In this document: positions 1 to 64,000 of the stretch, one piece after another
Numbering within the stretch: the stretch's first letter is position 1
Layout of the letters: every line of letters begins with the position of its first letter
Source of the DNA: Vicinamibacteria bacterium
GTDB lineage: Bacteria; Acidobacteriota; Vicinamibacteria; Marinacidobacterales; Marinacidobacteraceae
DNA length: 64,000 nucleotides
NCBI GenBank assembly: GCA_965232015.1
Contig: OZ246946.1
Location: 245,562-309,561 of the forward strand
Direction of reading: 5' to 3'
Translations under genes and position numbers: made by a program
Notes under the pieces: generated by a model
The model's database searches: none
Told to the model about the DNA's origin: nothing
Seen by the model: only the letters and a program-made list of their open reading frames with translations

Positions 1-409
1 CGTCGTCGAGATCGTCGGGATCGAGAAAGTCGGTGAACCGGGTGCGCAGCCCCCACCGCGCCAGCGCGGTCGAAAGCAGATGCATGGTGCCGTGGTAGGC
101 ATCTTGGGGCGCCAGTACCAGATCTCCGGGGGAGAGGGCGTACATCACCGAGTGGATCGCCGCCGTACCCGAGCCGAACGCGATGCACTCCGCCCCGCCC
201 TCGAGATCGGCCACGACGGTTTCGAGGGCGACCCGGTCCGGATTGCCGCTTCGACCATAGATGAATCCGCCGCGGAGTTCCCCCGAGTCGTCGCGCTCGA
301 ACGTCGTCGAGAGGTGGATCGAGGGCGCCACGGCGCCTGAACGTTCTACCGGCCGTCCGGCGTGAACGCTCCGCGTCTCGATGCGCCGGGAGGAACCGGA
401 TTCACTCAT
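1..409 (-). CDS. Cys/Met-metabolism PLP-dependent enzyme (cystathionine gamma-synthase/beta-lyase family), N-terminal part only; C-terminus runs off the left edge
   Basis: Reverse-strand translation MSESGSSRRIETRSVHAGR...YGRSGNPDRVALETVVADLEGGAECIAFGSGTAAI matches the Cys_Met_Meta_PP N-terminal signature (Y-R-NPT...LE...LEGG...SG). Start codon is the reverse complement of cat at 407-409. Confidence 0.8.
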   Translation of the reverse strand, partial: MSESGSSRRIETRSVHAGRPVERSGAVAPSIHLSTTFERDDSGELRGGFIYGRSGNPDRVALETVVADLEGGAECIAFGSGTAAIHSVMYALSPGDLVLAPQDAYHGTMHLLSTALARWGLRTRFTDFLDPDDLDD

Positions 410-443
410 GGCGGGGATTATCCGCCGTCCCCGTCCAAGCAGC

Positions 444-659
444 CTGTGGACAAAGTCACGCGGCCCGGTTCTCCCGGTAGGGGCTCGAGCGGCGATGCAT
501 CCCGCCTGAACGCACCCCTTCGCTTCGCTCCGGGGCGCTCTTCGTTGCGCATCGGTCGGAATACACCCGGTATTCCTCCCTCGCGCGCCGCCCCCACCGG
601 GAGAACTGGGTCAGCCGCGCGCCTCGCCACTCTCGGTGCTCACGCGACTTTATCCACAG
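444..659. mobile_element. 216-bp MITE-like element, copy 1; terminal inverted repeats CTGTGGACAAAGTCACGCG / CGCGACTTTATCCACAG; non-coding
   Basis: Near-identical ends and internal blocks are shared with the second copy at 42655-42870. It contains the CCCACCGGGAGAACTGG motif. ORFs inside it (362..784) are spurious. Confidence 0.6.
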
Positions 660-864
660 GCTGCAAGGAGAGCGGGGTGAACCGGAGCGGGAGAAACGGT
701 TCCGTCCTACAGGGGTGTAGGTGGGCGTCGCGTGTCGGGCCCGGGCTTCCCTCGTGGGATGCGCATCCCGCCCGCCAGTGGTGACTCCCGTTCGGAACTT
801 TAGTAGCCGGAACACGAGTCGCCGCGCCGGTTCGGGTTCAGTGTAACTGCGGTCCCCGGCCCGG

Positions 865-951
865 TGCCGGGAGCGGGGTTCGAACCCGCACGCCCCTGGA
901 GGGCGGGGAATTTTAAGTTCCCGACGTCTTCCTGAATTCCGTCATCCCGGC
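865..951 (-). tRNA. tRNA-Leu (anticodon TAA), class II with long variable arm; CCA not encoded
   Basis: Reverse complement reads GCCGGGATGACGGAATTCAGGAAGACGTCGGGAACTTAAAATTCCCCGCCCTCCAGGGGCGTGCGGGTTCGAACCCCGCTCCCGGCA. Acceptor stem GCCGGGA/TCCCGGC, anticodon loop CTTAAAA, T-arm GCGGG-TTCGAAC-CCCGC. Architecture is the same as E. coli tRNA-Leu(UAA). Confidence 0.8.
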
Positions 952-2355
952 GTCGGAGCGGTGCTTCCGATGCGGATGATACGAACGCGACCCGTCGCCT
1001 CGGACGCCGGGGGTGAGCCCGATCATCAGATCCATGACGTTCGTGCCGGTGGGGCCGGTCCGGAGGAGCTCTCCGGTGCGGTCGAACACGGTCCACGAGT
1101 CGTTTCGGGCGAGCGCGGCGGCGGGTTCGAGGCCGAGCTCCGACGCGCGCGCCCAGCTCCCCCCGTCCACGACCGCGCCCGCGGCGTCGGTGGGTCCGTC
1201 GGTGCCATCGGTGCCCCCGGCGAGAAGCGCCACACCGGAGGTTCCATCGAGCGCTCGCGCCGCGACCAGCGCGAACTCCTGACTGCGGCCGCCCTGGCCG
1301 TCCCCGGTCACCCGCAGGGTGAGTTCGCCGCCGGCGAGGAGCGCCGCGGGACCGGGGCGAGCCGCGACCTCGGCGAGTCTGGTCGCGAACGCCCGGGCCG
1401 TTCCCCCGACTTCGCCGGTGAGATCCCGGCCGAAGAACTCGACGGGGTAGCCGAGCCGCGCCGCCTCGGCAGCGGCGGCGTCGAGCGAGCGCCGGTTGCT
1501 CGCCAGGATGTGGTGCGGCGGGGCCGATCGGGCGTCGGAGGGCGTCTCCGGGATGCGGCCCGCCGCGCCCGCGTCGAGCCGACGCCGCACCGACTCCGGA
1601 ACCCTTCGGACGAGGTCGTAGCGGGAAAGCACCTCGAGCGCGTCGCCGAATGTCGTCGGATCCGGCGTCAGCGGCCCCGACCCGATGGAGGTCAGGTCGT
1701 CGCCCACGACATCGGAGATGACGAGGACCGCGGCCCGCAGGTCCCTGACGAGCGGCATGAGATGGCCGCCCTTCACCGCCGAGAGGTGCTTGCGGACCGT
1801 GTTGATCTCGTGGATATCGGCCCCGCTCGCGAGCAGGAGTTCGTTGGTCCGCGCTTTCGCTTCGAATCGGATCCCCGAAGCGGGCGCGACGAGCAGCGCC
1901 GAAGCCCCTCCGGTGAGCAGGAACAGGACCCGGCTTCCGGCCGGAACCCGCCGCAGGTCTTCGACGAGACGACGGGTCGCCGCCACCGAAGCAGTGTCCG
2001 GCACCGGGTGGGCCGCCTCTTCGACGGTGACGCCGCGGACCTCCTCGACGTGCCCCCGCTTCACGATGATCCGGCCGGACAGCCTCTCTCCTTCGAGCCC
2101 GCCGGCGATGGCCCGGCCGAGCGCCGCCGCCGCCTTCCCGGCGCCGAATACGAACACCCCCTCTTCGGGCGTGTGCGCCGCGGGGAGGAGCGGCGCGCCC
2201 CCGAGCGTCCATCCGGCGCGCGCCGAGCCACCGAGGCCGCGGGCGAGGATCGGGGCGGGGTCGGCGGCCGCCAGCCCGGCGCGGAGCACCCGGTGGAGAT
2301 CCCGCCGCAGCCCGGGTTCGCCCGGCGTCGGCGCGGCGTCGGCCACGTCGGTCAT
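913..2355 (-). CDS. glycerate 2-kinase (MOFRL family, TtuD/GckA-like)
   Basis: Motifs FVFGAGKAAAAL, LLTGGASALL, GGTDGTDGPTD, TGPTGTNVMDLMI. ATG is the reverse complement of 2353-2355. The C-terminal tail reads about 30 residues beyond the usual family end and overlaps the 5' half of tRNA-Leu. Confidence 0.8.
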   Translation of the reverse strand: MTDVADAAPTPGEPGLRRDLHRVLRAGLAAADPAPILARGLGGSARAGWTLGGAPLLPAAHTPEEGVFVFGAGKAAAALGRAIAGGLEGERLSGRIIVKRGHVEEVRGVTVEEAAHPVPDTASVAATRRLVEDLRRVPAGSRVLFLLTGGASALLVAPASGIRFEAKARTNELLLASGADIHEINTVRKHLSAVKGGHLMPLVRDLRAAVLVISDVVGDDLTSIGSGPLTPDPTTFGDALEVLSRYDLVRRVPESVRRRLDAGAAGRIPETPSDARSAPPHHILASNRRSLDAAAAEAARLGYPVEFFGRDLTGEVGGTARAFATRLAEVAARPGPAALLAGGELTLRVTGDGQGGRSQEFALVAARALDGTSGVALLAGGTDGTDGPTDAAGAVVDGGSWARASELGLEPAAALARNDSWTVFDRTGELLRTGPTGTNVMDLMIGLTPGVRGDGSRSYHPHRKHRSDAGMTEFRKTSGT

Positions 2356-2399
2356 TCGGGCCCTTTCGGAGCGGCGGGATGACGAAGTAGAGTCAGGCC

Positions 2400-2549
2400 A
2401 TGGTTCGGCCACCGGAGGTGAGCGATCCGGAGCCGGAACCGCGGCCGCTCCCGCGGCGTCTCTATGTCGTGCTGGCGTTCGCCCCGATCCTGCTCGCGGG
2501 GCTCGCGCTGGCCGGTCTGATCCTTTTTCACTGCGCGAGAGTATGACGG
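2400..2549 (+). CDS. possible 49-aa small membrane protein (MVRPPEVSDPEPEPRPLPRRLYVVLAFAPILLAGLALAGLILFHCARV) in the divergent intergenic region
   Basis: ATG-to-TGA ORF with one clear TM helix. Weak RBS. No homology evidence. Confidence 0.2.
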
Positions 2550-2586
2550 TCCGGGCGCCCGATCCCGGCTGCGACGGAGGTGTCCG

Positions 2587-3570
2587 GTGTCCGAGCTGTA
2601 TGTAGCCGAAGGAGGTCGGGTCGTCGGCCCGTTTCCGGTGTCGGAGGTCCGCCGCCGCCTCGATTCCGGCCGGTGGGGGCCGGGCGTTCAGGTCTGTCCG
2701 ACCGGCAGCCAGGAGTGGCGGCCGGCGTCCGCCGTCACCGGGCTCCTCGGCGGCCCGGCGCCGCCGCGCCCCCCGCGGTCGCAGCGGATGCACGAGGTGG
2801 ACTTCCGCGTCGTCGGGGAGGAGATGCAGTTCGTCGAGGTCGAGCTCGATCCTCGCGAAGGCGCCATCGCCGAAGCCGGGGCCATGATGTACATGACCTC
2901 CGGGATCGAGATGCAGACGATCTTCGGGGATGGAAGCCAGCGCGGCTTCATGGACAAGATGCTCGGCGCCGGGAAGCGCCTGCTCACCGGCGAGAGCCTG
3001 TTCATGACCGAGTTCGTGAACCGGGGCGCGGGCAAGCAGCACGTCGCCTTCGCCTCCCCCTACCCGGGGAAGATCATCCCCGTGGACCTCGCCGAGATCG
3101 GCGGCCGCGTCATCGCGCAGAAGGACGCGTTCCTCTGCGGCGCGAAGGGCGTCTCCGTCGGGATCGCCTTCCAGCGTCGCATCGGAACCGCGCTGTTCGG
3201 CGGCGAAGGCTTCATCATGCAGTCGGTCGAGGGGGACGGCATGGCTTTCCTGCATGCCGGCGGCACGATCGAACGGCGTGAACTCGGCCCCGGCGAGAGC
3301 CTCCGGGTGGACACCGGTTGCCTGGTCGCGCTCGCTCCCTCGGTGAACTACGACATCCAGACGGTCGGCGGCGTCAAGTCGGCGCTGTTCGGCGGCGAGG
3401 GCTTCTTCTTCGCCCGTCTCACCGGCCCCGGCTGGGTGTGGCTGCAGTCGCTGCCGTTCAGCCGCCTCGCGGGGCGGATCCACCAGGCGGCGCCCCAGAC
3501 CGGCCGCGGCGGCAAGGGCGAGGGATCGCTCCTCGGCCGGCTCTCGGGCGTGGGCTGGGACGGCAACTGA
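2587..3570 (+). CDS. DUF4339 (GYF-like) N-terminal domain fused to an AIM24/TIGR00266-family domain
   Basis: GTG start with GGAGG RBS at 2574-2578. N-terminus MSELYVAEGGRVVGPFPVSEVRRRLDSGRWGPGVQVCPTGSQEWRPA fits DUF4339. The rest (MQFVEVELDPREG...GEGFFFARLTGPGWVWLQSLP) fits the AIM24/DUF124 fold. Confidence 0.75.
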   Translation: MSELYVAEGGRVVGPFPVSEVRRRLDSGRWGPGVQVCPTGSQEWRPASAVTGLLGGPAPPRPPRSQRMHEVDFRVVGEEMQFVEVELDPREGAIAEAGAMMYMTSGIEMQTIFGDGSQRGFMDKMLGAGKRLLTGESLFMTEFVNRGAGKQHVAFASPYPGKIIPVDLAEIGGRVIAQKDAFLCGAKGVSVGIAFQRRIGTALFGGEGFIMQSVEGDGMAFLHAGGTIERRELGPGESLRVDTGCLVALAPSVNYDIQTVGGVKSALFGGEGFFFARLTGPGWVWLQSLPFSRLAGRIHQAAPQTGRGGKGEGSLLGRLSGVGWDGN

Positions 3571-3671
3571 GGCGCGTCATCGCTTCCTTTGGGGCTTCCT
3601 CCGCGCGCTCGTTCGTCGAACGGTTCCGCTGGGACGGCTGGACCCCGGACGAGCGCGCGACGCTCCTGTTC

Positions 3672-4136
3672 GTGGTCACCGGCGGGCGAATCCTGCTGAT
3701 CGAGAAGCACCGCGGGCTCGGCGAAGGGAAGGTGAACGGCCCCGGTGGACGCCTCGAACCCGGCGAGACGCCCCGGGAAGCCGCGATCCGGGAGACCGAG
3801 GAGGAGGTGCTCGTCCGCCCCACTGGAGTCCGGTTCGCGGGCGAGCTGCAGTTCCAGTTCACGAGCGGCTTTTCGATCCACGTCCACGTCTTCCGCGCCG
3901 ACGGCTGCATCGGAGAGCCCGGCGGGACCGAGGAAGCCACCCCGCTGTGGGCTTCGCTCGACCGGATCCCCTATGACCGCATGTGGGAAGACGACGCGGT
4001 GTGGCTGCCGCTCCTCCTGCGCCGGGAGCGGTTCTCGGGACGCTTCGTCTTCGAAGGGGACCGGATGCTCACCCACGAGATCCGGACCGGGGCGGAGATC
4101 GCCGAGCCGGAATCCGACCTCGACGCGCGGGCCTGA
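3672..4136 (+). CDS. NUDIX hydrolase (MutT-like)
   Basis: Nudix box GGRLEPGETPREAAIRETEEEVLV. No ATG is in frame after the upstream stop. GTG at 3672 is the most plausible start, but the in-frame upstream stretch FRWDGWTPDERATLLF looks protein-like. Confidence 0.7.
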   Translation: MVTGGRILLIEKHRGLGEGKVNGPGGRLEPGETPREAAIRETEEEVLVRPTGVRFAGELQFQFTSGFSIHVHVFRADGCIGEPGGTEEATPLWASLDRIPYDRMWEDDAVWLPLLLRRERFSGRFVFEGDRMLTHEIRTGAEIAEPESDLDARA

Positions 4137-4170
4137 CCGGACGCCGGGTCGAGCAGGTCGGAGCCGTCCG

Positions 4171-4647
4171 GTGCGAACTTCCGAGCTGAGCCGGGAGGTC
4201 TGGCTCCCGCGACCGCCGGAGGAGGTGTTCCCGTTCTTCGCCGACGCCGGAAACCTCAATCGGCTGACGCCGCCCTGGCTCCACTTCCGGATCCTCACCC
4301 CGCGACCCATCGAGATGGCGGTCGGCGCCCGGATTGACTACGGCCTTCGCCTCCACGGCCTCCCCATCCGCTGGCGGAGCGAGATCGCCGCGTGGGATCC
4401 GCCGCACGGCTTCGTGGACGAGCAGCGGCGCGGTCCTTACCGGGTCTGGATCCACCGCCACGGCTTCGAGCCCCACCGCGAAGGCACTCTCGTCACCGAT
4501 CACATCCGCTACGCCGTCCCCGGCGGCCCGCTCGTGGACCGGCTCTTCGTCCGTCGCGACCTGCGCCGCATCTTCGACTACCGCACCGCCCAGCTCCGCC
4601 GCCGGTTCCAACGCGTACCGTCCACGGGGCTGCGTGCGCGGTCGTAG
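4171..4647 (+). CDS. SRPBCC-family protein (polyketide cyclase/dehydrase-like fold)
   Basis: EVWLPRPPEEVFPFFADAGNLNRLTPPWLHFRILT... is typical of SRPBCC/COG4276 proteins. GTG start at 4171. Confidence 0.65.
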   Translation: MRTSELSREVWLPRPPEEVFPFFADAGNLNRLTPPWLHFRILTPRPIEMAVGARIDYGLRLHGLPIRWRSEIAAWDPPHGFVDEQRRGPYRVWIHRHGFEPHREGTLVTDHIRYAVPGGPLVDRLFVRRDLRRIFDYRTAQLRRRFQRVPSTGLRARS

Positions 4648-4656
4648 AGTCCATAG

Positions 4657-4678
4657 GCCCATATGCGCTAATATGGGC
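4657..4678. promoter_or_regulatory. perfect inverted repeat GCCCATAT-gcgcta-ATATGGGC immediately upstream of vapB; candidate operator overlapping a TAATAT -10-like hexamer
   Basis: 8-bp arms with a 6-bp spacer, 7 nt upstream of the antitoxin ATG. Confidence 0.4.
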
Positions 4679-4684
4679 TGCCGT

Positions 4685-4930
4685 ATGAAGACCACTGTTG
4701 AGCTCTCCGATCCTCTGGTCGCCAAGGCGAAGGCCTACGCCGCCCGGAACGGCGTCACGCTCCGGTCCCTCATCGAGATCGGGCTGCGGCTCGCGATGAG
4801 GGCGGGCCGGACCCGGGAGCCGTTCCGGCTGCGGGACCTCAGTGTGGGAGGGAAGGGGCTCCAGCCGCAGTACCGAGACGCGGACTGGTCGCGTATCCGG
4901 GAGGCGATCTACAAGGGGCGAGGAGGGTGA
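4685..4930 (+). CDS. vapB: VapB-type antitoxin
   Basis: MKTTVELSDPLVAKAKAYAARNGVTLRSLIEIGLRLAM resembles VapB/Rv0299-like antitoxins. Its stop overlaps the PIN toxin start (GTGA). Confidence 0.65.
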   Translation: MKTTVELSDPLVAKAKAYAARNGVTLRSLIEIGLRLAMRAGRTREPFRLRDLSVGGKGLQPQYRDADWSRIREAIYKGRGG

Positions 4931-5361
4931 TCGCCACCGACACCAACATTCTGGTGCACGCGCACCGCGCCGACTCCGAGTGGCACGAGTCCGCCAGTTC
5001 GCTGGTGCGGTCGCTGGCGGAGGGTCGGGTCGTCTGGGGCCTGCCTTGGCCCTGCGTGCACGAGTTCCTGGCGGTCGTGACCCATCCACGCATCTTCAAC
5101 CCCCCGTCCACGATCGCCCAGGCGGCGGAGCAGGTGGAGGCGTGGCTCGAATCGGACGCGGCGGCGCTCCTCACGGAGTCCGACTTCCACTGGGAAGTCC
5201 TCCGTCAACAGCTCTTGGGCCGAGGGATCCGAGGCCCCAAAGTGCATGATGCCCGGATTGCGGCCCTGTGCCTCGAGCACGGGGTCACGGAGTTCTGGAC
5301 GGCCGATCGGGACTTCAGTCGCTTCCCGGACCTGGCGACCCGCAACCCGTTGGGTCACTGA
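4927..5361 (+). CDS. vapC: PIN-domain VapC toxin
   Basis: IATDTNILVHA N-terminal acidic motif and C-terminal TADRDF. GTG start overlaps the antitoxin stop. Confidence 0.85.
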   Translation: MIATDTNILVHAHRADSEWHESASSLVRSLAEGRVVWGLPWPCVHEFLAVVTHPRIFNPPSTIAQAAEQVEAWLESDAAALLTESDFHWEVLRQQLLGRGIRGPKVHDARIAALCLEHGVTEFWTADRDFSRFPDLATRNPLGH

Positions 5362-5496
5362 CGCTCCGCCCGGCGGCAGGGCGCCGTCCGCCAGCGCCAA
5401 CCGAGGCTCTGATGGGTGGCTCAGCTTGCCCTCCAACGGGCCTTGGTCTTGGGCACGGGGATTGTTCGCGTCATTGTCGTAAAATCTCCGCGTATT

Positions 5497-6687
5497 TTGA
5501 CGACAGTCCCGCGATTCTTCCGTCCACCGCAATCCAGCTTCTTTCTCTTCGGTCCGCGGGGAGTGGGCAAGACCACCTGGGTGCGCTCCGCCTTCCCGGA
5601 CGCCCTCATGGTGGACCTACTCGATGCCGCGACCTACCGGGAGCTTGCGGCGCGACCCGAGCGGCTGGCCGCGCAGGTCGCCGCCACCGGAGCGACGACG
5701 GTCGTCGTGGATGAAGTCCAGCGCCTTCCTGAACTGCTCTACACGGTCCATTCCCTCATCGAGTCCGACCGCGCCCTCCGGTTCGTCCTGACCGGCTCCA
5801 GCATCCGGGCGCTCCGCCGCGCCGGCGTCAACCTCCTCGGCGGCCGCGCCGGCCACCGGGAACTCCACCCGTTCCTGGCCGCCGAGCTTGGCTCTCGGTT
5901 CCGTCTCGACGATGCGCTCGCCCACGGGCTCGTGCCCGTGGTGTCCCAGGCGAGAGATCGGCGCCGGGCCGCCTCCTCCTACGCATCCCTCTATGTGGAC
6001 GCGGAAGTACGCGCCGAGCAGTGGACGCGGAACATCGGCGGGTTCAGCCGCTTCCTCGAAGCGATGTCCTTCTCCCACGCCGCAGAGCTGAACCTCTCCG
6101 CAGTCGCCCGCGAAGCGGGAGTCCCACGCGCCACGGTCAGCGGTTTTCTCGAGATCCTCGAGGATCTCCTGCTCGGGTTCCGTCTCCGCGTCTTCTCCCG
6201 GCGAGCGAAGCGGCGTCTCGCTCGGCGCCCGAAGTTCTTCTTCTTCGACGCCGGGGTCTATCGCGCCTTTCGCCCCACCGGGCCGCTCGATCGCCCGACC
6301 GAAATCGAGGGACCGGCGCTCGAAGGCCTCGTGGTCCAGCACCTCCGGGCGTGGGCGGCCTGCCGGGACGGCAAGGAGCGCATCTCGACATGGCGCACTC
6401 GGGCCGGAGTCGAAGTCGACTTCGTGATCTACGGCCCGGACGAGTTCGCCGCGATCGAGGTGAAGAACAACCGGCGCGTCCGCCCCGAGGATCTGCGTGG
6501 CCTGTGCCGCTTCGGGGAGGACTACCCCGACGCCCGCCGCCTCCTCCTCTACCGCGGCGCAGACCGCCTCCTCACCGACGGCATCTTCTGCCTCCCGGTC
6601 GAGGAGTTCCTCACCGCCCTCCACCCCTCCGGCTCGCTGACCGCGGCCGCCGGCCCACCGGCTGATCAGAGCAGGCGAACGCGATGA
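5497..6687 (+). CDS. AAA-family ATPase (AAA_14 + DUF4143 architecture)
   Basis: Walker A LFGPRGVGKTTWV, Walker B VVVDEVQRL, and a DUF4143-like C-terminus. TTG at 5497 sits about 17 aa before the P-loop. The upstream stretch 5460-5495 is AT-rich with a TAAAAT hexamer and looks non-coding. Confidence 0.75.
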   Translation: MTTVPRFFRPPQSSFFLFGPRGVGKTTWVRSAFPDALMVDLLDAATYRELAARPERLAAQVAATGATTVVVDEVQRLPELLYTVHSLIESDRALRFVLTGSSIRALRRAGVNLLGGRAGHRELHPFLAAELGSRFRLDDALAHGLVPVVSQARDRRRAASSYASLYVDAEVRAEQWTRNIGGFSRFLEAMSFSHAAELNLSAVAREAGVPRATVSGFLEILEDLLLGFRLRVFSRRAKRRLARRPKFFFFDAGVYRAFRPTGPLDRPTEIEGPALEGLVVQHLRAWAACRDGKERISTWRTRAGVEVDFVIYGPDEFAAIEVKNNRRVRPEDLRGLCRFGEDYPDARRLLLYRGADRLLTDGIFCLPVEEFLTALHPSGSLTAAAGPPADQSRRTR

Positions 6688-7514
6688 AAGTGCTGACCTG
6701 GAACGTCAACCGGGCTGGGGAGTCGCGGCGCGGACTGTGGGAGTTCCTTCGGCGCGAACAGCCGGACATCGTCCTGCTTCAGGAGGTTGCGGGGATTCCG
6801 GCGCGCGTCCTCGACGGTTACCACAGTCACCGGGTCGCGCCGAGGTACTTCGACGGCAGAAGGGCACCGTTCTCGACGGCCATTCTCTCCCGGGGCGCCC
6901 TTGATGCGACCCCGTACCTCGGATCGGAGTTGCCGTGGGTGGAGAGGATCCACCGGGAGCGGCGCGGATGGATCATCGAGTGCCGGTCGGTGCTCCCCAG
7001 CGGGGAGAGCATCCGGGTTGTTTCCGTTCATTCGCCCGCGTTTCCCATTCCCGAGAGTGAGCTGGCCGGTGTGGACGTGGCCGGGATCCAACTGACGAAC
7101 AATCCGAAAGTCTGGTTCACGGAGATCCTGTGGGCTCTCCTTCGTAGCACCGGCGTCTCCGCCGATACGCACTGGATCGTCGCTGGTGACTTCAACAGCT
7201 CCGTGAAGTTCGATGACCCGTACGACAGGGGCAATCGCCAGATCATCGAACGCCTGAATGCTCTTGGCTTGACCGACTGTCTGAGTTACTTCCACAGCCG
7301 GGCGGTGCCGACATTCCAGCATTCGGGCAAGTCCGTCATTCATCAGTTGGACTACTGCTACGTGAGCTCTCCGTTGCTGTCGCGCCTTGCGCGGGCGGAC
7401 GTGCCCGGTCAGGACGAGGTCTTCCGGACGCAGCCGAGGCTGAGCGACCATCTTCCGATCGTGTGCGAATTCGACGGAGTCTCTTCCGATCCAGACCGCC
7501 CAGGAGATGCCTGA
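6684..7514 (+). CDS. endonuclease/exonuclease/phosphatase (EEP) family protein
   Basis: MKVLTWNVNRAG...IVLLQEV...WIVAGDFNS...SDHLPIV are the EEP motifs. Start ATGA-overlaps the preceding ATPase. The gene is lower GC than its flanks. Confidence 0.8.
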   Translation: MKVLTWNVNRAGESRRGLWEFLRREQPDIVLLQEVAGIPARVLDGYHSHRVAPRYFDGRRAPFSTAILSRGALDATPYLGSELPWVERIHRERRGWIIECRSVLPSGESIRVVSVHSPAFPIPESELAGVDVAGIQLTNNPKVWFTEILWALLRSTGVSADTHWIVAGDFNSSVKFDDPYDRGNRQIIERLNALGLTDCLSYFHSRAVPTFQHSGKSVIHQLDYCYVSSPLLSRLARADVPGQDEVFRTQPRLSDHLPIVCEFDGVSSDPDRPGDA

Positions 7515-7555
7515 ACAGGCCCTCACCCGGGCCGAGCGCCCGCGCCTCGCTCGCG

Positions 7556-10552
7556 CTACTGCGCGGCGGAGCAGCGGGTGATGAAAGTCCGCTGCTCCTC
7601 GGTGGAGGGGTCGTTGGCGGCGCAGGCGGCAAGGGCTTCGGCCGCTTCGTCCCGCCGACCGAGGGCGGTCAGCGCTTGCGCCCGGAACCAGAGCGGACGG
7701 GCCTCGGTGGCGCGGTGGGCTCGTCCGACGCCGAGGTTCTCCGGATAGGTGAGCGCGTGGTCGAAATGGGCCAACGCGGTCTCGGCCTCGCCCTCCGCGA
7801 GTGCGGCGCGTCCCAGTTCGACGTGGGCGGCCGAGAAGAGCTGCCAGATGGTGGCGTCGCCCTCGCGGAAGTTCACTTCGGCCCGCTCCAGCAGCGCGAT
7901 CGTGTCCTCGTAGCGGCCGGTGGCGCCCAGCGCTCGCGCCCACTCGATGTTGATGTCGTGGCGGCGTCGCAGCCCCTCCGGAATCCGCTCCAGCACCGCG
8001 GTCGCGGCGGCGGGGCGTCCCTGCTCGAGGTGGAGGCGGGCGAGGTCCCGGTAGAGGGTCTGATCGCGGTGGCGGGCGGCGATCGCCTGCTCGAGGTGGT
8101 GTTCTGCTTCCGTCGGCTGGTCGAGGAGCTTCCAGTGGATCATGCCGAGGCCCCGGTGGGCGGTGGAGAGACCCGGATCCCGCTCGATGGCGGCCTCCCA
8201 GGCGGCCATGGCCTCGTCGTAGCGGCTCAGTCCGGCGAGCAGCCGTCCCAGCAGCAGGCGGGGCGCGGGTTCGCCGGGCGCGGTCCGGGCGGCGTCGCGC
8301 AGCACGCGCACCGACTCGGGGCGCGAGGGGAAGTGGTAGTCGAGACGCGGCCGGTGCCCGCGCTGCCGGTTGCGGTCCCGCTCGGCGATGTCCCCGACCT
8401 GCCCGGCCCAGTCCCCCGCGTGGTACCAGAGCATCGGCCCCGGGGCGAATCCCGCGTCCTCGATCAGGGCGTCGAGCGCGTCGAGGGCGACTTGCGGCAG
8501 CCCGGCTTCGGCCGTGGTGAGGAGCGCCTCGATCAGGGCGAACTCGGGCTCTCCGGCCAGCGCCAGCATGGCCCGGGCGGCCTCGGCGCGACTCGCGTCG
8601 TCGCCCGCGGTGTGGATCCGGACGACCCACGGGATCAGGCTCACGGTGCCCGCTTCGATCTCCCGGTGGGCGTCGGCGGCGCTGGCGTCGGCGTCTCCGG
8701 TGGCGAGCCGCGCCAGCAACAGCCAGTCGGAAACCGGAGCGCCGAGCTCGGCCGCGGTCTCGAGGGCGCGCATGGCGGCTTCGGGCTCCCCCGTGTTCAG
8801 CAGGATCCGGCCGGCGAGACGCCAACCGACCGCCTCCGCTCCGGCGAGCTTGGTGGCGAGGTAGGCGGAGTCGAGCCCGGCTTCCGGATCTCCGGCGCGG
8901 TAATGAGCCACGCCGAGCAGGAAACGGGCGAATCCGTGCTCCGGATCGGCGCCCACGATCCGGGTGAGGCGCTTCGATGCCGCCTCCCACAACCCCGCCT
9001 TCAGGTCGAGGACGGCGAGGCCGACGCCGGCGTCCCGGTGGTCGGGGGCGAGGGCGAGCGCCCGTTCGTAGAGCCGGCGGGCCTCGGCCCGATTCAGGTC
9101 CTTGTCGGCCCGCTCCGCGGCGGCGAACGCCTCCTCCGCTGTAGTCGGCTCGGTCGCTACCGGGAGCGCCGGCGGCTCTTCAGCCGGGATCTCGAGCGGG
9201 GACCGGTAGGCGAGGATCGCCTCTCCCTCGACGATGACCTCGACCTGGACCGGCGTCGCCTGATCGCCCTCGGATCGCAGATTCGCGGGGAGTCGGACCT
9301 CCGTCGCCTCGGTCGGCGTGAGATCGCGCACCTCGGTGTGCTCGCCTGACGCGGTTCGAAGCGTCACTGCGGCGCTCGGCAGATCCCGGGCGGCGAGGAA
9401 CAGGAACCGGGTCGCTGCGTCGGCCTCGACGCGTTCCACCACGAGATCGGGCGCCGCGTACTCGAAGCCCTCGCCGAGCCCGAACACCGGCGCCCACTGC
9501 TCCCGCCACGCCACCGTCTGGCCGGGGTGGAGCCAGGCGTAGTCCGACTGGGTGGGCAGCGGCCCGCTCTGAACTTCGATGTAGGGGCCGTCCTCATCGG
9601 TGAGGTTGCGCTGGTTCATCGCCCCGTCGTCTCCCTGGCCCCATGTCCAGCCCTTCTTGCCGGGCAGCTCCCGGTGGTCGGCGGTCTGGACGATCCCCCG
9701 GTCATCACCGGAGTCGTAGGCGCCGAAGAAGTCGTGGACCGCGCGGTAGGCGAAGATCGAGGTCGGCTCCGGGTAGTTGGGGAGCCGGGTCATGTCCACG
9801 CCGTTGTCTTCCGGAAACCGGTAGAAGGTCGTCCCGAAGTGGTCGGAGGCCAGCGACATCGGGTAGATGAAGCGGGTTCCTTCGCGCTGCGGGAAGGCGG
9901 TGTTGTTCCAGAAGTAGTAGGGGTGCGGCAGGTCGGTCGGGTTGAACAACCGGATTTCCTGGTCGAGCCGCGCGACGCCGGGGCGCAGCGTCAGCCGGAC
10001 TTCCCAGCCGGTGCGGAAGCTCTGTTCGATCTCGCCGATCACCAGCGTCGCCGAGCCGTCCGGATTCTGAACGCCGGTCACGTTGACCGGGGAGTAGCTG
10101 GTGACGGTGTGGCCCTGCGGCCCCCGGTTCCACTCGATCCCGCCGGAGACCCACGCTCCCCGAAGCGCGATCAGACCGGGTCGGATGACCTGGTTGTTGT
10201 AGAACATCTGCTCGTTCTCGCGCTTGTCCAGCACCCACTGGATGCGTCCGCCGATCTCGGGCAGGCAGGCGATCCTGAGGTACTCGTTTTCGAGGAAGAA
10301 CGCCTTCCAGGTGTGGTCGGCGCGCTCGCTTCCCAGGTTGTCCTGCATCGTGTACGGATAGACGATGGAGCCGTCGGTCTCCCGGAATTGCGGGTTCGGG
10401 TCGTCGGGCAGGAGCGCGTAGGTCGGAAGCGTCAGCTCGCCCTCCCAGGCGCGGACCGCCTCCTGGGCGGCGGCGCCGGCGGGGACGAGAAGGGCCAGGC
10501 ACAGACAGGGGGCGCGGAAGGACCAGGCGGGGAATCGGAGCAAGGCGCTCAC
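7556..10552 (-). CDS. secreted DUF5107-like N-terminal domain protein with C-terminal TPR repeats
   Basis: Signal peptide VSALLRFPAWSFRAPCLCLALLVPAGAAAQ from GTG 10552 with a GAGG RBS. The C-terminal half has TPR-like helices. The N-terminal extension of the track ORF (to 10786) is Arg-rich and spurious. Confidence 0.75.
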   Translation of the reverse strand: MSALLRFPAWSFRAPCLCLALLVPAGAAAQEAVRAWEGELTLPTYALLPDDPNPQFRETDGSIVYPYTMQDNLGSERADHTWKAFFLENEYLRIACLPEIGGRIQWVLDKRENEQMFYNNQVIRPGLIALRGAWVSGGIEWNRGPQGHTVTSYSPVNVTGVQNPDGSATLVIGEIEQSFRTGWEVRLTLRPGVARLDQEIRLFNPTDLPHPYYFWNNTAFPQREGTRFIYPMSLASDHFGTTFYRFPEDNGVDMTRLPNYPEPTSIFAYRAVHDFFGAYDSGDDRGIVQTADHRELPGKKGWTWGQGDDGAMNQRNLTDEDGPYIEVQSGPLPTQSDYAWLHPGQTVAWREQWAPVFGLGEGFEYAAPDLVVERVEADAATRFLFLAARDLPSAAVTLRTASGEHTEVRDLTPTEATEVRLPANLRSEGDQATPVQVEVIVEGEAILAYRSPLEIPAEEPPALPVATEPTTAEEAFAAAERADKDLNRAEARRLYERALALAPDHRDAGVGLAVLDLKAGLWEAASKRLTRIVGADPEHGFARFLLGVAHYRAGDPEAGLDSAYLATKLAGAEAVGWRLAGRILLNTGEPEAAMRALETAAELGAPVSDWLLLARLATGDADASAADAHREIEAGTVSLIPWVVRIHTAGDDASRAEAARAMLALAGEPEFALIEALLTTAEAGLPQVALDALDALIEDAGFAPGPMLWYHAGDWAGQVGDIAERDRNRQRGHRPRLDYHFPSRPESVRVLRDAARTAPGEPAPRLLLGRLLAGLSRYDEAMAAWEAAIERDPGLSTAHRGLGMIHWKLLDQPTEAEHHLEQAIAARHRDQTLYRDLARLHLEQGRPAAATAVLERIPEGLRRRHDINIEWARALGATGRYEDTIALLERAEVNFREGDATIWQLFSAAHVELGRAALAEGEAETALAHFDHALTYPENLGVGRAHRATEARPLWFRAQALTALGRRDEAAEALAACAANDPSTEEQRTFITRCSAAQ

Positions 10553-11262
10553 CTCGGGGACAGCGGCTCGGGGGCGGGGAGAAGACGGAGGGGCCGGAAG
10601 GCGTCCGGTGCGTGGAAGCTGGGGCCGCCGGTGGGGGACCACGCCGCGAAGACGGCGCCCTCGGCGGGGGCTTCGGGACCGCCGGGACGCTTGATGCGGA
10701 AGACGTTGAACGCCATGGTGGTTCCCGGCCTTGGCGGAGCCTCCAGATCGAGTCCCCTCCACGGGAGGAAGGCGGTGGCGGTCCATCCGTCGTGGAACTC
10801 CGTCACCGAGACCTCGAGTCCGGCGACATCGAAGCCCCGGTCCATGACGCCCGCCGGGACCGGGATCTCGTCCGATCCGGACTCGCCCGGACCGAGTCGG
10901 CGCAGGTCGCAGACGACACCCGCCGGATTCACCTCGACCTCGACGTAGCGTCCGTCGCCGACCGGGTCGAGGAAGATCTCCACGACCTCCTCTTCCCAGA
11001 TCGGTGCATCCCGCTCGGACATGGTGAACCAGGGGGCGTCATCGTCGGCGTCGAAGCGGAGGTGGAGCCCGGCGGCGCTCCACAGCGCCCGGAAGCGGGT
11101 CCGATAGGGCGCGGGGCCCCAGGTGGCCGCCGGCGCCCGCGCCCACTCGGAAGCGTCCGCCCGAAGCAGATCGCCTGCATCGGCGTCCGTCCAGCCGGCG
11201 TCATGACCGGTCGAGGGAGCAGAGAGAAGAGCGGACCCGAGCAGGGCAGGGAGAAGCGGCAT
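10549..11262 (-). CDS. secreted carbohydrate-binding family 9 (CBM9)-like protein
   Basis: Signal peptide MPLLPALLGSALLSAPS. DGRYVEVEVNPAGVVCDL and WTATAFLPW resemble CBM9-like domains. Stop overlaps the downstream DUF5107 start (GTGA). Confidence 0.6.
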   Translation of the reverse strand: MPLLPALLGSALLSAPSTGHDAGWTDADAGDLLRADASEWARAPAATWGPAPYRTRFRALWSAAGLHLRFDADDDAPWFTMSERDAPIWEEEVVEIFLDPVGDGRYVEVEVNPAGVVCDLRRLGPGESGSDEIPVPAGVMDRGFDVAGLEVSVTEFHDGWTATAFLPWRGLDLEAPPRPGTTMAFNVFRIKRPGGPEAPAEGAVFAAWSPTGGPSFHAPDAFRPLRLLPAPEPLSPR

Positions 11263-11289
11263 GATCGGAGGCGGAAGGCTACCGGAGCG

Positions 11290-11540
11290 CCGCCTTGCCG
11301 GCGCGCCGGACTCCAGTCTCATGCCGGGCCCCCACCGGGAGAACTGGCGCCGGACTCCAGTCTCATGCCGGCGCGCCGGACTCCAGTCCGGCAATTTGTC
11401 GGCGCCGGCGCGCCGGCAGAGGAGTGCCGGCAGAGGAGCGCCGGCAGAGGAGCGCCGGCAGTGGCAGGCCGGCTTGGAATTGCCGGACTGGAGTCCGGCG
11501 CGCCGGCAGAGGCGCGCCGGCAGCGGAGCGCCGGCGCACC
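11290..11540. repeat. REP-like palindromic repeat cluster (about 8 units; core GCGCCGGACTCCAGTCCGGCAATT) in a divergent intergenic region
   Basis: Stem CCGGACT / AGTCCGG. Units occur in both orientations with degenerate copies. Translated ORFs here (PDWSPARRQ...) are spurious. Confidence 0.85.
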
Positions 11541-11599
11541 GCGTATCGTTGCGCGGTCATGTTCGGGACCGGAGGAGCCGTCCCGAGGGAGGACATCGA

Positions 11600-13318
11600 A
11601 TGCGGCGAACCAGCGGGAAGAAGCGGCTCGGAGCGGTGCTGACGGCGGTGGCGGGACTGAGCTGGGGGCTCGCCGGGGCGGGAGCGCGGCCGGCGGAGGC
11701 GTCGGTGATGGGCGCCAACGGGATGGTCGTGACATCGCATCCGCTCGCCGCCCAGGCCGGCCTCCGGATCCTGCAGGCGGGAGGGAACGCCTTCGATGCG
11801 GCGGTGGCGAGCGCCGCCGTGCTCGCGGTGGTCGAGCCGCTCATGTCCGGGCTCGGCGGCGTCGGCGGCTACGCCCTGATCCATGACGCCGAGACCGGCG
11901 CGGTCCGGTCGCTCGACTTCATCGGCGCCGCGCCCGCCGCCGCCGACCCGGAGGCGTTCTCGGCCGGGAGCCGACTGTGGGACCGCACCCACCCGGCGAG
12001 GGACAGCTTTCTCGCGCCGCTCGTCCCCGGCAACCTCGCCGGCTGGGCCGCGCTTCTCGAGGAGTACGGCTCCATGTCCTGGACCGAAGTGCTCGCGCCC
12101 GCGATCGGGTACGCCGAGGACGGCTTTGCGGTGACGCCGGCGGTCAGCGGCGCCTTCGGGACCAGCGGCTTCGGAGCCGACGTGGCGCGCTACCCGTACG
12201 GGGCCGGTATCTTCTTCAAGGCGGGCAAGCCGTGGCCGGTCGGCGAGATCCTGAAGCAGCCCGATCTGGCGAAGACGCTGCGGGCCGTCGCCGAGAGCGG
12301 GCCCGAGGTCTTCTACGGCGGCGCGCTCGCCGAGACCTTCGCCCGGACGTTTCGGGAGAACGGCGGCCTCCTGACCGCCGATGACTTCCGGAGCTACGAG
12401 GCCCGCTGGAGCGAGCCGCTCCGCACGACCTATCGCGGCTACACGGTGTACAGCCAGCCGCCGGGCGGCTCCGGGATGACCGTGCTCCAGACGCTGAACA
12501 TTCTCGAGCAGTTCGATGTGGCGGCGCTCGAGCACAACTCGCCCGAGTTCGTCCACCTCGTCGCCGAGGCCCTGAAACTCGCGTTCGTGGACGAGGACGG
12601 GTGGAACACCGGCAAGGACTACGCCGAGATCCCGCTCGACCGGTTGCTGTCCAAGGAGTACGCGGCGGAGCAGGCGGCGCGCATTGATCCGGACCGGGCG
12701 CAGTTCCACGCGGCGGCCCGATCGGCATCCGACCTCCCCACCGCCGTGGAGCACACCACCCACCACACGGTCGTGGACCGCGATCACAACGTGGTCACGA
12801 TCACCCAAACGCTCATGCTCCCCGCCGGAGTCGTCGTCCCCGAAACCGGCGTCATCTTCAACAACGGGATGTCCTACTTCAGCCTCGATCCCGACGACGT
12901 GAACCGGATCGAAGCGGGCCAGCGCCCCCGGTTCGTGATGAGCCCGACGATCGTGACCCGCTTCGACAGGCCGTACTTCGCGCTCGGATCGGCGGGCGGC
13001 TGGACGATTCCCCAGACGATCCTGCAGGTGCTCGTGCGCGCGCTCGATTACGACATGGACGCGGCCGCCGCCGTGGATGCGCCCCGTTTCGTCGTCCGCT
13101 ATCTCGACAACTCGATCCCCTACCTGCCCGGCACCGACCTCGTCCTCGAGAAGGACTTCTCGGCGGAGGTCGCCGAGGCGCTGAATGGGCGCGGCCATCG
13201 TCTTCGGGAGCCGGCGAACCGGCTCGGGATGCTGAACGCGATCCGGATCGTCCCCGGCTCGGGCGTCCTCTCCGGCGGGCCCGACCGACGCCGCGAGGGG
13301 CACGCGGCCGCCTGGTGA
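11600..13318 (+). CDS. ggt: gamma-glutamyltransferase
   Basis: MVVTSHPLAAQAGLRILQAGGNAFDAAVA..., the TTHHTVVD autoprocessing region, and a GGSGG C-terminal motif. GGGAGGA RBS. Confidence 0.9.
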   Translation: MRRTSGKKRLGAVLTAVAGLSWGLAGAGARPAEASVMGANGMVVTSHPLAAQAGLRILQAGGNAFDAAVASAAVLAVVEPLMSGLGGVGGYALIHDAETGAVRSLDFIGAAPAAADPEAFSAGSRLWDRTHPARDSFLAPLVPGNLAGWAALLEEYGSMSWTEVLAPAIGYAEDGFAVTPAVSGAFGTSGFGADVARYPYGAGIFFKAGKPWPVGEILKQPDLAKTLRAVAESGPEVFYGGALAETFARTFRENGGLLTADDFRSYEARWSEPLRTTYRGYTVYSQPPGGSGMTVLQTLNILEQFDVAALEHNSPEFVHLVAEALKLAFVDEDGWNTGKDYAEIPLDRLLSKEYAAEQAARIDPDRAQFHAAARSASDLPTAVEHTTHHTVVDRDHNVVTITQTLMLPAGVVVPETGVIFNNGMSYFSLDPDDVNRIEAGQRPRFVMSPTIVTRFDRPYFALGSAGGWTIPQTILQVLVRALDYDMDAAAAVDAPRFVVRYLDNSIPYLPGTDLVLEKDFSAEVAEALNGRGHRLREPANRLGMLNAIRIVPGSGVLSGGPDRRREGHAAAW

Positions 13319-13336
13319 GCCGGGTCGGCCGATCCG

Positions 13337-15286
13337 TCAGCGAATGAAGAACTCCAGTTCGCCCGCCGCGGTGCGGTCGCGCCGGTCGTCGGTCACCCGA
13401 ACCACGGCGGTGTAGCGGCCGGCGCGGAGGCCGGCGGTCTGGAGCGGGAGCATCACCGGGGTGCCCTCGCGCCGCGTCGGATCGATCTCGAACAGATCCG
13501 GCCGCTCCGCTTCGACCACGACCTCGCCCAATTCGTCCAGCACCTCGTAGGCGACCTGGACCCGCGACGGTGGACCGGCGTCCCCGGGGAGAATGAAGAA
13601 CGCGACCCGGGCGTTTTCCGCCGGAGCGAACACCGCCACCGGCCGCACCGGAGGACCGACCGCCTCCGGCTGATGGGCTTCGGCGACGAAGGGGAACACG
13701 CTCGAGAGGGTGAACTCGCTCCCGAGACGCGCCGGCACCGAGAACTCGGTGGCGACGGAATGGACCGCGCGTCCTCCCCGCTCGATGCGGATCTCGAACT
13801 CATGGGTCCCGGAGGGGAGTTCGACGGGGACGCCCACCCAGAAGCGCCGCGGATCCACGGCGGCCTCCGCCTCGGCGAGAGTCGTCCCGCCTTCTCCGGT
13901 GACCTGCAGCCGGAGTGTTCCCGGCTCCTCGACCCAGGACTCCGGCAGCGCCGCCGTGAGCACCGCGAACGCGCCGTCGGGACGGGGATTCAGGAGGTAG
14001 GCGTAGCTGTGGATGTTCTCCGGGAAGGCGTAGCCGTAATCGCCCCGGGCGGTGGCCTCGACGATCTCGCCGCGGCGTTCTCTGGCGAAGTAGCCGGGGC
14101 GGGCGATGACGCGCAGATCCCGATCCCCCGGGACCCGCACCTCGATGCGTCGGTAGCTGCCGTCGAGCTCGCTGTTCGACGGCGAGAACGACAGCAGGTA
14201 GTAGAGCTCGTTCTGGACGCCGATGCGGTTCAGCGCCACCGCGAAGTTCGTCTGGTTGGGGAAGTGGGCCCCTCCGGTGGCCACCGCGAGCGAGGCGTTC
14301 CCCCCCTCCGCGAGCACGTTCGCGGCGATGTTCATCCGCGTCATGATGTCGTCCGGGGGCATGACCCCCATGTCGTTCCCGAGCGAGTCGAAGCTGTTCT
14401 GGCTCGCGGTCAGGATGTTGTTCTCGTTGCCGTAAACGCCCTCGATATCAACGGAGTAGAGCGTCGCGTTCGCGTGGTTCAGTTGCTGGATGGCGGCGAG
14501 CAGCGCGTTCGTCTCGTCTTGCGCGCTCCGACCCGGGAACCCCTCGACCATGTTGCCGGCGACCTCGTCCACGATCTGCCTCGAATCGGCAAACGTCTGG
14601 AGCATTGAGGACAGCAACACCACGATCTTGCGCCCCGGGACCGGCTCGAGCGCCTCGGCGAGCGCCGAGAGCATCTGGAACGACTCGCGGGCGTCGGCTT
14701 CGGGCACGAAGCTCGAGTAGGTGCCGGGGACGATCCGCCGCACGCTCGCGAGCGTCTGCTCCTTGCCGGGCCAGAACTCCTGCAGCACGCGCACTTCGTT
14801 GGCGAACTCGAGGATCATCGTCTCGTCGCCTTCCACCATGTTGTTGGCGACGAACTCCTCGAGCCCGCGCTTGGCGCGCCGGAGGTTCACCGGATCGGCG
14901 CGGCGCCGGTTGAAGACGATGACGAAGCGACGGGGGGAGGCGTTGATCTCGCCCGCGGGCGCCGCCTCTTCGGTCGCCAGCGCCCCCTCACCCTCGGCCA
15001 CCACATCGTCGGAGGGGCCGTAGCGCTCCCAGTCCACCACGTCGAGGCTCAGGACCCGCTGCGGTTCACCCTCCTCGAGCAGCTCGAAGTCGTCCGGCGT
15101 GAGTCCGGGGACCGGGTTCCCGTCCTCGTCGAGGACCAGCACGTCCACGATGACCCGAGTCGCTGCGGTTCGGAACCGGAACCCCTGGGCGGAAGCCGGG
15201 GCGGCGGAGACGGCGGCCACGGCGAGCGCGGCCAGTCCGACGGGAAGCGCGCGGCCGATTCCGCGTCGGATCGGGAACCCGGACAT
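13337..15286 (-). CDS. VWA domain protein, TIGR03436 (VWFA-related acidobacterial domain) family, secreted
   Basis: N-terminus FRTAATRVIVDVLVLDEDGNPVPGLTPDDFELLEEGEPQRV is the TIGR03436 signature. Signal peptide present. Confidence 0.75.
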   Translation of the reverse strand: MSGFPIRRGIGRALPVGLAALAVAAVSAAPASAQGFRFRTAATRVIVDVLVLDEDGNPVPGLTPDDFELLEEGEPQRVLSLDVVDWERYGPSDDVVAEGEGALATEEAAPAGEINASPRRFVIVFNRRRADPVNLRRAKRGLEEFVANNMVEGDETMILEFANEVRVLQEFWPGKEQTLASVRRIVPGTYSSFVPEADARESFQMLSALAEALEPVPGRKIVVLLSSMLQTFADSRQIVDEVAGNMVEGFPGRSAQDETNALLAAIQQLNHANATLYSVDIEGVYGNENNILTASQNSFDSLGNDMGVMPPDDIMTRMNIAANVLAEGGNASLAVATGGAHFPNQTNFAVALNRIGVQNELYYLLSFSPSNSELDGSYRRIEVRVPGDRDLRVIARPGYFARERRGEIVEATARGDYGYAFPENIHSYAYLLNPRPDGAFAVLTAALPESWVEEPGTLRLQVTGEGGTTLAEAEAAVDPRRFWVGVPVELPSGTHEFEIRIERGGRAVHSVATEFSVPARLGSEFTLSSVFPFVAEAHQPEAVGPPVRPVAVFAPAENARVAFFILPGDAGPPSRVQVAYEVLDELGEVVVEAERPDLFEIDPTRREGTPVMLPLQTAGLRAGRYTAVVRVTDDRRDRTAAGELEFFIR

Positions 15287-15302
15287 CGTTCAGCCGTCTC
15301 CC

Positions 15303-17669
15303 TCAGAGGCGGAACAGGTAGTTCAGCTTGAGCGAGAGGCTGCGGTTGCGCACGAAGAACACGTCCGAAGCCCACTCGTCCAGCTCGGTATAGACGAGGA
15401 ACAGATCGGTCCCGGGCTTCGGGATCCAGTTGAACCGGACGTTGGAGGCCAGATCGCCGGTCGCCTCGTTGTACTGGAACAGCCCGAGCAGCACCAGATC
15501 ATTGCGGAACGCCACGCGCATCCGGGTGGAGACGAGATGGGTGTCGAGGTCTCCCCCGGGCAGGCGCAGACGGTTGTATTCGTAGTTCCCGTCGAGCCCG
15601 AAGTTCCGGTTCACCCGGTAGTTGCCCCCGAGGGACCAGGTGTTCCGGCTGCCTCCCCAGAAGCCCCCGAACTCGTAGCTGGTGCGGACCCCGGCATAGC
15701 GGCGGCGGTAGGTGTTGAGCCGGATCGTGTAGCGACGGAACGGGTACTCGCCGGCGGGCACGAGGACATCCTGGATCGTGTAGTCGCTGGTTGTGTACTC
15801 GAACATGTCGCTGACCTCGAACTGGACCTCGTCGCCGCTCTCGAGGGTGGCCCGACCCTGCAGGTTGGCGCGCCGGGTCTCGAGGACGTTGTCGAAGTTC
15901 CAGATCGTGGCCATGTTCGCGGTGAAGTGGACCTGACGCATCCACGGCGCGTCGGGCCGCGGCGAGACCCCGCCGGAGAAGTAGCTCTTCCGCATCCCCC
16001 GACGCTGGACGAAGCCGATCCCGGGATCGAAGTTGTCCCCGATCTCGATGTACTTCGCGGTGCCCTGGATGAGATCCGTCTCGTAGTCCAGCCGTCCGGT
16101 CGCGAGGTCCGACCCATCGAGGTCGGCTCCGGTGGACACCCGGGACCAAAGACCCTCGAACGTCCAGGCGTTGCCGGCGTGCAGGCTGGTGTCGAATCCG
16201 ATGACCCGGTTGAAGGCGTCCCCGCCGGTGGCCGAGCGATCGGTGAACACCGCGCCCACGCTGGAGCGGGTGGAGATGTCCCGCTTGACGCGCGCCACCG
16301 AGAACGACTCCCCCGGGGCGCCGCCGTGGTCGCCCGTGACCATCTCCATCAGTCCGACCGTGTAGCGCCCCTGCCGACCGGAGAGGCGGGCCCCTCCGAG
16401 GATGGGAACCGCTTCACCGCTGTTGGACAGACCGATCCGACGGGTGAAGACGACATCGGCGTCGCGGCGCTCCCCGAACGCGAAGTCCCGCTGCCCTTCG
16501 AGGAAGATCTGGCGCTTCTCCGGGAACCGCAGCGAGAACCGGGTGAAGTTGAGCTGGAGGTCGTCCACCTCTTCCTGGGCGAAGTCGGTGTTCCAGGTGA
16601 AGTCGGCCGTCAGCCCGGGAGTGACGCCCCATTTCGCGTCGATGCCGCCGTCGGTCCGGGTCGTCGCTCCATCCCAGTCGCCGCCGCCGTCGAGCCCTCC
16701 GGCGGCGTAGGGCCGGATTTCGACGTTGCGTCCCGGCCGGATCCCTTCCAGTCCGTGGAGCTTGCCGAGCTCGGCGGGGCGGTACCAGGTGGAGTCGTTC
16801 GAGACGAACGGCCAATAGACCTCTTCCTTCTTCTGCGGGATGTTCCGCTTGAACCCGATGCCGAACTCGATCGGCTCCCCCTCCCGGGGAGGCCGGAACC
16901 GGAGCGACTTGAACGGGATCCGGATCTCGGAGGTCCATCCCCACGGGAAGGTGCGGCCGCGGGCTTCCCAGACCATGTCCCAGTCCAGGTTGCGGGTCCT
17001 CTCGTTCTGCCCGTTCTGGCTCATGTCGAACAGGATCCCGTTCGCGTTGGTGGCGAGGAAGACGGCGCTGCGCTGGTCGTTGTAGGCGTCGAGCAGGATC
17101 GCCACCGCGTCGTCGCTGCCGATGTTCTCGTCGCGGAACATGGTGCGTGGACGGCTCGCCTCGGCGTTCGTCATGGTGCAGGCGAACCCCACGTAGAGGT
17201 TCTCGTCGTCGTAGAGGATGCGCACGACGGTGCTCTCGGTGGACGGCAGCCCCTCGCGGGTCTCCCGTTCGTAGAAGTCTCCGATCGGGATTGCGGTCCG
17301 CCACACCGCTTCGTCGAGGCTTCCGTCCACTTCGATGCCGTCCGGGGCGCGGGCGGCCTGCATCTCCCACGGCCGCGCCTCGAGCGCGCTGACCCGTTCC
17401 TCCCGGCTCATGCCCCGGAGCTCGTCCGCGGTCGGGAAGACATCCGGCGGCGCCGGTAGCGCCAGAACGCCCCCGTCGCTGGCGGCGTCTTCGGCCGCGG
17501 CGCCCTGAACGGCTGGACCGGCGGCCAGATCCTGCTGGAGGCGCTCGAGGAGCGCCCTCCCCCGATCCTTCGGCTCGTCGTCCTCTGCCGGCGCCGCGAC
17601 GCCGAGGCCCGCGACGGCGACCGCGAACGCGGCGAACGCCGTCATCCGGCGCCTGCGATCCCTGTTCAT
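15303..17669 (-). CDS. DUF5916 domain protein with N-terminal CBM9-like module (predicted outer-membrane/secreted hydrolase-like)
   Basis: Signal peptide MNRDRRRRMTAFAAFAVAVAG, DGSLDEAVW...YVGFAC CBM9-like region, and a long beta-rich C-terminus ending ...LNYLFRL. Alternative start at 17645. Confidence 0.75.
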   Translation of the reverse strand: MNRDRRRRMTAFAAFAVAVAGLGVAAPAEDDEPKDRGRALLERLQQDLAAGPAVQGAAAEDAASDGGVLALPAPPDVFPTADELRGMSREERVSALEARPWEMQAARAPDGIEVDGSLDEAVWRTAIPIGDFYERETREGLPSTESTVVRILYDDENLYVGFACTMTNAEASRPRTMFRDENIGSDDAVAILLDAYNDQRSAVFLATNANGILFDMSQNGQNERTRNLDWDMVWEARGRTFPWGWTSEIRIPFKSLRFRPPREGEPIEFGIGFKRNIPQKKEEVYWPFVSNDSTWYRPAELGKLHGLEGIRPGRNVEIRPYAAGGLDGGGDWDGATTRTDGGIDAKWGVTPGLTADFTWNTDFAQEEVDDLQLNFTRFSLRFPEKRQIFLEGQRDFAFGERRDADVVFTRRIGLSNSGEAVPILGGARLSGRQGRYTVGLMEMVTGDHGGAPGESFSVARVKRDISTRSSVGAVFTDRSATGGDAFNRVIGFDTSLHAGNAWTFEGLWSRVSTGADLDGSDLATGRLDYETDLIQGTAKYIEIGDNFDPGIGFVQRRGMRKSYFSGGVSPRPDAPWMRQVHFTANMATIWNFDNVLETRRANLQGRATLESGDEVQFEVSDMFEYTTSDYTIQDVLVPAGEYPFRRYTIRLNTYRRRYAGVRTSYEFGGFWGGSRNTWSLGGNYRVNRNFGLDGNYEYNRLRLPGGDLDTHLVSTRMRVAFRNDLVLLGLFQYNEATGDLASNVRFNWIPKPGTDLFLVYTELDEWASDVFFVRNRSLSLKLNYLFRL

Positions 17670-17773
17670 GACTACCCCGAACCGGATTCTACCCGACGCC
17701 GGTCGGGCGGGACGGGCGCCTCGCAGCGCCGCGCAGCCGAAGCGCTGGCCCCTTGCGAACCGGCCGGCTCCGG

Positions 17774-18358
17774 CTACCAGACCGAGATGTCCACCCGGGC
17801 GTCCCGATCGCGAACCTCGACTTCCGCGCCTCGCGCGAACCGGATCACGGCGCTCGCGAGCGCGCGGCCGTCGCACCGCACCGTCGCCGAGGCGTGGTCT
17901 CGCTCGTCGTCGTCGGGCGCCGTTTCCGCGCACGCCTCGGCGGCGCGGGCGAGCGCCCGGATCGGGGCCCGCACCAAGACCCGCGCGTCGGAGCCCTCCT
18001 CCCGGATCCGGACGACGATGTCCTCCTGTTCCTTGGCCACCAGGACCAGCTCGTCGCCGTCCTCGACCCGGACCAGGACCGCCTCGTCCACGTCTTCGAG
18101 GCTGGTGAGAAGAGCTCCGAGGGCGAGGAGCGCGGGACCGGCGTCGCGGTCGAGGTCGGCGTGGGCCTCGTCGAACAGGCGCTCCGGGAGGAACTCGAGA
18201 GCCGCGAGGGGGATGAGCAGCGGAACCGGCGCGACGATCGTGGGGCCGTCGTCGCTGACCACCGAGACCACCGCCACGCCGCAGGCGGCGAGGCAGGCGC
18301 CGAACAGCAGGGCGGCGGCGAGCGCCGCGAGCGCGAGAAGACCGAGGAAGCGCACCAT
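17774..18358 (-). CDS. hypothetical protein with N-terminal TM anchor
   Basis: MVRFLGLLALAALAALLFGACLAACGVAVV followed by an acidic D/V-rich domain. Adjacent to the similar gene 18363..18944. Confidence 0.45.
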   Translation of the reverse strand: MVRFLGLLALAALAAALLFGACLAACGVAVVSVVSDDGPTIVAPVPLLIPLAALEFLPERLFDEAHADLDRDAGPALLALGALLTSLEDVDEAVLVRVEDGDELVLVAKEQEDIVVRIREEGSDARVLVRAPIRALARAAEACAETAPDDDERDHASATVRCDGRALASAVIRFARGAEVEVRDRDARVDISVW

Positions 18359-18362
18359 CGAA

Positions 18363-18944
18363 CTACTGCGGCCCGATCCAGACGCGGACCCGGCCGTCCC
18401 CGCCGTCCACGACCACGAGGTCGCCCTCGTGGTCGGCGAGTCGCCGGACGGCCCCGGCGAAGTCCACTTCCCCGTCGTCGTCCGCGAACAGCGCATCGCC
18501 GACCGCCGTCGGGAACCGGACGTTCAGCGAGCCGTCCTCGTCGGTCGTGGTGATCCGCACTTCGTCGCCGTCCATTCGGGCGCGCAGCCCGCCATCGTCG
18601 TCATCCATCGAAACCCACGCTCCCGGTTCATCGCGCAGCGCCTGCCACAGGGCGCGCAGTTCCTCGACCTCGAGATCCCTCTCCCGGGAGTGGTCGGCGT
18701 GCTCGATCGCGTTCGCGAAGGCCTCCCGTCCCATGCGGTCGGAGAGCGCTTCCACGGCGGCGAGGGGCAGATTCACCTCGACCCTGGCCCGGTCCGACTC
18801 GTCCTCGACCTGGACGTGGAGCCACGGGGCATCCGACTGACCGGCCGCCGAAGCGGCGGTGAACGCCAGCAGGCACGCGGCGACGGCGGCCGTCACGAAG
18901 CGCCGGGACCGCGCGTGGGATGGAATACGCAAGGTGTTGAACAT
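18363..18944 (-). CDS. hypothetical secreted protein
   Basis: Signal peptide MFNTLRIPSHARSRRFVTAAVAACLLAFTAASAAGQ, then an acidic domain. Its ATG overlaps head-to-head with the ATG of the divergent gene at 18943. Confidence 0.45.
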   Translation of the reverse strand: MFNTLRIPSHARSRRFVTAAVAACLLAFTAASAAGQSDAPWLHVQVEDESDRARVEVNLPLAAVEALSDRMGREAFANAIEHADHSRERDLEVEELRALWQALRDEPGAWVSMDDDDGGLRARMDGDEVRITTTDEDGSLNVRFPTAVGDALFADDDGEVDFAGAVRRLADHEGDLVVVDGGDGRVRVWIGPQ

Positions 18945-19857
18945 GTCTCCCCGTAACGCGGACGATTCCGGGCCGGTTCCGGTTGCGGGTCCGCCTGCGC
19001 CCCGTCCGCGGTCGCTGCTCTACGTTCCGGCGTCGAAACCGAGGATGGTGGCGAAGGCCGCATCCCGCGGCGCCGATGCGGTGATCCTCGATCTCGAGGA
19101 CGGCGTCCATCCGGCCTCCCGACCAGCGGCGCGGGCCGCGCTTCCGGAGGCCTGCGAAGTGTCGGCCGGTCTCGGCGCGCCGGTCGCGGTGCGCGTGAGC
19201 CCCGCCGGGACCAGCGATCGCGCTCGCGATCTGGAGGCGGTCGCCCACGCCGCGCCCGATGCGGCGCTTCTCGCCAAGGCGGAGACGGAGGAGGAGATCC
19301 GCGAGGCGCGGGCCGCGCTCGGGGACGGGATTCGGGTGTGGCTGATGATCGAGACCGCTCGCGGCGCGGCCGAGGTCTTCCGGTTGGCGCGGACGCCCGG
19401 TGTCAGCGGCCTGGTGTTCGGTTCCGCCGACTTCCGCCTGAGCATCGGAGGTTCCGGCCTGCCCGGGGAGCGCGACCTCGATTTCGTGAGGTCCCGGCTG
19501 GTGCTGGCGGCGCGGGCCGCGGGCGTTGCGGTGTGGGATGCGCCGTGGTTCGCGTTCCGGGATCTCGACGGCCTGCGGCGTAGCGCCCGGCGCGCCTTCG
19601 CGCTCGGCTTCGACGGCAAATCCGCGGTCCATCCGATGCAGATCGAACCGATCCACCGGGCGTTCGCGCCGTCGCCGGAGCAGCGGGCGTGGGCCGAGCG
19701 GGTGGTGCAGGCGGTCGAGGCGGCCGAGCGCCGGGGCGAGAGCGTGGTGGAACTGGACGGGCAGCTCGTGGAGGCGCTCCACCGGCGCGAGGCGCTTCGG
19801 CTGCTGCGCCTCGCGTCGTCCACGCCGAGGGCGGGGGTCAGTCCTTCGTCGCCCTGA
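18943..19857 (+). CDS. HpcH/HpaI aldolase / citrate lyase beta subunit (CitE)-like CoA-ester lyase
   Basis: SLLYVPASKPRMVAKAASRGADAVILDLEDGV, MIETARG, and DGK are CitE-family motifs. Confidence 0.8.
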   Translation: MSPRNADDSGPVPVAGPPAPRPRSLLYVPASKPRMVAKAASRGADAVILDLEDGVHPASRPAARAALPEACEVSAGLGAPVAVRVSPAGTSDRARDLEAVAHAAPDAALLAKAETEEEIREARAALGDGIRVWLMIETARGAAEVFRLARTPGVSGLVFGSADFRLSIGGSGLPGERDLDFVRSRLVLAARAAGVAVWDAPWFAFRDLDGLRRSARRAFALGFDGKSAVHPMQIEPIHRAFAPSPEQRAWAERVVQAVEAAERRGESVVELDGQLVEALHRREALRLLRLASSTPRAGVSPSSP

Positions 19858-21047
19858 CCGCCGCGACAACGCGGGCGAGCGCTTCCCCAGCGAGGTCGGA
19901 GAGCGCCATCCCATCGCCGCCCACGTTGCGCAGCAGGGCGACCGAGACGCCCGAGACCGGCTCGATCCACGCGGCCGCCCGGTAGCCAGCCACGCTCCCG
20001 CCGTGCCCGTAGGCGGTGAACGGCGCCCCGTCCGCGTCCACGAGTCGCCGGGTCTGGAAGCCGAAGCCGTAGCCGCTCGAGAGGTCTCCGGCGGCGAAGG
20101 CGCGGGTCAGGTTGTCCTGACGGACTCCACCGGGGAGCACGGCGTCGAACGGCGCCCCCTCGGCGCCCGTCAGGAAGCGCAGGAATCGGTCGAGATCGTT
20201 CACCGTGGAGTAGAGCGCGCCGTTCGGCACCTTGTAGCCGCGGCCCCGATGCTCCCGCGCCGGGGTGTCGAAGTCGAGTCCCTCCGGCGCTGCAGTGGCG
20301 CCGGCGGCGATCCGTTCCTCGACCGCCGGAACGGGGAGGAACACGGTCGAGTCCATGCCGAGGGGAGCGAGCAGGTGGGAGGCGACGTGGTCGAGGAACG
20401 GCTCGCCGGCGGCCGCTTCCACCGCGGCTCCGAGGACGGCGTAGCCGATGTTGGAGTACTGGTAGCGGGTGCCCGGCTCGTACTCGAAGGAGGTCTCCTC
20501 GAGCGCCCGAAACGCGACCACCTTCCACTCGGCCGGCGCGCCCACGAGGTAGTCGGGGAGGTTTTCCGGCTCGCGGGCGAGCCCGCCGGTCATGGTGGCG
20601 AGCTGGAACAGGGTGGGACCGGGCGTGTGGGCGAAGGGGTTGTCCACGCGGTCCAGCTCCGGGACGAGCGCGGCGACCGGATCCCCCAGCCGCGCCTTCC
20701 CCTCGTGGACGAGCCGCAGCATGGCCATCGCGGTCACCGGCTTCGTGATGGAGCCGATCCGGAACAGGTGGTCGGCCTCGACCGGCGTACTCCGCGCCTC
20801 GTCGGCAAAACCGAATCCCGCTGCGGCGAGCGCCGCGCCATCCCGAAAGACGCCGAACGACGCCCCTCCGCGCCCGTCCTCCTCCACGAGTCCCCGGATG
20901 TCCTCCGCCGCCTGGTGCGCGGCCTCCGCCGGGGTCTTGGGAACCCCGTCCGGCGGCTGCGCGCCACCGCAACCGGACGCAGCGATGGCGGCGGCGAGCA
21001 AACCGGCGCGGACGGGCATGCGGCGAACGGGAATCGGGAACGTCATG
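19838..21047 (-). CDS. serine hydrolase of the beta-lactamase/PBP family; lipoprotein
   Basis: SITK (S-x-x-K), YSN, and HGG motifs. Lipobox AASGC. Alternative start at 21019. Confidence 0.8.
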
Positions 21048-21068
21048 GCGCAGAAGTATGGAACGCTC

Positions 21069-21104
21069 CTGCCGGCGCGCCGGACTCCAGTCCGGCACCG
21101 AGAG
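21069..21104. repeat. single REP-like unit
   Basis: CTGCCGGCGCGCCGGACTCCAGTCCGGCACC. Confidence 0.8.
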
Positions 21105-21171
21105 ACGCTCCCAGCCCGTTCCTCCCCACCGGCCCGCCCTCGGTCCGCGGCCCCGAGTACTCTCCCGCCGC

Positions 21172-22080
21172 ATGCCGAGCGCCGCCCGGCCGCAGCCGGG
21201 GATCCTCGCCGACATTCCGCGGCTCGCCCGCTATCTCGTCTTCCGGCGTGCTCCGGGGACGGGCGGCGCCCGCGAGGCCCTCGAAGCCGTCGGCGAGCCG
21301 CCACCGGAGGCAGTCGGCGTGAAGCGCGTGGTCGGATTGGGGAGTTCGCTGGTCGCAGAGCTGGGCGGCTCCGTCCCCGGACTGCGCGATCTCCAGCCCG
21401 CCTCCGGTCCGGGCTTCACCGTCCCCTCGACTCCGGCGGCGCTGTGGGTCTGGCTGCGCGGCGATGACCGGGGCGATCTCTTCCACGAGACCCGCCGACT
21501 TGCCGGGCTGCTCGCCCCGGCATTTCGTCTGGACGACGTGGTGGACGCCTTCCGGTACCGGGGCGGGCTCGACCTGACCGGCTACGAGGACGGCACCGAG
21601 AACCCCACCGGAACCGCCGCCCGCGCCGCCGCGCTCGTCGCCGGCGCGGGACCCGGCCTCGACGGCTCCTCATTCGTCGCGGCGCAGGTCTGGGAGCACG
21701 ACCTCGAGCGCTTCGAGCGCTTCTCCGGCCCGGTCCAGGACCACATCATCGGCCGCCGCCGCAGCGACAACGCCGAGCTTCCCGACGGCCCCGACGCCGC
21801 GCATGTCCAGCGCACCGAGCAGGAGGCGTTCGATCCGCCGACGTTCCTGCTCCGGCGTTCCATGCCGTGGGCCGACGCGCGCCGCGCCGGGCTCGTCTTC
21901 GTCGCGTTCGTCCGCGAACTCGATGCCTTCGAGCGCCACCTCGACCGGATGGTTGGCAAGGACGACCGGGTCGTGGACCACCTCTTCCGCTTCACCCGCC
22001 CTCTGACCGGCGCCTTCTTCTGGTGTCCCCCCGTCCGCGACGGACGGCTGGACCTCACTGCGATCGACGGGGAGGCCTGA
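21172..22080 (+). CDS. Dyp-type peroxidase
   Basis: Fold and motifs include GYEDGTENP and FVAFVRELDAFE... Length about 300 aa. Confidence 0.8.
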   Translation: MPSAARPQPGILADIPRLARYLVFRRAPGTGGAREALEAVGEPPPEAVGVKRVVGLGSSLVAELGGSVPGLRDLQPASGPGFTVPSTPAALWVWLRGDDRGDLFHETRRLAGLLAPAFRLDDVVDAFRYRGGLDLTGYEDGTENPTGTAARAAALVAGAGPGLDGSSFVAAQVWEHDLERFERFSGPVQDHIIGRRRSDNAELPDGPDAAHVQRTEQEAFDPPTFLLRRSMPWADARRAGLVFVAFVRELDAFERHLDRMVGKDDRVVDHLFRFTRPLTGAFFWCPPVRDGRLDLTAIDGEA

Positions 22081-22084
22081 GGCG

Positions 22085-22858
22085 ATGTCCCCCGGACCCA
22101 TCGCCCGCAAGGCGACGCGGTTCTTGCTGCGGGCGGTGGTCCACGAGATCGGGTCGGCGGCCCGGGGCAAGCCAGCCAGTCGGCGCGAGACCCCATCCCG
22201 GCCGCGTCGCCTCGTCGCCGAGTTCCTCGGGACGGCCGGCCTCCTCGCCGTCATCATCGGCTCCGGCATCATGGCCGACACCCTCTCTGGAGGGAACGAC
22301 GGGGTCGCGCTGATCGGTTGCGTCGCCGCGATCGCCGCCGGACTGACCGTCCTGATCTGGATCTTCGGGCCGGTCTCGGGCTGCCACATCAACCCCGCGG
22401 TCACCCTCGCCTTCCGCCTCCGTGGAGAAATCGGGACCGGGGACGCCGGGCTCTACTGGCTCGCGCAGTTCGCCGGAGGGGTGACCGGCACCATCGCGGC
22501 GCACGCCATGTTTGACCAGCCGCTCCTCCAGGTCGCGACCACGGTCCGCACCGGCCCGGGGCAATGGCTCTCCGAACTCGTCGCCACCGGCGGCCTGCTG
22601 CTCGTGATCTTCGCCTGCGTCCGGGTGCGGAAGGAAGCGGTCGGGGTCGCGGTCGGCCTCTACATCTTCGCGGCCTGCTGGTTCACCGCCTCCACCTCGT
22701 TCGCGAACCCCGCGGTCACGCTGGCGAGGTCGTTCTCGGACACCTTCTGCGGCATCCGCCCCGCCGACGCGCCCGCCTTCATCGCCGTCGAGTTCCTCGC
22801 GGCCCTGATCGTGACCCCCTTCGCCGCCTGGCTCTACCGGGGAGACCCGGTGGAGTAG
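22085..22858 (+). CDS. MIP/aquaporin-family channel
   Basis: Two NPA boxes (HINPAVT, ANPAVT) and six TM helices. About 40-aa N-terminal extension before the first TM. Confidence 0.9.
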   Translation: MSPGPIARKATRFLLRAVVHEIGSAARGKPASRRETPSRPRRLVAEFLGTAGLLAVIIGSGIMADTLSGGNDGVALIGCVAAIAAGLTVLIWIFGPVSGCHINPAVTLAFRLRGEIGTGDAGLYWLAQFAGGVTGTIAAHAMFDQPLLQVATTVRTGPGQWLSELVATGGLLLVIFACVRVRKEAVGVAVGLYIFAACWFTASTSFANPAVTLARSFSDTFCGIRPADAPAFIAVEFLAALIVTPFAAWLYRGDPVE

Positions 22859-23165
22859 CGGCCCCAGATCGGAGTCCGTGCGACGGGTTTGTCACAGACG
22901 AGCCGGGGGACCTCCGGCCGCTCCCGGCTCCTCGTCGCGGAGGCGGTTTACCAGGTCCAGGTCGGGTGCCTGGAAGCCGGGAATGCCCACGGGCGGGGGA
23001 GGGAACACGGGAACGCCGTTTCGGAGCCTCGGTCGCTTCGGATGCGGCATCACAGAGGGGACGGACGATGTGCCGTGACTGGTGTTCGAGGTGCCCCTCT
23101 CCAGAGCGGAGTGTGCTGCGCCTTTTCTCCGAGTCGTGGTCCTGCGCAAGTTCATGCCCGGCACC

Positions 23166-23468
23166 CTACTCATCTCCGGGCGCACGAGTTCCGTCGGCGT
23201 TCACGGCGCCGGCCGATGAAAAGCGGCGATTCTCGTTCGCAGAAGGGGTCGGAGTCGCGGCGGCTGCCCCGGGGTTCGGGAGCGAGCCGCGCGCCTCGTG
23301 ACGGATCAGCTCCAGGCGGCCATCGGACCGCGCCTCGGCGAGAGCCTCGCGCGACGGAAACCAGACCTTCGGCTCACCGGGAGCGGGGGTGTGCTCCCCT
23401 CGCGCAATCGCCAGCGTGCGCGCCTTCATCTGGTCGTAGTCGGCGATGCCGATCTCAGGCGTCGTCAT
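23166..23468 (-). CDS. small hypothetical protein, possibly a truncated COG4190-like putative DNA-binding protein
   Basis: Strong RBS GAGGAGG. N-terminus MTTPEIGIADYDQMKARTLAIARGEHTPAPGEPKVWFPSREALAEA resembles small HTH regulators. The C-terminal 45 aa are low-complexity, so the HTH is probably lost. Confidence 0.4.
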   Translation of the reverse strand: MTTPEIGIADYDQMKARTLAIARGEHTPAPGEPKVWFPSREALAEARSDGRLELIRHEARGSLPNPGAAAATPTPSANENRRFSSAGAVNADGTRAPGDE

Positions 23469-23486
23469 GGGATTGATCCTCCTCGG

Positions 23487-24902
23487 TCAGCCGGGGCGGG
23501 CGGCCGGGGATTCGTCGGCGAGCAGGTGGGCGATCGTGTTGGCGTAGTAGTCGAGGAACTGGCGGCGGGCTTCGCGCACGTGGAGCCGTCCGTCCGTCCG
23601 AACCACGATCCGCCGTTGGAGGAGCAGGCGAATCCCGAGCTCCACCGCCGGTTCGCGGTCGGCCCGGGGGATGTCGAGGAAGCCCCGGAGCGCGGCGAGC
23701 TGATCCAGAATCCGCAGCGCCGCCTCGCGCGCGGCGGGCAGCGACAGCCCTTCGGGAGGGCCCTTCCGCAGGACGGCCGCGACCAGCGGCACCGGCAGCA
23801 CCGGCATGTTCTCCCCGATGCGGCGCATGAGGTCCCGGGCGAGCGTCTGGACCCGGGCGGAGCGGACCTCGGCGTCCACCGGCCCGGCGGGGAAGCCGTG
23901 CGCATCCAGCCACTGCCGCAGCGAGACGGGAGCGCCCACCCGCACGGTGGCGGCGCCGAACGGTCTCCACCGGTGGCGAAGGCGCAGCCCGATCTGCTGG
24001 GTCGCGAAACCGAGGCTGGCCCGCCATGACCGGAGACGGGTCGGACTCCAGCCCCGCGTCTTCAGGAACTGCAGGTTCGCGTCCTCCGGCACCCGGTCGT
24101 AGTTCGCCGCCACCGGAACGAAGGCGATGTCCCTCCCGCCGTCGGCCGCCAGCGAGCGGACCACGTACTCCAGCATTCCGAGGCGCGGCTCGCCGAGGCG
24201 CCCGTCGGCGGAGAGCCGTCCCTCGATGAAGAACGCCTGCGCCACCCCCGAGCGGACGGCCGCCCGCACCTGTCCGGCGAGCACCGCCCGGTAGAGCCGG
24301 TTCCGGGAACCCCGGCGCAGGAACGAACCGCCGAGAGCGCGCACGAAGGGCTCGAGCGGCCAGTAGCGGGCCCACTCCCCGACGACACACGACACGATGG
24401 CGTGGTCCGAGAGCGACGTGGCCGCGATCACGTAATCGAGGTTGCTCCGATGGTTCATCACGAACACCGGCGTCGTCCCGGCGAGCGCGCCACGGAACGC
24501 GCGTTCATCCCGGTACTCGACCTGGATCCGGAACCACCTGGCGAGGAACGACTTCATGGGCCCGCGAACCAGCCGCAGGTAGAGCCCGGCGTTCAGCGAC
24601 GGCGAGATCTCCATCGCGTAGCCGCGGGCCTCGGCGAACGCCTCCGCCTGCGACCGCCCGCTCTCGACCGCCGCCCGCAGGATGGCTTCCCGGACCCGGG
24701 AGTCGCCGAGGACCAGATCGCTGGCGGCGGCCCGGCCGAGCCGCTGGAACGCCGGGGGTGGCGCGGTGAGCTGCGCCTTCCGGAGAACTTCCGAGGTGAT
24801 GCGCGCCCGCCGACGCCTCGCGAGCGGCCGCAGCAGCAACCCGTAGGCGCAGCCGGCGACGAGCGCCCCGAGGACCAGGACCGGAATCGTCACCGGCGTC
24901 AC
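23487..24902 (-). CDS. glycerol-3-phosphate/1-acylglycerol-3-phosphate acyltransferase family (PlsB/GPAT-like)
   Basis: HX4D motif VMNHRSNLDY and an FIEGRLS block. GTG start. N-terminal TM helix. Confidence 0.75.
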   Translation of the reverse strand: MTPVTIPVLVLGALVAGCAYGLLLRPLARRRRARITSEVLRKAQLTAPPPAFQRLGRAAASDLVLGDSRVREAILRAAVESGRSQAEAFAEARGYAMEISPSLNAGLYLRLVRGPMKSFLARWFRIQVEYRDERAFRGALAGTTPVFVMNHRSNLDYVIAATSLSDHAIVSCVVGEWARYWPLEPFVRALGGSFLRRGSRNRLYRAVLAGQVRAAVRSGVAQAFFIEGRLSADGRLGEPRLGMLEYVVRSLAADGGRDIAFVPVAANYDRVPEDANLQFLKTRGWSPTRLRSWRASLGFATQQIGLRLRHRWRPFGAATVRVGAPVSLRQWLDAHGFPAGPVDAEVRSARVQTLARDLMRRIGENMPVLPVPLVAAVLRKGPPEGLSLPAAREAALRILDQLAALRGFLDIPRADREPAVELGIRLLLQRRIVVRTDGRLHVREARRQFLDYYANTIAHLLADESPAARPG

Positions 24903-24939
24903 CTGATCCTCCCGCTGGAGCTGCCGATCGGCGAGGCCC

Positions 24940-26709
24940 TCAGCCGAATGCCGGGATGCGGATCCCTTCGTCGAGCGTTTCGAGGAGCGCCGCCCGACGC
25001 TCGAGGAGCTCGTCGGCGAGGCGCTCCGCCGGGACCACCTCGGACTGCCGTTCCCCCCGGAGCCGCAGCTCGACGCCGCCGCGGGCGAGCGACCGGCGGG
25101 AGACGACGACCCGGAGCGGGATCCCGATCAGGTCGGCGTCGGCGAACTTCACTCCGGCGCGCTCGTCGCGGTCATCCATGAGGACATCGAGCCCGGCGGC
25201 CCGGAGCGAGCGGTAGATCGCTTCGGCGCGGCGCACCGACTCGTCCGCCGCTCCCGCCTTGCCGCCGAGCGGGAGGAGGTGGACATCGAACGGCGCGACG
25301 CTCATCGGCCAGACGAGGCCGTGCTCGTCGTGGTGCTCTTCGGCGATGCACGCGAGGAGGCGTCCAGAGCCGATCCCGTAGGAACCCATCCAGATCGGAC
25401 GCTCCTCGCCGCTCTCGTCGAGGAACGAGGCCCCGACCGCATCCCCGTAGCGGGTGCCGAGCTGGAAGATGTTGCCCACCTCGACGCCGCGGGAGGTCCG
25501 CATCGGCTCCCCGCAGTCCGGACAAGCGCACCCCTCGGCGGCGGCAGCGATGTCGGTGACCACGTCGGGCTCGTAGTCCCGCCCGGCGTTCACGTTCCGG
25601 AGGTGGAAACCCGCTTCGTTCGCTCCCGCCACGAGGTTGGGGGACGCCGGCACCGAGTCGTCGCACACGACCGTGACGTTGCGGAGCCCGATCGGCGAGG
25701 CGTAGCCGGCGACGGCGCCCGAAGCGCGGATCGCGTCGGCCTCGGCCGGCTGCAGCCAGGACGCCCCCACCGCGTTCGCCAGTTTCGTCTCGTTGACCTC
25801 CATGTCGCCGCGGATGACGGCGAGGATGAGCTGCTCGCGGGCGCCGCCCTCGAGTCCGGCGGTCAGGAACACCGCCTTCGCGGTCTTCGACTCGGGCACC
25901 GACAGGAACTCGCTCAGGTCGCGGATGGTCCGCGCGCCGGGCGTCGCCACTTTCTCGATGGGTCGGCGCTCCTCCGCTACCGCCGCCGGCTTCCGGAAGC
26001 GGGCGATCTGGCGATTCGCTGCGTAGCCGCACGCCCCGCACAGGACGAGAGTGTCCTCCCCGATCGGGGTCAGATACATGTACTCGTGGGCCTGCGAGCC
26101 GCCCATCATCCCCACGTCCGAGCCCACCGCGATCGTCGGGAGCCCGCACCGCCAGAAGATGCGGAAATAGGCCTCGTAGTGGTTCCGGTACTGGCGCGCC
26201 AGACCCTCGGCGTCACGGTCGAGGGTGTAGGAGTCCTTCATGGTGAACTCGCGCACCCGGATCAGTCCGGCGCGTGGCCGCGCGTCGTCCCGGAACTTGG
26301 TCTGGATGTGGTAAACGACCTGCGGGAGCTGTCGGTGGGAGCGGATCTCGGTGCGGCAGAGGTCGGCGACCACCTCCTCGTGCGTCATCGCGAGCACCAG
26401 GTCGCTGTTCCTGCGGTCCTTGAACCGCGCCATCTCCGGCCCGACCGCGTCGTAGCGTCCCGACCGTCGCCACACCTCGGCCGGATGGACGACCGGCATC
26501 GTCATCTCCTGGCCGCCGATCCGGTTCATCTCCTCGCGGAGGATGTCCTCGATCTTCGTGATCGCCCGGTGCGCGAGCGGCAGACAGGAATACAGGCCCT
26601 GCCCGAGCTGGCGGATGTAGCCGGCCCGCAGCAGGAGGCGGTGGCTCGCCGCCTCGACCCCGGCGGGGGCCTCGCGGAGGGTGACGCCGAACGCGGTGGA
26701 AAGACGCAT
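24940..26709 (-). CDS. proS: proline--tRNA ligase
   Basis: Class II aaRS motifs plus the bacterial INS editing domain. MRLSTAFGVTLREAPAGVEAASHRLLLRAGYIRQL. Confidence 0.9.
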   Translation of the reverse strand: MRLSTAFGVTLREAPAGVEAASHRLLLRAGYIRQLGQGLYSCLPLAHRAITKIEDILREEMNRIGGQEMTMPVVHPAEVWRRSGRYDAVGPEMARFKDRRNSDLVLAMTHEEVVADLCRTEIRSHRQLPQVVYHIQTKFRDDARPRAGLIRVREFTMKDSYTLDRDAEGLARQYRNHYEAYFRIFWRCGLPTIAVGSDVGMMGGSQAHEYMYLTPIGEDTLVLCGACGYAANRQIARFRKPAAVAEERRPIEKVATPGARTIRDLSEFLSVPESKTAKAVFLTAGLEGGAREQLILAVIRGDMEVNETKLANAVGASWLQPAEADAIRASGAVAGYASPIGLRNVTVVCDDSVPASPNLVAGANEAGFHLRNVNAGRDYEPDVVTDIAAAAEGCACPDCGEPMRTSRGVEVGNIFQLGTRYGDAVGASFLDESGEERPIWMGSYGIGSGRLLACIAEEHHDEHGLVWPMSVAPFDVHLLPLGGKAGAADESVRRAEAIYRSLRAAGLDVLMDDRDERAGVKFADADLIGIPLRVVVSRRSLARGGVELRLRGERQSEVVPAERLADELLERRAALLETLDEGIRIPAFG

Positions 26710-26789
26710 GGGGGCAGGAAGCCGCGCAGTGTACCGAGGCGTCGGCGCGCCGGACCGGGGCCCGAGCCGAGTGGAACCCGCGGGGCGCC

Positions 26790-28169
26790 TCAGGGCGCGA
26801 CGAGGGTCTCGGCCGGCGGCGCCGGCAACTCCATCGGGGCGGCGGAGGACCTCCGGGCCGGCATGCCGCGCAGGTACCGGAGCGCGTCGCCGAGCAGGAA
26901 GATGGAGCCGGCGACGACGACCTCTCCGTCCGGCCCGACCGCGTCGAAGGCGCGTTCGAGGGCCCGCCCCACCCCCTCCACGGCATCGGGCCCGGCGCCT
27001 TCCTCCCACGGGAAAGCGGCGGCGCGCTCGACGAGCCGTTCGAGCGGCAGCGCGCGCCGGGATGCTGCCGCTGTGAGGACGACCCGGTCGCAGTGCGGGA
27101 CGAGCTCGGGCAGCATCCCGGCGACTCGCTTGTCGCCGCTCGCTCCGAAGACGAGAACGCGGCCGCCGCGGCGCGGCATGGCGGCCAGGTAGGCGCCGAG
27201 CTCGGCGGCGCCGCTCGGGTTGTGGGCGGCGTCGAGCAGGATGGCCGGCCGGCCGGCTCCGGCGGGCAGCCACTCGAGTCGTCCCGGCCACCGGGCCTCC
27301 CGGATCCCCCGTCGAACCCGCTCCGGGTTGGGGGCCGGGTGCCCCAGCCGCGCGAACAGCCGCTCGGCGCCCCGGACCGCGAGCGCCAGGTTATCCACCT
27401 GGTGACGCCCCGGGAGCGGGAGCCACAGGTCGTCGTAGAGCCCTTCCGGCGTTCGGAGCCGTCCCCGCGAGCCCATCGGCAGGATCTCGAAGTCGGCCTC
27501 GGTCTCCTCCGGCACAGACCGGAATCGGGCGCCGCGGGTTCGCGCCTCGATTTTCAGGACCCGTTCCGCCCCGGGGGTCTGGCGCCCGGCGAGGAGCTCC
27601 CCGTCGGGGCGGGCGACCCCCGCCTTCTCCGCCGCGATCGCCTCGACGGTCGGCCCGAGATAGCGCTGGTGGTCGAGGGCGATCCGGGTCACGAGTCCGA
27701 GTGGCGCGTCGGTCGCGGTGGTGGCGTCCCACCGTCCGCCCATCCCCACCTCGAACACCGCGGCGTCCACCCGGTGGGCGGCGAAGGCGATCATCGCGGT
27801 GGCGGTGACCGACTCGAAGAAGGACGGCCGGAAGTCCGGCGACAGTCGGTCCGAGGCCGCCGCCACTTCGCCCACCAGCCCCGCGAACTCGTCCCGATCG
27901 AGCCGCCGCCCGTCCACGGTGACCCGCTCCTCGATCTCGACCAGGTGGGGAGAAGTGAACCGTCCGACCAAGAGCCCCTGCGCCCGCAGGATCGAATCGA
28001 GCAGCGCCGCGGTCGAGCCCTTGCCGTTCGTTCCGGCGATGATGACCGACGGGTAGCGCCGTTCCGGGTGTCCGAGCTCGGCGGCGACCCGGCGGATGTT
28101 CCGGGTTCCCACCTTGACCTGGAACCGCTCGCGTCCCCGCAGGAAGGCGAGCGCCGCTTCGGGAGTCAC
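26790..28169 (-). CDS. folC: bifunctional folylpolyglutamate synthase / dihydrofolate synthase
   Basis: Mur-ligase P-loop AGTNGKGST and FEVGMGGRWD. Lies in the accD-folC arrangement known from E. coli. Confidence 0.85.
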   Translation of the reverse strand: MTPEAALAFLRGRERFQVKVGTRNIRRVAAELGHPERRYPSVIIAGTNGKGSTAALLDSILRAQGLLVGRFTSPHLVEIEERVTVDGRRLDRDEFAGLVGEVAAASDRLSPDFRPSFFESVTATAMIAFAAHRVDAAVFEVGMGGRWDATTATDAPLGLVTRIALDHQRYLGPTVEAIAAEKAGVARPDGELLAGRQTPGAERVLKIEARTRGARFRSVPEETEADFEILPMGSRGRLRTPEGLYDDLWLPLPGRHQVDNLALAVRGAERLFARLGHPAPNPERVRRGIREARWPGRLEWLPAGAGRPAILLDAAHNPSGAAELGAYLAAMPRRGGRVLVFGASGDKRVAGMLPELVPHCDRVVLTAAASRRALPLERLVERAAAFPWEEGAGPDAVEGVGRALERAFDAVGPDGEVVVAGSIFLLGDALRYLRGMPARRSSAAPMELPAPPAETLVAP

Positions 28170-28202
28170 GGATCGGACGGGAGGCGGGCCGATCCGCCGG
28201 CG

Positions 28203-29155
28203 TTACGGGGCGGCCCGGACCAGAACCGGTTCCCGAGCGGGCTCCGTCTGCGGCTTCGCGGCCCGGCGGGGGGTCTCCTCCGGGTCATGGAGGAAACGAA
28301 GCAGGGCTCCGATCACGCCCCGCAGCTCCCGCCGGTGGACGACCCGGTCCAGCATCCCGTGCCGGAGGAGGAACTCGGACCGCTGGAATCCTTCGGGCAG
28401 CTCCCCGCGGATCGTCTGCTGGATGACCCGGGGCCCCGCGAACCCGATGAGCGCTCCCGGTTCGGCGATGTTCAGGTCGCCGAGCATCGCGTAACTGGCG
28501 GTCACTCCGCCGGTTGTCGGATGGGTCAGCACCGAGAGGAAGGGCAGCCCCTCGTCGTCGAAAGCGGCGAGCGCGGCCGAAATCTTGGCCATCTGCATCA
28601 GCGACAGCGCCCCTTCCTGCATCCGGGCGCCTCCGGAGCAGGACACGATGATCAGCGGGCGTCGCTCGTCGAGCGCAGTCTCGATGGCGCAGGTGATCTG
28701 CTCGCCGACCACGACGCCCATGCTGCCGCCGATGAAGCCGTACTCCATGACCGCGAGGACGACCGGAGTGCGTTCGATCCGGGCGCGGACGACGAGGATG
28801 GCGTCGTCGAGTCCGGTCTTCTCCGAGGCCTTGCGGAGCCGAACGTAGTAATCCATCCGGTCGCGGAACCGGAGCGGATCGTTCGATCGGATCCCGCCCG
28901 GTAGCTCGCGGGCGGTGCCCCCGTCCACGAGCATCCGGACCCGGTCCCGCGCCGAGAGCCGCATATGGAAGTCGCATCGGGGGCAGACCTCGAGGTTCTC
29001 CCGGAGCGCCCGGCCGTAGATGATCTCGGAGCAGCCGTCGCAGCGGAGGAACAGCCCCTTCGGAACCTGGGGGCGGGGGCGCTCGGAGGCATCCGGAGCG
29101 GAAGCGACGGGCGCGGGAGCGGCCTCGCCCAAGGGAGTGGACACGGGGATTGGCA
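28203..29155 (-). CDS. accD: acetyl-CoA carboxylase carboxyltransferase subunit beta
   Basis: Zn ribbon CDGCSEIIYGRALRENLEVCPRCDFH and carboxyltransferase motifs GGSMGVVVGE, GGARMQEG. Confidence 0.9.
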
Positions 29156-29235
29156 TCCTAACAGAGTCATGGGCCCTCGCGACGGAGCCAGAATCGGTAG
29201 CGCCCACCGGAGTCCGTCTGACCTCCCGGTAGTGT

Positions 29236-29458
29236 CGGAGCGCCGGACTCCAGTCCCTTGCCTGCGCGCCGGACTCCAGTCGCTTGCCGGAGCGCCGGAC
29301 CCCAGTCCGGCAATTCCACGCGAGGCTGGACCTCGGTGCCTGCACTCCTCGGCCTGCGCGCCGGACTCCAGTCGCTTGCCGGCGCGCCGGACTCCAGTCC
29401 GGCAATTCCACGCGAGGCGGCTCCTCGGTGCTGGCGCTCCTCCGCCGGCGCGCCGGCA
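29236..29458. repeat. REP-like repeat cluster (about 7 units)
   Basis: Repeated GCGCCGGACTCCAGTC(C/G)... units in the same orientation. Confidence 0.85.
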
Positions 29459-29462
29459 ACCG

Positions 29463-29657
29463 CTACCGGCTGGGCTCTCCGGTCCTCGCCGCGAGGTCCG
29501 CGAGGAAGAGCATGGCCCCCTCGATCCGGGCGACCCGCTCGCCCAGCGAGCGCAGATCCGCACGGATCGCCCGCTGCCCGGAGATGATGAGCGTGGCAAG
29601 GCCGATGCCCAGTGTGGCGCCGACTGCGATGATGGCGATGACTTCGGAGCTCACATT
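29463..29657 (-). CDS. possible 64-aa small membrane protein (MSSEVIAIIAVGATLGIGLATLIISGQRAIRADLRSLGERVARIEGAMLFLADLAARTGEPSR)
   Basis: GTG start. One TM helix plus an amphipathic helix. Fills the 220-nt gap between the REP cluster and the RNA ligase. No clear RBS. Confidence 0.3.
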   Translation of the reverse strand, partial: NVSSEVIAIIAVGATLGIGLATLIISGQRAIRADLRSLGERVARIEGAMLFLADLAARTGEPSR

Positions 29658-29681
29658 GGTGACTCTAGCGTGATGGTGGTC

Positions 29682-30377
29682 CCCCGCGGTACGGCGTACT
29701 CTCCGCGCCCCGTGGCCGCCCTCAAGTACCCCAAGACGCCCTACTGGCCGTGGTCGCCGTCCATCGGCCGCGATGACCGGGTGCTCCGGGATCCCTCCGT
29801 CTTCGTGGGGCCGGAAGTCGTCGTCACCGAGAAGCTCGACGGCGGCAACACTCTGCTCCACCGCGGCCAGGTCTATGCGCGCAGCGTCAGCACCCCGTCG
29901 AGCGCCGCGTGGATGGCGATGGTCCGGAAGCACCACGCCTGGAAGGTGACAGAGCCCAATGTCCTGCTCTACGGGGAGGACCTCTACGGGGTCCACTCGA
30001 TCGAATACGACCCCATGCCGGAGGACCAGACTTTCCGCGCCTTCGCCCTCCGCACCCCGGAAGCCGGCTTCGCTTGCTTCGACGACCTGAAAGCGTACGC
30101 GGACGCCCGCGACATCCCGGTCGCCCCGACGCTGTTCCGCGGTCGCTTCGACTCGGTGTCGGCTATCCGGCGGTTCCTCGAGACCGCCCACCGCCAACCC
30201 TCCGTCCTCGGCGGCGAGCGGGAAGGGATGGTGCTTCGCCCGGCCGGCGCCTTCCAGGAAGGCTCTTTCGGTCAGCTCACCGCGAAGTCGGTCCGCGCGA
30301 ACCACGTCCAGACCGACCGCCACTGGACCCGAAACTGGCGCCCCTGCCAGCTCCTCCGGGCGACGGCCACGGGGTGA
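29682..30377 (+). CDS. RNA ligase family protein (Rnl2-like nucleotidyltransferase, PF09414-like)
   Basis: Motif I VTEKLDGGN (KxDG). Convergent with the PIN-ATPase-MTase operon. Confidence 0.65.
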   Translation, partial: PRGTAYSPRPVAALKYPKTPYWPWSPSIGRDDRVLRDPSVFVGPEVVVTEKLDGGNTLLHRGQVYARSVSTPSSAAWMAMVRKHHAWKVTEPNVLLYGEDLYGVHSIEYDPMPEDQTFRAFALRTPEAGFACFDDLKAYADARDIPVAPTLFRGRFDSVSAIRRFLETAHRQPSVLGGEREGMVLRPAGAFQEGSFGQLTAKSVRANHVQTDRHWTRNWRPCQLLRATATG

Positions 30378-30401
30378 ACGGATGCGACCAGCGCCTACGG
30401 A

Positions 30402-30908
30402 TCACCGGGCCGGCTTGCCGACCTTGCTCTGGTGCTGGGGACAGAGCTGCTCCAGAGGTACGCCGAGACGCTCCAGGAGAGCGCTCTGCTCGTCCCAGTC
30501 GCTGTCGGTGGCGTTAAGGATCGCTGCGCCGGCCTTCACGGCTACGGCCAGGAACTTCCGATCAGACGGATCGAGTTCGTTCTTGGGGAGCTCTGCGAAT
30601 CCTCGCGACTCGTCCGATGGCGTGATCCGTACCCACTCCGTTGCCGCGGTGTGCGATCCGCCCATGACGGCGATGCAGAATTCACTTCCAACGCCTCGGC
30701 CTGCTCGATTGTCGAGAAGTCTCTTCCGGTACTCACCCAGGACGCCCCACGACGCATCGACACAGACGATGGTCCGGCTGCGAGTCACTGCTTCGAGTCG
30801 CGCCGTGCACGCCCGTTGACAATCCAGGTCGGCGTGTGTGTCCACATCCCCACAGCTTCCCGCCTCGGCGGCGATCAGAACATTCGTGTCCACGACAACG
30901 CGTGTCAC
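30402..30908 (-). CDS. PIN-domain nuclease
   Basis: MTRVVVDTNVLIAAEAG and ATDSDWD acidic residues. GTG start overlaps the ATPase stop (GTGA). Confidence 0.8.
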   Translation of the reverse strand: MTRVVVDTNVLIAAEAGSCGDVDTHADLDCQRACTARLEAVTRSRTIVCVDASWGVLGEYRKRLLDNRAGRGVGSEFCIAVMGGSHTAATEWVRITPSDESRGFAELPKNELDPSDRKFLAVAVKAGAAILNATDSDWDEQSALLERLGVPLEQLCPQHQSKVGKPAR

Positions 30909-32296
30909 GCCTGGTCCTCCATCCGCCGCCGCATTCCCGCCTCCTGGATCGCGAACACTTCCGCGAGCTCATCGCCGAAAAAGTCCTTGGGCCAATTCTT
31001 GATCTGACCGTAGCGATCGAGTTCGAGGTCGTTGAGTTGAGCTCCACTGTCGCCCGTAGAAACGAAGAAGAGTCTCACGTCGGCGGAGCCCTCTGCTCCC
31101 TCGGCCCTGCGCCGTTGAATTCGACGCAGGAGGTGCTCGCTGTGGCTCTCCATGACGATCTGAACATCGCGTGTCTGCGCCGCGTGCAAAAACACATCCG
31201 CCAGGATCGCTTGTGCGGAAGGATGAAGGTGGATCTCGGGTTGCTCCAAAAGGACAATGGAACCTTGGGGAACGTGATACAGAAGGACAAGAATCGGCAA
31301 GACCTGAGAGACCCCGAACCCGACATCGGTGAGCGTGGACTCGCATCCATTCGGGCTGGTCGTCACGAGTGCCCGCCACAGGTTGGACTGCTCGTCGATC
31401 CGTACGATCCGAAAACCTGACACGAGACCCATTTCCTTGAGCCAGTGAGCGATGACCTCCTGAAACGGACGGCCGCGCCCCTTCTCGTCAATTAGTTCCT
31501 CGCCGGACTCGGTTGCCGCGAGCAGAGCATCAATAGTCAGTTCTCCGCGTGTGCCGACATCGGTAGGCCGGACTCCGCCGAAGCGATAGAATCGGTGAGG
31601 GCGCGCCCGTAGCGGACCTAGGTATGAGATGGAGTCCATCATGATTTCATACAGGAAGGGCGCAATGCGGAGTTGACGTATGACCTGACGGTCTTTTCTG
31701 CTCCCGGTGTCCTTGGTGCGGGAGGCACCGGCCCAGTAATGCGTTGGAAGAACGTAGCTCTTGGCCGGCGCGATTCGACCGCCGCGGTGTGAAGAGAGTC
31801 GCCTCACCTCCTCAATCGGCCCGTCGTTGTTGATGAACTCATAGCCGTCGGCTTCGTGTGCGCGCCGAATGCCGATCCAATGGTCCCCGACGTGATAACA
31901 GAGGTCGATCGTCTCGGGAGCGGACCCGCGTAGGCGCACGCTGGACTCCAGACGGTGCTCCGGCGCGCTCCTTAGCGAGGGATGGTCGGCACGAAACGGT
32001 CGGCGATGGCGTTCGTACCAGCTCACCGTCCACGACAGGGCGAGACTCTGGTCGTGTCGGTGAATCAGGTCTCGGTAACTGCCGAGATTGACGAGTTGGT
32101 CTGGACCTCCGAAGTTCAGCGTGACGGCGGGGTCTGTCGCGTTCCTCGTCTGCTTCAGCATGAGGAGGAACTGGAACAGGCTGCTCTTGCCGGAGCTGTT
32201 CGTCCCGAAGATGCCGGTGAGCTGGCCGAACTCCAAGTCGACAGCCTTCCATGCCTTGAAGTTCTCGAGGTGAAGTCTGGTGATCACGGTCCCTCC
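30905..32296 (-). CDS. ABC-type (OLD/Septu/PARIS-like) AAA ATPase, AAA_15/21 with DUF3696-like C-terminal region
   Basis: Walker A GIFGTNSSGKSSLFQ and Walker B / H-loop IVLLEQPEIHLHPSAQ. GTG start at 32296 with strong RBS AAGGAGGG. Lower GC (about 57-60%) than the backbone. Confidence 0.8.
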   Translation of the reverse strand, partial: GGTVITRLHLENFKAWKAVDLEFGQLTGIFGTNSSGKSSLFQFLLMLKQTRNATDPAVTLNFGGPDQLVNLGSYRDLIHRHDQSLALSWTVSWYERHRRPFRADHPSLRSAPEHRLESSVRLRGSAPETIDLCYHVGDHWIGIRRAHEADGYEFINNDGPIEEVRRLSSHRGGRIAPAKSYVLPTHYWAGASRTKDTGSRKDRQVIRQLRIAPFLYEIMMDSISYLGPLRARPHRFYRFGGVRPTDVGTRGELTIDALLAATESGEELIDEKGRGRPFQEVIAHWLKEMGLVSGFRIVRIDEQSNLWRALVTTSPNGCESTLTDVGFGVSQVLPILVLLYHVPQGSIVLLEQPEIHLHPSAQAILADVFLHAAQTRDVQIVMESHSEHLLRRIQRRRAEGAEGSADVRLFFVSTGDSGAQLNDLELDRYGQIKNWPKDFFGDELAEVFAIQEAGMRRRMEDQA

Positions 32297-32354
32297 TTCG
32301 CCGGGATGGCGCCGAACGGTGACGGGCGGCTGCGCCCAAGCCCGTTTCCGAACT

Positions 32355-33747
32355 CTACCGGCGGATGAGGCCAAGGACGAACTCCTCGTGCATCCGTCGC
32401 TCGATCCCGGACCTCGTCGCTGCGCCCCAGCGAGCCGGCATCATCCGGCGGTCGCGATCCAGCCGCCGCCGACCGATGCCCGCGACCTCGAAACCGGTCT
32501 CCTCCGCGAGCGCCGCCAGCGCGAGGTGGGTCTCGACGTCGAGGCCGCGCAGCACGGAAGTGCCCACGACCACGATCGCCGCCCCTCCCGGCCGGAGGAC
32601 GCGCTCCGTTTCGCGCAGCACGGCCGCCATGTCCCCGAAGTAGCGCCGGAGAACCGCGGCCTTGCGCCGGTCGAGCTCCGCGAGGGCCGCCACCGTGCGT
32701 CCGCAGCGATCGGGCAGGTCGCCCCGGCCGCCGCCGAGCACGGCGTCGTGCCCGACGTAGCGCCGGCGCAGGCGGGTCAGATCGGCAATCCTCCAACCCA
32801 GCCACACCAGCGAGAACTTGTGCGCCCGCATGTAATCAATCGCGCCGTTGGCGTAGGGCGGCGACGTCACGACCAGATCCACGCCCTCGGGCGGCAACCC
32901 GGTGTCCGTCGCCGGGGCGTCGAGCACTCGGGCGGTCGGCGCGTCGTCCCCGGCCCCGGCCGGAGCGCCCCGGGACCGGACGATGCGGCGGAGACGGCCC
33001 TCGAACACCGCCAGCGCCGGTTTCGGCTGCTTCGCCTCGACCCGGTGGGGCCGGGTGTGGGCCAGATCCCGCGCCAGCGAGACGCCACCCGACTTGGCGA
33101 TGATCGTCGAAGAGAGGACGACCTCGAGGAATCTCCGCGTTCGGGGCTCGCGCACGCCGGAAACCGCGGCGGCGAGCGCTTCCAGCTCGAGCTGCTGCGC
33201 CGGGCGGAACCAGTAGTCCACGAACTTCCGCGTTGCGGCGTCGAAGCGGCGGTCGAGGTCGCGCGTCAGCCCGGCGGCATCGCTCCGCAGGCGGGCGCCG
33301 GCGAGCGCGAGAACATCGCGTCCCGCCTCCGCGGCGGCTCCCGGGTCCGGCGGAGCCAGCTTGGCGAGCGCGATCCGGCGGGCGAGCGGATCAATATCGC
33401 AGCCGATGGCTCGCCGCCCGAGCGACTGCGCCTCGACGAGGGTCGTTCCGGAGCCCGCCATCGGGTCGAGCACGGCGTCGCCGGGCCGCGACAGGACCTC
33501 GATGAACCGGCGGGGCAGGGCGGGGGGGAACTTCGCCGGGAACGGATGCCAGCGGTGGCGGCCGGACGAGCCCCGGCGCCCGTGGAAGCCGAGATCCGCG
33601 TCGAGCAGCGCCCGGAGCCGCTCGCCGACCGGTTGCACCTCCGCGTCGGCCGAAGTCTTCGAGCGCGGCGCTGCCGGGTCGGGGAGCGGGAACAGCGAGG
33701 GCGCCTCGGGCACGGTGCGTCCGGCGGCGCGATTGCGGCCCGGCATT
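32355..33747 (-). CDS. site-specific DNA methyltransferase (N6-adenine/N4-cytosine, PF01555-type, circularly permuted motif order)
   Basis: AdoMet motif HPFPAKFPPALPRRFIEVLSRPGDAVLDPMAGSGTT comes first, then catalytic TSPPY and RVLRPGGAAIVVVG. Alternative start at 33809. Confidence 0.8.
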
Positions 33748-33772
33748 GTGTGCTGGCGGCGCGGCCCCCGGA

Positions 33773-33792
33773 GGCGCCATTGTCCCGCGCCG
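33773..33792. repeat. 20-bp direct repeat GGCGCCATTGTCCCGCGCCG, left copy
   Basis: Identical 20-mer at 36066-36085. The pair brackets a 2.3 kb segment. Confidence 0.7.
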
Positions 33793-33809
33793 CTGGCGCC
33801 CCGGCTCAC

Positions 33810-34400
33810 GAGGCTGAAGCGCGCGGCGTGACATCTGCCGCAAACGACCCGGTCGAGGAGTCTTCACCCCCTTTTGGACGCTCGGTCGTCGCCTGCCCCC
33901 GCTGCGCCGTTCGTCTGCGTGAGGAGTGGGATGGCGGTGATGCAGCCGGACGTGTGGCGGGTACGCGCGGGCGGGGACGGCCCATGAACTCCGACGACGC
34001 AGTCTTGACGCTCATCGTGCTTGGCCGGTGGAACTGCGGCATCATCGTGGCGTGGTAACGGATGATCCGGCGCGACACCCGGCATGAGTTCGGCGCACTC
34101 CGCCGGGATCTCCGTCGCGGGTTCGCGCAGGCCCGCCAGGTACGACTCGAACGCCGGCGGGAGTTGGTGAGCCCGCTTTCCCGGGATGGAGCAGCGTCTT
34201 CGTCGGCATGACGACGGCGACCTCGACGCCATCGGTGGCGAACCAGTCGCACGTGTTCACCATCACGGCCTGGATTGCCCGTGGCTCACCTCTGCCACTG
34301 CACCTCGCGGGTGCGATGCGTGGTGGCAGCATACGAAGAATGATGCCGAGCCGACGCAACCTGTGAGCTGTGCGCCTCAGCCTGCCAATCGGTAGGATCA
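33810..34400 (-). pseudogene. gene remnant: several partial frame-shifted protein-like fragments, no intact ORF
   Basis: Fragments VMVNTCDWFATDGVEVAVVMPTKTLLHPGK, FESYLAGLREPATEIPAECAELMPG and IRYHATMMPQFHRPSTMSVKTASSEFMG lie in three different frames. Confidence 0.3.
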
Positions 34401-34820
34401 GCGGTCCCTGTTCGACCAGAGCGCTCGGAAACCCTCCTGGGTGAAGTGCCTGTCTCCGGTGAGGACATCGCTAATGTCGAGTTTCCGCATTACGACCATG
34501 GAGACGCAATCCGTCAGGCTGTAGCCCTTGTCCTCTCGCTGCTCGTACAAGTCCAAGCCGGCCAGGAACGAGCTCCGGGTCTGGGGTTCTACCCGGATGC
34601 TGCGGTCGTCGAGGATCTCTCGCACCGTGATCGTGGCGCGCTTTCTCGCACGGGATCCGAGCGTGCACAGTGCGGCAAGGAATTCGACCAGCACTTCATC
34701 TGTAGTCACGAGTTGGGCCCCTGCGACTGCGTTCCCGGCTCTTGTCGCGGCCCTGTGCCAAGGATCCCTCGGATTCGCCACGGCGATCCAGTACGCCGCG
34801 TCCACGAAGACTAGCTTCAC
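34398..34820 (-). CDS. PIN-domain VapC-like toxin
   Basis: MKLVFVDAAYWIA...TTDEVLVEF...TDCVSMVVMRKLDISDVLTGDRHF. GTG start overlaps the stop of the upstream partner. Confidence 0.8.
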   Translation of the reverse strand: MKLVFVDAAYWIAVANPRDPWHRAATRAGNAVAGAQLVTTDEVLVEFLAALCTLGSRARKRATITVREILDDRSIRVEPQTRSSFLAGLDLYEQREDKGYSLTDCVSMVVMRKLDISDVLTGDRHFTQEGFRALWSNRDR

Positions 34821-35722
34821 GTGTCGTCCACGCCGTAAATGTAGTGATCCAGCCGAGCGGACAAGTCACTTGGGAGCTTCTCCCACTCCTCATCGGGGAC
34901 ATCGGAGAAGATTTCGGCGATGCGCGCCTGGATAGCCGGTGCGTCCGTCAGAGAAGACGGTCGTCCGTCATCAACCAGAGTGATCGAGTCGGCCAGAGTG
35001 ACCTCGGTCAGAGCACCCATGGGTTCGAAGCGCCCCCTGCCAGCCACTCGGATCCGCGCCACCCGGTGTTCCTTGAGCGCCTCCGTGACAACCGCTTCCT
35101 GAGGCTTTGTGAAGCGGACGGGGATGCATCGCCCGTCATCCGTCCAGAGCTGAAACTTCCACCGGTGGACATCGGCTTCGAGCACCCGCCCTTCCAGGTA
35201 AATCGAGTCCGGGTACGGCTGGTCCATGAGGGAGCGGACGACGGTCCGCGTCTTATCGGACACGATCGTTGTCGGTCGGTTAGGGGAAGTGAAGGAAAAA
35301 CGCGCGCCCGCCGGAAGGTCTCGTCCCAACCCCTGACACACCCGCACGACGTGCATCGGAACACCTCGTGGAGGAGGCTCATCGCGATTGGCCGCTCCCA
35401 GCGTCTCGGAGGTCAACCGGACCGCTTCCTCCATCACCGTGGGGGCATCAAGCAGGGGAGTAGGGTCGGGCGAACGCGGCGCGAGCCGGATCGACACGCT
35501 TCCCGCCTCGATCGCCGTGAAACAGAGCTGAGTCCGTTCGTCGAAGCCCTTGGGGACGCGCTCGCGTGCCGGATGGCGCACCTTCCAGACAGCGCGAGCC
35601 GCCTCGGTCACGATCTTCTGGAACTGAAGCACGGTCCGGAGGGCACCCGCATCCAGCGCTCCACCCGCGTAGGGCTCCCCCCCAAAGTGGAGCCGCACGA
35701 GCTCCGAGCGTCCTGTCGTCAT
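34817..35722 (-). CDS. 301-aa hypothetical protein in the antitoxin position upstream of PIN toxin; no recognisable antitoxin fold
   Basis: MTTGRSELVRLHFGGEPYAGGALDAGALRTVLQFQKIVTEAARAVWK... Stop overlaps the PIN start. RBS GAGGGA. Confidence 0.5.
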   Translation of the reverse strand: MTTGRSELVRLHFGGEPYAGGALDAGALRTVLQFQKIVTEAARAVWKVRHPARERVPKGFDERTQLCFTAIEAGSVSIRLAPRSPDPTPLLDAPTVMEEAVRLTSETLGAANRDEPPPRGVPMHVVRVCQGLGRDLPAGARFSFTSPNRPTTIVSDKTRTVVRSLMDQPYPDSIYLEGRVLEADVHRWKFQLWTDDGRCIPVRFTKPQEAVVTEALKEHRVARIRVAGRGRFEPMGALTEVTLADSITLVDDGRPSSLTDAPAIQARIAEIFSDVPDEEWEKLPSDLSARLDHYIYGVDDT

Positions 35723-35775
35723 GAGCGGCCGTCCCTCGGACCAAACGCGGCGAAATCCGCGCTGCCCAGTGTTCG

Positions 35776-35797
35776 CCGACAATATACATTGACACGG
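35776..35797 (-). promoter_or_regulatory. AT-rich imperfect palindrome CGACAATATACATTGACACGG upstream of the 34817..35722 / PIN operon; candidate promoter (-10 TATATT on minus strand) / operator
   Basis: The only AT-rich patch in an otherwise 70% GC intergenic region, about 55 nt upstream of the start codon. Confidence 0.3.
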
Positions 35798-36065
35798 CTC
35801 GTGTCGGGGCCCTGTGCCTGGCTGAGTCGCCCCCGAGGTCCCGGCGACAGGAGATCGCGCCCGGCGCGGAACAGTTCGGCCGAGTCGGGGACGACGAGGA
35901 GGCCGAGGCCCTCGGGCGGGAACACCTTGAGAGGCAGGCGGTCAGGGCGGAAGGGGAGGAGATGCGCACGGGCGAGGAGGCTTGGTGCCTCGCCGATGAG
36001 GACCATCTGCTGGCGGGGCTGGCCGCCATCACCGCGCGCCCCGACGCCTCGGGGCCGCGCTTCTC

Positions 36066-36085
36066 GGCGCCATTGTCCCGCGCCG
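36066..36085. repeat. 20-bp direct repeat GGCGCCATTGTCCCGCGCCG, right copy
   Basis: Identical to 33773-33792. Confidence 0.7.
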
Positions 36086-36142
36086 TTCGGCACGCCGGGC
36101 GCGGCTCGCCTAAGATCGCACCCCGCGGAGGTTCCCCGACCC

Positions 36143-37933
36143 ATGGAAGCGAAGACCCTGAACCAGCTCCTCGCCGCCGCCTGCGCCCGGCACGACAAGC
36201 CCGACGCCCTCATGCACAAGGCCGACGGCGAGTGGAAGAACATCTCGTCCGCCGAGTGGCTGGATGCAGCCCGCGACGTGGCGATGGGCCTCCACGCTTT
36301 CGGCGTGAAGAAGGGCGAGCGCGTGGTCCTGCTCTCCGAGAACCGCGTCGAGTGGTTCTTCGTGGAGGCCGGGCTCCAGATCCTCGGCGCCGTGACCGTG
36401 CCGATCTATCCCAGCCTGACCGCCGGCCAGGTGGCTTACATCGTCAACAACTCGGGGGCCCGGGTCGTCGTTTGTTCGACCGCCGAGCAGCAGGCCAAGG
36501 TCGCGGAGGTCCGCGACGAGCTCTCCACCGTGGAGGCCGTCTATTCGTTCGACGAGCCGACCATCGAGTCCAACGCCGAGTCGTGGACGGCGGTCACCGA
36601 CGCCGGGAAGCGCGCCCGCGAGGCCGACCCCGGGGGTGCCGAGCGGCTCGCGGCGCAGGTCGAGGAGGACGACCTCGCGACCATCATCTATACCTCGGGC
36701 ACGACCGGGGACCCCAAGGGGGTGATGCTGACCCAGGCGAACCTCCTGACCAACGCGATCGTGGGCGCCCGCACCATCGCAACGATCGACGAGGACGACA
36801 TCGCGATGTCGGTCCTCCCCTACGCCCACGTGTTCGCCCGCATGGTGGCGCACTACCTCTACCCGCACCTGGGGGTCACGATCGCCATCGCCGAGAGCAT
36901 GGACAACCTCGTCGCGAACATCGGCGAGGTGCGTCCCACGGTCATGGCCTGCGTGCCGCGCTTCTACGAGAAGATGCGCGACCGGGTCATGGAGTCGGCG
37001 GCGGCCGGCAGCCCGGTGAAGCAGAAGATCTTCCACTGGGCGTTCCGGGTGGGCCACGCGGTGGGCCGTCACCGCCAGGACGGTACGGAGCCGTCCGGCT
37101 GGTTGGCGTTCCGCTACAAGGTGGCCACGAAGCTGGTGTTCAGCAAGCTGCACGCCCGTCTCGGTGGCCGGATGCGGCTGTTCGTCTCGGGCGGCGCCGC
37201 GCTGCCACGCGATGTGGCCGAGTTCTTCCTCGCCGCCGGCTGGCTGGTGATCGAGGGCTACGGCCTCACCGAGACCTCCCCCGTGATCAGCGTGAACCGG
37301 CCGAGCCGCTTCCGGTTCGGGACCGTGGGGCCGGTGGTCGAGGGCGTCGAGGTGCGCATCGCGGACGACGGCGAGATCCTCTGCCGCGGCCACAACATCA
37401 TGAAGGGCTACTTCGGGAACGAGGCGGCCACCGCCGAGGCGATCCGCGACGGCTGGTTCCACACCGGCGACATCGGGGAGTTCGACGCGGACGGCTTCCT
37501 CCGGATCACCGACCGCAAGAAGGACCTGCTGGTGACCGCCGGGGGCAAGAATGTCGCGCCGCAGCCCATCGAGGGCAGGCTCAAGGCGAGCGCGCTGATC
37601 TCCGAGATCGTGATGGTGGGCGACGGCAAGCCCTATCTGTCGGCGCTCGTGGCGCCCGACTTCGCAGCGCTCGCCGCCTGGTGCGCCGATAACGGCGTCG
37701 CGGCGGACGGTCCCGAGGCGATGGCCGCCAGCAGCCGCGTGCGCGAGCAGCTCATGTCCGAGGTCGAGCGGCTCAGCGAGGGACTCGCCTCCTTCGAACG
37801 CGTGAAGAAGATCGCGGTGATCGCGGCGGAGTTCTCGATCGAGACCGGCGAGCTGACCCCGACGCTGAAGGTGAAGCGACCGGTGGTCGCGAAGCGCTAC
37901 GCCGACGTGATCGAGAACCTCTACGCGGCCTGA
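36143..37933 (+). CDS. AMP-dependent synthetase/ligase (long-chain fatty-acid--CoA ligase-like)
   Basis: AMP-binding motifs TSGTTGDPKGVML, YGLTETS, GWFHTGDIG, GKNVAP. Confidence 0.85.
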   Translation: MEAKTLNQLLAAACARHDKPDALMHKADGEWKNISSAEWLDAARDVAMGLHAFGVKKGERVVLLSENRVEWFFVEAGLQILGAVTVPIYPSLTAGQVAYIVNNSGARVVVCSTAEQQAKVAEVRDELSTVEAVYSFDEPTIESNAESWTAVTDAGKRAREADPGGAERLAAQVEEDDLATIIYTSGTTGDPKGVMLTQANLLTNAIVGARTIATIDEDDIAMSVLPYAHVFARMVAHYLYPHLGVTIAIAESMDNLVANIGEVRPTVMACVPRFYEKMRDRVMESAAAGSPVKQKIFHWAFRVGHAVGRHRQDGTEPSGWLAFRYKVATKLVFSKLHARLGGRMRLFVSGGAALPRDVAEFFLAAGWLVIEGYGLTETSPVISVNRPSRFRFGTVGPVVEGVEVRIADDGEILCRGHNIMKGYFGNEAATAEAIRDGWFHTGDIGEFDADGFLRITDRKKDLLVTAGGKNVAPQPIEGRLKASALISEIVMVGDGKPYLSALVAPDFAALAAWCADNGVAADGPEAMAASSRVREQLMSEVERLSEGLASFERVKKIAVIAAEFSIETGELTPTLKVKRPVVAKRYADVIENLYAA

Positions 37934-37994
37934 GGCACCTGGTCCCGCGTCTCCCGTCGCCCTCGCCGCCACCGGGGCGCGGATCACGCACTCC

Positions 37995-39488
37995 GTGACC
38001 ACGGACCGGTTCGAAACCGTGATCGGGCTCGAAGTCCACGTGCAGCTCGACACCCGGACCAAGCTGTTCTGCCCCTGCCGCAACACGTTCGGCGAGCCGC
38101 CCAACTCGCAGATCTGTCCGGTCTGTTACGGCCTCCCCGGGGCGCTTCCGGTTCCGAACCTCCGCGCCGTGGAACTCGCAGTCGTCGCGGCGCTCGCGCT
38201 CGACTGCGAGGTGGAGCCGGAGTCCATCTTCGAGCGGAAGAACTACTTCTACCCCGATCTGCCGAAGGGCTACCAGATCACCCAGTACGACAGGCCGATC
38301 GCCCGGCGCGGCGGCGTCCGGATCCAGGTGGGAGACGCGTCTCCGCGCATCATCCGCATTCACCGCATCCAGCTCGAGGAGGACGCCGGAAAGCTGGTCC
38401 ACGACGGCTACCGGGGGTCGGAGGAAGGGAGCGGGGTGGACTTCAACCGGGCCGGCGTCCCGCTCATCGAGATCGTGAGCGAGCCCGATCTTCGGTCCGC
38501 CGCCGAAGCGGGCGACTACGCCCGCACCCTCCGGCAGCGCATCGTCCACGCCGGGGTCTCCGACGCCGACATGGAGAAGGGCAACCTGCGGATGGACGGG
38601 AACATTTCGATCCGCCGCCGCGGGGATGCCGCTCTCGGCGCGAAGGTGGAGCTGAAGAACCTGAACTCCTTCCGCTATCTCGAGCGGGCGCTCGCCTACG
38701 AGGAGGTCCGTCAGCGGAGGATCCTCCGCTCCGGAGGCGTCGTGGTCCAGGAGACGCGCCTGTTCGACGAGGGCCAGGGCCGCAGCTTCGCCATGCGGTC
38801 CAAGGAGGAGGCGGCCGATTACCGCTACTTCCCCGACCCGGACCTGCCCCCGCTGCGGTTGCCGCCGGGGCTGGTGGAGTCCGCCCGCGCCGGACTCCCC
38901 GAGTTCCCGACCGACCGGGCCGCGCGCTTCGTCCGCGACTACGGGATTCCGGAGGACGCCGCCCACCAGATCGCGGCGCGGCGCGGGCTCGCCTCGTACT
39001 TCGAGACTGTCGTCGAGGCGGCTGCGGGGTCCGGGACCCCGGCCCGCGACGTCGCGCCGGTCGCGGCGGCGTTCCTGACCACCGATGTCGTCGCGCGCGA
39101 GAAGCAGGACGGCGGCTTCCGCGCGCCGCCGCGCCCCCTCGGCCAACTGATGGCCCGCCTCGCCGACGGCCGGCTGCCCCGCAACGCGGTTCGGGATCTC
39201 TTCAACGCGCTCGCCGACCGCGGGGAGGATGCTCCCGAACTCGATGCGCTGATCGCCGAGCTCGGGTTCGACCATTTCGCCGGCGGGGACCGCCTCGAGC
39301 GGGCGGCGGCGGAGGTTGTCGCGGCGTACCCCGACGAGGCGGCGGCCTACCGGTCCGGCAGGAAGAAGGTCATCGGCTTCCTCATGGGTCGGCTCCTGCG
39401 CGAACTCCGCGGCAAGGCGGACGCCCGGGCCGCCCGCTCCGCGCTCGAACGGGTGCTCGAAGGAGCGCCGGACTCCAGTACGGCCTGA
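37995..39488 (+). CDS. gatB: Asp-tRNA(Asn)/Glu-tRNA(Gln) amidotransferase subunit B
   Basis: FETVIGLEVHVQL, CPCRNTFGEPPNSQICPVCYGLPG, and the GatB/YqeY C-terminal domain. GTG start. Confidence 0.9.
   Translation: MTTDRFETVIGLEVHVQLDTRTKLFCPCRNTFGEPPNSQICPVCYGLPGALPVPNLRAVELAVVAALALDCEVEPESIFERKNYFYPDLPKGYQITQYDRPIARRGGVRIQVGDASPRIIRIHRIQLEEDAGKLVHDGYRGSEEGSGVDFNRAGVPLIEIVSEPDLRSAAEAGDYARTLRQRIVHAGVSDADMEKGNLRMDGNISIRRRGDAALGAKVELKNLNSFRYLERALAYEEVRQRRILRSGGVVVQETRLFDEGQGRSFAMRSKEEAADYRYFPDPDLPPLRLPPGLVESARAGLPEFPTDRAARFVRDYGIPEDAAHQIAARRGLASYFETVVEAAAGSGTPARDVAPVAAAFLTTDVVAREKQDGGFRAPPRPLGQLMARLADGRLPRNAVRDLFNALADRGEDAPELDALIAELGFDHFAGGDRLERAAAEVVAAYPDEAAAYRSGRKKVIGFLMGRLLRELRGKADARAARSALERVLEGAPDSSTA
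39463..39485. repeat. single REP-like unit at the gatB / kinase junction
   Basis: GGAGCGCCGGACTCCAGTACGGCC. Confidence 0.7.
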
Positions 39489-40159
39489 CCGCGCTCGCGC
39501 CGCTCGTCGCCATCGCCGGCGCGAGCTGCACCGGAAAGACCCGGTTCGCGCGGAAGCTGGCGGAGGCGCTCGCTCCCCGCCGCGCGGTGGCGCTGTCGCT
39601 CGACGACTACTACCGGGACACCTCGCACCTCACCCGCGCCGAACGCCGCCGGGTGAACTACGACGAGCCGGCGGCGTTCGCGCTCGACGCCTTCGTCACC
39701 GATCTGCGGGCGGTTCGTCGGGGCGGCATCGCGCCGCGGCGCCGCTACGACTTCGCGACCGGCGCCGCCCGGACCGACGGCGCGCTGGGACCGGCGGACA
39801 TCGTGCTCGCCGAAGGACTGTTCGCCCTCCGCGAGCCGCGGATCGCCGAGGCCGCCAACCTCCGCATCCTCCTCGAAGGGGACGACGACCGCCTCCTCGC
39901 GCGGCGCGTCACCCGGGACGGCGCCGAGCGCGCCTACAGCCCGGAGGAGGTCGAGGAGCGTTTCCGGAGCACCGTGATCCCGTCGCAGCGCCGGTTCCTC
40001 CGCGGTGCGGCGGAGGGGGCCGATCTGGTGTTCCCGATGGACTGGGGCAGCCGCGATGTCGCACTCGCCGCCTTCCGTCTCCTTCCTTCGGATGGCCGCG
40101 GCGGGGATACTTGCGGCCGGAGACGACCCCGCCAGCCCCGGAAAGGACTCAATCCGTGA
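39485..40159 (+). CDS. uridine kinase / phosphoribulokinase-family nucleoside kinase
   Basis: P-loop LVAIAGASCTGKTRF and LSLDDYYRD. There is no ATG/GTG/TTG upstream of the P-loop. CTG at 39485 overlaps the gatB stop, so the start is uncertain. Confidence 0.55.
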   Translation: MTALAPLVAIAGASCTGKTRFARKLAEALAPRRAVALSLDDYYRDTSHLTRAERRRVNYDEPAAFALDAFVTDLRAVRRGGIAPRRRYDFATGAARTDGALGPADIVLAEGLFALREPRIAEAANLRILLEGDDDRLLARRVTRDGAERAYSPEEVEERFRSTVIPSQRRFLRGAAEGADLVFPMDWGSRDVALAAFRLLPSDGRGGDTCGRRRPRQPRKGLNP

Positions 40160-40992
40160 CCGCCCCCATCCTTCGCATCGGGCACAGCCCCGATCCCGAC
40201 GACGCCTTCATGTTCTGCGCCCTCGCCCACGGCGCGGTCCGGATCCGCGACTACGAAGTCGAGCACGTCCTCGAGGACATCGAGAGCCTGAACCGGCGGG
40301 CGATGCGGGGCGACCTCCCGATCACCGCGATCTCGGCCCACGCCTACCTCTCGGTGGCGGACCGCTACTGGATCATGGCGTCGGGCGCGAGCATGGGCGA
40401 GAACTACGGTCCGGTGGTCGTGAGCCGCCGTCCCGGAAGCCTCGCCGACCTCGTCGGCCGCCGGGTCGCGATCCCCGGCCCGCGGACCACCGCCGCGCTG
40501 CTGGCGCGCTGCTACATCGGCGACTTCGAACCGGTCGTCGTCCCCTTCGACGAGATCTTCGACGCGGTGGACGAGGGCCGCGCCGAGGCCGGGGTGGTGA
40601 TCCACGAGGGGCAGCTCACCTACGGCGCGCGCGGCTACCACCTGCTCTCCGACTTCGGCGTCCGCTGGGAGGAGGAGTGCGGTCTGCCGCTCCCGCTCGG
40701 GCTCGATGTGGTGCGCCGGGATCTCGGCCGGGAACTCGCGACCGAAGTGAACCGGGCGATGCGCGACAGCATCGACTGGGCCTACGCCAACGAGGACGAG
40801 GCGCTCGACTACGCGCTGCAGTTCGGGCGCGGGCTCGAGCGCGAGCTGGGACGACGTTTCGTCAAGATGTACGTCTCGGCGCTCACCCGGGACATGGGAG
40901 ACGCCGGCGAGGCGGCGCTCAGGCGATTGTTCGCGATGGCCGCGGAGGCGGGCGTCGTCGAGGAAGCCCCCGACTTCACGCTGATCCGGTAA
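40156..40992 (+). CDS. MqnA/MqnD-family protein (futalosine-pathway menaquinone biosynthesis, PF02621)
   Basis: ILRIGHSPDPDDAFMFCALAHGAV and ISAHAY. GTG start overlaps the kinase stop. Confidence 0.7.
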   Translation: MTAPILRIGHSPDPDDAFMFCALAHGAVRIRDYEVEHVLEDIESLNRRAMRGDLPITAISAHAYLSVADRYWIMASGASMGENYGPVVVSRRPGSLADLVGRRVAIPGPRTTAALLARCYIGDFEPVVVPFDEIFDAVDEGRAEAGVVIHEGQLTYGARGYHLLSDFGVRWEEECGLPLPLGLDVVRRDLGRELATEVNRAMRDSIDWAYANEDEALDYALQFGRGLERELGRRFVKMYVSALTRDMGDAGEAALRRLFAMAAEAGVVEEAPDFTLIR

Positions 40993-41035
40993 CGGCCGCC
41001 CGCGCCGAAGGGCAAGGAGTAAGGAAGAGATCGCC

Positions 41036-41827
41036 ATGCTGCTCGCGTTCGACGTCGGCAACACCAAGACGGCGATCGGGCTCCACGACGGCGGGCAGTG
41101 GGTCCACGCCTGGCGGGTGTCCACCCGGCCCGGCCGGCTCCCGGACGAAATGGCGGTGCAGCTCGACGGGCTCCTCCGCCTCGCCGGACACTCGCGGGAG
41201 CGGATCGTCCGGCTGGCGGCGGCGAGCGTCGTGCCGGCGGTGACCGGCGCGCTCCGGGATCTCTCCGAACGGCGCTTCGGGAGTCCGCTCTTCGTGCTCG
41301 ACCACCGGACCGCGCACGGCATCACCCTCGCGGTGGAGACCCCCGAGGACACCGGGCCCGACCGGATCGCGAACACGATCGCCGTCCACCACCACCACGG
41401 CGTGGACGCCATCGTGCTCGACGCCGGGACGGCGCTGACCTTCGATGTGATCTCGCGCGACGGCGAGTACCGGGGCGGAGCGATCGCCCCCGGGCTCGGG
41501 GTTTCGGCGGAGGCGCTCGTCGGACGCACCGCCCGCCTGCCGCGGATCGAGCTGAAGCCGCCGAAGCGCGTCGTCGGCCGGGACACGGTGTCGGCGCTCC
41601 GCTCGGGGCTCGTCCTCGGGTGGACCGGCATGGTCCGCGAGATGGTCCGGTTGCTCCGCGCCGAGGTCGGCGGCGAGCCGCTGGTGATCGCCACCGGCGG
41701 CGCCGCCCGTCAGGTCGCGGACTGGAGCGGGGTGGTGGACCGGGTGGACGAGCGCCTCACGCTCGAGGGCGTCCGCCTCGCCTGGTCCCGGGACCGCGCC
41801 GGGAAGCCGGGGAGCGCCGTTACCTGA
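41036..41827 (+). CDS. coaX: type III pantothenate kinase
   Basis: MLLAFDVGNTKTAIGL and GGAIAPG are CoaX motifs. Confidence 0.85.
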   Translation: MLLAFDVGNTKTAIGLHDGGQWVHAWRVSTRPGRLPDEMAVQLDGLLRLAGHSRERIVRLAAASVVPAVTGALRDLSERRFGSPLFVLDHRTAHGITLAVETPEDTGPDRIANTIAVHHHHGVDAIVLDAGTALTFDVISRDGEYRGGAIAPGLGVSAEALVGRTARLPRIELKPPKRVVGRDTVSALRSGLVLGWTGMVREMVRLLRAEVGGEPLVIATGGAARQVADWSGVVDRVDERLTLEGVRLAWSRDRAGKPGSAVT

Positions 41828-42593
41828 CGCGAACCCCGGCGAGTCGCCCGACCTGGCCGATCGCGGCGCCGAAGGTCGCGAACTGCCAGAACATCCCCGG
41901 GATCACCCCGACGATGCACAGCACGATCGAGAGATCCCCGAGGATCGCGATGAAGATGAGGGTGAGGAGCAGGAAGAAGTAGTTCCCGCGGGCCCGGCGG
42001 ACGTTGTCGAAGGCGTCCCCGAACGCGAATCCGGAGCCCAGCGATCCGGTGGCGGCGAGGTTCATCAGGTTGGCCGGGAGGATGCCCTTCGCGAGGAGCA
42101 CCGTCATCATGAGCAGGAAGAGGGAGAAGAGCCCGATCAGCGCGCCGACGACCATCAGGCCGGGGGCGTCGTCGGCTTCGCCGAACCCGATGAGCATGCC
42201 CCCGAAAGCGAGGAGCGCCAACCCGACCGCGACCGCGACCACGATGTGGACGACGATCACGATGGCGGCCTTGAGCCCGTCCATCAGGATGCCTCCGAAC
42301 TCGTCCCCCCAGTCCGGCATGGGATGCTCGTCGCCCCGCATCACGCCGCGGGCGGTGCGGAGCCCGAACCCGAGCAGCAGGAACAATCCGAGCCCGAGGA
42401 ACGGGATGAGCAGCACCGCGACGCACCCCACCAGGAACTTGCCGAGGGCGTGCGGATCGCGAAACGCCGTCCCCAGGACGCTGGAGAAATCGAACCGGCC
42501 GGAGGCGTCGTCGGCTGGCGGCGGCGCGCCGGGTTCGGGGGGTGGTGGGGGAGCGCCCGGCGAGGAGCCCTGGGTGGCGGATGCGTCGTTCAC
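41820..42593 (-). CDS. DUF4013-like polytopic membrane protein with Pro-rich N-terminus
   Basis: Multiple TM helices, N-terminal PPPPPEPGAPPP. Confidence 0.6.
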   Translation of the reverse strand: MNDASATQGSSPGAPPPPPEPGAPPPADDASGRFDFSSVLGTAFRDPHALGKFLVGCVAVLLIPFLGLGLFLLLGFGLRTARGVMRGDEHPMPDWGDEFGGILMDGLKAAIVIVVHIVVAVAVGLALLAFGGMLIGFGEADDAPGLMVVGALIGLFSLFLLMMTVLLAKGILPANLMNLAATGSLGSGFAFGDAFDNVRRARGNYFFLLLTLIFIAILGDLSIVLCIVGVIPGMFWQFATFGAAIGQVGRLAGVRVR

Positions 42594-42654
42594 TTCGAAT
42601 GGTCCTTTCGGGGCGTCCGCCCCGGTATCCTTTCCTGCTTCGCTCTGAATCAGG

Positions 42655-42870
42655 CTGTGGACAAAGTCACGCGGCCCGGTTCTCCCGGCAGGGCTCGAGC
42701 GGCGATGTAACCGGGCTGGCCCCCACCGGGAGAACTGGCGCGCCCCTCCGCTACGCTCCGGGCCGCTGTTCGTTGCGCATCGGTCGAAAGACGGTGCGGT
42801 CTTCCTCCCTCGCGCGCCTGGTCAGCCGGGTGCCTCACCGCTCTCGGCGCTCACGCGACTTCATCCACAG
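42655..42870. mobile_element. 216-bp MITE-like element, copy 2
   Basis: Same TIRs and internal blocks as 444-659, with internal block order partly rearranged. Sits in the divergent acnA promoter region. Confidence 0.6.
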
Positions 42871-42882
42871 CCTCTTACGCAA

Positions 42883-45588
42883 ATGCTACGGAATCCGTTC
42901 AACTCCCTCGAAACTCACGAAACCCCCGACGGCCCGGCGCGGATCTACGCGCTCGACGCCCTCGAGCGGGCCGGTCTCGGTTCCCTGTCGCGGCTCCCGT
43001 TCTCGATCCGCGTTCTCCTCGAGTGCCTGCTGCGCAACGAGGACGGCCGCACCGTCACCGAGGACGACGTGGCCGGGCTCATCGCATGGGACGGCAAGAG
43101 CCCGTCCCGGCGGGAGGTTCCGTTCCGCCCCGCCCGGGTCGTCCTGCAGGACTTCACCGGGGTTCCGGCGCTCGTGGATCTCGCGGCGATGCGGTCGGCC
43201 CTCGCCCGCATGGGTGGCGATCCGTCCCGGATCAATCCGAAGGCGCCGGTGGATCTCGTCATTGATCACTCGGTCGTCGTGGACGCCTTCGGCAGCCCGA
43301 TGGCGCACCGCGAAAACGCGAAGCGCGAGTTCGAGCGGAACCAGGAGCGCTACCGGTTCCTGCGGTGGGGCCAGAAGGCGTTCTCGCGCTTCCGCGTGGT
43401 CCCGCCCGCGACCGGGATCGTCCACCAGGTGAACCTCGAGCTGCTCGCCAAGGTGGTCGTCGCCGACGGGAAAGGGGACGAGCGGGTCCTGTTCCCCGAC
43501 ACCCTGGTGGGGACCGACTCCCACACCACCATGATCAACGGTCTCGGCGTCCTCGGCTGGGGCGTCGGCGGGATCGAGGCGGAAGCCGCGATGCTCGGCC
43601 AGCCCTGCTACCTGATCACGCCGCGCGTCGTCGGGTTCCGGCTGTCGGGCGAACTTGCGGAAGGCGTCACCGCGACCGACCTCGTCCTCACGATCACCGA
43701 GCGCCTGCGCGCTCACGGCGTCGTCGAGAGCTTCGTCGAATTCTTCGGCGAGGGGCTCGCGCAGATCTCCCTCTCGGATCGCGCCACCGTCGCCAACATG
43801 GCGCCCGAGTACGGGGCCACCATGGGGTTCTTCCCGGTGGACGCCGAGACGCTCGCCTACCTCCGCCGCACCGGCCGCACCGACGAGGAAGTGGATCGGG
43901 TGGAGGCCTACACGAAGCGGCAGGGTCTCTTCCGCACCGACGAGACCCCGGACCCCGAGTACTCGGATGTCCTCGATCTCGACCTCGGTTCGGTGGTTCC
44001 GAGCCTCGCCGGACCCAAGCGGCCGCAGGACCGGGTGGCGCTCTCCGACATGAAGCGCGCGTTCCGCGAGTCGCTCAGCGCGCCGGTGGGCGCGAGCGGC
44101 TTCGGACTCGCGGCGGACGAGCTGGGCCGCACCGCGAACGCCGGGAACGGCGCCAACCTCGGCCACGGCGCCGTCGTCATCGCAGCGATCACCTCCTGCA
44201 CGAACACATCGAACGCCGGCGTCATGCTGGCGGCCGGCCTGCTGGCGCGCAAGGCGGTGGAGCGGGGGCTGCTGACGCCTTCCCACGTGAAGACCTCGCT
44301 GGCGCCCGGCTCCAAGGCGGTCACCGAGTACCTGCAGGAGGCGGGACTGCTCGGCCCGCTCGCCGATCTGGGCTTCCACCTCGTCGGCTACGGCTGCACC
44401 ACCTGCATCGGGAACAGCGGCCCGCTTCCGGAGGCCGTGGACCAGGCGATCCACGGCGCCGATCTGGTGGCGGCGTCGGTCCTCTCCGGCAATCGGAACT
44501 TCGAGGGCCGGGTCCACGCGAGCGTGCGCGCGAACTACCTCGCCTCGCCACCGCTGGTGGTCGCCTATGCGCTCGCCGGGACGGTGGACATCAATCTGAC
44601 GACCGAACCGCTCGGGAGGGATGCGAACGGCGACGCGGTCTACCTGCGCGACCTCTGGCCGAGCAGCGACGAGGTCAGCGCCGCGCTCGACCGGGCGCTC
44701 CGGCCGGAGACGTTCCGGCGGATGTACGGGAACGTCTGGAACGGCAACCCGACCTGGAACGAGATCCCGGTGGACGCCTCCGAGCTCTACCCTTGGGACG
44801 AGACCTCCACCTACATCCAGGAGCCCCCGTTCTTCGAGGGGATGAGCGTCGCCCCGTCCGCCCCCGCCGATGTGGAAGATGCGCGCATCCTTGTTCTATG
44901 TGGGGATTCGGTCACCACCGACCACATCTCCCCGGCGGGATCCATCGCCGGCGACGCGCCCGCCGCCGCGTATCTGGAGGACCGCGGCGTCTCCCGGCGC
45001 GATTTCAACTCCTACGGCTCCCGGCGCGGGAACGATCGGATCATGCTGCGCGGCACGTTCGCGAACATCCGGTTCCGCAACGAGCTGGTGCCCGGGGTAG
45101 AGGGCGGCTTCACCGTCCACCACCCGTCGGGAGAGCGGACGACGATCTTCGAGGCGGCGCGCCGCTACCGGGAGGAAGGCGCTCCGCTCGTCATCCTCGC
45201 CGGCAGGGAGTACGGCACCGGATCCTCCCGGGACTGGGCCGCGAAGGGCACCCTCCTCCTCGGCGTGCGCGCCGTGATCGCGGAGAGCTTCGAGCGCATC
45301 CACCGCAGCAACCTGGTCGGCATGGGAGTGCTCCCTCTCGAGTTCCCGGAGGGGGAGAGCGCGGCCTCGCTCGGCCTCCGGGGCGACGAGACGATCCGGA
45401 TCACCGGCGTCGCCAACGGGCTCGCCCCGGGAACGGAGCTCGAGGTGACCGCCACGGCGGCCGACGGCTCCACCCGGACGTTCAGCGCCCGCTGCCGCCT
45501 CGACTCGGCCGTCGAGGTGGACTACTACCGCAACGGCGGCATCCTCCCCACCGTCCTCCGCGAGCTCGCCAGCGGCCGCCCGGACTAG
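42883..45588 (+). CDS. acnA: aconitate hydratase A
   Basis: Full-length aconitase with 4Fe-4S cluster-ligand motifs and SRDWAAKG... swivel domain. Confidence 0.95.
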
Positions 45589-45620
45589 CGTCCGGCGCGG
45601 CCGCTGGCGAGCGCGTGGAA

Positions 45621-45808
45621 CGCCGGACTCCAGTCCGGCAATTTGCAGCCGGCGCTCCGCCCTCCAGTCCCCTGCCGGCGCGCCTTGCCGGCGCGCCGGA
45701 CTCCAGTCCGGCAATTTGCTGCCGGCGCTCCGCCCTCCAGTCCCTTGCCGGCGCGCCGGACTCCAGTCCGGCAATTTGCAGCCGGCGCTCCGCGCTGCCG
45801 GCGCGCCG
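45621..45808. repeat. REP-like repeat cluster (about 6 units)
   Basis: Repeated GCCGGACTCCAGTCCGGCAATTTGC units between convergent genes. Confidence 0.85.
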
Positions 45809-45838
45809 CCCCCGGATCAAGCCGAAGCCACCCCGAAC

Positions 45839-48631
45839 TCAGGTCACCGGTCTCACACCGCCCTTCCGGCCAAGACCGTATCCGACCCGAAACACGTCGG
45901 GGATGTCCACGCGACCGTCTCGGAGACGCCGGAACACCCCGATAGCCTCGAGATCCTCACGACGCCGGGCGCCTCGGCGACCGAGGCCCCTGGGCGGAAG
46001 CTCGGCTCCGCTGCCTTCCATCCGATCCGAGACCCCATCGGTGGCGTCCGTGGTCTGCCAGATCTGCTTGATGACGTCGAAGGCGCAGGGAACGACCGTC
46101 CCGGAGAGCGGACGGAGAAGGAGTTCCACCCACGGGTAATCCTCCCCGAGTTCCCGGATGCGAATCTTCGATGCTTCCCGGACTCCGCGCTTCACGCTCT
46201 CGTAATGCAGCGCGTACCGGTAATCCGGGTAGCGATCCGCCGTGTTGGCGGCCGCAGCTCGCAGCGCCTCGATGAACGATCGCGGGCTCACGTTGCCGTC
46301 GGCGTCTCCCAGGTGGTTCGGGATCCAGGTGTAGGGGAACCCCCGCCTCCGGTCCCGACCCATCCACGGTCCGGTGATCACCGAGTGAAACAGCTTCCGA
46401 CGGGTTTCTTCGTCGATCGCCGGGGACCGAAAATAGAGCTGGTTCCCGACTTCGGTGGCCTCCCAGCCGTCAGGCCCCAGCAGAGGGCGCAGCTCCTCTC
46501 CGCGGTCTCCGTTGCCGAGGTACTGCCATAGCATCCCGTAGAGGGCGTCCCGCGGCCAGGAGAGTTCCACGCTGGAATTGAGCACCTTGGACGCATCCGG
46601 GAAATCGGCTATGCACGACTCCTGCGCCTGATCGAGTCGGAGGAAGACCTTCGCGCGCAGCCTCCGGAAGGACCGCATATCGAGCGCGTGGCGAAGCAGG
46701 CCTCGGATCAAGTCGAGAACGGAGGGCCAGTCGTCAGCGCTGCGATCGAGCCCGTCGAACAGCAGCAGGGAGGTTCGGCCCCGCCGGTCGAACCGACCGT
46801 CGCAGTCACGAAACAGGCGGGCAACCCCTTCCGGATTCTCCTCCACATGCTTCACGCGCCGGGACCAGGAATCCAGGGCCTTCAGGGAGTGACCCGCCTC
46901 CGCGAGCTGGTGCGCATGCACGGTGCGCCAGATGTCTCGATGTCGTGAACCGGACGCGATGATGGTCCGAATCTCATCCGGTCCCGGGTAGAAGTTCGGC
47001 GCCTCGACGACACCGAACCCGGGTCCCACATCGGTTGGCGCCCCCGGAAACCGGCGCTGAGGCGAGTCGAGCGCCAGCAGCTTCCGGGTCGAGGCCTGCT
47101 GCAGCGCGCTCCACCAGAAGGTCTTGCCGGCCCCCCTCATCCCCGTCACGAGCAGGACATCGGGATCCAGCGCCTTGCGGTGAGCGGGCGACAGGTACAC
47201 ATGGGAGAGAGGCGGCGCGGCGCCGTGGCTCGTACCCTCCGGAAGATCGCGCAGGGCGGCGCGGGCGATCTCGGCATCGCGCGTCGCTGCGGAGGGCCTC
47301 CCTGTCTTGAGCTCAAACGTCGAGCCGACCGCGGATCCTCCGAACTCCCCCGCAGCGAGGCCACGGTGTTGCTGCCCGAAACGCTCGAGGAAGGGCGCGT
47401 AGGCCTGCATCACCACGGATTCACCGAGGCGTCGCAGCGGAGTTCCCCCGGCGAATCCGCGATTCCAGTGGATGACCAGCGGACTGTGGGGCGCATCCTC
47501 CTCCGCGACATCGTAGGAAACCGGATCGGCGGACGCGTCGCCGGCTCCTCCCAGCGTGTCGTAGAGACAGTCCCGAAAGAGGTCCCAGGCGTTCTCGCGG
47601 AAGCTCGCGAGGTATCGGTCGGTGGCGATGTTCGGCGTCAGGCCGGAGACGAGCGACAGACGCTCGCGAATCTTGGACGCGAGTCCCAGCACCCTCCAGT
47701 GCTCGAAGAGAACCCGGTAGCCGGTCCAGGTGGCTGGAGAATCCACGCCGAACAGCAGAACCTCGGCCCCGACATCCATCAGCGTTGCGGCTGCGATGTC
47801 GTGGAGGCCGCTTCGGCTCTCCAGGAGAACAACGGTCGGCCTGAGTCTGGTTTCCAGAGAATGGAGCATGCGCCGAAGCCGAAGAGTCCAGGGGTCCGAC
47901 GCGGTGTCCATATACACCCGCCCCAGCTTGGCGAGGTATTCCCCCGGGTCGCGCCCGTGCGCTGGTGCAACCCACACGTTTCCCGGCAGATCGCGGGCCC
48001 AGGCCGGACTCCCCACCATGTCCGGGAGCACGCGGTCCCCCTGTCCGACCAGTTCCTCCACGAACCAGTCAGCGACCCCGAAGTCGGGTCGGGCCCGCTC
48101 TTCGAACAGCGCCGGCGCAAGACCCGGAGACTCGAGGTCCAGATCCACGGCCAGGACATCCTCTCCCCGGCGCGCGAGGTGCCAGGCGAGAACCGCCACT
48201 GTCGTGCTCCGGCCGACGCCCCCCTTGATCGAGTAGAGCGTGTACCGGAGTGGTCGTCCGTCGGTGTCCTCCTCGCCGAGCGTCCACCAGCCCCTGCCTG
48301 CGGTGAGCCGGTCGGCCAGGACGACTCCCGGAGCGATCTCCTGGGCCGTGCTCTCGAGCGTGCCAAGCAACCCGGGATCGCTCCACAACAACACCCGCTC
48401 CGCAGGACGCCCGTGAGCCCCGAGCCGGCGGTGTACCTCGCGAGCCAGTCTCTCGAGGGCGCTCCGCAGACGATCGTCGCCGTCGAACTCTTCGGAGACC
48501 GAGATCCCGACCCTGCCGAACAGATCTCGCACCACGTAGATGCGGGGAACGCCGTTCGGGAGGTCCGCCGCCTCGAACGCCGCCTTGAGCTGGCCTCGCA
48601 GCTCGTCGAACGGCACGAAGGGGATGCTCAT
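45839..48631 (-). CDS. 930-aa double P-loop protein: N-terminal unknown domain, ParA/MinD-like domain with deviant Walker A (SIKGGVGRST), and C-terminal NACHT/STAND-like NTPase
   Basis: ParA-like YSIKGGVGRSTTVAVLAWHLARRGEDVLAVDLDLESPGL. Second P-loop VLLVTGMRGAGKTFWW with NACHT-type Walker B LLLFDGLDRSADD. ATG overlaps the stop of the upstream small gene (ATGA). Confidence 0.7.
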   Translation of the reverse strand: MSIPFVPFDELRGQLKAAFEAADLPNGVPRIYVVRDLFGRVGISVSEEFDGDDRLRSALERLAREVHRRLGAHGRPAERVLLWSDPGLLGTLESTAQEIAPGVVLADRLTAGRGWWTLGEEDTDGRPLRYTLYSIKGGVGRSTTVAVLAWHLARRGEDVLAVDLDLESPGLAPALFEERARPDFGVADWFVEELVGQGDRVLPDMVGSPAWARDLPGNVWVAPAHGRDPGEYLAKLGRVYMDTASDPWTLRLRRMLHSLETRLRPTVVLLESRSGLHDIAAATLMDVGAEVLLFGVDSPATWTGYRVLFEHWRVLGLASKIRERLSLVSGLTPNIATDRYLASFRENAWDLFRDCLYDTLGGAGDASADPVSYDVAEEDAPHSPLVIHWNRGFAGGTPLRRLGESVVMQAYAPFLERFGQQHRGLAAGEFGGSAVGSTFELKTGRPSAATRDAEIARAALRDLPEGTSHGAAPPLSHVYLSPAHRKALDPDVLLVTGMRGAGKTFWWSALQQASTRKLLALDSPQRRFPGAPTDVGPGFGVVEAPNFYPGPDEIRTIIASGSRHRDIWRTVHAHQLAEAGHSLKALDSWSRRVKHVEENPEGVARLFRDCDGRFDRRGRTSLLLFDGLDRSADDWPSVLDLIRGLLRHALDMRSFRRLRAKVFLRLDQAQESCIADFPDASKVLNSSVELSWPRDALYGMLWQYLGNGDRGEELRPLLGPDGWEATEVGNQLYFRSPAIDEETRRKLFHSVITGPWMGRDRRRGFPYTWIPNHLGDADGNVSPRSFIEALRAAAANTADRYPDYRYALHYESVKRGVREASKIRIRELGEDYPWVELLLRPLSGTVVPCAFDVIKQIWQTTDATDGVSDRMEGSGAELPPRGLGRRGARRREDLEAIGVFRRLRDGRVDIPDVFRVGYGLGRKGGVRPVT

Positions 48632-49046
48632 GGCATTCCGTCCTGTTCCATCAGCCGAACCATTTGACGGATATGGCGGGCTGCTCCCCGGTGTCTGTCC
48701 ACAGCCGCCCGGTCGGTATATCCGGTCCCGGAATACCGGTTGTGGTGCGACCAATCCGAGAAAGGGCTTGCGGGCGGGAGAGCTCGCACGTATGCGGCGG
48801 CTCTATGCTCGCTGAACCGCTTGAACTTCGCCCACAAGGCCTGGATGTGCTTGCGGTGGCGATGTTCCAGAGGATGACCGGAGGCGTTCAGGGGCATACC
48901 GTGCCTTGCCATGACCGCCTTGAGCCCGCATTCGGCGCTGAGGCCGAAGAGCTGGTCCGCATTTCCCCATCGCTGGCGGGCGTACAGCAGCTCGGCATCT
49001 TCCCAGTGCCTCCCTTGCGCCTCCGGGAAACTGGCTCTCAGATTCA
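48628..49046 (-). CDS. 139-aa hypothetical protein translationally coupled to the ParA-NACHT protein
   Basis: GTG start with GGAGGAG RBS. MNLRASFPEAQGRHWEDAELLYARQRWGNADQLFGLSAECGLKAV...EHRHRKHIQALW. No confident family assignment. The track ORF's N-terminal extension runs into a repeat and is spurious. Confidence 0.5.
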
Positions 49047-49113
49047 CGGATCGGGCTCCTCCTGCGGGTGCCGGGGCCAAGCGGCTACTCGCAACAGTAG
49101 CGCGGCCCTGCCC

Positions 49114-49180
49114 GCGCGCCGGACTCCGCCGGTTCTCCCGGCCAGTTCTCCCGGTGGGGGCGGGGCGGGGCCCGGCAATG
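49114..49180. repeat. variant REP / CCGGTTCTCCCGG-family repeat block
   Basis: CGCGCCGGACTCCGCCGGTTCTCCCGGCCAGTTCTCCCGGTGGGGG, preceded by hairpin GCTACTcgcaacAGTAGC. Confidence 0.6.
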
Positions 49181-49204
49181 CAGCGCACCAGCCGGCGGCG
49201 CCGC

Positions 49205-49696
49205 CTACACCGCGCGCTGCACCGACCGCCGCGCCACCAGCCAGGTGATGAGCCCGCCGATCAGCGTCGTCCACAGGATCAGCCAGAAGCCGACCTGGGC
49301 GAGGAAGCCGCCATAGAACCACTGCGCCCACACACCCATCTCGGCCTCCATCTCAGGCGGGTAGGCGTCGTAGTGCGTGCCCCAGTCGCCGAGCGTGGCG
49401 AACAGCATGATGAGGATCACCGGGATCCGCGCCCCCAGCCCGTACACGAAGTTCACGCAGAGGGCCGACTTGAACCCGGCCTCCCCCGCCGCGGCGAGCT
49501 TCCGCCCGAACCACACGGCGAAGATGGGCGCCAGCCAACTGATCCCGATGATCGCCCCCGTGCCTCCGGCCTCCCGGTTCACCAGGAAGTCGGGCAGTCC
49601 GCCGAGCGCGCCGAGCAGCCGCACCAGCGTCACGGCGAGCGAGATCCAGACCGCGGCCTGGACCAGCCGCCATGCAGAAGAACAAGATGTAGCCAC
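49205..49696 (-). CDS. hypothetical polytopic membrane protein
   Basis: GTG start. 4-5 TM helices. The overlapping alternative frame is Arg-rich junk. Confidence 0.55.
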   Translation of the reverse strand: MATSCSSAWRLVQAAVWISLAVTLVRLLGALGGLPDFLVNREAGGTGAIIGISWLAPIFAVWFGRKLAAAGEAGFKSALCVNFVYGLGARIPVILIMLFATLGDWGTHYDAYPPEMEAEMGVWAQWFYGGFLAQVGFWLILWTTLIGGLITWLVARRSVQRAV

Positions 49697-49813
49697 GGAA
49701 ACCGTCCTCGGGCTGGCGGGGCGAGAGCCGTCGCGGACGATCCACGCCGGCCGCCCTCGCCGCGCCCCAATTCTGGCAGACTAACGATCCATCCCGAAGT
49801 GAGGCGCCCTCCA

Positions 49814-51775
49814 ATGCATTTCTCTTGTTGTCGCATCCTCTTTCTTGTGGGTTCCGCAGGGATCGCAGCCGGCTTCGCAGCTTCCGGCTGCGCCGCGCCG
49901 GCCCCCCGGTTCGACGAGGCCCGGCTCCTCGAGCACATCTCGACGCTCTCCTCGGACGAATTCGGAGGCCGCGCCCCCGGCTCGCCCGGTGAGGAGAAAA
50001 CCGTCGAGTTTCTGACCCGCGGCTTCGCCGAGGCGGGGGTCGAGCCCGGCAACCCGGCGCTCGACGGCGCGGCGGCGTGGACCCAGCCGGTCCCGCTCGT
50101 CGGCTACGGCGCGACCACGATGGAGGCTTCCTCGGATCCGGGCGGCGGCTGGACCCCCGGCGAGGCGTTCGTCGCGTGGACGCGCCGCGACGAGCCGGTG
50201 ACGGAGGCGTCGGGCGAGCTGGTGTTCGCGGGCTACGGCGTTCAGGCCCCCGAATACGGCTGGGACGACTTCGGGGACGCCGACCTCGACGGCAAGATCA
50301 TCGTGGTCCTCGTGAACGACCCGCCCGGCGACCACCACTTCGGTGGCGACGCGATGACCTACTACGGCCGCTGGACCTACAAGTACGAGCAGGCGCTCGC
50401 CGCCGGAGCTCTCGGCGCGCTGATCGTCCACGAGACCGGCCCGGCGGGGTATCCGTGGGAAGTCGTCCAGGGCTCGTGGACCGGCCCCCAGTTCGATCTC
50501 CGCGCCCCGGCCGGGGACGATGCGCCCGAGCATCTCCCGGTCCAGGGCTGGATCCATCTCGACCTCGCGACCTCGCTCTTCGCGGCGGCAGGCGCGGATT
50601 TCGCCGAGGCGAAGGCGCGCGCCGCCGACGCCGGGTTCGTCCCCGAGCCGCTCGGCGTCACCGCCGAGTTTCGGATCGAGACCACCCGCACCGAGCTCGA
50701 ATCGAACAACGTGATCGCCCGGATCCCGGGAACCGAAGCGCCCGACGAGACGGTGATCTACACCGCCCACTGGGACCACCTCGGGACCGCCGAAGGCATG
50801 GAGGGCGACAACATCTTCAACGGCGCATTCGACAACGCCACCGGGACGGCGGGTCTCCTCGCCCTCGCCGAGGCGTTCATGGCGGAGGGCGCGCCGCGCC
50901 GCAGCATCGTCTTCCTCGCCGTGACGGCAGAGGAGCAGGGGCTCCTCGGCTCACGCCACTACGCGGACAACCCGCTCTACCCCCGGGCCGACACGGTGGC
51001 GGCGCTGAACATGGACGGTCTGAACGTGTGGGGCCCGACGTCCGACATCACCGTCGTCGGTCTCGGCCAGTCCGATCTCGACGACGTGGCCGCGGAGGTC
51101 GCCGCCGGGCTCGGACGCACGCTCAGCCCCGACCCGGAGCCGGAGAAGGGCTATTACTACCGCTCCGACCACTTCGAGTTCGCCCGGGTGGGGATCCCGG
51201 CGTTCTATCCGGACACCGGCACCGACTTCATCGGTCGCAGCCCCGACTACGGCATGGAGGTCCGCGACGCCTACGTGGCCGAGCGCTACCACAAGCCCGG
51301 TGACGAAGTGCTGCCCGAGTGGGATCTCGGCGGCATGGTGACGGATCTCGAGTTCCTCTACCGCATGGGCCGGAGGCTCGCGGAGGACGACGACTGGCCC
51401 GCCTGGTCTCCCACCAGCGAGTTCCGCGCCCGCCGCCGGCGCGCCGGACTCCAGTCCGGCACCGAGCGTCCCGGCCAACCGGCGCCTCCCTGCCGGAGCG
51501 CCGGACTCCAGTCCGGCACCGAGCGTCCCGGCCAACCGGCGCCTCCCCCCCGGAGCGCCGGACTCCAGTCCCTTGCCGGCGCGCCGGACTCCAGTCCGGC
51601 AATTCCACGCCGGCGCACGCTGCGGGAGCGCCGGACTCCAGTCAGGCACCGGTCAAGAGGGTTGCGTGCCGGACTGGAGTCCGGCGCTCCAGGGCGCTCC
51701 ATCGCGACCGCGTCGGGGCGGCAGGATTTGAACCTGCGACCCCCTGATCCCGAACCAGGTGCTCTGCCAGACTGA
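49814..51775 (+). CDS. M28-family peptidase (PA domain + M28 aminopeptidase), lipoprotein
   Basis: Lipobox AASGC. Motifs HWDHLG, NGAFDNATG, FLAVTAEEQGLLGS, RSDHFEF. The 3' end has no in-frame stop until 51773, reading through the REP cluster into tRNA-Pro, so the true C-terminus is uncertain. Confidence 0.7.
   Translation: MHFSCCRILFLVGSAGIAAGFAASGCAAPAPRFDEARLLEHISTLSSDEFGGRAPGSPGEEKTVEFLTRGFAEAGVEPGNPALDGAAAWTQPVPLVGYGATTMEASSDPGGGWTPGEAFVAWTRRDEPVTEASGELVFAGYGVQAPEYGWDDFGDADLDGKIIVVLVNDPPGDHHFGGDAMTYYGRWTYKYEQALAAGALGALIVHETGPAGYPWEVVQGSWTGPQFDLRAPAGDDAPEHLPVQGWIHLDLATSLFAAAGADFAEAKARAADAGFVPEPLGVTAEFRIETTRTELESNNVIARIPGTEAPDETVIYTAHWDHLGTAEGMEGDNIFNGAFDNATGTAGLLALAEAFMAEGAPRRSIVFLAVTAEEQGLLGSRHYADNPLYPRADTVAALNMDGLNVWGPTSDITVVGLGQSDLDDVAAEVAAGLGRTLSPDPEPEKGYYYRSDHFEFARVGIPAFYPDTGTDFIGRSPDYGMEVRDAYVAERYHKPGDEVLPEWDLGGMVTDLEFLYRMGRRLAEDDDWPAWSPTSEFRARRRRAGLQSGTERPGQPAPPCRSAGLQSGTERPGQPAPPPRSAGLQSLAGAPDSSPAIPRRRTLRERRTPVRHRSRGLRAGLESGAPGRSIATASGRQDLNLRPPDPEPGALPD
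51431..51690. repeat. REP-like repeat cluster (about 7 units, both orientations)
   Basis: Repeated GCGCCGGACTCCAGTCCGGCACCGAGCGTCCCGGCCAACCGGCGCCTCCC superunits. Confidence 0.85.
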
Positions 51776-51786
51776 GCCACGCCCCG
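51713..51786 (-). tRNA. tRNA-Pro (anticodon CGG)
   Basis: Reverse complement CGGGGCGTGGCTCAGTCTGGCAGAGCACCTGGTTCGGGATCAGGGGGTCGCAGGTTCAAATCCTGCCGCCCCGA. Anticodon loop TTCGGGA is identical to E. coli tRNA-Pro(CGG). Confidence 0.85.
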
Positions 51787-51879
51787 TCGGTCGAAGTCGC
51801 GGATTCTAGCCGGGGGCCGACCTGCGGCCGCGCGCGAACGCCAAACCGTGGGCTCGGTCCGCTGCCGACGGCGAACCGC

Positions 51880-52758
51880 TCAGCGGGACAGCCAGCGGAA
51901 GATGACTCTCGTCGCCTCCGCCAGCCCGGCGCCCAGACCGATCAGGGCGGCGCGCCGCCACCAGTCGGCGCGCTTCCTCCGGCGTGTCTCGCGCGCCATG
52001 ACAAGGGCCTCCAGCCGGTCGAAGCGGCGGAGGAGCTCCTGGATGCCTTCACGCAGCTCCGCCCGTTCGGCGCGAGCCTCGGCGAAGCCCTTTTCCCGCT
52101 CGGCGCGAGCCTCGGTGAAGCCCTTTTCGCGCTCGGCGCGAGCCTCGGCGAAGCCCTTCTCGCGCTCGGCGCGAGCCTCGGCGAAGCCCTTCTCGCGCTC
52201 GGCGCGAGCCTCGGCGAACCCGTCCTCCATGTCGGTTCGCGTCTTGGCGTCGGTCCTCTGGAGGTCGGACTTCGCTTCCGAGATGCGGTCAGCGAGCCGC
52301 TTCTCCATTGCCTCGCGCTCAGCGCGGGCCTCGGCGAAGCCCTTGTCCCGAGCAGCGCGGGCCTCGGCGAAGCCGCGCGCCACATCCGATCGGGTCTGGG
52401 CGTCGGACCTCTCGAGATCAGCCTTGGTCTCCGAGATGCGCTCGGTCAGCCGCTTCTCCGTCTCGTGTCGGTCCGCCCGGGCCTCCTCGCGCTGGTCGCG
52501 CGCCATGCGGACGGCGAGACCGAGGAATCCGCTCTCGGTGACGGGCGCCTCCGTCGGCCGGCCGGGCGGCGGAGCAGGCGGAGATGCGCCTGGATGCTCG
52601 GCGCCAGCCACCTTCGGCGACATGGACGACGAACTGGAGGGGCTCATGCGGGTCGCGCGCCTCGCGGGCGACGCGGATTCAGTGTAGGCCGTCTCCGAAG
52701 AGCCCGCAACCGATCCGGACGCCGGGGCGGCGCCAGGAGGTGCTTCTCGATGCTTCAT
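51880..52758 (-). CDS. coiled-coil protein with five 11-residue tandem repeats (KGFAEARAERE) and a C-terminal TM anchor
   Basis: 33-bp DNA tandem repeats at 52069-52230. C-terminus WWRRAALIGLGAGLAEATRVIFRWL. S/P-rich N-terminus. Start could be the internal M at 52506. Confidence 0.55.
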   Translation of the reverse strand: MKHREAPPGAAPASGSVAGSSETAYTESASPARRATRMSPSSSSSMSPKVAGAEHPGASPPAPPPGRPTEAPVTESGFLGLAVRMARDQREEARADRHETEKRLTERISETKADLERSDAQTRSDVARGFAEARAARDKGFAEARAEREAMEKRLADRISEAKSDLQRTDAKTRTDMEDGFAEARAEREKGFAEARAEREKGFAEARAEREKGFTEARAEREKGFAEARAERAELREGIQELLRRFDRLEALVMARETRRRKRADWWRRAALIGLGAGLAEATRVIFRWLSR

Positions 52759-53097
52759 GCTTTCTTCTTCTGGCGGGTCTTGGCGGGGTCAAGATCGGGA
52801 GCCGGACCGGACGCGCCCGCCTCCCGGAAAGAGAGACGGAGGACCGCGGCGTCCCAACCATCGGCCCCGCCAGACCGACGCACCATGGCCTGGAACCCGC
52901 CGATCGAAGCCCGGAGAGGGGCCGGGCCAACCCCCCGAAATCCATGCTTGACATCCCCGCCCGTACTGTGTTGAAGTAAACGCCCGTGCTCGCACTCCGG
53001 CAGTCGTCCCCTTGGATGTACTACCCCGGCGCGAGCCAACTCCTTCTACTGGTTCCCGCCATGCGCAGCATCAAGCCGTCTCCCGACGTTTTGACCT

Positions 53098-53125
53098 TGC
53101 CCCCCGAAGCCTTCCTGCCTATACT
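53098..53125 (+). promoter_or_regulatory. candidate sigma70-like promoter (TTGCCC -16- TATACT) in a low-GC patch upstream of the first FN3 lipoprotein gene
   Basis: The region 52930-53200 is conspicuously AT-richer than the genome. Confidence 0.3.
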
Positions 53126-53296
53126 TTCTCGGCAGTTGGCCCGTGGGCTGTGTGCGCACCGGGCCGCCCCGTCCTACGGGAGGTAGAAATGATTTTCACG
53201 AGACGGCGCCTTGCCCTCTCCGGATCCCCACCGGGATCTTCGGACCAGGCTGCAGACGCGGTCCTGTCCATCAACGCCCTACAGGAGGTAGGCGAA

Positions 53297-55900
53297 ATGA
53301 CGCAGTTCACGAGGAAGTCGGTCCCCCGCGGGCTGACCCTCCTCCTTGCCCTGTTCCTGGGTGCCGGTCTCGTGCTCTCGGGATGCGGTGAGGACGAAAC
53401 CCCCGCCCCGGCGCCGGCTCCGGCCCCTGCGCCACCCCCTGCCCCCGAGCCTGAGCCCGAACCGGAACCCGAGCCAGAGCCCGAGCCGCCCGCTACGCCT
53501 ACCGGCCTCATGGTTTCGGAGACCACCGAAACCTCCATCACCTGGACCTGGGACGCCGTCGAAGGCGCGATCGGTTACGCAGTGCAGGCCAGCGCGGATC
53601 AGGTGTTCGACGACTCGGACATGATCCACCCTGCGGCCGAGACCACCTTCACCGCTGCGGACCTCGAGCCGGGCACCACCATGTCGGTCCGCGTGGCCGC
53701 CGCGGGAGCGCTCGACGGGTCGCTGAACAGCGCGTGGACGACCCACATCACCGCCACGTCGGCGGTGCCTCCTCCGGTGGTGATTCCGGTCCCGAGCGGC
53801 TTCATGGCCGAGGGTGGAGACGGCTCCATCACGTGGAGCTGGGACGCCGTTGAGGGCGCCGACGGGTATGCGATCCAGGTCAGCTCGGACGAGATGTTCG
53901 ATGACATGGACGCGACGACCTACACGATGGAGACCTCGCACACCGTCGAGGATCTCGGTTACTCCGAGAGCAGGTTCGCGCGAGTTGCGTCCACTGCTGG
54001 TGAGGGCGACGACATGATGATGAGCATGTGGAGCACCCACATGACGGGCATGTCGGCCGCCGCAGCTCCCCTGCCTCCGCCTTCCGTGACGTTCTCCCTG
54101 CCGGACGGTCAGAGCCACTTCATGGTCGCGGACGACGACGATGACGAGGCCACGGCCATGGCTTGGATCAACCCCAAGACCGTCGTGGAGTCGGACTCCA
54201 CCGCGATCATCACTCCGATGTTCGTGGACGGCGCCAACGGGGTCCATGTGGGCGCCAGTGACGACAACATGCCGTTCACCTACGTGGGAGCCGAGGACAA
54301 CTGGGAAATGCTCCAGAGCGCCGTGCTCGACGGTGGCGCGACCTTCATGGTCCAGCGGACCACGATGGGCGCCAACCAGGAGATGGAGCCGAGCAACGAT
54401 GTGTCCTACTACACCTGCGGTCCGTTCGAGTGCGCGGAGGGAGAGGACGCCCCGGATCTTTCGATCGCCAACTCCAAGGCCTGCACGGCTTGGGATCCGA
54501 TGGTGGAGATCCAGGTCGGCAAGGTGGACAACGACGTCATCGTTCCCGATGACGGTGAGGAAACCGCGGACGGCTTGAACACGAACGACGGTATCGACTT
54601 GGGCATCGTCACCAGCTCCAGTCTCGAGATGAATGTCAAGAGCGTCTTTTCTGGTGTTGAGGGAGGCACGAACACCTCTTCCACCGTTGAGGCCGCGAGC
54701 GGCAGCAACAAGACCCTCGAAGTGACGGCCGTCAACGGGGTGATCCGGATCGATGGAGACAACCTGGACACCGATGCCGACGAGGAGGACTACGTGGTCT
54801 GCGACAACGACTACACATTGGAAAATGTGAGCAGTAAGGCAGACCGGCCTGTGGGCTGCTTCCGGCTGATCGGTCCCGGCGCCATGGGCAGGGACGCTGC
54901 CAAGGGCCCTGACTACTTGTCCGGCTGGAGCATCGAGCTGAGTCCCGTGGACGGCGACGTGACTTGGGGCAACGTTGACTGGGAGGACGATCCGTTCGAG
55001 GATCTCGAGTGCGGCGCCGCCGATCCGATCATGGTGGCCGACCATGTGGATGTCTGCTCCATGTTCGAGGCCGAGGTGGATGGCGCCACCGCCCGGGGCT
55101 GGACCCCTGAAGTGGTGTTCGACGGGACGAGCAATCAGGTCACCATGTGGCGCGCCAGCACCCGCGCTGCCACTGACCACGAGGCGATGTTCAAGACGCT
55201 CTGGTTCGACGACAATCTGAATGGCAAGATCAAGAATGACGGGACCCTTGCCCGCGCACGCCCCGCGCCTGCGGATGGGGCTACTGCCAACGCCATGCAC
55301 GATCTCTACGATCAGAATGAGAACGATGGGAACCTTGAGGTGATCTGGGAGCACCTGACCGACTCCGATGGGGACCTGATCAGCGCCGTGGGCGACCTCG
55401 GCAAGGCTGACCTTCTGAGCGACTCGGACAACAAGAGTACTGTCGACGATGAGCGCACGATTTTGGTGGAGACGTGCACCGGAGACGGGGCGACTTGGAC
55501 GCCGGCAAGTTACACCGGTACCGACCCCAGTGCCGGTTGTGTCGGGGGTACCTACAACACCACCGGCGACTTGGCGATCAAGACCAACCCGGACGGCAAC
55601 GCGGACAACTATGTCGATACTGCCCCCTCGGTCGTCTTCTCTGACTTCCGCGGATGCAGCGAGGATGACGGCGGCGACGATGCCGACGGTTCCGAATGCG
55701 ATGCGACGTGGGTCCACGATGTCACGATTCTGTTCGCGGACGGCACGTTCGGCTGCAGCACGACTCGAGATGTGACCATCACGTGCGAGTGGGACGCTGA
55801 CGGCGGAATGGCCCAGGGCCGTAACGCTCTGCCGAACAGCTTTGACGGAGAGGGCGATGACAGCAATCTCGACAACTTCCTCAAGTGCACCGCCAACTAG
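53297..55900 (+). CDS. secreted lipoprotein with (PE)n linker, two FN3-like domains and a large acidic C-terminal domain
   Basis: Signal/lipobox LLLALFLGAGLVLSGC. AGGAGG RBS. PAPAPAPAPPPAPEPEPEPEPEPEP linker. FN3 pattern PTGLMVSETTETSITWTWDAVEGAIGYAVQ. About 60% GC. An in-frame upstream ATG at 53189 (MIFTRRR...) also has an RBS. Confidence 0.7.
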   Translation: MTQFTRKSVPRGLTLLLALFLGAGLVLSGCGEDETPAPAPAPAPAPPPAPEPEPEPEPEPEPEPPATPTGLMVSETTETSITWTWDAVEGAIGYAVQASADQVFDDSDMIHPAAETTFTAADLEPGTTMSVRVAAAGALDGSLNSAWTTHITATSAVPPPVVIPVPSGFMAEGGDGSITWSWDAVEGADGYAIQVSSDEMFDDMDATTYTMETSHTVEDLGYSESRFARVASTAGEGDDMMMSMWSTHMTGMSAAAAPLPPPSVTFSLPDGQSHFMVADDDDDEATAMAWINPKTVVESDSTAIITPMFVDGANGVHVGASDDNMPFTYVGAEDNWEMLQSAVLDGGATFMVQRTTMGANQEMEPSNDVSYYTCGPFECAEGEDAPDLSIANSKACTAWDPMVEIQVGKVDNDVIVPDDGEETADGLNTNDGIDLGIVTSSSLEMNVKSVFSGVEGGTNTSSTVEAASGSNKTLEVTAVNGVIRIDGDNLDTDADEEDYVVCDNDYTLENVSSKADRPVGCFRLIGPGAMGRDAAKGPDYLSGWSIELSPVDGDVTWGNVDWEDDPFEDLECGAADPIMVADHVDVCSMFEAEVDGATARGWTPEVVFDGTSNQVTMWRASTRAATDHEAMFKTLWFDDNLNGKIKNDGTLARARPAPADGATANAMHDLYDQNENDGNLEVIWEHLTDSDGDLISAVGDLGKADLLSDSDNKSTVDDERTILVETCTGDGATWTPASYTGTDPSAGCVGGTYNTTGDLAIKTNPDGNADNYVDTAPSVVFSDFRGCSEDDGGDDADGSECDATWVHDVTILFADGTFGCSTTRDVTITCEWDADGGMAQGRNALPNSFDGEGDDSNLDNFLKCTAN

Positions 55901-55918
55901 GATGCGGCGTCTCCTGAA

Positions 55919-55973
55919 GTCCGGCTGAGTTCGGACCTCAGAGAGCCCCGGGGTCTTCGGACCTCGGGGCTCT
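55919..55973 (+). terminator. tandem GC-rich hairpins downstream of FN3 gene 1 (GTCCG-8nt-CGGAC; AGAGCCCCG-14nt-CGGGGCTCT)
   Basis: Perfect stems; weak U-tract. Confidence 0.3.
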
Positions 55974-56100
55974 TGGCGTGTACGCCGGCTATGGAGCGCG
56001 TGTCCTCACCAGTCCTCCCGGCCAGTTCTCCGGGTGGGGGGTGGGGCGGGTGGAGTGCGGCACGGTCCCAGGGGGAGCACGGGACTCCAATCGGGCACGG

Positions 56101-56163
56101 TGTCAATGGCTGTCAATGGCCATCGAAAATGCGACACTTCTGGCCGCCGAAAATGCGACACTT
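56101..56163. promoter_or_regulatory. two tandem direct-repeat pairs: TGTCAATGGC x2 and CGAAAATGCGACACTT x2 (8-nt spacer) in a low-GC patch
   Basis: Exact repeats. The arrangement is typical of direct-repeat transcription factor binding sites. Confidence 0.3.
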
Positions 56164-56563
56164 TGGGGGTCGAGGCTCGTCGCGGGAAGCTCGCCCCGTT
56201 CATTGGCGTGGAGGCGCGATGCGGCCGAGCCCGGGGTCGTTCGGGGCTGCGTTCGGGCTTGCGGTCCAGGGCGGATCGGTATCCCTCGCCGCGGGGCCCG
56301 CTTCGGCGGGGCGCCTCGGAGACGAGGCGGTCGGCTCGTGTGTCGGGTGCGGGGCGGTCAACTCGCGCTCGCCCGCGGCGAGGGAAGGATCCGGCCCGTT
56401 CCGGGTCGCAACGCCGAGGGAGGCGGAGCAGCGCGAGCGTCCGGGCGGTGCGGGGTCGCCTGGAACGGCCCGGGCGGCGTTGGCGCGCCAGCCGGGGCCC
56501 GATCGCAGGCGAGGTTGGGCCGGGCGTCCGTACGTCGAACTCCGCCCGGGAGGATCGGGGACC

Positions 56564-56600
56564 GCCGGCGCGCCGGGCTCCAGTCGGGCAATTGCCGGCC
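56564..56600. repeat. degenerate REP-like unit
   Basis: GCCGGCGCGCCGGGCTCCAGTCGGGCAATTGCCGGCC. Confidence 0.6.
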
Positions 56601-56879
56601 GGGCTGGGCCGCGCAGAGAGAGGTCAGTTGGGTCCCCGTTAGCGAACGGTTGCGCGCCGGCCGGCGGCGCTGCGAGCCCCTGATAGGCTAGACGCCAAGG
56701 CATGGGGGAACCGCCCGACGGGTTGGTCCTCGCATGTCGCCGCAGGGGCCAGAGCGATCGGCCGCCCGCGATGACCGGTAGCGGGCCGCGGGCTGAGTGT
56801 GGTACCATGCGGCTGATAGATGTGTCCTGACATGCGCGGGCAGAGCCTGCGCCGCAACACCGGCCGGGAGGTAGGTGAC

Positions 56880-59447
56880 ATGAAGTCGCTCACAGGCAAG
56901 TTTTCGTCCGTCCGCGGATGGGCTTTGCTGCTGATCCTGTTCCTCGGCGCGGGCCTCATGATGGCGGCCTGCGGGGATGACGAACCGGCGACCACTCCGG
57001 TGCCGGCTCCGGCCCCCGAGCCCGAGCCCGAGCCCGAGCCCGATCCGCCGGCTGTGCCGACTGGCCTCCGCATCGCCGCCATCGGTCAGGACTTCATCGA
57101 GTGGATCTGGACGCCGGTGGGGAACGTGAGCGGCTACGACGTGCAATACAGCGTCAACGAGGTGTTCACCGACGAGGACGAGATCATCGCCCGGACGGCC
57201 GAGCAGGTCACCTACCGCCGGGAGGGCCTCGAACCGGAGGCTAGCGGGTCGGTGCGGGTGCGGTCCGCCGCCGGAACCGGCGACGATCGGATCACGAGCG
57301 GCTGGTCCACCCACGTGACCGGGATGGCGATGGCCGTTCCGGTGGCGCCCCCGACTCCGACCGGCCTCGCGGTTTCGGCGACGGAGACTTCGATCACCTG
57401 GACCTGGACCGCCGCCCCGGGAGCGGAGGGCTACGTGGTGCAGATCAGCGAGGATGAGGTGTTCGAGACGATGTTCGAGGGGGCGGACCACTACGCGGTG
57501 ACCCGCGAGACGTCCCACACGATCGCCGGGCTGGAGGCGGAGACGACCCGGTATGCGCGGGTGGCGGCCGGGGTGCTGACGGGCGCGGTTCCTTCGCTGG
57601 ATCCGGGCGACTACCTGCTCAGCGCGTGGACGATCCACGCGACGGGGATGACGGAGGCGGCGGCGCCGGAGAGGCCGCCAGCCCCGGCGAACGTGCGGCT
57701 GAGGATGCGGGGCTCCGACTACCTCGAGTGGACGTGGGACGCGGTCGAGGGGGCGAGCGGCTACCAGAGCCAGTTCAGCGCCAGTTCGACCTTCCCGAGC
57801 GGGCAGGCGGGCAGCGAGATCCACCAGGGGATGGCCAGCACCACCCGCCGGGTCGCGAACCTGGACGCGGAATCGGACGGCCACCTCCGGGTGCGGACTT
57901 ACACGGGGACTCTGACCGAGCCGACCTACGGGGACTGGAGCGACGGCCATCGGGCGACGACCGCCGAGCCGCCGCCAGCGGTGGCGCTCGACGCTCCCGA
58001 GGGCCTGCGGGGCTCGGCCGAGACTGCGACTTCGATCACGCTCACGTGGGACGAGGTGGACGATGCCGACGCCTACGAGGTGCGGCAGCGGGAGCCTGGC
58101 GGCGCGTGGTCTGACGCGAGCTGCGGATCGGCGACCGCGGACAACGAGGTTGCCGACGAGGAATGCGTCGCGAGCGGCCTGGACTCGGGCACCGACTACG
58201 ACTTCGGGGTTCGGGCGCTCCCGGCGAACAACGACAGGGCGCACAACGCCAGCACGTGGAGCGACACGCTGGAGTCGAGCACGACCGGCACCTCCACCAC
58301 GACCCCACCCCCAACCACCTCCGGCGGCGAGAGCGGACCGCTCAACATCAGTTGGGACAGCAGCGGCGGAACGATCACCTGGTATTGGGACCAGGCCGCA
58401 GACCGAACCTCCGACTACGAGAGATGGAAGTCTGCAGCGTCTGCGGACGGCGTGGATGCCGCCATAAAGTGTCCCGCAGCCAGCGCCGCCGTTTGGGCCG
58501 CCGGCGGCGGGACTCGCACCCTGGACGGAGACACGCGGGAGCCCCAGGAGGCTGCCACGCCTGGCAGCGCGTACCTCCTGTGCGTTCGGTCCGTCAAGGA
58601 AAACACGCGGAGCGCGGTCTCCTACGCCTGGGCGATCGTCCCTACCGACATCACGGGCGGCGAGCCCAGCGCAGAATCCAGACAGGTGACGACCGCCATC
58701 AGCTTTGGCATCACTCTCGATCCGGGCTTCACCTACCAGCTTCGCCGCGTTTCCACGAGCGTCAACGACGATACCTTCGACGCGCGCGACTGCAGCGGTG
58801 GCACGGCGCTCCGCGATGAGGTCAGCGATTTCCCGAGTCTCCCACTGGGGTCCTACGAGGTGGGAGCCCTGTCTCCATACACTCGCTATGGGCTGTGCTA
58901 TCGCGCCACAAACGACGCCGGCGCCTCGGAGTGGCAGTTCACGGAGAACGGCGTCCTGACTCTTCCTGGCCGGCCGAGCGCACCTGTCGCGGCGGTCAGT
59001 TCCATCGCGCATGATGCGACGTCCCGCGATGCCGTGTGGAACGTGGCGACTAGCGGAAACGCCCGGGTGCCGCGGGCTCACGAGGCATACGACGTCAAAG
59101 TGATCTCGATGCGCTCAGCCAACCCCTACGTCAGCGGTGACACCGGCCCGAGGAGCCCTGACCTGTCGCTAGCGGATTGTGAAGCCACCTCGGCGCGCAC
59201 GAATACGACATCCGAAGACGTTGCGCCGGGAGATCGGAGCAACAATCAGAGGGGATTCACCGTGACACACGATGTGGAGGGGCCCGCAACGCCAACGGCA
59301 GAGGAGCCGAACATGGACCAGGACTACCGGGTCTGCGTTCGCGCTCACCTGGGCGGCGGCACGCACCAGGGGGCCGCCGACGCGCGAAAGGGCCCGTGGG
59401 TCCTTGGTTCGCTCGTCGTGAAGAGGGACGCTCCTGCGTCGAACTAG
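56880..59447 (+). CDS. secreted lipoprotein with (PE)n linker and about six FN3-like domains; paralog of 53297..55900
   Basis: MKSLTGKFSSVRGWALLLILFLGAGLMMAAC lipobox. RBS GGGAGG. Repeated PTGL...SITWTW... FN3 modules. Confidence 0.7.
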   Translation: MKSLTGKFSSVRGWALLLILFLGAGLMMAACGDDEPATTPVPAPAPEPEPEPEPDPPAVPTGLRIAAIGQDFIEWIWTPVGNVSGYDVQYSVNEVFTDEDEIIARTAEQVTYRREGLEPEASGSVRVRSAAGTGDDRITSGWSTHVTGMAMAVPVAPPTPTGLAVSATETSITWTWTAAPGAEGYVVQISEDEVFETMFEGADHYAVTRETSHTIAGLEAETTRYARVAAGVLTGAVPSLDPGDYLLSAWTIHATGMTEAAAPERPPAPANVRLRMRGSDYLEWTWDAVEGASGYQSQFSASSTFPSGQAGSEIHQGMASTTRRVANLDAESDGHLRVRTYTGTLTEPTYGDWSDGHRATTAEPPPAVALDAPEGLRGSAETATSITLTWDEVDDADAYEVRQREPGGAWSDASCGSATADNEVADEECVASGLDSGTDYDFGVRALPANNDRAHNASTWSDTLESSTTGTSTTTPPPTTSGGESGPLNISWDSSGGTITWYWDQAADRTSDYERWKSAASADGVDAAIKCPAASAAVWAAGGGTRTLDGDTREPQEAATPGSAYLLCVRSVKENTRSAVSYAWAIVPTDITGGEPSAESRQVTTAISFGITLDPGFTYQLRRVSTSVNDDTFDARDCSGGTALRDEVSDFPSLPLGSYEVGALSPYTRYGLCYRATNDAGASEWQFTENGVLTLPGRPSAPVAAVSSIAHDATSRDAVWNVATSGNARVPRAHEAYDVKVISMRSANPYVSGDTGPRSPDLSLADCEATSARTNTTSEDVAPGDRSNNQRGFTVTHDVEGPATPTAEEPNMDQDYRVCVRAHLGGGTHQGAADARKGPWVLGSLVVKRDAPASN

Positions 59448-59689
59448 CCCTTCTCGTCCGGCCCTGGGTCGTCCCCGGGGCCGGCGTCATGAACCCGGCG
59501 TCGCTCGGCGCCGGGTTCTCGCTTGTACGGCGTGATCGCTCACGCCACCCGATCGCGGCCCGCGATCAGCGTGCGTCGCCCACCTCCTACGGGACTCTCC
59601 GCGCCGAGAGTTGGCGAGACTCTCCGGGCGCCCTGCTCATCGCGGTCATCCTGACCGTCGCTGCCGGTCGCGAGGGTGAGTACAAACAA

Positions 59690-59719
59690 GACCCGGCGCG
59701 TCTTCGGACGCGCCGGGTC
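59690..59719 (-). terminator. strong intrinsic-terminator hairpin GACCCGGCGCGTC-TTCG-GACGCGCCGGGTC with U-tract (TTGTTTGT) on the minus strand; usable by both convergent genes
   Basis: 13-bp perfect stem, tetraloop, and a T-rich tail in the minus-strand reading direction. Confidence 0.5.
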
Positions 59720-60143
59720 TTCGCATGTACGGGCTGCACGGCGACGGGGTCAAGGCGATTCGAAGAGGCGGCGCTCTCCGGGTCGTGAGGAAACGCGGTT
59801 CCGCCTGTTTCCGGTCGGAAACAGTGGGGACGGCGGGGCCTGTACAACGACCGAGTCCGCGACCCACTGCGCCCTGTTCCCCGCGGTCGGTTCCTGGATG
59901 CCTCAGCCGCGTCTCGCGCTGATCGTGCCCGGTGCCTAATCGCCGGAACCCGCCGGCGCCACCTCCACATGCGTACGCCCCAGCGCGTCCCCGTTTGCCC
60001 AGTCCAGGAAGTCGAAGCTCGGGCGGGATCCCGAAGCGGCCGGAACTCAAGCCGCAAGGCTACTCCCGCCCGTGGCGACGCACCTACCCTAGGCACGGGG
60101 GGGCGGCCGAAGCCGCCCCCGCTACCAGTCCTGTTGATGACAG

Positions 60144-62435
60144 CTACTCGGTCTTCTGTCTGATTTCCGAAGAGTCGCTGATGACCCAAGGACCGGCGCG
60201 CCAACCGCCTTCAGCCTTTACTCGAACACACAGCTGCACCCTCCGGTCGTCAAGGTCCGGATCGTCAAGCTCAGGGCGTGCGAATTCGCCGGACTCGACT
60301 GTGATTCCTTGCGGGTTGTCCGTCGCAGAAATCAGGGCGCTCTCGCTCGGGTCGAATCCCGGAGTGCTAAGGGTACCCGCGCTGCACGCAGCCTGTACAT
60401 CCCTGGAGGGAACGCTCGTAACAGTCCTGAGTGCGGTACCGGTATCGCTGTCGTGATCGTACTTTTCGCGATAGCTGAGAGTTCTCGCGTCGAACTCAGC
60501 GCCATTCCTCGGGACATCCCGCCTACTGCGGACGGGCAGCGTCCACACTACCTTGCTCGCGGTGTCGTGATCCAGTGTCGTTCTCGAACTGTCCACGACA
60601 GGCCTCGGCGGGGCGGCTGGAAGAGTAGTGACCTGGCCTGTAGTTGCCACCCACGATGTCTGCCCTTTGGCGTTGTGGTACCGCATGCAGAGGGAGTACC
60701 TCGTGAAAGATTGAAGACCTTGGCTGAAGGGGACGTCAACATCTACCAGTGGGACGTCTGTGTCGCCCTGAGCAACGACCGCTCCCGAGGCACACGCACT
60801 CCCCAACTCGCTCGCACTTGCCGGGACGTTGTCGCGTCCGGGTGTGGCTATCGTGCGGAGGTCATAGTTGAAACCGCCCGCGATATTCGCAACAGTCCAT
60901 TGAACCGATGTGGTTCGACTTCCGTCCTCCCGGTCAGTGAAGGTGCCGGCAGCGGGGAGGGCCGGAGTCGTAATCGCCCACGCGAACGAAACATCATCCT
61001 CTTCGTCGTGTGGCCTCACGCACAGCAAACGAGTGTTTCCCGGCTCCAAACTCAGGCTAGTCAAAGTGTGAGAGGTCTGTGCGGAGTTGTATCCGGCCGT
61101 GTTGGCGTCTGCTGGCCAGGTCACCGCGGTACCGGTACAGGGGTTTGAGGAGTCGCTATAGGTGGTTGCAGTAGAGACTACGAAGTCATACCGCCCCTCT
61201 CCAACACGATCCCAGATCCAAGTGATGCTAGTGGCCGTACTCTCCCAACGGACGTTCAGGTTTCCGGAGCCGCCGCCGGTGGTCGGGGGTGGAGTGGTCG
61301 TGGAGGTGCCGGTGGTGCGCGACTCCAGCGTGTCGCTCCACGCGCTGGCGTTGTGCGCCCTGTCGTTGTTCGCCGGGAGCGCCCGAACCCCGAAGTCGTA
61401 GTCGGTGCCCGAGTCCAGGCCGCTGGCCACGCATTCCTCGTCGGCAACCTCGTTGTCCGCGGTCGCCGATCCGCAGCTCGCGTCAGACCACGCGCCGCCA
61501 GGCTCCCGCTGCCGCACCTCGTAGGTGTCGGCATCGTCCACCTCGTCCCAGGTGAGCGTGATCGAAGTCGCAGTCTCGGCGGAGCCCCGCAGTCCCTCGG
61601 GAGCACCGAGCGCCACCGCTGGCGGCGGCTCGGCGGTCGTCGCCCGATGGCCGTCGCTCCAGTCCCCGTAGGTCGGCTCGGTCAGAGTCCCCGTGTAAGT
61701 CCGCACCCGGAGGTGGCCCTCCGATTCCGCGTCCAGGTTCGCGACCCGGCGGGTGGTGCTGGCCATCCCCTGGTGGATCTCGCTGCCCGCCTGCCCGCTC
61801 GGGAAGGTCGAACTGGCGCTGAACTGGCTCTGGTAGCCGCTCGCCCCCTCGACCGCGTCCCACGTCCACTCGAGGAAGTCGGAGCCCCGCGTCCTCAGCC
61901 GGACGTTCGCCGGGGCTGGCGGCCTCTCCGGCGCCGCCGCCTCCGTCATCCCCGTCGCGTGGATCGTCCACGCGCTGAGCAGGTAGTCGCCCGGATCCAG
62001 CGAAGGAACCGCGCCCGTCAGCACCCCGGCCGCCACCCGCGCATACCGGGTCGTCTCCGCCTCCAGCCCGGCGATCGTGTGGGACGTCTCGCGGGTCACC
62101 GCGTAGTGGTCCGCCCCCTCGAACATCGTCTCGAACACCTCATCTTCGCTGATCTGCACCACGTAGCCCTGCGCTCCCGGGGCCGCGGTCCAGGTCCAGG
62201 TGATCGAAGTCTCCGTCGCCGAGACCGCGAGGCCGGTGGGAGTCGGGGGCGCCACCGGAACGGCCATCGCCATCCCGGTCACATGGGTGGACCAGTCGCT
62301 CGTGATCCGATCGTCGTCGGTTCCGGCGGCGGACCGCACCCGCACCGACCCGCTAGCCTCCGGTTCGAGGCCCTCCCGGCGGTAGGTGACCTGCTCGGCC
62401 GTCCGGGCGATGATCTCGTCCTCGTCGGTGAACAC
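60144..62435 (-). pseudogene. 5'-truncated inverted paralog of the FN3 lipoprotein at 56880..59447 (no signal peptide, lacks first FN3); break-point at a REP element
   Basis: The first 480 residues are near-identical at the DNA level to 57135-58315. Homology ends exactly at the REP unit at 62468. The remaining C-terminus is divergent but FN3-like. Only a GTG start and no signal peptide. Confidence 0.55.
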
Positions 62436-62467
62436 CTCGTTGACGCTGTATTGCGGCCAGCGCGCCT

Positions 62468-62500
62468 CTGCCGGCGCGCCGGACTCCAGTCCGGCAATTC
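62468..62500. repeat. REP-like unit at the duplication break-point
   Basis: CTGCCGGCGCGCCGGACTCCAGTCCGGCAATTC. Confidence 0.8.
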
Positions 62501-62594
62501 ACCAAGGCAATGCGGGTCGCGGCCCCGCTCTGGAGAACCCCACCGGGAGCGCCTTCGGCCGGTGTCGGCCATCAGGAACGGGCGCCCGATGCGG

Positions 62595-63193
62595 CTATGC
62601 CGGCCAGCCCATCTCGTCGAAACCGGACCGCAGCTCATCAAGGCTCTCGTCCACTGTCCGGACATGGGCGTTCACGTGCTCCGCGTCGTCGAGCGCCGGG
62701 CCGCAGGCAACCGCCGCGGCGGTATTCAGCCCCAAGTCGCCCCACCAGACCCCCGTGGCCTTCTCGAGCATCGGACTGGATCCGAGCACGTAGCCGAGCC
62801 GCAGCCTCGCCATCCCGTAGCCTTGGCGAAGGTGCGAGCGACGATCACCGGGCCGTCCGCCACCGCGAGGGACACGGCGTCCTCTCTTTCGTCCCGGAAC
62901 TCGCCGTAGGCCTCATCCACGATCAGGATCCCGCCGCAGGAGAACCGCTCGGCCACAGAGACGATGTCGGCGCGCGAGACCGGGGCGCCGGTGGGGTTGT
63001 TCGGGTTCGCCAGATACACGATCCGGGTGTCGCGACGGATCGCCTGACGCATCGCCACGACATTGAGCGTCCCTTCGGGGCCCATCGGAGCGCGGATCAC
63101 TTCCGCGCCGATCGCCTCCGCGAGGCCGCCCCACCAGCCGCAGGTGGTTTCGCGGAGCACGACGCTCGTAGCTCCCGGCTCGCCCGTACACAC
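62595..63193 (-). pseudogene. class I/II aminotransferase (HisC-like) remnant: 5'-truncated and carrying a 1-nt frameshift
   Basis: Frame A gives VYLANPNNPTGAPVSRADIVSVAERFSCGGILIVDEAYGEF...VARTFAKATG. Frame B continues MARLRLGYVLGS. Removing one nt restores the consensus RTFAKATGMARLRLGY. The N-terminal about 100 aa are absent. Confidence 0.6.
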
Positions 63194-63282
63194 TCTTGAA
63201 ACATCCGGGAGTCCCGACTAGCATCACGCTACCCTTTCGTTCTCGCGGCCGAGTCGCTTCTCACCACTGCTCGGAGTGCTCC

Positions 63283-63744
63283 ATGACAGCAGACACCCCG
63301 TTCTTCATTGACGGCAAGCCCCATGGGTTTGAGCGCCAACTGAGCGTGTCTAAGCTTCTCGACATGGCTGGACAATCCACTCGCGCCGCCGTTCTGGTCA
63401 CTGAGGACGGAACGGAGCACGAAAATCCCGACGAGCTGATCACGATCGCGCCACGTGAGCACTTTCAGACCAAGATGCGCGACGCGTGTCAAGAGCCTGC
63501 TGACCCTTCAATCCGTTACGCTGTGAACGGCGAGGCGAACTCCACGACCGAGAATCCGATATCGCTCCGGTCCATCCTGCAAAACGCCGGAGTCGGAGCC
63601 GCGATCGACCTCTCAGACCTGGACAGCTATTACCTGGAGAACACGGTGGATGGTCGCAAGTACGAGCACCTCGACGATCTGGTCACGGTCTCAGGCGGGG
63701 ACAATTTCCTCGCGATCCACGTTGGCAGCACACCCGTAGCGTGA
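63283..63744 (+). CDS. multiubiquitin-domain protein (tandem beta-grasp, PF14452-like)
   Basis: Two ubiquitin-like repeats: FFIDGKPHGFERQLSVSKLLDMAGQ...ITIAP and IRYAVNGEANSTTENPISLRSILQNAGVGAAIDLSDL...VTVSGGDNFLAIHVGS. About 58% GC. Confidence 0.55.
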   Translation: MTADTPFFIDGKPHGFERQLSVSKLLDMAGQSTRAAVLVTEDGTEHENPDELITIAPREHFQTKMRDACQEPADPSIRYAVNGEANSTTENPISLRSILQNAGVGAAIDLSDLDSYYLENTVDGRKYEHLDDLVTVSGGDNFLAIHVGSTPVA

Positions 63745-63750
63745 ACTCCA

Positions 63751-64000
63751 GTGCTCGAAACAATCTGCGACGAGTTGCGGGATATCGGGCTTGCACCGAG
63801 GATCGTCGAGTTCCCGGGTTTTTCGCACTCGAGTCGCGCCGTCATCTTTGATGTGGAGGTGCAGCACGGCCGTTACAAGGGGGCGATCCTGGCGATCGCT
63901 GTGAGCTTTCAAGAGGACGCATATCCCGAATACCCACCGCACTTCGTGCACTTCAAGTCGTCCATTGACACGAAGTTCAGGGAGCACACCACGCACGTCT
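63751..64000 (+). CDS. prokaryotic E2 (ubiquitin-conjugating enzyme-like) protein, N-terminal part; continues beyond the window
   Basis: GTG start 6 nt after the multiubiquitin stop. VLETICDELRDIGLAPRIVEFPGFSHSSRAVIFDVEVQHGRYKGAILAIAVSFQEDAYPEYPPHFVHF has the UBC-like YP-x-x-PP-x-F signature. Confidence 0.5.
   Translation, partial: MLETICDELRDIGLAPRIVEFPGFSHSSRAVIFDVEVQHGRYKGAILAIAVSFQEDAYPEYPPHFVHFKSSIDTKFREHTTHV

Follow-up and report, generated by a model that had tools for sequence, protein, structure and literature searches.

The segment at 33793-36065 of the window, by which we mean the whole 64-kb stretch of Vicinamibacteria DNA analyzed here, is probably a horizontally acquired insert that carries an operon for a PIN-domain protein and a modular antitoxin, with the two copies of a 20-bp direct repeat as its junctions.

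Direct repeats and empty sites

The repeat copies and the start codons next to them are located as follows.

33773..33792, no strand: left copy of the 20-bp direct repeat; the methyltransferase ATG (33746, - strand) lies 26 bp downstream of the copy
36066..36085, no strand: right copy of the 20-bp direct repeat; the FadD-like ATG (36143) lies 57 bp downstream of the copy

Perfect 20-bp direct repeats had been claimed at 33773 and 36066, and both were found: the 20-mer GGCGCCATTGTCCCGCGCCG is present in exactly two copies in the 64-kb window, in the same orientation on the + strand. When up to three mismatches were allowed, no further match was detected in the 64 kb (chance expectation, 0.08). 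In a control of 400 pairs of 1-kb window pieces, the longest exact match was 15 nt or less, pairs on the 20-bp repeat excepted. The original prediction depended on the 20-mer not being a common repeat, and this held in all sequence inspected (the 64-kb window and the relatives' loci). No tRNA or Rfam RNA was found near 33793-36065. The spacer that holds the segment is short, with a defense-island methyltransferase on one side and housekeeping fadD-gatB on the other; HEC-03A/B and the methyltransferase lie directly downstream, a defense context.

Relatives carry a single site at this position. In L138, which belongs to the same genome as L002 (see below) and has flanks 91-97% identical to those of the window, the gap between the methyltransferase and FadD is 104 bp and contains a single 20-nt site whose flanks are those of the window (left, ggcggcgcggcccccgga; right, ttc.gcac...ggctcgcctaagatcg). 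The same arrangement was observed at the copy-1 junction of L139. On its left, the window's left copy has exactly the flank that the single site has in L138 and L139; on its right, the right copy has exactly the flank of the empty site at L139 copy 1. In L006, a more distant relative, the methyltransferase adjoins an acyl-CoA ligase gene, and about 197 bp stand where the window has 2378 bp. The single sites of the close relatives L138 and L139 and of L006 are 18-20 nt long and lie between the window's own flanks, indicating that 33793-36065 is an insertion and supporting the earlier suggestion that a cassette had integrated or recombination had taken place here. In L007, the whole island is absent.

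The empty site expected in relatives was thus recovered as a single site with the same flanks, but not as the same 20-mer: the empty genomes carry a different allele (GGCGCGATTCTCTCTC...), which is 12/20 identical to the window's 20-mer. For this reason, the site found in these relatives cannot simply have been copied to give the duplication, and a clean picture in which the resident site was duplicated needs an ancestor with allele A. As a single site, allele A was seen only beside methyltransferase copy 2 in L139. At the same hotspot, L139 has a 1.07-kb duplication, 90.7% identical, which represents two alleles of the methyltransferase 5' region around another insert. Two strain contigs contain only the right junction; the right copy in L001 is identical to the window's 20-mer, and that in L051 is a third version, GGCGCCATGCTCTCCCGCGG, which looks like a hybrid.

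A deletion between repeats in the relatives would leave identical empty sites, and one copy, as in L138, L139 and L006, is what would remain if the segment were ancestral and had been deleted from the relatives through recombination between 20-bp repeats already there. We nevertheless consider this history highly improbable, as L007 lacks the whole island, the single sites are of another allele than the repeat, and the origin of the repeats themselves would still have to be explained. Only the argB fragment inside the segment and the GC content favor insertion over deletion.

Content of the insert

Between the repeats we annotated five features.

33793..34397, - strand: frame-shifted gene debris; the peak of the GC3 frame plot moves through three frames
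34398..34820, - strand: PIN-domain protein, 140 aa, GTG start, VapC20-like (PF01850, E 2.6e-7)
34817..35722, - strand: putative modular antitoxin, 301 aa from ATG; its stop codon overlaps the PIN GTG (GTGA)
35723..35825, - strand: operon 5' region, read from the sequence
35826..36012, - strand: 3' pseudogene fragment of argB (acetylglutamate kinase); about 46 internal codons are deleted

The insert is therefore a mosaic of an argB 3' pseudogene fragment, a two-gene operon and about 600 bp of frame-shifted debris. The argB fragment had been overlooked in the original prediction. In BLASTP, it showed 64% identity (E 4e-14) to residues 279-320 of L002 ArgB (PF00696, E 6.6e-40), and its VLIGEAP corresponds to residues 223-229 of that protein. 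At the DNA level, window 35946-34372 is homologous to L002 9756-11325, and the homology reaches into the intact argB of L002. The presence of an argB 3' fragment in the insert indicates that the cassette formerly adjoined argB, as it still does in L002. A possible methyltransferase N-terminal remnant at 35800-36030 was rejected; blastx gave nothing significant, and the stretch is the argB fragment. The GC content of the operon is 0.637, compared with 0.697 for the window, and the cassette is 77.6% identical between the window and L002, compared with 91-97% for the host flanks. The embedded argB fragment, the lower GC content, and a divergence from the L002 cassette that far exceeds the divergence between the host genomes all argue against an ancestral segment.

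The roughly 600 bp of frame-shifted gene fragments that had been proposed were borne out by the third-position GC, whose peak shifts through three frames, consistent with 33793-34397 being coding remnants. The stretch at 33793-33815 is similar to what comes after the site beside methyltransferase copy 2 of L139, and the L139 homology ends at 33815. Positions 34270-34397 are common to the window and strain L001, which diverge from about 34270, and 33793-34269 is not present in L001. Three composite translations of the debris had no match in Pfam at E <= 10, tblastx against all loci yielded compositional noise only, and a frame-corrected 107-aa composite had no homologue among 5.8 billion proteins. 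A 382-aa gene of L139 was considered as a relative of the debris and rejected as unrelated. As originally stated, no integrase lies between the repeats: searches of 33793-36065 by ORFs, Pfam and protein comparison found no integrase or recombinase gene or remnant, and no transposase was detected in the segment by Pfam.

In the operon 5' region, a Shine-Dalgarno sequence, GAGGGA (35732-35737), and a -10-like TATATT on the - strand (35781-35786) are both kept in L002, the latter as TATA(T/G)T, and a hairpin, GACACGAGCCGTGTC, is located at 35791-35805. Of the AT-rich palindromic promoter/operator patch described earlier, the TATATT and the hairpin are thus present, but a sigma-70 consensus scan returned no promoter, the hairpin was classed as terminator-like only, and L002 does not share the palindrome.

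The PIN protein and its modular partner

The VapC-like PIN gene of the original prediction was confirmed by its match to PF01850 (E 2.6e-7). All four acidic residues (D7, E46, D104 and D123) are present, and these positions are conserved in 53-54/54 family members; among solved structures, M. tuberculosis VapC20 comes closest (E 1.8e-7). The protein had no match to PADLOC models at E <= 0.1. The domain, the acidic residues and the VapC20 similarity suggest that the 140-aa protein is the toxin. The target of VapC20 is the sarcin-ricin loop of 23S rRNA, which provides a lead only for the predicted VapC20-like PIN protein.

The 301-aa partner, noted before as a large protein of unknown family, had no match in Pfam or NCBIfam, and can now be divided into a tail and a PDC-M32A-like module. 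An alpha/beta domain (about residues 1-168) is followed by an OB fold (about 168-252) and a tail predicted to bind PIN (about 262-301; EEWEKLPSDLSARLDHYIYG). No RHH, AbrB, HTH or Phd head was found in the protein; the model has the alpha/beta domain and the OB fold there. No close solved structure was found for the alpha/beta domain, and the structural similarities of the partner, to OB folds and weakly to ferredoxin-like folds, do not point to a ligand. A profile match to PDB 9hnh was dismissed because that entry is a repeat protein. In PADLOC, residues of about 6-271 match positions 4-265 of 375 in the PDC-M32A profile (E 2.6e-29), and the profile of the partner family also finds true PDC-M32A proteins (P0158, E 7e-101).

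The tail, EEWxKLPxDLxxxxDHYxYG, is the single element common to the 86-aa to 300-aa proteins encoded upstream of homologous PINs, and it also occurs on antitoxins of 86-126 aa with FitA-like RHH (E 2e-7) or RHH_3 (E 1.9e-6) heads. Downstream of the full-length partner, a PIN gene was present at all loci with a callable downstream ORF (17/17); among metagenome loci overall the figure was 59/65, mostly with a 4-bp overlap. The pair is also kept in L004, L052 and L055, and viral contigs yielded one tail-only relative and no more. P0066 joins the same N-terminal module to an antitoxin domain of the MNT type, and L003 has separate MNT/HepT genes after the partner, within a type III R-M operon. Antitoxins for more than one class of toxin thus carry the module, and its occurrence as an MNT fusion suggests a regulatory or sensing head that antitoxins can reuse. 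Judged from its sequence, the partner is a putative modular antitoxin, with a VapB/FitA-type tail on a PDC-M32A-like alpha/beta + OB module.

The same cassette at other loci

In L002, the same operon lies beside the intact argB, enclosed by a perfect 27-bp repeat that differs in sequence from the window's 20-mer and is located at the argB 3' end, in the last codons of the gene. This cassette is to all appearances a second independent insertion. Target-derived flank repeats of 18-195 bp were present at 8/49 loci of the cassette family, compared with 4/336 control placements that were unmatched for island context. The duplications measured 18, 20, 27, 37 and about 50-195 bp, and the long imperfect ones were found in L120 (195 bp, 88%), L124 (142 bp, 80%) and L068 (57 bp). 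In L127, the repeat is at the comM 3' end and is preceded by a diverged 125-codon comM fragment. No repeat core was common across loci, as both length and sequence differ locus by locus, and no terminal inverted repeats were found inside the duplications at the ends of seven DR-flanked loci. No recombinase was present among the called neighbors of L002, L004, L052 and L055; in L003, the nearest such genes encode IS-type DDE transposases only and are 5-6 kb off. At the DR-positive loci, the neighboring ORFs, judged by eye, were other toxin-antitoxin genes, and no integrase was seen. A literature search for toxin-antitoxin cassettes with flanking direct repeats returned nothing pertinent.

Possible routes of insertion

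The manner in which the DNA was inserted is a matter that we infer. It may have entered without a dedicated recombinase, through Campbell-type single crossover of a circularized foreign fragment over a short or long identical stretch, end-joining or fill-in at a staggered break, or template switching during replication; each of these would duplicate local sequence of arbitrary length, and the toxin-antitoxin pair would then resist loss. We tentatively entertain such an entry, which accords with the very variable duplication lengths (from 18 bp to 1.07 kb in L139), the lack of both terminal inverted repeats and conserved cassette ends, the mosaic of fragments in the insert, and unit boundaries that are not fixed, the window insert beginning within argB and the L002 unit not. 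The enrichment of flank repeats (8/49 vs 4/336) points the same way, although island context was not matched in its controls. For RecA-dependent crossover, which usually calls for 20 bp or more, the repeat here would be borderline or too short. A donor circle would moreover need to have inherited the same 20-mer, and no donor molecule was observed.

Sequence alone does not separate recombinase-free entry from the decay of an integrase-borne element. In the latter case, which we consider somewhat unlikely, the segment would be a decayed, cis-mobilizable-like island that was mobilized by an integrase, with the 20-mers as attL and attR after site-specific recombination of a site on the element with the chromosomal one, and that lost the integrase and most of its cargo but kept the addictive pair and part of the debris. 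Perfect direct repeats and an empty site in relatives fit such an island, the repeats at the 3' ends of argB (L002) and comM (L127) are at classic integrase-target places and have the classic signatures, and the imperfect duplications of L120, L124 and L068 resemble element-borne target gene ends. The right copy of L051, which looks like a hybrid of allele A on its left and another version on its right, could stem from a crossover within the core, and debris that differs between strains would indicate ongoing decay. However, no integrase or recombinase remnant was found in the segment, none is among the called neighbors in L002, L004, L052 or L055, L003 has only IS-type transposases 5-6 kb off, and repeats that vary per locus imply that there is no common core. 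In addition, the argB sequence in the insert corresponds to sequence upstream of the L002 repeat, which precise att excision would not carry.

Our preferred reading remains that of a horizontally acquired insert with the 20-bp repeats as its two junctions. Foreign DNA would have entered the short methyltransferase-fadD spacer of a Ca. Marinacidobacterium-like acidobacterium, and one resident site would have ended up on both sides of it. The cargo would be a type II toxin-antitoxin operon whose two genes are translated from a single mRNA, the stop codon of the first overlapping the start codon of the second, and the rest of the insert would be hitch-hiking debris. The PIN protein would act as a VapC20-like ribonuclease that the tail of the partner neutralizes, as in VapB and FitA. 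The alpha/beta + OB module, which stands in place of the usual DNA-binding head, would serve as a sensor that binds nucleic acid or a phage-derived ligand; its ligand binding might thereby couple toxin release to infection or stress.

Implications

Together with the contigs of two strains and with sites of three kinds, empty or otherwise filled, the window provides a naturally replicated record of defense-island hotspot turnover at base-pair resolution. Target-derived repeats at about 1/6 of the cassettes, with no recombinase, are relevant to a long-standing question, the mobility of chromosomal toxin-antitoxin loci. The partner gives a testable architecture to a domain that was previously just a PADLOC candidate label, and its VapB-type tail ties the PDC-M32A-like domain to a PIN toxin. 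In a broader proposal, which we regard as unlikely, a portable sensor head on antitoxin modules of different toxin classes (a VapB tail paired with PIN, MNT with HEPN, and the C-terminus of PDC-M32A with PDC-M32B) would be linked with recombinase-independent insertion-duplication of PIN-family cassettes. If this were true, the sensor head would make ordinary toxin-antitoxin pairs infection-triggered defense switches, and insertion-duplication would leave target-derived repeats of 18 bp to about 1 kb at defense-island hotspots.

Comparison with known systems

Elements such as e14 and phage 21 in icd are integrase-borne islands that duplicate the end of their target gene. The window resembles them in that a repeat marks each junction, relatives have an empty site, and fragments of gene ends adjoin the cargo, but it has no integrase, its target is intergenic, and the loci have no common core. 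The cassette also differs from insertion sequences, transposons and MITEs, as its duplications vary in length (18-195 bp) and neither terminal inverted repeats nor a transposase was found.

The association of the partner's N-terminal module with MNT in P0066 and with MNT/HepT in L003 recalls HEPN-MNT systems, whose MNT component is PDC-S09, whereas the window carries a PIN toxin and neither MNT nor HEPN. PDC-M32 is a computational candidate only, and the literature that we found merely lists it. The partner matches part of its component A (residues of about 6-271 against positions 4-265 of 375), and the last 110 or so positions of component A are replaced by a VapB-type tail; PDC-M32B is absent from the segment, which has no gene besides the operon pair. 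Because the PIN protein has no PADLOC match, the locus is not PDC-M32 as defined.

The cassette is like VapBC (VapBC20, Neisseria FitAB) in its PIN toxin with four acidic residues, in an antitoxin gene that lies upstream and overlaps, and in a partner tail that is common to the short FitA-like RHH antitoxins of homologous PINs. By contrast, the antitoxin in the window is 301 aa long and has an alpha/beta + OB module instead of an RHH, AbrB, HTH or Phd head.

A probable toxin-antitoxin cassette inserted at the margin of a defence island

The 20-nt sequence GGCGCCATTGTCCCGCGCCG occurs at 33773 and 36066, in both cases on the + strand, confirming the perfect direct repeats of the original prediction. 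When the 64 kb window was searched for the 20-mer elsewhere, no third match was found even with three mismatches allowed (0.08 expected by chance). In controls comprising 400 pairs of 1-kb window pieces, from which pairs hitting the GGCGCCATTGTCCCGCGCCG repeat were excepted, no exact match exceeded 15 nt. The features between and around the repeats are as follows.

Features of the insert and its neighbourhood
Further left than HEC-03: RNA-ligase-domain gene
30402-30908 (-): HEC-03A, PIN_3-like (PADLOC, E 1.8e-42)
30905-32374 (-): HEC-03B, AAA_15/DUF3696 ATPase (PADLOC, E 3.7e-151)
32355-33746 (-): PF01555 DNA methyltransferase, left of the insert
33793-34397 (-): debris, ~600 bp
34398-34820 (-): PIN gene, 140 aa (PF01850, E 2.6e-7)
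34817-35722 (-): partner gene, 301 aa; its stop overlaps the PIN start
35826-36012 (-): argB fragment, whose translation matches ArgB of the related locus L002
36143-37933: FadD-like acyl-CoA ligase, right of the insert
Right of the insert, with the FadD-like gene: gatB

The PIN toxin gene and its 301-aa upstream partner were both recovered as predicted, and the ~600 bp of frame-shifted fragments is borne out by a third-position GC signal that jumps through three frames. Several searches for the identity of this debris gave no match; it varies by strain, with L001 sharing 34270-34397 with the window and diverging below about 34270. The insert has a lower GC content than its surroundings (operon 0.637 versus window 0.697).

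HEC-03, a PADLOC candidate system, is complete (30402-32374, -) and lies directly downstream of the methyltransferase gene; with the RNA-ligase-domain gene, these neighbours put the insert at a defence island's edge. Because the insert operon is oriented in the same way as the methyltransferase and HEC-03 genes, read-through from its putative promoter could reach both. The two HEC-03 genes overlap by 4 bp and have a GC content of 0.615; the system is present in the related locus L006, absent from L139 and L007, and deleted in L138, where an 87-aa remnant is left. The spacer at the island's left edge contains two tandem 92-bp units (29230-29431, 89% identical) composed of a ~26-nt sub-repeat, GCGCCGGACTCCAGTC, and one extra copy of this type is found at the gatB end (39455-39484).

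Empty and alternatively filled sites

In L007 (FadD 83% identical), the counterpart of the housekeeping gene at 28203-29459 directly adjoins FadD, with no island, and in L006 (FadD 92%), RNA ligase, HEC-03 and methyltransferase are followed by ~197 bp and then FadD. The best empty site is that of L138, located with L002 on one 1.05 Mb contig and having flanks 91-97% identical to the window. Here, 104 bp separate FadD from the methyltransferase, with the spacer sequence ggcggcgcggcccccgga-GGCGCGATTCTCTCTCTCCG-ttctgcacgagcgggccggctcgcctaagatcg: its outer parts are the left flank of the window's left copy and the right flank of its right copy, and they enclose a single 20-nt site. L139 (93-95% identical) has the same layout at its copy-1 junction, where the site is GGCGCGATTCTCTCTCGG and the right flank does not differ from the window's. 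The single site anticipated for relatives was thus found, between matching flanks, in L138 and L139, but the site itself is a different allele, identical to the window repeat at 12 of 20 positions between flanks that are at least 90% identical. The window allele, with one mismatch, occurs in L139 beside methyltransferase copy 2, the methyltransferase nearest to that of the window (95%). The right copy in strain L051 is GGCGCCATGCTCTCCCGCGG, within a stretch otherwise 98% identical; its first 8 nt are those of the window allele, and the remainder is unlike either allele.

The window's own hotspot holds another insert in L139 (1-5638), consisting of a 382-aa gene, for which no Pfam match was found, and a DDE transposase fragment. 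On either side of this insert stands a copy of the methyltransferase 5' region together with the site (~1.07 kb, 90.7% identical over 1062 bp), giving tandem methyltransferases, one truncated and one full length. Since the copies are only 90.7% identical, they represent two alleles rather than a fresh duplication. The empty sites of L138, L139 and L006, and the island-free L007, uphold the predicted integrated cassette. The finding is real: a VapBC-type cassette has inserted at a defence-island hotspot in a strain-specific manner, and pseudogene fragments have hitch-hiked with it.

Origin of the inserted DNA

Window 35946-34372 is 77.6% identical to L002 9756-11325, a stretch that starts inside an intact argB (PF00696, E 6.6e-40) and continues through the same partner-PIN operon. 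The translated argB fragment matched residues 279-320 of L002 ArgB (64% identity, E 4e-14) and also contained VLIGEAP, residues 223-229 of that protein, indicating an internal deletion of ~46 codons. The presence of this fragment shows that the cassette came from a locus where it adjoined argB, carrying part of argB along. Whereas the host genomes are 91-97% identical, the cassettes of the window and L002 are only 77.6% identical; this far greater divergence means that the donor was not the L002 lineage but a more distant source in which argB and the cassette were likewise neighbours.

The PIN gene of L002 (10879-11300) apparently has a 1-nt deletion, with only a 76-aa ORF called and the partner intact, which could mean that the toxin is decaying or that the long-read assembly is wrong here. 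L051 (2741-2780) has ~39 extra bases, a repeat of ~33 bp at window 35278-35310 in the partner gene, which makes a small tandem duplication within the antitoxin.

Flank repeats across the cassette family

Flank-repeat scores above 36 were obtained at 8 of 49 family loci versus 4 of 336 random placements. Exact repeats measured 37 bp in L083, 31 in L120, 27 in L002, 22 in L124, 20 in the window, 18 in L127 and 17 in L068, and gapped repeats reached 195 bp at 88% in L120, 142 bp at 80% in L124, 57 bp in L068 and 50 bp in L082. As predicted, no integrase was present: neither recombinase, transposase nor terminal inverted repeats were found in the insert.

Some of the repeats are gene ends (argB 3' in L002, comM 3' in L127), and that of L068 is the 5' end of a methyltransferase-like gene. 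Such gene-end targets, together with the hybrid-looking L051 site, would point more to decayed integrase-borne elements whose toxin-antitoxin genes outlived the remainder. The repeat sequence is different at each locus; the lack of a common core, the variable repeat length, the L139 structure and cassette boundaries that are undefined would point more to recombinase-independent insertion-duplication, with circularised foreign DNA entering through a single crossover, or by staggered-break fill-in or template switching. L127 carries a diverged 125-codon comM fragment ahead of the cassette; its order (21-3833) is full-length comM, ~1 kb of other sequence, the comM 3' fragment, the toxin-antitoxin pair and the 18-bp comM-end repeat, an arrangement suggestive of repeated insertion at a single gene end.

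A putative modular antitoxin

The PIN protein retains D7, E46, D104 and D123, which are kept in 53-54 of 54 relatives, and among solved structures it is nearest to M. tuberculosis VapC20 (E 1.8e-7). A sensitive profile search showed the partner family to be no small one, with representative clusters numbering 312 at E ≤ 1e-30 and 3100 at E ≤ 1e-3; no relatives were found in Pfam, NCBIfam or solved structures. Full-length relatives whose downstream gene can be called are followed by a PIN gene homologous to the window's (L004/L005, L052-L054, L055), as are 17 of 17 full-length metagenome loci with a callable downstream gene. The PIN gene is present at 59 of 65 loci overall, and the overlap is usually 4 bp. 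A metagenome scan showed that the same PIN family is also preceded by shorter, ~135-aa proteins comprising the OB domain and tail, and by 86-126-aa antitoxins sharing the last ~35 residues alone (EEWxKLPxDLxxxxDHYxYGTPK), with FitA-like RHH (E 2e-7), RHH_3 (E 1.9e-6), DUF2281 or AF2212-like heads. Because the tail is common to otherwise different upstream proteins, it is the element that accompanies the toxin, a pattern that would suit the toxin-binding portion of an antitoxin of the VapB/FitA type.

A further small antitoxin-PIN pair (80 aa + 147 aa) lies at L138 16487-17169, ~7 kb from the empty site. In L082 (1981-7810), an OB-tail/PIN pair sits within a dense array of other toxin-antitoxin-like genes, judged by eye to be ParE-like, a second PIN, HEPN/nucleotidyltransferase-like and BrnT/BrnA-like, with more repeats in the region.

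The partner, noted as atypically large, carries a large head. AlphaFold2 modelled the whole protein confidently (pLDDT 84, pTM 0.69), and the fold is common to three uncharacterised phage/prophage proteins in BFVD (TM 0.5-0.65), one annotated DUF6575. The alpha/beta and OB domains match PADLOC PDC-M32A (profile positions 4-265 of 375, E 2.6e-29), whose genuine members, such as P0158, carry another C-terminus after the shared module. P0066 combines the module, in one fused protein, with an MNT nucleotidyltransferase, the antitoxin paired with HEPN toxins. In L003 (5422-10507), separate MNT and HepT genes follow the partner, and a type III restriction system encloses all three between its mod and ResIII genes; mod matches MTase_III (E 2.4e-146), and the partner, 43% identical, has a PIN-type tail yet no adjacent PIN gene. 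The head module is thus found in defence contexts, and its PIN-, MNT- and PDC-M32A-linked versions indicate that it is a portable head, borne by antitoxins that belong to several toxin classes. Its architecture would suit a ligand- or nucleic-acid-binding regulator or sensor.

Less ordinary are the PDC-M32A-like alpha/beta and OB head of this antitoxin, the target-derived repeats that recur with no recombinase present, and the well-documented empty and alternatively filled sites. Compared with VapBC, the toxin and operon logic of the insert are ordinary; the antitoxin head departs from it.

Follow-up and report, generated by a model that had tools for sequence, protein, structure and literature searches.

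The two-gene operon identified in the 64,000-nucleotide stretch of Vicinamibacteria DNA analyzed here (the window) is, judged by its sequence, a fused-gene version of PDC-M28, a phage defense candidate in PADLOC-DB v2 (cassette CAS_00115; Payne et al. 2024, bioRxiv 10.1101/2024.01.29.577857). It is therefore not the undescribed system that the preliminary description proposed, because PADLOC profiles match all three PDC-M28 components end to end: PDC-M28A (PDLC04558) matches the product of gene A (1.7e-42, residues 4–138 of 139), whereas PDC-M28B (PDLC04559; 2.1e-125, residues 6–420, profile positions 3–430 of 438) and PDC-M28C (PDLC04561; 1.3e-155, residues 453–929, profile positions 6–479 of 480) both match the large protein. 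With full-length profile matches and hundreds of homologs for both proteins, the module is far from a product of chance. On balance, we favor the view that the locus represents a PDC-M28 copy gained by horizontal transfer, with the second and third genes fused to encode one 930-aa protein. The operon is probably immune-related, and its putative function is most likely that of an ATP-controlled HEPN abortive-infection module. PDC-M28 was detected through genes embedded in BREX/DISARM/RM loci and is one of 145 untested candidate systems (Payne et al. 2024, bioRxiv 10.1101/2024.01.29.577857). Our literature search on PDC-M28 returned nothing beyond this candidate list and no phage test of any member, and searches on KGGVGR and Sll1717 returned no relevant paper.

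The organization of the locus is given in Table 1. Two genes encoding 139 and 930 aa with an ATGA overlap had been described previously and are present, codirectional on the minus strand, as are the motifs KGGVGRST, GMRGAGKT, and LLLFDGLD, exactly as quoted. The end coordinate of 49046 needed correction, being out of frame by 1 nt; the small ORF starts at 49047, and inspection of the sequence places its GTG start codon 7 nt past the GGAGGAG Shine–Dalgarno sequence.

Table 1. Features of the PDC-M28 locus and its flanks, in window coordinates
Feature	Position	Strand	Basis or remark
Gene A (PDC-M28A), 139-aa HEPN-fold protein	48628–49047	minus	GTG start, upstream GGAGGAG Shine–Dalgarno
Large gene, 930 aa, in-frame PDC-M28B + PDC-M28C fusion	45839–48631	minus	ATG start; ORF call, PADLOC profiles
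ATGA stop/start overlap of gene A and large gene (translational coupling)	48628–48631	minus	Sequence
B part, residues 1–420: N-terminal ~125 aa, P-loop domain, C-terminal extension	47372–48631	minus	PADLOC
ParA/MinD-like variant P-loop domain of B, residues 128–313	47693–48250	minus	NCBIfam NF047398
Deviant Walker A KGGVGRST of B (K136 kept, R141)	48203–48226	minus	Sequence
ParA-type Walker A'/switch motif DLDLESPG of B	48122–48145	minus	Sequence
B/C linker, ~32 aa, poorly conserved	47276–47371	minus	Conservation profile
C part, residues 453–930: AAA+ ATPase (ORC/Cdc6-BrxC-STAND neighborhood), then helical C-terminal region	45842–47275	minus	
Canonical Walker A GMRGAGKT of C	47120–47143	minus	Sequence
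Walker B LLLFDGLD of C	46745–46768	minus	Sequence
Three REP palindromes (GCCGGACTCCAGTCCGGC) between convergent aconitase and large-gene 3' ends	45622–45772	n/a	Repeat search
Single degenerate REP remnant in 157-nt region upstream of gene A	49107–49131	n/a	76% match, 25 nt

The gene order and strand of PDC-M28 (A, B, C) are retained in the window, with B and C in one ORF. Nearly all of 80 homologous loci keep the A-B-C order, and these loci span Gemmatimonadota, Acidobacteriota, Proteobacteria, Bacteroidota, Spirochaetia, and Cyanobacteria, among others. A survey of pairing with the small gene had been proposed; the pairing is conserved, and a 4-nt ATGA-type overlap between A and B is found in 58 of 65 loci. 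The two P-loop modules had been called not normally fused, and in most relatives they are the products of adjacent genes: of 73 complete loci, 63 have B and C as distinct ORFs and 10 have them fused, the fused loci belonging mostly to Gemmatimonadota/Longimicrobiales and Rhodothermales. Full-length fused homologs account for 63 of 75 protein-database matches. The linker falls where split relatives have the stop of B and the start of C (PADLOC B end at 420, C begin at 453). Of 46 split loci, 30 have a start codon for the C frame 4 nt inside the 3' end of B; because the start closest to that point was the one chosen, this count is biased. Thus, the window operon shares with PDC-M28 the A-B-C order, the coupling, and full-length matches to all three families, but its B and C form one polypeptide instead of being encoded by two genes, which is a minority arrangement. 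This natural fusion argues that both ATPases work as one complex.

The small protein had been considered to have no recognizable family and not to be HEPN. It belongs to the PDC-M28A family and has a clear four-helix HEPN fold; what stands of the earlier view is that the canonical Rx4–6H motif is missing. A 59-member alignment of the A family shows no conserved Rx4–6H and no R/H pair 4–6 residues apart, and R113-x5-H119 of the window protein has a fitting spacing yet is not conserved in that alignment. Near-invariant positions in the alignment are H67, R104, and H119, and R13 and H14 are further near-invariant His/Arg residues of the family. Against Pfam, the window protein scores 17 bits with HEPN_AbiV (PF18728), below the gathering cutoff of 27.1, and 33 of the 59 family members have HEPN_AbiV matches, all weak. 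No HEPN chain was matched in PDB sequence searches with A; the family profile gave one chance match, to cyclophilin, and two single members gave chance matches to cellobiose 2-epimerase. Genes for A are carried by roughly 150 genomes, whereas relatives of A were not found in IMG/VR viral contigs, a result that neither supports nor excludes a defense role.

The HEPN fold is common to A and AbiV, which forms part of a Lactococcus abortive-infection system of the type III toxin-antitoxin class and has been proven to be a HEPN RNase toxin (bioRxiv 10.1101/2024.05.05.592566). The RNHKSKH motif of AbiV and the His-rich patch before helix 3 of A appear similarly placed in topology, as judged from secondary-structure prediction and from what the AbiV paper says (bioRxiv 10.1101/2024.05.05.592566) rather than from aligned residues. 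Because a family-conserved Rx4–6H motif is missing, RNase activity of A is uncertain. It is conceivable, if unlikely, that A is instead a non-catalytic adaptor or a nucleotide/RNA-binding sensor, with the effector activity residing in the ATPases, whose ParA-like part might bind DNA or form filaments, or which might deplete ATP or recruit other nucleases. However, the near-invariance of R13, H14, H67, R104, and H119 would agree with an active site that has diverged, the spacing of Arg and His is also variable within the AbiV family (bioRxiv 10.1101/2024.05.05.592566), and the case of locus L002 involves a single MAG contig that has a frameshift and copies in tandem.

The genomic settings of the homologs agree with the proposal of a conflict or defense module: some lie in DISARM, and some adjoin ThsB-like TIR or restriction genes. 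About 10 of the 80 homologous loci (roughly one in eight) sit between DrmMI and DrmA of DISARM, in the same-strand arrangement DrmD-DrmMI-[ABC]-DrmA-DrmB. When the two nearest genes per side were sampled in 28 loci, DrmMI was present in 4 and a ThsB-like TIR in 3; one homologous locus has a nuclease alongside a restriction enzyme. The guilt-by-association argument from DISARM applies to a minority of loci only. Placement in defense islands, suggested earlier as a point to survey, is seen for DISARM in about 10 loci. Unlike PDC-M28 as cataloged, the window copy lies outside any BREX, DISARM, or RM system: a PADLOC scan of ten flanking ORFs gave no match, no Drm gene adjoins the module, and it is solitary, with housekeeping genes (aconitase, CoaX, and GatB) around it. 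Other copies of PDC-M28 occur on conjugative plasmids, where they adjoin GNAT/DUF1778 toxin-antitoxin pairs and an integrase.

These plasmid neighbors, together with the solitary and horizontally acquired state of the window copy and the frequent use of HEPN proteins as toxins (e.g. AbiV and HEPN-MNT), could point to a toxin-antitoxin or addiction module that stabilizes plasmids and islands, with A as the toxin, the ATPases as antitoxin or regulator, and phage defense as incidental. We regard this reading as quite unlikely, however. Same-strand embedding between DISARM genes suits an immune role more than an addiction role, a pair of large conserved NTPases would be unusual as antitoxins, and neither RNA antitoxin-like repeats nor a corresponding Rfam family is found near the operon. 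Toxin-antitoxin function and abortive-infection defense are compatible with each other. A type III toxin-antitoxin assignment was rejected since the only Rfam match near the operon is a tRNA-Pro, and ToxI- or abiV2-like repeats are absent there.

The C part has an AAA+ core fold resembling those of ORC/Cdc6 and BrxC, and both of its Walker motifs, A and B, are intact. All 71 C homologs carry a GxxGxGK[ST] Walker A, and 69 of the 71 a Walker B of the form hhhxDxhD. Its best structural neighbors are Cdc6/ORC (the top Foldseek matches), the archaeal ATPase SSO1545, and BrxC, with NLR and Avs ranking lower. At the sequence level, none of the BrxC, DUF499, or Cdc6 profiles in Pfam, NCBIfam, and PADLOC matched C, and the Sll1717-family P-loop ATPase model (NCBIfam NF047389) reached 59.5 bits, below its cutoff of 75, over residues 584–833 only. 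Membership in the KAP NTPases, the NCBI label on one plasmid homolog, was considered and rejected, as no KAP_NTPase Pfam match was obtained at E ≤ 1.

That this region is a STAND/NACHT-like NTPase, as first described, is not demonstrable. Pfam gave neither a NACHT nor an NB-ARC match for C at E ≤ 1; only AAA_16 appeared, its 20.6 bits falling short of the 32.6 cutoff. Nor does the protein carry a repeat-type sensor tail: Pfam finds no repeat families (TPR, LRR, WD40) in the large protein and no match of any kind in the last 190 aa of C, the structure model of the tail has a helical C-terminal region only, and no fused effector was found in C. An undescribed Avs/bNACHT-class STAND sensor with a ParA-like N-terminal module and a family-less small partner is improbable; Avs and NLR do appear among the structural neighbors, but C seems nearer to Cdc6/ORC, BrxC, and the archaeal ATPase than to the STAND NTPases (Avs, bNACHT, NLR), and it differs from them in having no NACHT/NB-ARC match, no repeat sensor, and a length of only ~480 aa. 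HEPN domains fused to BrxC-like DUF499 ATPases occur in BREX-related systems (PMC12839542). Compared with these HEPN-DUF499 and BrxC-type ATPases, the window operon encodes its HEPN protein in a separate gene and adds a ParA-like KGGVGR protein. It also differs from BREX and BREX-related systems in that the module has no methyltransferase, PglZ, or helicase.

The ParA/MinD-like character of the N-terminal module is borne out by matches above cutoff to NCBIfam NF047398 (AAA_KGGVGR, KGGVGR-motif variant AAA ATPase; 167.2 bits, cutoff 90, residues 128–313) and to Pfam CbiA. A PDB sequence profile of the large protein retrieved only ParA/MinD/Mrp P-loops and left the C part unmatched, and residues 1–125 and 314–440 of B have no Pfam match. 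The preliminary description had the signature lysine replaced by arginine. A Lys-to-Arg change is indeed present in the Walker A motif (KGGVGRST, residues 136–143), but it affects the canonical P-loop lysine, where R141 converts GK[ST] to GR[ST], and the signature lysine of KGG, K136, is retained. The substitution, whose conservation was to be checked, is family-wide: KGG[VMT]GR[ST] occurs in 75 of 81 B homologs and the GK version in none, and the DLDLESPG Walker A'/switch motif is conserved in 78 of the 81. B thus resembles ParA/MinD (SIMIBI) ATPases and NF047398 in its KGG signature lysine, the DxD of Walker A', and its overall P-loop domain, but differs from ParA/MinD in that arginine takes the place of the canonical lysine of GK[ST], additional regions flank the domain on both its N- and C-terminal sides, and no ParB or MinE partner is present. 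The genes near the operon encode aconitase, a membrane protein, and a peptidase, with no ParB/centromere or MinE/MinC partner and with genome-wide REPs as the sole repeats, and the NCBIfam ParA and MinD equivalog models score 20–22 bits against cutoffs of 180–213. A mobile-element maintenance module for partition or replication initiation, in which a ParA-like ATPase for segregation would be joined to an initiator of the ORC/Cdc6 kind, would suit the ParA/MinD-like sequence, the top Cdc6/ORC Foldseek matches, and the plasmid occurrence, but is highly improbable given that no member keeps the P-loop lysine, the equivalog scores are far under cutoff, the window has no ParB, centromere-like repeat, or integrase, copies lie inside DISARM operons or alone between chromosomal housekeeping genes, and the PDC-M28-carrying plasmids encode their own RepA.

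For the ATP-controlled HEPN abortive-infection module that we favor, the following course can be envisaged. B and C would form an ATP-dependent sensor/switch complex, and the fusion in the window would tie the two at a 1:1 ratio. C, as a presumably active ATPase, might sense a phage protein or nucleic acid of foreign origin in the manner of BrxC- and Cdc6-like ATPases whose tails are helical or winged-helix, whereas B could act as a nucleotide-dependent dimerization switch that is slow or non-hydrolyzing. Upon infection, the B-C complex would release or activate the HEPN protein A, which would then cleave or bind RNA, possibly rRNA as AbiV does, leading to growth arrest (abortive infection). 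Where the module is embedded in DISARM, it might provide a second line of defense. We also entertain, tentatively and as possible more than probable, that PDC-M28 constitutes a mechanistically new kind of abortive infection, defined by a HEPN protein without Rx4–6H, two P-loop switches (one ParA-like and always with arginine, the other an ORC/Cdc6-BrxC-like AAA+), a portable A-B core that takes up an AAA+ ATPase or a nuclease, and recruitment by DISARM as a backup layer.

The window operon itself is a cataloged candidate and not a new class. The analysis does give the parts of PDC-M28 a structural identity, A being a HEPN-fold protein, B a ParA-like switch with arginine for lysine, and C an AAA+ ATPase resembling BrxC/Cdc6, and it shows an A-B-C operon conserved over many phyla, with independent confirmation of its embedding in DISARM in some genomes. 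Cultured Enterobacter and Burkholderia carry copies on conjugative plasmids that are directly testable; the copy on Enterobacter bugandensis pSurvcare220 (NZ_CP039454.1, 137389–140719) has the three-gene form. If the module is active, it would represent another HEPN effector governed by ORC/Cdc6-type ATPases and would provide a function for the curated but unexplained KGGVGR ATPase family.

The composition of the locus sets it apart from its surroundings. Third-position GC (GC3) is 0.71 in gene A and 0.80 in the large gene as compared with 0.92 in flanking housekeeping genes, and the lower values suggest horizontal acquisition, in keeping with the occurrence of other copies on conjugative plasmids; no integrase was found in the window. 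A larger island bounded by REP clusters and the tRNA-Pro (45.6–51.7 kb) was considered and rejected because the enclosed membrane-protein and peptidase genes have a native GC3 of 0.92. REP clusters were said to flank both sides of the operon, and this holds for the 3' side with its three copies; upstream there is only the one partial copy, and the next true cluster in that direction (51443–51685) is 2.4 kb off, past two native genes. A scan for promoter and terminator consensus sequences was uninformative, and no intrinsic-terminator consensus was found at the 3' cluster. REP elements are dispersed over the whole window at ~16 sites, and the 3' cluster belongs to this genome-wide context, not to the system, although it possibly acts as a transcript end.

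The module in the window is a fused sub-architecture member of PDC-M28, a catalogued candidate anti-phage system in PADLOC-DB that usually consists of three genes, A, B, and C. PADLOC-DB profiles cover both window proteins end to end: the small protein matches PDC-M28A (1.7e-42, residues 4–138), and the large protein, BC, matches PDC-M28B in its first part (2.1e-125, residues 6–420) and PDC-M28C in its second (1.3e-155, residues 453–929). The preliminary description had presented the system as undescribed and the small protein as lacking a recognizable family, and neither claim holds against these matches. Most of its factual statements are otherwise accurate, except on which lysine is replaced and on the REP flanks. 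PDC-M28 is one of the 145 "phage defence candidates" of Payne et al., which were identified as genes lying inside BREX, DISARM, or type I RM loci; in the supplement, cassette CAS_00115, a run of three families, bears the remark "Assign as candidate PDC-M28" (bioRxiv 10.1101/2024.01.29.577857). Literature searches returned no discussion of PDC-M28 beyond this candidate listing. In NCBIfam, residues 128–313 of BC belong to the "KGGVGR-motif variant AAA ATPase" domain family (167 bits versus a cutoff of 90), residues 584–833 fall below threshold for "Sll1717 family P-loop ATPase" (59.5 bits versus 75), and the fused RefSeq homologue WP_420463148.1 (Candidatus Palauibacter) already bears the KGGVGR label. 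The component assignments make the candidate system directly testable.

The two genes are arranged head to tail, both on the minus strand, and, as had been noted, an ATGA is common to the stop of A and the start of BC. The GTG start of A is preceded by a GGAGGAG Shine-Dalgarno sequence at a spacing of 7 nt. The two-gene extent first proposed stands, but its end at 49046 stops 1 nt before the actual start of A. An upstream TTG start for the large gene (971-aa ORF) was ruled out because homologues share the starting methionine of the window protein.

Coordinates of the module, its relatives in fetched loci (L numbers), and other window features
Feature	Location	Strand	Details
Small gene (A)	49047 to 48628	minus	139 aa, GTG start
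Large gene (BC)	48631 to 45839	minus	930 aa, ATG start
GCCGGACTCCAGTCCGGC example sites	11375, 21079, 29386, 45622-45772, 51443-51685, 62478		window
REP cluster	45622-45772		three copies; between convergent ends of aconitase and large gene
REP remnant	49107-49131		single, 25 nt, 76%; upstream of A, only copy there
Next true REP cluster	51443-51685		adjoins tRNA-Pro, past membrane-protein and peptidase genes
tRNA-Pro	51712-51786
Repeat ORF	51880-52758	minus	292 aa
fn3/DUF4992 protein	53012-55900	plus
fn3/DUF4992 protein	56820-59447	plus
fn3/DUF4992 protein	60144-62435	minus
ThsB-like TIR genes	L003:13547-14194, L009:13674-14204, L010:13608-14117		after fused BC
ThsB-like TIR gene	L014:6118-6561		near DISARM-embedded module copy
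Tandem A-B pairs	L002:4684-15029 (MAG contig JAJEAO010000101.1)		order: HATPase-type REase_II, frameshifted B, A, B, 333-aa NucS_C/PDC-S11-like nuclease, partial A, B, 647-aa protein
Three-gene PDC-M28 operon	NZ_CP039454.1 137389-140719 (L081:6153-9483)		IncF conjugative plasmid, cultured Enterobacter bugandensis
Three-gene PDC-M28 operon	NZ_CP100135.1 80364-83559 (L082:5586-8781)		conjugative plasmid, cultured Burkholderia glumae

Relatives of A fall into 120 clusters at 90% identity. At 50% identity and E<=1e-3 there are 1139 representatives, nearly all of them standalone proteins of about 140 aa. Scanning one genome per species turned up 152 genomes encoding A. One database match (P0077) is a 71%-identical paralogue of A, and the genome from which the window comes may carry another copy of the system outside the window. 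The best 80 loci come from Gemmatimonadota, Acidobacteriota (Vicinamibacterales, Bryobacterales), Binatia, Latescibacterota, Alpha-, Gamma-, and Deltaproteobacteria, Bacteroidota/Rhodothermales, Spirochaetia, Chloroflexota, Cyanobium, Planctomycetota, and Synergistota. Pairing is conserved, with the order A, B, C on one strand in essentially all loci not cut by a contig end and a 4-nt overlap at the A/B junction in 58 of 65. The two NTPase modules seen in one protein here are encoded by two ORFs in 63 loci and by one in 10. Where B and C are split, a start codon in the C frame sits 4 nt before B ends in 30 of 46 loci, a count biased upward because the script took the candidate start nearest that position. 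The window protein has its closest relatives among the fused loci, which are mostly from Longimicrobiales/Palauibacter and Rhodothermales, a pattern that fits a single main fusion event. Thus, the "double NTPase" is a lineage-specific fusion of two neighboring genes, which points to joint action of B and C.

The alignment-based AlphaFold model of A (pLDDT 90.7), with four main helices and two short ones, says that the predicted fold is HEPN. HEPN had been rejected on motif grounds; the objection stands in that the family alignment has no conserved R/H pair 4–6 residues apart, but the rejection does not. The near-invariant polar residues are R13, H14, D17, E19, R26, N29, D31, S37, E39, C40, K43, H67, R104, Y105, and H119. 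In the model, the EHRHRKH patch, which ends in the conserved H67, occupies the loop before helix 3, roughly the same place in the fold as the experimentally validated RNHKSKH motif of AbiV, which sits in a flexible loop after the third helix in a family whose R/H spacing and conservation vary, according to its authors (bioRxiv 10.1101/2024.05.05.592566). PDB sequence searches with A yielded no alignment. P0183, from Candidatus Accumulibacter, is a HEPN protein of the A family that NCBI labels "SAM-dependent methyltransferase", probably a misannotation. We propose that A is the effector, probably RNA-directed and possibly an RNase, and that it would cause growth arrest. A non-catalytic HEPN protein, with the effector function elsewhere, seems unlikely. 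A toxin–antitoxin addiction module is a somewhat weaker candidate still; no RNA antitoxin-like element was found near the operon.

The motifs quoted for the large protein are present, with KGGVGRST at residues 136–143, GMRGAGKT at 497–504, and LLLFDGLD at 622–629. In sequence, the likeness of B to ParA, MinD, Mrp, BcsQ, and ArsA is limited to the P-loop neighborhood, and Pfam detected no family in residues 1–125 or 314–420. A Lys-to-Arg replacement in Walker A had been reported as loss of the signature lysine; the replacement is real, but signature K136 is kept and it is the canonical P-loop lysine that is arginine. This arginine occurs in 75 of 81 B homologues and lysine in none, which makes the substitution a fixed family trait rather than decay. 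Walker A' (DLDLESPG) is also conserved. Judging by P-loop enzymes in general, B would bind nucleotide with slow or altered hydrolysis and could serve as a nucleotide-dependent dimerization switch. A weak match to the B P-loop region, P0074 (1026 aa), combines RAMP (PF03787), ParA-like P-loop, and TPR domains.

C belongs to the AAA+ ATPases of the ORC/Cdc6-BrxC-STAND neighborhood, with conserved canonical Walker A and Walker B motifs. Its model (residues 441–930; pLDDT 87.2, pTM 0.88) retrieved by Foldseek, best first, archaeal Cdc6/ORC (4e-5 to 2e-4), BrxC (6e-4), RdrA, and Dark. Pfam gave no NACHT, NB-ARC, or KAP match, and there is no repeat sensor. The NACHT-like label overstates the evidence, and denying any relation to STAND would understate it. 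The reading as a NACHT/STAND sensor is not supported, and a new STAND class is improbable. Comparative analysis places BrxC in the ORC/Cdc6 clade and finds BrxC-like DUF499 ATPases often fused to HEPN endoRNases, a proposed abortive-response trigger (PMC12839542); these fusions are the nearest conceptual precedent. To the operon structure, folds, motif conservation, mobility, and DISARM association established here we add the proposal that C is the working ATPase, which may recognize a phage protein or nucleic acid of foreign origin, and that B and C would form a single ATP-dependent sensor or switch, as the natural fusion suggests.

The window surroundings give the defense reading no support: the neighbors are aconitase, a DUF4013 protein, pantothenate kinase, GatB, a peptidase, and tRNA-Pro, and PADLOC matched none of the ten ORFs flanking the module. 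Homologous loci lend support to the suggestion of a conflict-system candidate, some lying in DISARM or near ThsB-like TIR or restriction genes. In about ten of 80, a 1300–1575-aa gene (DrmMI) ends exactly at the start of A or an ~1150-aa gene (DrmA) follows just after C; with DrmD upstream and DrmB downstream, these copies are embedded in DISARM. When the two genes closest to the module on either side were examined in 28 loci, DrmMI was present in 4 and a ThsB-like TIR protein in 3. A ThsB-like TIR protein (PADLOC ThsB 6e-63; also a PDC-M50B match) is encoded directly downstream of fused BC in three loci. In locus L002, tandem A-B pairs neighbor a HATPase-type restriction enzyme; in one pair a NucS-like nuclease matching PDC-S11 takes the place of C, and the end of L001 has the same arrangement. 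This suggests an A-B core with an exchangeable third component, although a MAG assembly artifact is also conceivable. In addition, 27 plasmids carry the module, conjugative ones of E. bugandensis and B. glumae among them, and there its genes are labeled hypothetical protein, AAA family ATPase, and hypothetical protein. On these conjugative plasmids the operon adjoins an integrase and GNAT/DUF1778 toxin–antitoxin pairs, and they are convenient experimental sources. IMG/VR viral contigs yielded none of the system. Despite its plasmid carriage, a mobile-element maintenance module is highly improbable.

The 64-kb window has about 16 sites of the REP-like, genome-specific palindrome GCCGGACTCCAGTCCGGC, versus 0.03 expected by chance. 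The sites are often clustered with periods of 57–73 nt, and the palindrome was not found in any of the 82 related loci fetched. REP clusters had been described on both sides of the module; the 3' cluster is there, but the A side has only the remnant. The REPs are ordinary genome furniture. GC3 is 0.80 in BC and 0.71 in A, coinciding with a local GC dip, whereas the membrane-protein and peptidase genes before the next cluster have native codon usage (GC3 0.92); by this compositional contrast the 3.2-kb module appears to have been inserted after horizontal transfer. Elsewhere in the window, the repeat ORF adjoining tRNA-Pro consists mostly of 33-nt (11-aa) tandem repeats (EKGFAEARAER...), with no Pfam or PADLOC match. 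The three large, paralogous-looking fn3/DUF4992 proteins have no defense-profile match and occupy a region where GC is lower (0.60–0.66 at 54–56 kb).

Follow-up and report, generated by a model that had tools for sequence, protein, structure and literature searches.

Organization of the locus

The analysed stretch of DNA (64 kb, hereafter the window) contains three genes, g1, g2 and g3 (Table 1), which a first-pass annotation had taken for related FN3 lipoprotein genes. Pfam supported this relationship and matched fn3 in all three (E=9e-23 for g2); the FN3 proteins were assigned to PF00041 by scores above the Pfam gathering threshold together with the FN3 fold. The g2 product comprises a signal peptide, a lipobox with Cys31, a PA/PE linker, four FN3 domains and three variable beta-sandwich domains. 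Its AF2 model contained seven beta domains (mean pLDDT 78), and Foldseek matched this model to the FN3 arrays of fibronectin and LAR. By reading of the sequences, the lipobox is ...GAGLMMAAC31G in g2 and ...GLVLSGC30G in g1, and Cys31 was invariant across an alignment of 24 sequences. With a signal peptide and a lipobox cysteine each, g1 and g2 are predicted lipoproteins. A (CCCGAG)n hexamer repeat encodes the PE linker (57015-57043).

Table 1. Features of the lipoprotein locus, with positions in the window
Feature	Position	Strand	Description
g1	53297-55900	+	upstream paralogous lipoprotein, 867 aa
Solo IS21-family end	56096-56440	+	aligns to right end of intact IS21 in L001
Probable promoter and 5'UTR of expression site	56766-56879	+	conserved, single-copy
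g2	56880-59447	+	full-length lipoprotein ORF, 855 aa
g2-only N-terminal segment	56880-57142	+	signal peptide, lipobox, PE linker, FN3-1 start
Left arm	57143-58328	+	most of FN3-1 through FN3-4, ends in disordered linker
Cassette A	58329-59447	+	C-terminal 372 aa, now joined to expression site
Spacer between two cassette stops	59448-60143	.	holds terminator-like hairpins
Hairpin	59491-59518	.	dG -33.4 kcal/mol, z -3.8
Hairpin, 15-bp palindromic stem	59688-59721	.	dG -39.7/-39.9 kcal/mol, z -6.9/-8.6
Hairpin	60099-60120	.	dG -30.9 kcal/mol, z -1.65
g3	60144-62435	-	5'-truncated silent copy, 763-aa ORF
Cassette B	60144-61268	-	silent C-terminal 374 aa, intact ORF
Right arm	61269-62454	-	inverted partner of left arm, within g3
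REP unit	62470-62499	+	perfect copy, 15 nt outside right arm
Truncated class I/II aminotransferase remnant	62537-63193	-	upstream of g3

In g1, two FN3 domains are accompanied by an acidic region of ~600 aa that is rich in cysteine. The signal peptide said to be shared by g1 and g2 is part of a similarity that spans the first ~255 residues (~43% identity), but the C-terminal ~600 aa of g1 had no BLAST match in g2 or g3. An inverted partner of g1 was absent from the 64-kb window. The proteins had also been likened to an S-layer or adhesin family, which the searches did not support: Pfam, NCBIfam and PHROGs matched FN3 modules only, apart from an NCBIfam match of g1 to SslE that lay far below threshold. 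A phage tail fibre with an invertible C-terminus was rejected as well, as the PHROGs matches concerned only FN3-like decorations on major tail proteins, and lipoprotein signal peptides are present.

The genes g2 and g3 lie tail-to-tail, with 696 nt between their stop codons. Homology of g3 to g2 starts from g2 codon 88, and the N-terminal segment of g2 has no counterpart on the g3 side. That is, g3 lacks everything 5' of the repeated arm: the upstream region, the signal peptide with its lipobox and the linker. A GAGG directly abuts the GTG of g3 and thus leaves no usable ribosome-binding spacing. At g2, GGGAGG lies ~8 nt 5' of the ATG, and similarity to the upstream regions of the related genomes L001, L002 and L028 sets in ~100-125 nt 5' of the start codon. 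The promoter presumably lies within this upstream region; a sigma-70 promoter scan, which is uninformative for this phylum, gave 0 matches.

Between the arms, each gene ends in its own cassette. Cassettes A and B are only ~27% identical, with the six cysteines of cassette B in register with cassette A. The hairpins of the spacer were picked by a terminator-like scan and then folded to obtain dG and z; they are probably terminators for whichever cassette is read. Rfam searches over the spacers found nothing meaningful for non-coding RNA. In-silico inversion of the segment between the arms yielded intact in-frame products, including an 857-aa lipoprotein with cassette B. The inner end of the left arm falls in a linker with pLDDT<50 (residues 474-483 of the AF2 model). 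Since the arm boundaries coincide with this domain linker, every recombinant is a well-formed protein.

The inverted arms evolve in concert

The two arms align over 1186 nt without gaps and differ at 29 positions (97.6% identity), 18 of which are third codon positions. Alignment thereby confirmed the near-identical inverted partial copy proposed earlier and corrected its coordinates from 57135-58315 and 61280-62468 to those of Table 1. The other inverted matches in the window were only 28 nt long and at chance level. A lower GC content had been attributed to these genes; this holds for g1 (0.64) and for cassette B (0.60), whereas the arms reach 0.72, at a window average of 0.70. GC3 of the left arm is 0.91. 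We rejected a DGR as the source of the differences, because mismatches of all types occur, mostly at the third codon position, and are not adenine-specific. A reverse transcriptase was found neither among the Pfam-scanned ORFs nor among the neighbours examined.

We compared the layout of the window with those of a sister genome (L001) and a distant genome (L002), where the arms measure 1191 nt and 1193 nt, respectively, each pair at 99% identity. Across the identity matrix, arms were 97.6-99.1% identical within genomes, 96-97% between the window and L001, and 76-78% between this lineage and L002. Among the four arms of the window and L001, 23 informative sites grouped the arms by genome and 3 by position; the genome-grouping sites were spread along the entire arm (alignment columns 47-1141). 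Since arms resemble each other more within than between genomes, they evolve in concert. The mismatches in the window were clustered (gap-variance p=0.008), the pattern expected of patchy conversion tracts. Homogenisation is nevertheless infrequent on an evolutionary scale in this lineage, since the arms of the window differ by 2.4% and those of the window and L001 by 3.4%.

Long inverted repeats can mislead assemblers, and the arms might in principle represent a collapsed or mis-joined repeat, although nothing specific points to it. We consider such an assembly artefact extremely improbable: the arms differ at 29 positions and are therefore uncollapsed, both ORFs are in frame, and the architecture and its junctions are common to three independent assemblies, including contigs named as circular.

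The inner segment is inverted between sister genomes

Wherever the inner segments of the window and L001 matched each other, the matches were collinear and in reversed orientation. Cassette A (58334-58900) corresponds to L001 16921-16349, and the spacer (59687-60087) corresponds to L001 13077-12676 with 87% identity, both reversed, while the flanks are ~94% identical. The inner segment is thus inverted between these two sisters and one cassette has also been replaced: the slot of cassette B in the window holds a type C cassette in L001, so that one event beyond the inversion is needed.

Cassette B could instead be copied into the expression site without inversion, by non-reciprocal gene conversion from a silent donor in the manner of pilE/pilS or vlsE. 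Conversion between the arms clearly occurs. However, a cassette can be copied in full only where homology flanks it at both ends. The pilS and vlsE donors are flanked on both sides by expression-site homology, whereas the cassettes of g2 and g3 have it on the 5' side only and the window holds none 3' of them. Moreover, the inner segment of L001 is physically inverted, spacer included. We therefore regard donor conversion as very unlikely.

Cassettes are shuffled among genomes and hypervariable

Three cassette types (A, B and C) were distinguished, which are mutually 27-31% identical. The expression site holds type A in the window and type C in L001, L002, L027 and L028; the silent site holds type A in L001 and type B in the window, L002 and L027. 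Cassette A shares 55% amino acid identity with the silent-site cassette of L001 and 27-30% with the other types. For cassette B, identity was 47-54% to the silent-site cassettes of L002 and L027 and 42% to the C-terminus of the full-length lipoprotein P0027. Co-occurring strains were 96-100% identical up to aa 450 and 45-84% identical thereafter, and this drop falls exactly at the boundary between arm and cassette. L002 and L027, the sole co-occurring pair compared at a locus of the g2/g3 type, have the same orientation. In the complete genome L041, a g1-type pair has arms of 1238 nt that are 100% identical, and in the near-identical L042 the cassette of the partner sits at the expression site.

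No chimera of the N-terminus, arm and cassette B was present among the 120 best database hits, and a scan of JGI metagenomes did not find close relatives. Contigs of short-read MAGs are short, one of them (L021) ending within a 93%-identical inverted repeat, and absent repeats there carry no meaning.

Is the silent copy of any use? It could be an evolutionary relic, with g3 a decaying partial duplicate in an unselected arrangement, its cassette never usefully expressed, and occasional ectopic conversion and rare inversions occurring merely because inverted repeats of such length recombine. Lesions in the silent cassette are found in two of the three genomes that have the g2/g3 layout: an IS21 insertion in L001 and a frameshift in L002. 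They would also fit slow decay. The 2.4% divergence of the window arms and the mobile-element scars at the locus (REP units, the solo IS21 end, the truncated aminotransferase) point the same way. Against decay, the truncation junction and the arm boundaries persist across lineages with ~77% identical arms, and the silent-site B-type cassettes have diverged to ~50% amino acid identity but stay open, save for the single frameshift in L002. Substitutions unique to the silent right arm lean synonymous (7 synonymous:5 non-synonymous, on a par with the 6:6 of the expressed arm); if neutral, ~3 of 12 rather than 7 of 12 would be expected to be synonymous (binomial p about 0.014). In addition, the same cassette type is expressed in one genome and silent in another, and the placement of the arm boundaries at a domain linker keeps recombinants well-formed. 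Hence, a relic appears unlikely to us.

A putative inversion switch

In our view, g2 and g3 probably make up an inversion switch with two cassettes, by which a variable surface lipoprotein would exchange its C-terminal three domains. Its parts are evident in the sequence. A single expression site (56766-57142) carries the conserved upstream region and encodes the signal peptide, lipobox, PE linker and beginning of FN3-1; behind it comes a 1.2-kb block with four FN3 domains, of which an inverted copy lies 2.9 kb further on. Enclosed by these arms, cassettes A and B each encode three predicted disulphide-stabilised beta-sandwich domains and have a terminator-like hairpin of their own. A reciprocal crossover anywhere in the arms would invert the 2.9-kb segment, join cassette B to the expression site and park cassette A on the head-less copy, while non-reciprocal gene conversion between the arms would keep them near-identical. 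The outcome would be that a eukaryote-like FN3 protein of the surface reversibly changes its distal half, which is presumably the most exposed. Inversion presumably also takes place within populations at a useful rate, and host recognition or phage is the likely selective pressure.

The concerted arms, the inversion between sisters, the shuffled cassettes and the loss of identity at the cassette boundary agree with an earlier guess that the surface protein undergoes diversification or phase variation. What it overlooked is that, on our best reading, the arms and the tail-to-tail layout form a switch that is conserved and homogenised across genomes. That the cassettes of this conserved and homogenised locus outpace the remaining chromosome in divergence by a wide margin speaks for strong diversifying pressure on these presumed symbionts. 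In appearance, the locus is a switch built in to change the presumably exposed half of an FN3 surface protein.

The most likely route of exchange would be general (RecA-type) homologous recombination, because of the arm length, the homogenisation of the whole arm and the lack of a nearby recombinase. Alternatively, a dedicated tyrosine recombinase encoded elsewhere in the genome, homologous to the integrases beside related loci, could cut short sites inside the arms in the way of Rci in the R64 shufflon or Xer1 at Mycoplasma vpma; the arms would then be merely conserved domains around the target sites. A P4-type integrase (Arm-DNA-bind_3 + Phage_integrase) adjoins g1-like genes in L002, L027, L005/L041, L012 and L029 (58-66% identity among the copies of L002, L005 and L012), integrases of a second type are located between divergent genes of the family in L003 and L005, and recombinases are usually, but not always, located near inversions of this kind (Milman et al., NAR 2023, PMC9881135). 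However, tblastn with the integrases of these loci found nothing at E<=1e-3 in the 64-kb window or in L001. A fixed crossover would not homogenise 1.2 kb from end to end, yet the genome-grouping sites span the arm. The divergent pairs that flank integrases have arms at 84-88% identity and are hence unhomogenised. The integrases may just as well belong to islands, given the tRNA-Pro gene beside this locus in three genomes (see below). Site-specific inversion thus seems improbable.

Comparison with known systems

On our best reading, g2/g3 is a new case of the known gene-altering programmed inversions, in Vicinamibacteria-like Acidobacteria. Four attributes predict this class (Milman et al., NAR 2023, PMC9881135), and all are found at the g2/g3 locus: long inverted repeats, little distance between the genes, 5' asymmetry and, for repeats close to the 5' ends, tail-to-tail orientation. 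The repeats also lie inside two nearby coding sequences, as the arms begin at g2 codon 88 and at the g3 start. The same pair of an expressed and a 5'-truncated gene, in which inversion swaps the 3' coding part and creates alternative alleles, occurs among the 'partial intergenic invertons' (Chanin et al., bioRxiv 10.1101/2023.03.11.532203). Unlike in the class of Milman et al., where a recombinase is usual, there is none near g2/g3 in the 64-kb window. Neither 'Acidobacteria' nor 'fibronectin' appears in the main text of that study (PMC9881135). With g2/g3, a long-arm case without adjacent recombinase and from a phylum so far unrepresented would join the catalogue of gene-altering inversions. 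Our impression is that arms of 1.2 kb are long for the class.

A close analogue is the S-layer variation of C. fetus, which Dworkin and Blaser reportedly traced in 1996-97 to RecA-dependent inversion between long conserved coding regions of sap. Both loci comprise surface-protein paralogues with conserved coding repeats of hundreds of bp and complete silent variable parts. Inversion at sap depends on RecA and uses no dedicated invertase; at g2/g3, RecA would be expected to play this part. In sap, the conserved block is the 5' end with the start codon, and a single promoter flips between opposed cassettes. At g2/g3, in contrast, the promoter and N-terminus are fixed outside the invertible segment, the 3' cassettes would flip and the arms exclude the start codon. 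The proteins, an S-layer protein and an FN3 lipoprotein, are unrelated.

The R64 shufflon (pilV) and the G/C segments of phages Mu/P1 likewise fuse a constant N-terminal part to alternative C-terminal parts by inversion, and their products are adhesin or tail-fibre-type proteins. They operate with sites of 19-34 bp and an adjacent recombinase (Rci, Gin, Cin). By contrast, the homology at g2/g3 extends over 1.2 kb, and the short sites and adjacent recombinase of shufflon and Gin-Cin-Hin systems are absent.

The vpma genes of M. agalactiae encode variable surface lipoproteins that are switched by the site-specific Xer1 (PMC5634654), with promoterless genes moved to one promoter. Like the genes related to g2/g3, this multigene family has a strongly conserved signal peptide and 5' region, variable distal parts and one expressed gene beside silent ones, and it switches by DNA recombination, as proposed for g2/g3. 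It differs in the site-specificity of Xer1, in its non-homologous proteins and in its host, which is a pathogen of animals and not a member of the Acidobacteria.

FN3 proteins are enriched in sponge-associated genomes and thought to mediate host attachment (Robbins et al., ISME J 2021, PMC8163846). More tentatively, g2/g3 may be one instance of a family-wide cassette exchange, independent of a recombinase, by which uncultured, apparently sponge- and coral-associated Vicinamibacteria vary eukaryote-like FN3 lipoproteins of their surface antigenically or functionally, a view that we hold possible rather than probable. Strains would then have in common C-terminal cassettes of three or more deeply divergent types; inversion would swap them between the expressed and silent slots, and recombination via the conserved arms would swap them between strains. 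If true, this would to our knowledge be the first case of programmed surface variation reported from Acidobacteriota or from a symbiont of marine invertebrates. Such variation would also mean that symbiont surface variants are told apart by the host or by its phages.

Mobile-element remnants and flanking genes

The third gene copy indeed ends beside a REP unit, as described before, and the unit occurs in 11 copies in the window versus 0 expected. A recent REP-mediated rearrangement, proposed on this basis, did not hold up. The outer truncation point is the identical nucleotide in the window, L001 and L002, and since the arms of these genomes are only ~77% identical between the lineages, the junction is ancient. 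The REP junction at the outer end of the arm is also present in L002. It is uninformative on current REP activity.

Exact direct repeats had been noted between g1 and g2 (56101-56163) and are present: GAAAATGCGACACTT occurs twice, at 56125 and 56149, versus 0.01 expected. The same motif was found at both ends of the intact IS21 in L001. We therefore rejected a phase-variation or regulatory motif and assigned the repeats to the multiple terminal repeats of IS21. On the other side, the aminotransferase remnant covers only profile positions 108-237 of PF00155 (Pfam), and L002 carries an intact gene of 416 aa.

In the window, L001 and L012, a tRNA-Pro gene adjoins the locus. The copy of the locus in the window lies on the 5' side of this gene, has no integrase, and is surrounded by housekeeping genes.

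A gapless inverted repeat within FN3 lipoprotein genes

Three related ORFs, among them a near-identical inverted partial copy, had been proposed in the first-pass annotation. They were recovered with small coordinate shifts, and Pfam fn3 matched all three (see the table of features). A repeat finder returned one outstanding inverted pair of 1186 nt without gaps, whose halves (arms) lie in g2 and in g3, the head-less copy. Base-by-base comparison gave 29 mismatches (97.6% identity), of which 18 fall on the third base of a codon, so that the near-identity held on alignment. Arm homology ends sharply on the outer and inner side alike. At the outer end g3 begins abruptly beside a REP unit (62470-62499), as had been noted, and inward of the arms lie two C-terminal regions, cassettes A and B, which are only 27% identical as proteins and are arranged tail-to-tail with 696 nt between them. 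Six cysteines are in register between the two, suggesting variable surfaces on a conserved scaffold.

Features of the locus in window coordinates
Feature	Position	Strand	Description
g1	53297-55900	+	Related ORF, Pfam fn3, lipoprotein signal peptide, PA/PE linker
g2	56880-59447	+	Related ORF, Pfam fn3, lipoprotein signal peptide, PA/PE linker
g3	60144-62435	-	Related ORF, Pfam fn3; without signal peptide, without linker
Arm in g2	57143-58328		Inverted repeat half
Arm in g3	61269-62454		Inverted repeat half
Cassette A	58329-59447	+	C-terminal region of g2
Cassette B	60144-61268	-	C-terminal region of g3; open 374-codon frame
Stable hairpin	59491-59518		After cassette A
Stable hairpin	60099-60120		After cassette B
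15-bp palindromic stem	59688-59721		z = -6.9 / -8.6 on the two strands
Solo IS21-family end	56096-56440		Between g1 and g2; repeated GAAAATGCGACACTT motifs
REP arrays	45687-45776; 51426-51604

About 115 nt upstream of g2 are conserved in all relatives and GGGAGG precedes its ATG, whereas g3 has no counterpart of this conserved upstream region. When the DNA between the arms was flipped in silico, cassette B became the C-terminus of an intact 857-aa lipoprotein, and cassette A that of a 761-aa head-less copy. Third-codon-position GC was 0.91 in the arms versus 0.77 in cassette A and 0.65 in cassette B. GC-biased gene conversion acting on the arms may explain this contrast, as may cassettes of foreign or fast-evolving origin. 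The lower GC ascribed to these genes applied to g1 and cassette B, but not to the arms.

The AlphaFold2 model of g2 (mean pLDDT 78) comprised four confident FN3 domains (residues ~61-470) and three lower-confidence C-terminal beta-sandwich domains (residues 485-850). Since the inner arm end sits in the disordered linker between residues 474 and 483, the boundary of the repeat coincides with one between domains. Foldseek matched g2 to eukaryotic FN3 arrays (fibronectin, LAR, thick-filament proteins). While g1 and g2 do share signal peptide, linker and FN3, their likeness is limited to the first ~255 residues, and the acidic, Cys-rich C-terminal region of g1 (~600 aa) matched no recognised fold. 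A further g1-like paralogue outside the window on its 3.88-Mb contig (P0136, 808 aa) is 64% identical to g1 and has no FN3 match, and the sister genome holds an extra g1-like copy (P0126). The C-terminal domain of g1 therefore forms a separate multi-copy family. The PE linker is encoded by (CCCGAG)n hexamer repeats (53444-53487 in g1, 57015-57043 in g2); its length differs between family members, so in-frame slippage may alter stalk length.

Conservation of the arrangement

A protein search (E <= 0.001) placed at least several hundred proteins in the g2 family, with variable lengths and a signal peptide that hardly varies (MKSLTGKFSSARGWALLLILFLGAGL.VAACGDEE). Within the species-representative genome collection, the family was almost confined to MAGs titled Acidobacteria or Vicinamibacteria. 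Isolate labels such as bin61, SB0661 and Plut among the family-bearing genomes presumably denote sponge or coral metagenomes.

We compared the g2/g3 arrangement in three retrieved loci. The sister genome L001, with flanks ~94% identical to the window, contains g1, g2 and an inverted copy that lacks its head; the arms there measure 1191 nt and are 99% identical. The distant relative L002 has the same layout and its own 1193-nt arms (99%), which are ~77% identical to those of the window; L027, a strain from the same sample, is collinear with L002. In L001 and L002 the head-less copy is truncated at exactly the nucleotide seen in the window, so the arrangement is older than the split of these lineages. 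The truncation point adjoins a REP unit in the window and L002. The REP-mediated rearrangement suggested initially is not indicated as a recent event, since the junction is ancient and common to several genomes.

Cassette exchange between genomes

One reciprocal crossover between inverted repeats flips the DNA that separates them. Between these arms, it would exchange one cassette for the other downstream of a promoter, signal peptide and four FN3 domains that stay in place. The inner segments of the window and L001 shared two matches and no others, both reversed and collinear: cassette A (58334-58900) with L001 16921-16349, and a spacer piece (59687-60087) with L001 13077-12676 at 87%. By tblastn, the silent cassette of L001 is a complete A-type split by an IS21 element. 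A protein identity matrix resolved three cassette types, 27-31% identical to one another.

Cassette types at expressed and silent sites
Type	Expressed in	Silent in	Amino acid identity
A	Window	L001	55%, window versus L001
B	None seen	Window, L002, L027	47-54% to the window's copy
C	L001, L002, L027, L028	None seen	44-46% to L001's copy

Type A at the expressed site in the window and the silent site in L001, together with the reversed spacer, is exactly what inversion between the arms predicts. One additional event is needed, the replacement of B by C or the reverse. The cassettes are hypervariable, with protein identity between co-occurring strains of 96-100% up to residue ~450 and 45-84% thereafter.

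The g1 subfamily offers a second, independent example. The complete genome L041 carries two tail-to-tail genes with 1238-nt arms at 100% identity, and in the near-identical strain L042 the expression site carries the cassette of the partner gene (99.9% reversed match). Since this comparison also includes a further breakpoint, it is supportive rather than decisive. On the contig shared with L042, two family genes lie head-to-head (L029, 9271-10596), each cut inside the PE linker, with a zero-spacer junction at 9933/9934 and arms 86% complementary. The two genes are separated in L041 by an integrase gene plus both 5' ends, so the L029 junction represents a deletion variant or else a fault of assembly.

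Concerted evolution of the arms

Alignment of all arms gave 97.6-99.1% identity within genomes; window and L001 arms were 96.4-96.7% identical, and each was 76-78% identical to those of L002. Among informative sites in the four arms of the window and L001, 23 paired arms by genome and only 3 by position, the latter all at the extreme inner end. The window arms differ at clustered positions (p=0.008 for gap variance) and are identical over as much as 242 nt at a stretch, as patchy conversion tracts would leave them. Ongoing exchange, not recent duplication, thus keeps the arms alike. Crossovers by themselves leave arm differences unerased, and the 2.4% divergence of the window arms shows that complete homogenisation happens seldom in evolutionary time.

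The silent arm does not evolve as a neutral pseudogene would. With substitutions polarised against L001, its unique changes comprised 7 synonymous and 5 non-synonymous (expressed arm: 6 and 6), against a neutral expectation of ~3/12 synonymous (our own binomial estimate, p ~0.014). Differences fixed in both arms of one genome were 18 synonymous and 5 non-synonymous. The frame of cassette B is open despite having no expression signals of its own. Silent-site B-type cassettes are ~50% identical, yet open save for one frameshift in L002 that is absent from L027. Elsewhere, B-like cassettes also end full-length family members that have a signal peptide; P0027 (42%) is one of them.

Mechanism and related systems

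The locus is real, conserved and recombinationally active. General homologous recombination is the favoured route of exchange, because the 1.2-kb arms contain stretches of 137-242 nt without a mismatch, because homogenisation spans the whole arm, and because no tyrosine or serine recombinase was detectable in the window or L001, while upstream neighbours scanned with Pfam were mostly housekeeping (GatB, aconitase, pantothenate kinase). A trans-acting enzyme such as an integrase could conceivably drive the inversion instead: P4-type integrases adjoin g1-like genes in L002, L027, L005/L041, L012 and L029. However, where family pairs do lie on either side of an integrase (L003, L005), their arms are only 84-88% identical, which again favours homologous recombination.

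The best reading is a putative cassette switch of the inversion type, acting on a surface lipoprotein with eukaryote-like FN3 domains. To our knowledge, no such switch has been described in this phylum and habitat; the mechanism class is already known. The sap locus of C. fetus, where RecA-dependent inversion occurs between long conserved coding blocks, is functionally closest, but there the promoter flips. Shufflons and Mu G segments likewise combine a constant N-terminus with swapped C-termini, but recombine at short sites through a dedicated enzyme. Gene-altering programmed inversions (Milman et al.) are characterised by long repeats, short intergene distance, tail-to-tail orientation with 5'-proximal repeats and 5' asymmetry, and the locus shows every associated sequence attribute except a nearby recombinase. 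Mycoplasma variable lipoprotein loci (PMC5634654) show a family-level likeness, in that the signal peptide is conserved and a single gene is expressed while others are silent. Conversion of the pilS/vlsE type was rejected on its defining tests because homology borders the cassettes on one side only. Testing likewise led us to reject a diversity-generating retroelement (DGR).

Mobile elements and neighbouring features

Exact direct repeats had been noted between g1 and g2. They are present (56096-56163), but represent IS21-family terminal repeats: they align with those of the intact element that interrupts the silent cassette of L001 (~13658-16365), where the motif occurs at both ends. The REP family (GCCGGCGCGCCGGACTCCAGTCCGGCAATT) has 11 copies in the window versus none expected, spanning 11367-62499 and often in arrays or inverted pairs. 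In L002, a Y1 transposase gene (PF01797, RAYT-like; 17584-18135) lies among such repeats.

Between tRNA-Pro(CGG) (51712-51786) and g1, a 292-aa ORF (51880-52758, minus strand) without Pfam or NCBIfam match holds a 33-nt tandem repeat (52067-52218; 4.6 copies, 96% matches) encoding an 11-residue EREKGFAEARA-type repeat; the corresponding ORF in L001 is shorter (193 aa). On the minus strand at 62537-63193 lies a class I/II aminotransferase remnant covering profile positions ~108-237 only; the gene is fragmented in L001 too and intact in L002 (416 aa). Lower-GC patches (0.60-0.63) at 30000-32400 and 34000-35000 flank a DNA methyltransferase gene (PF01555, 32355-33809) and may represent a further acquired segment or a restriction-modification remnant.
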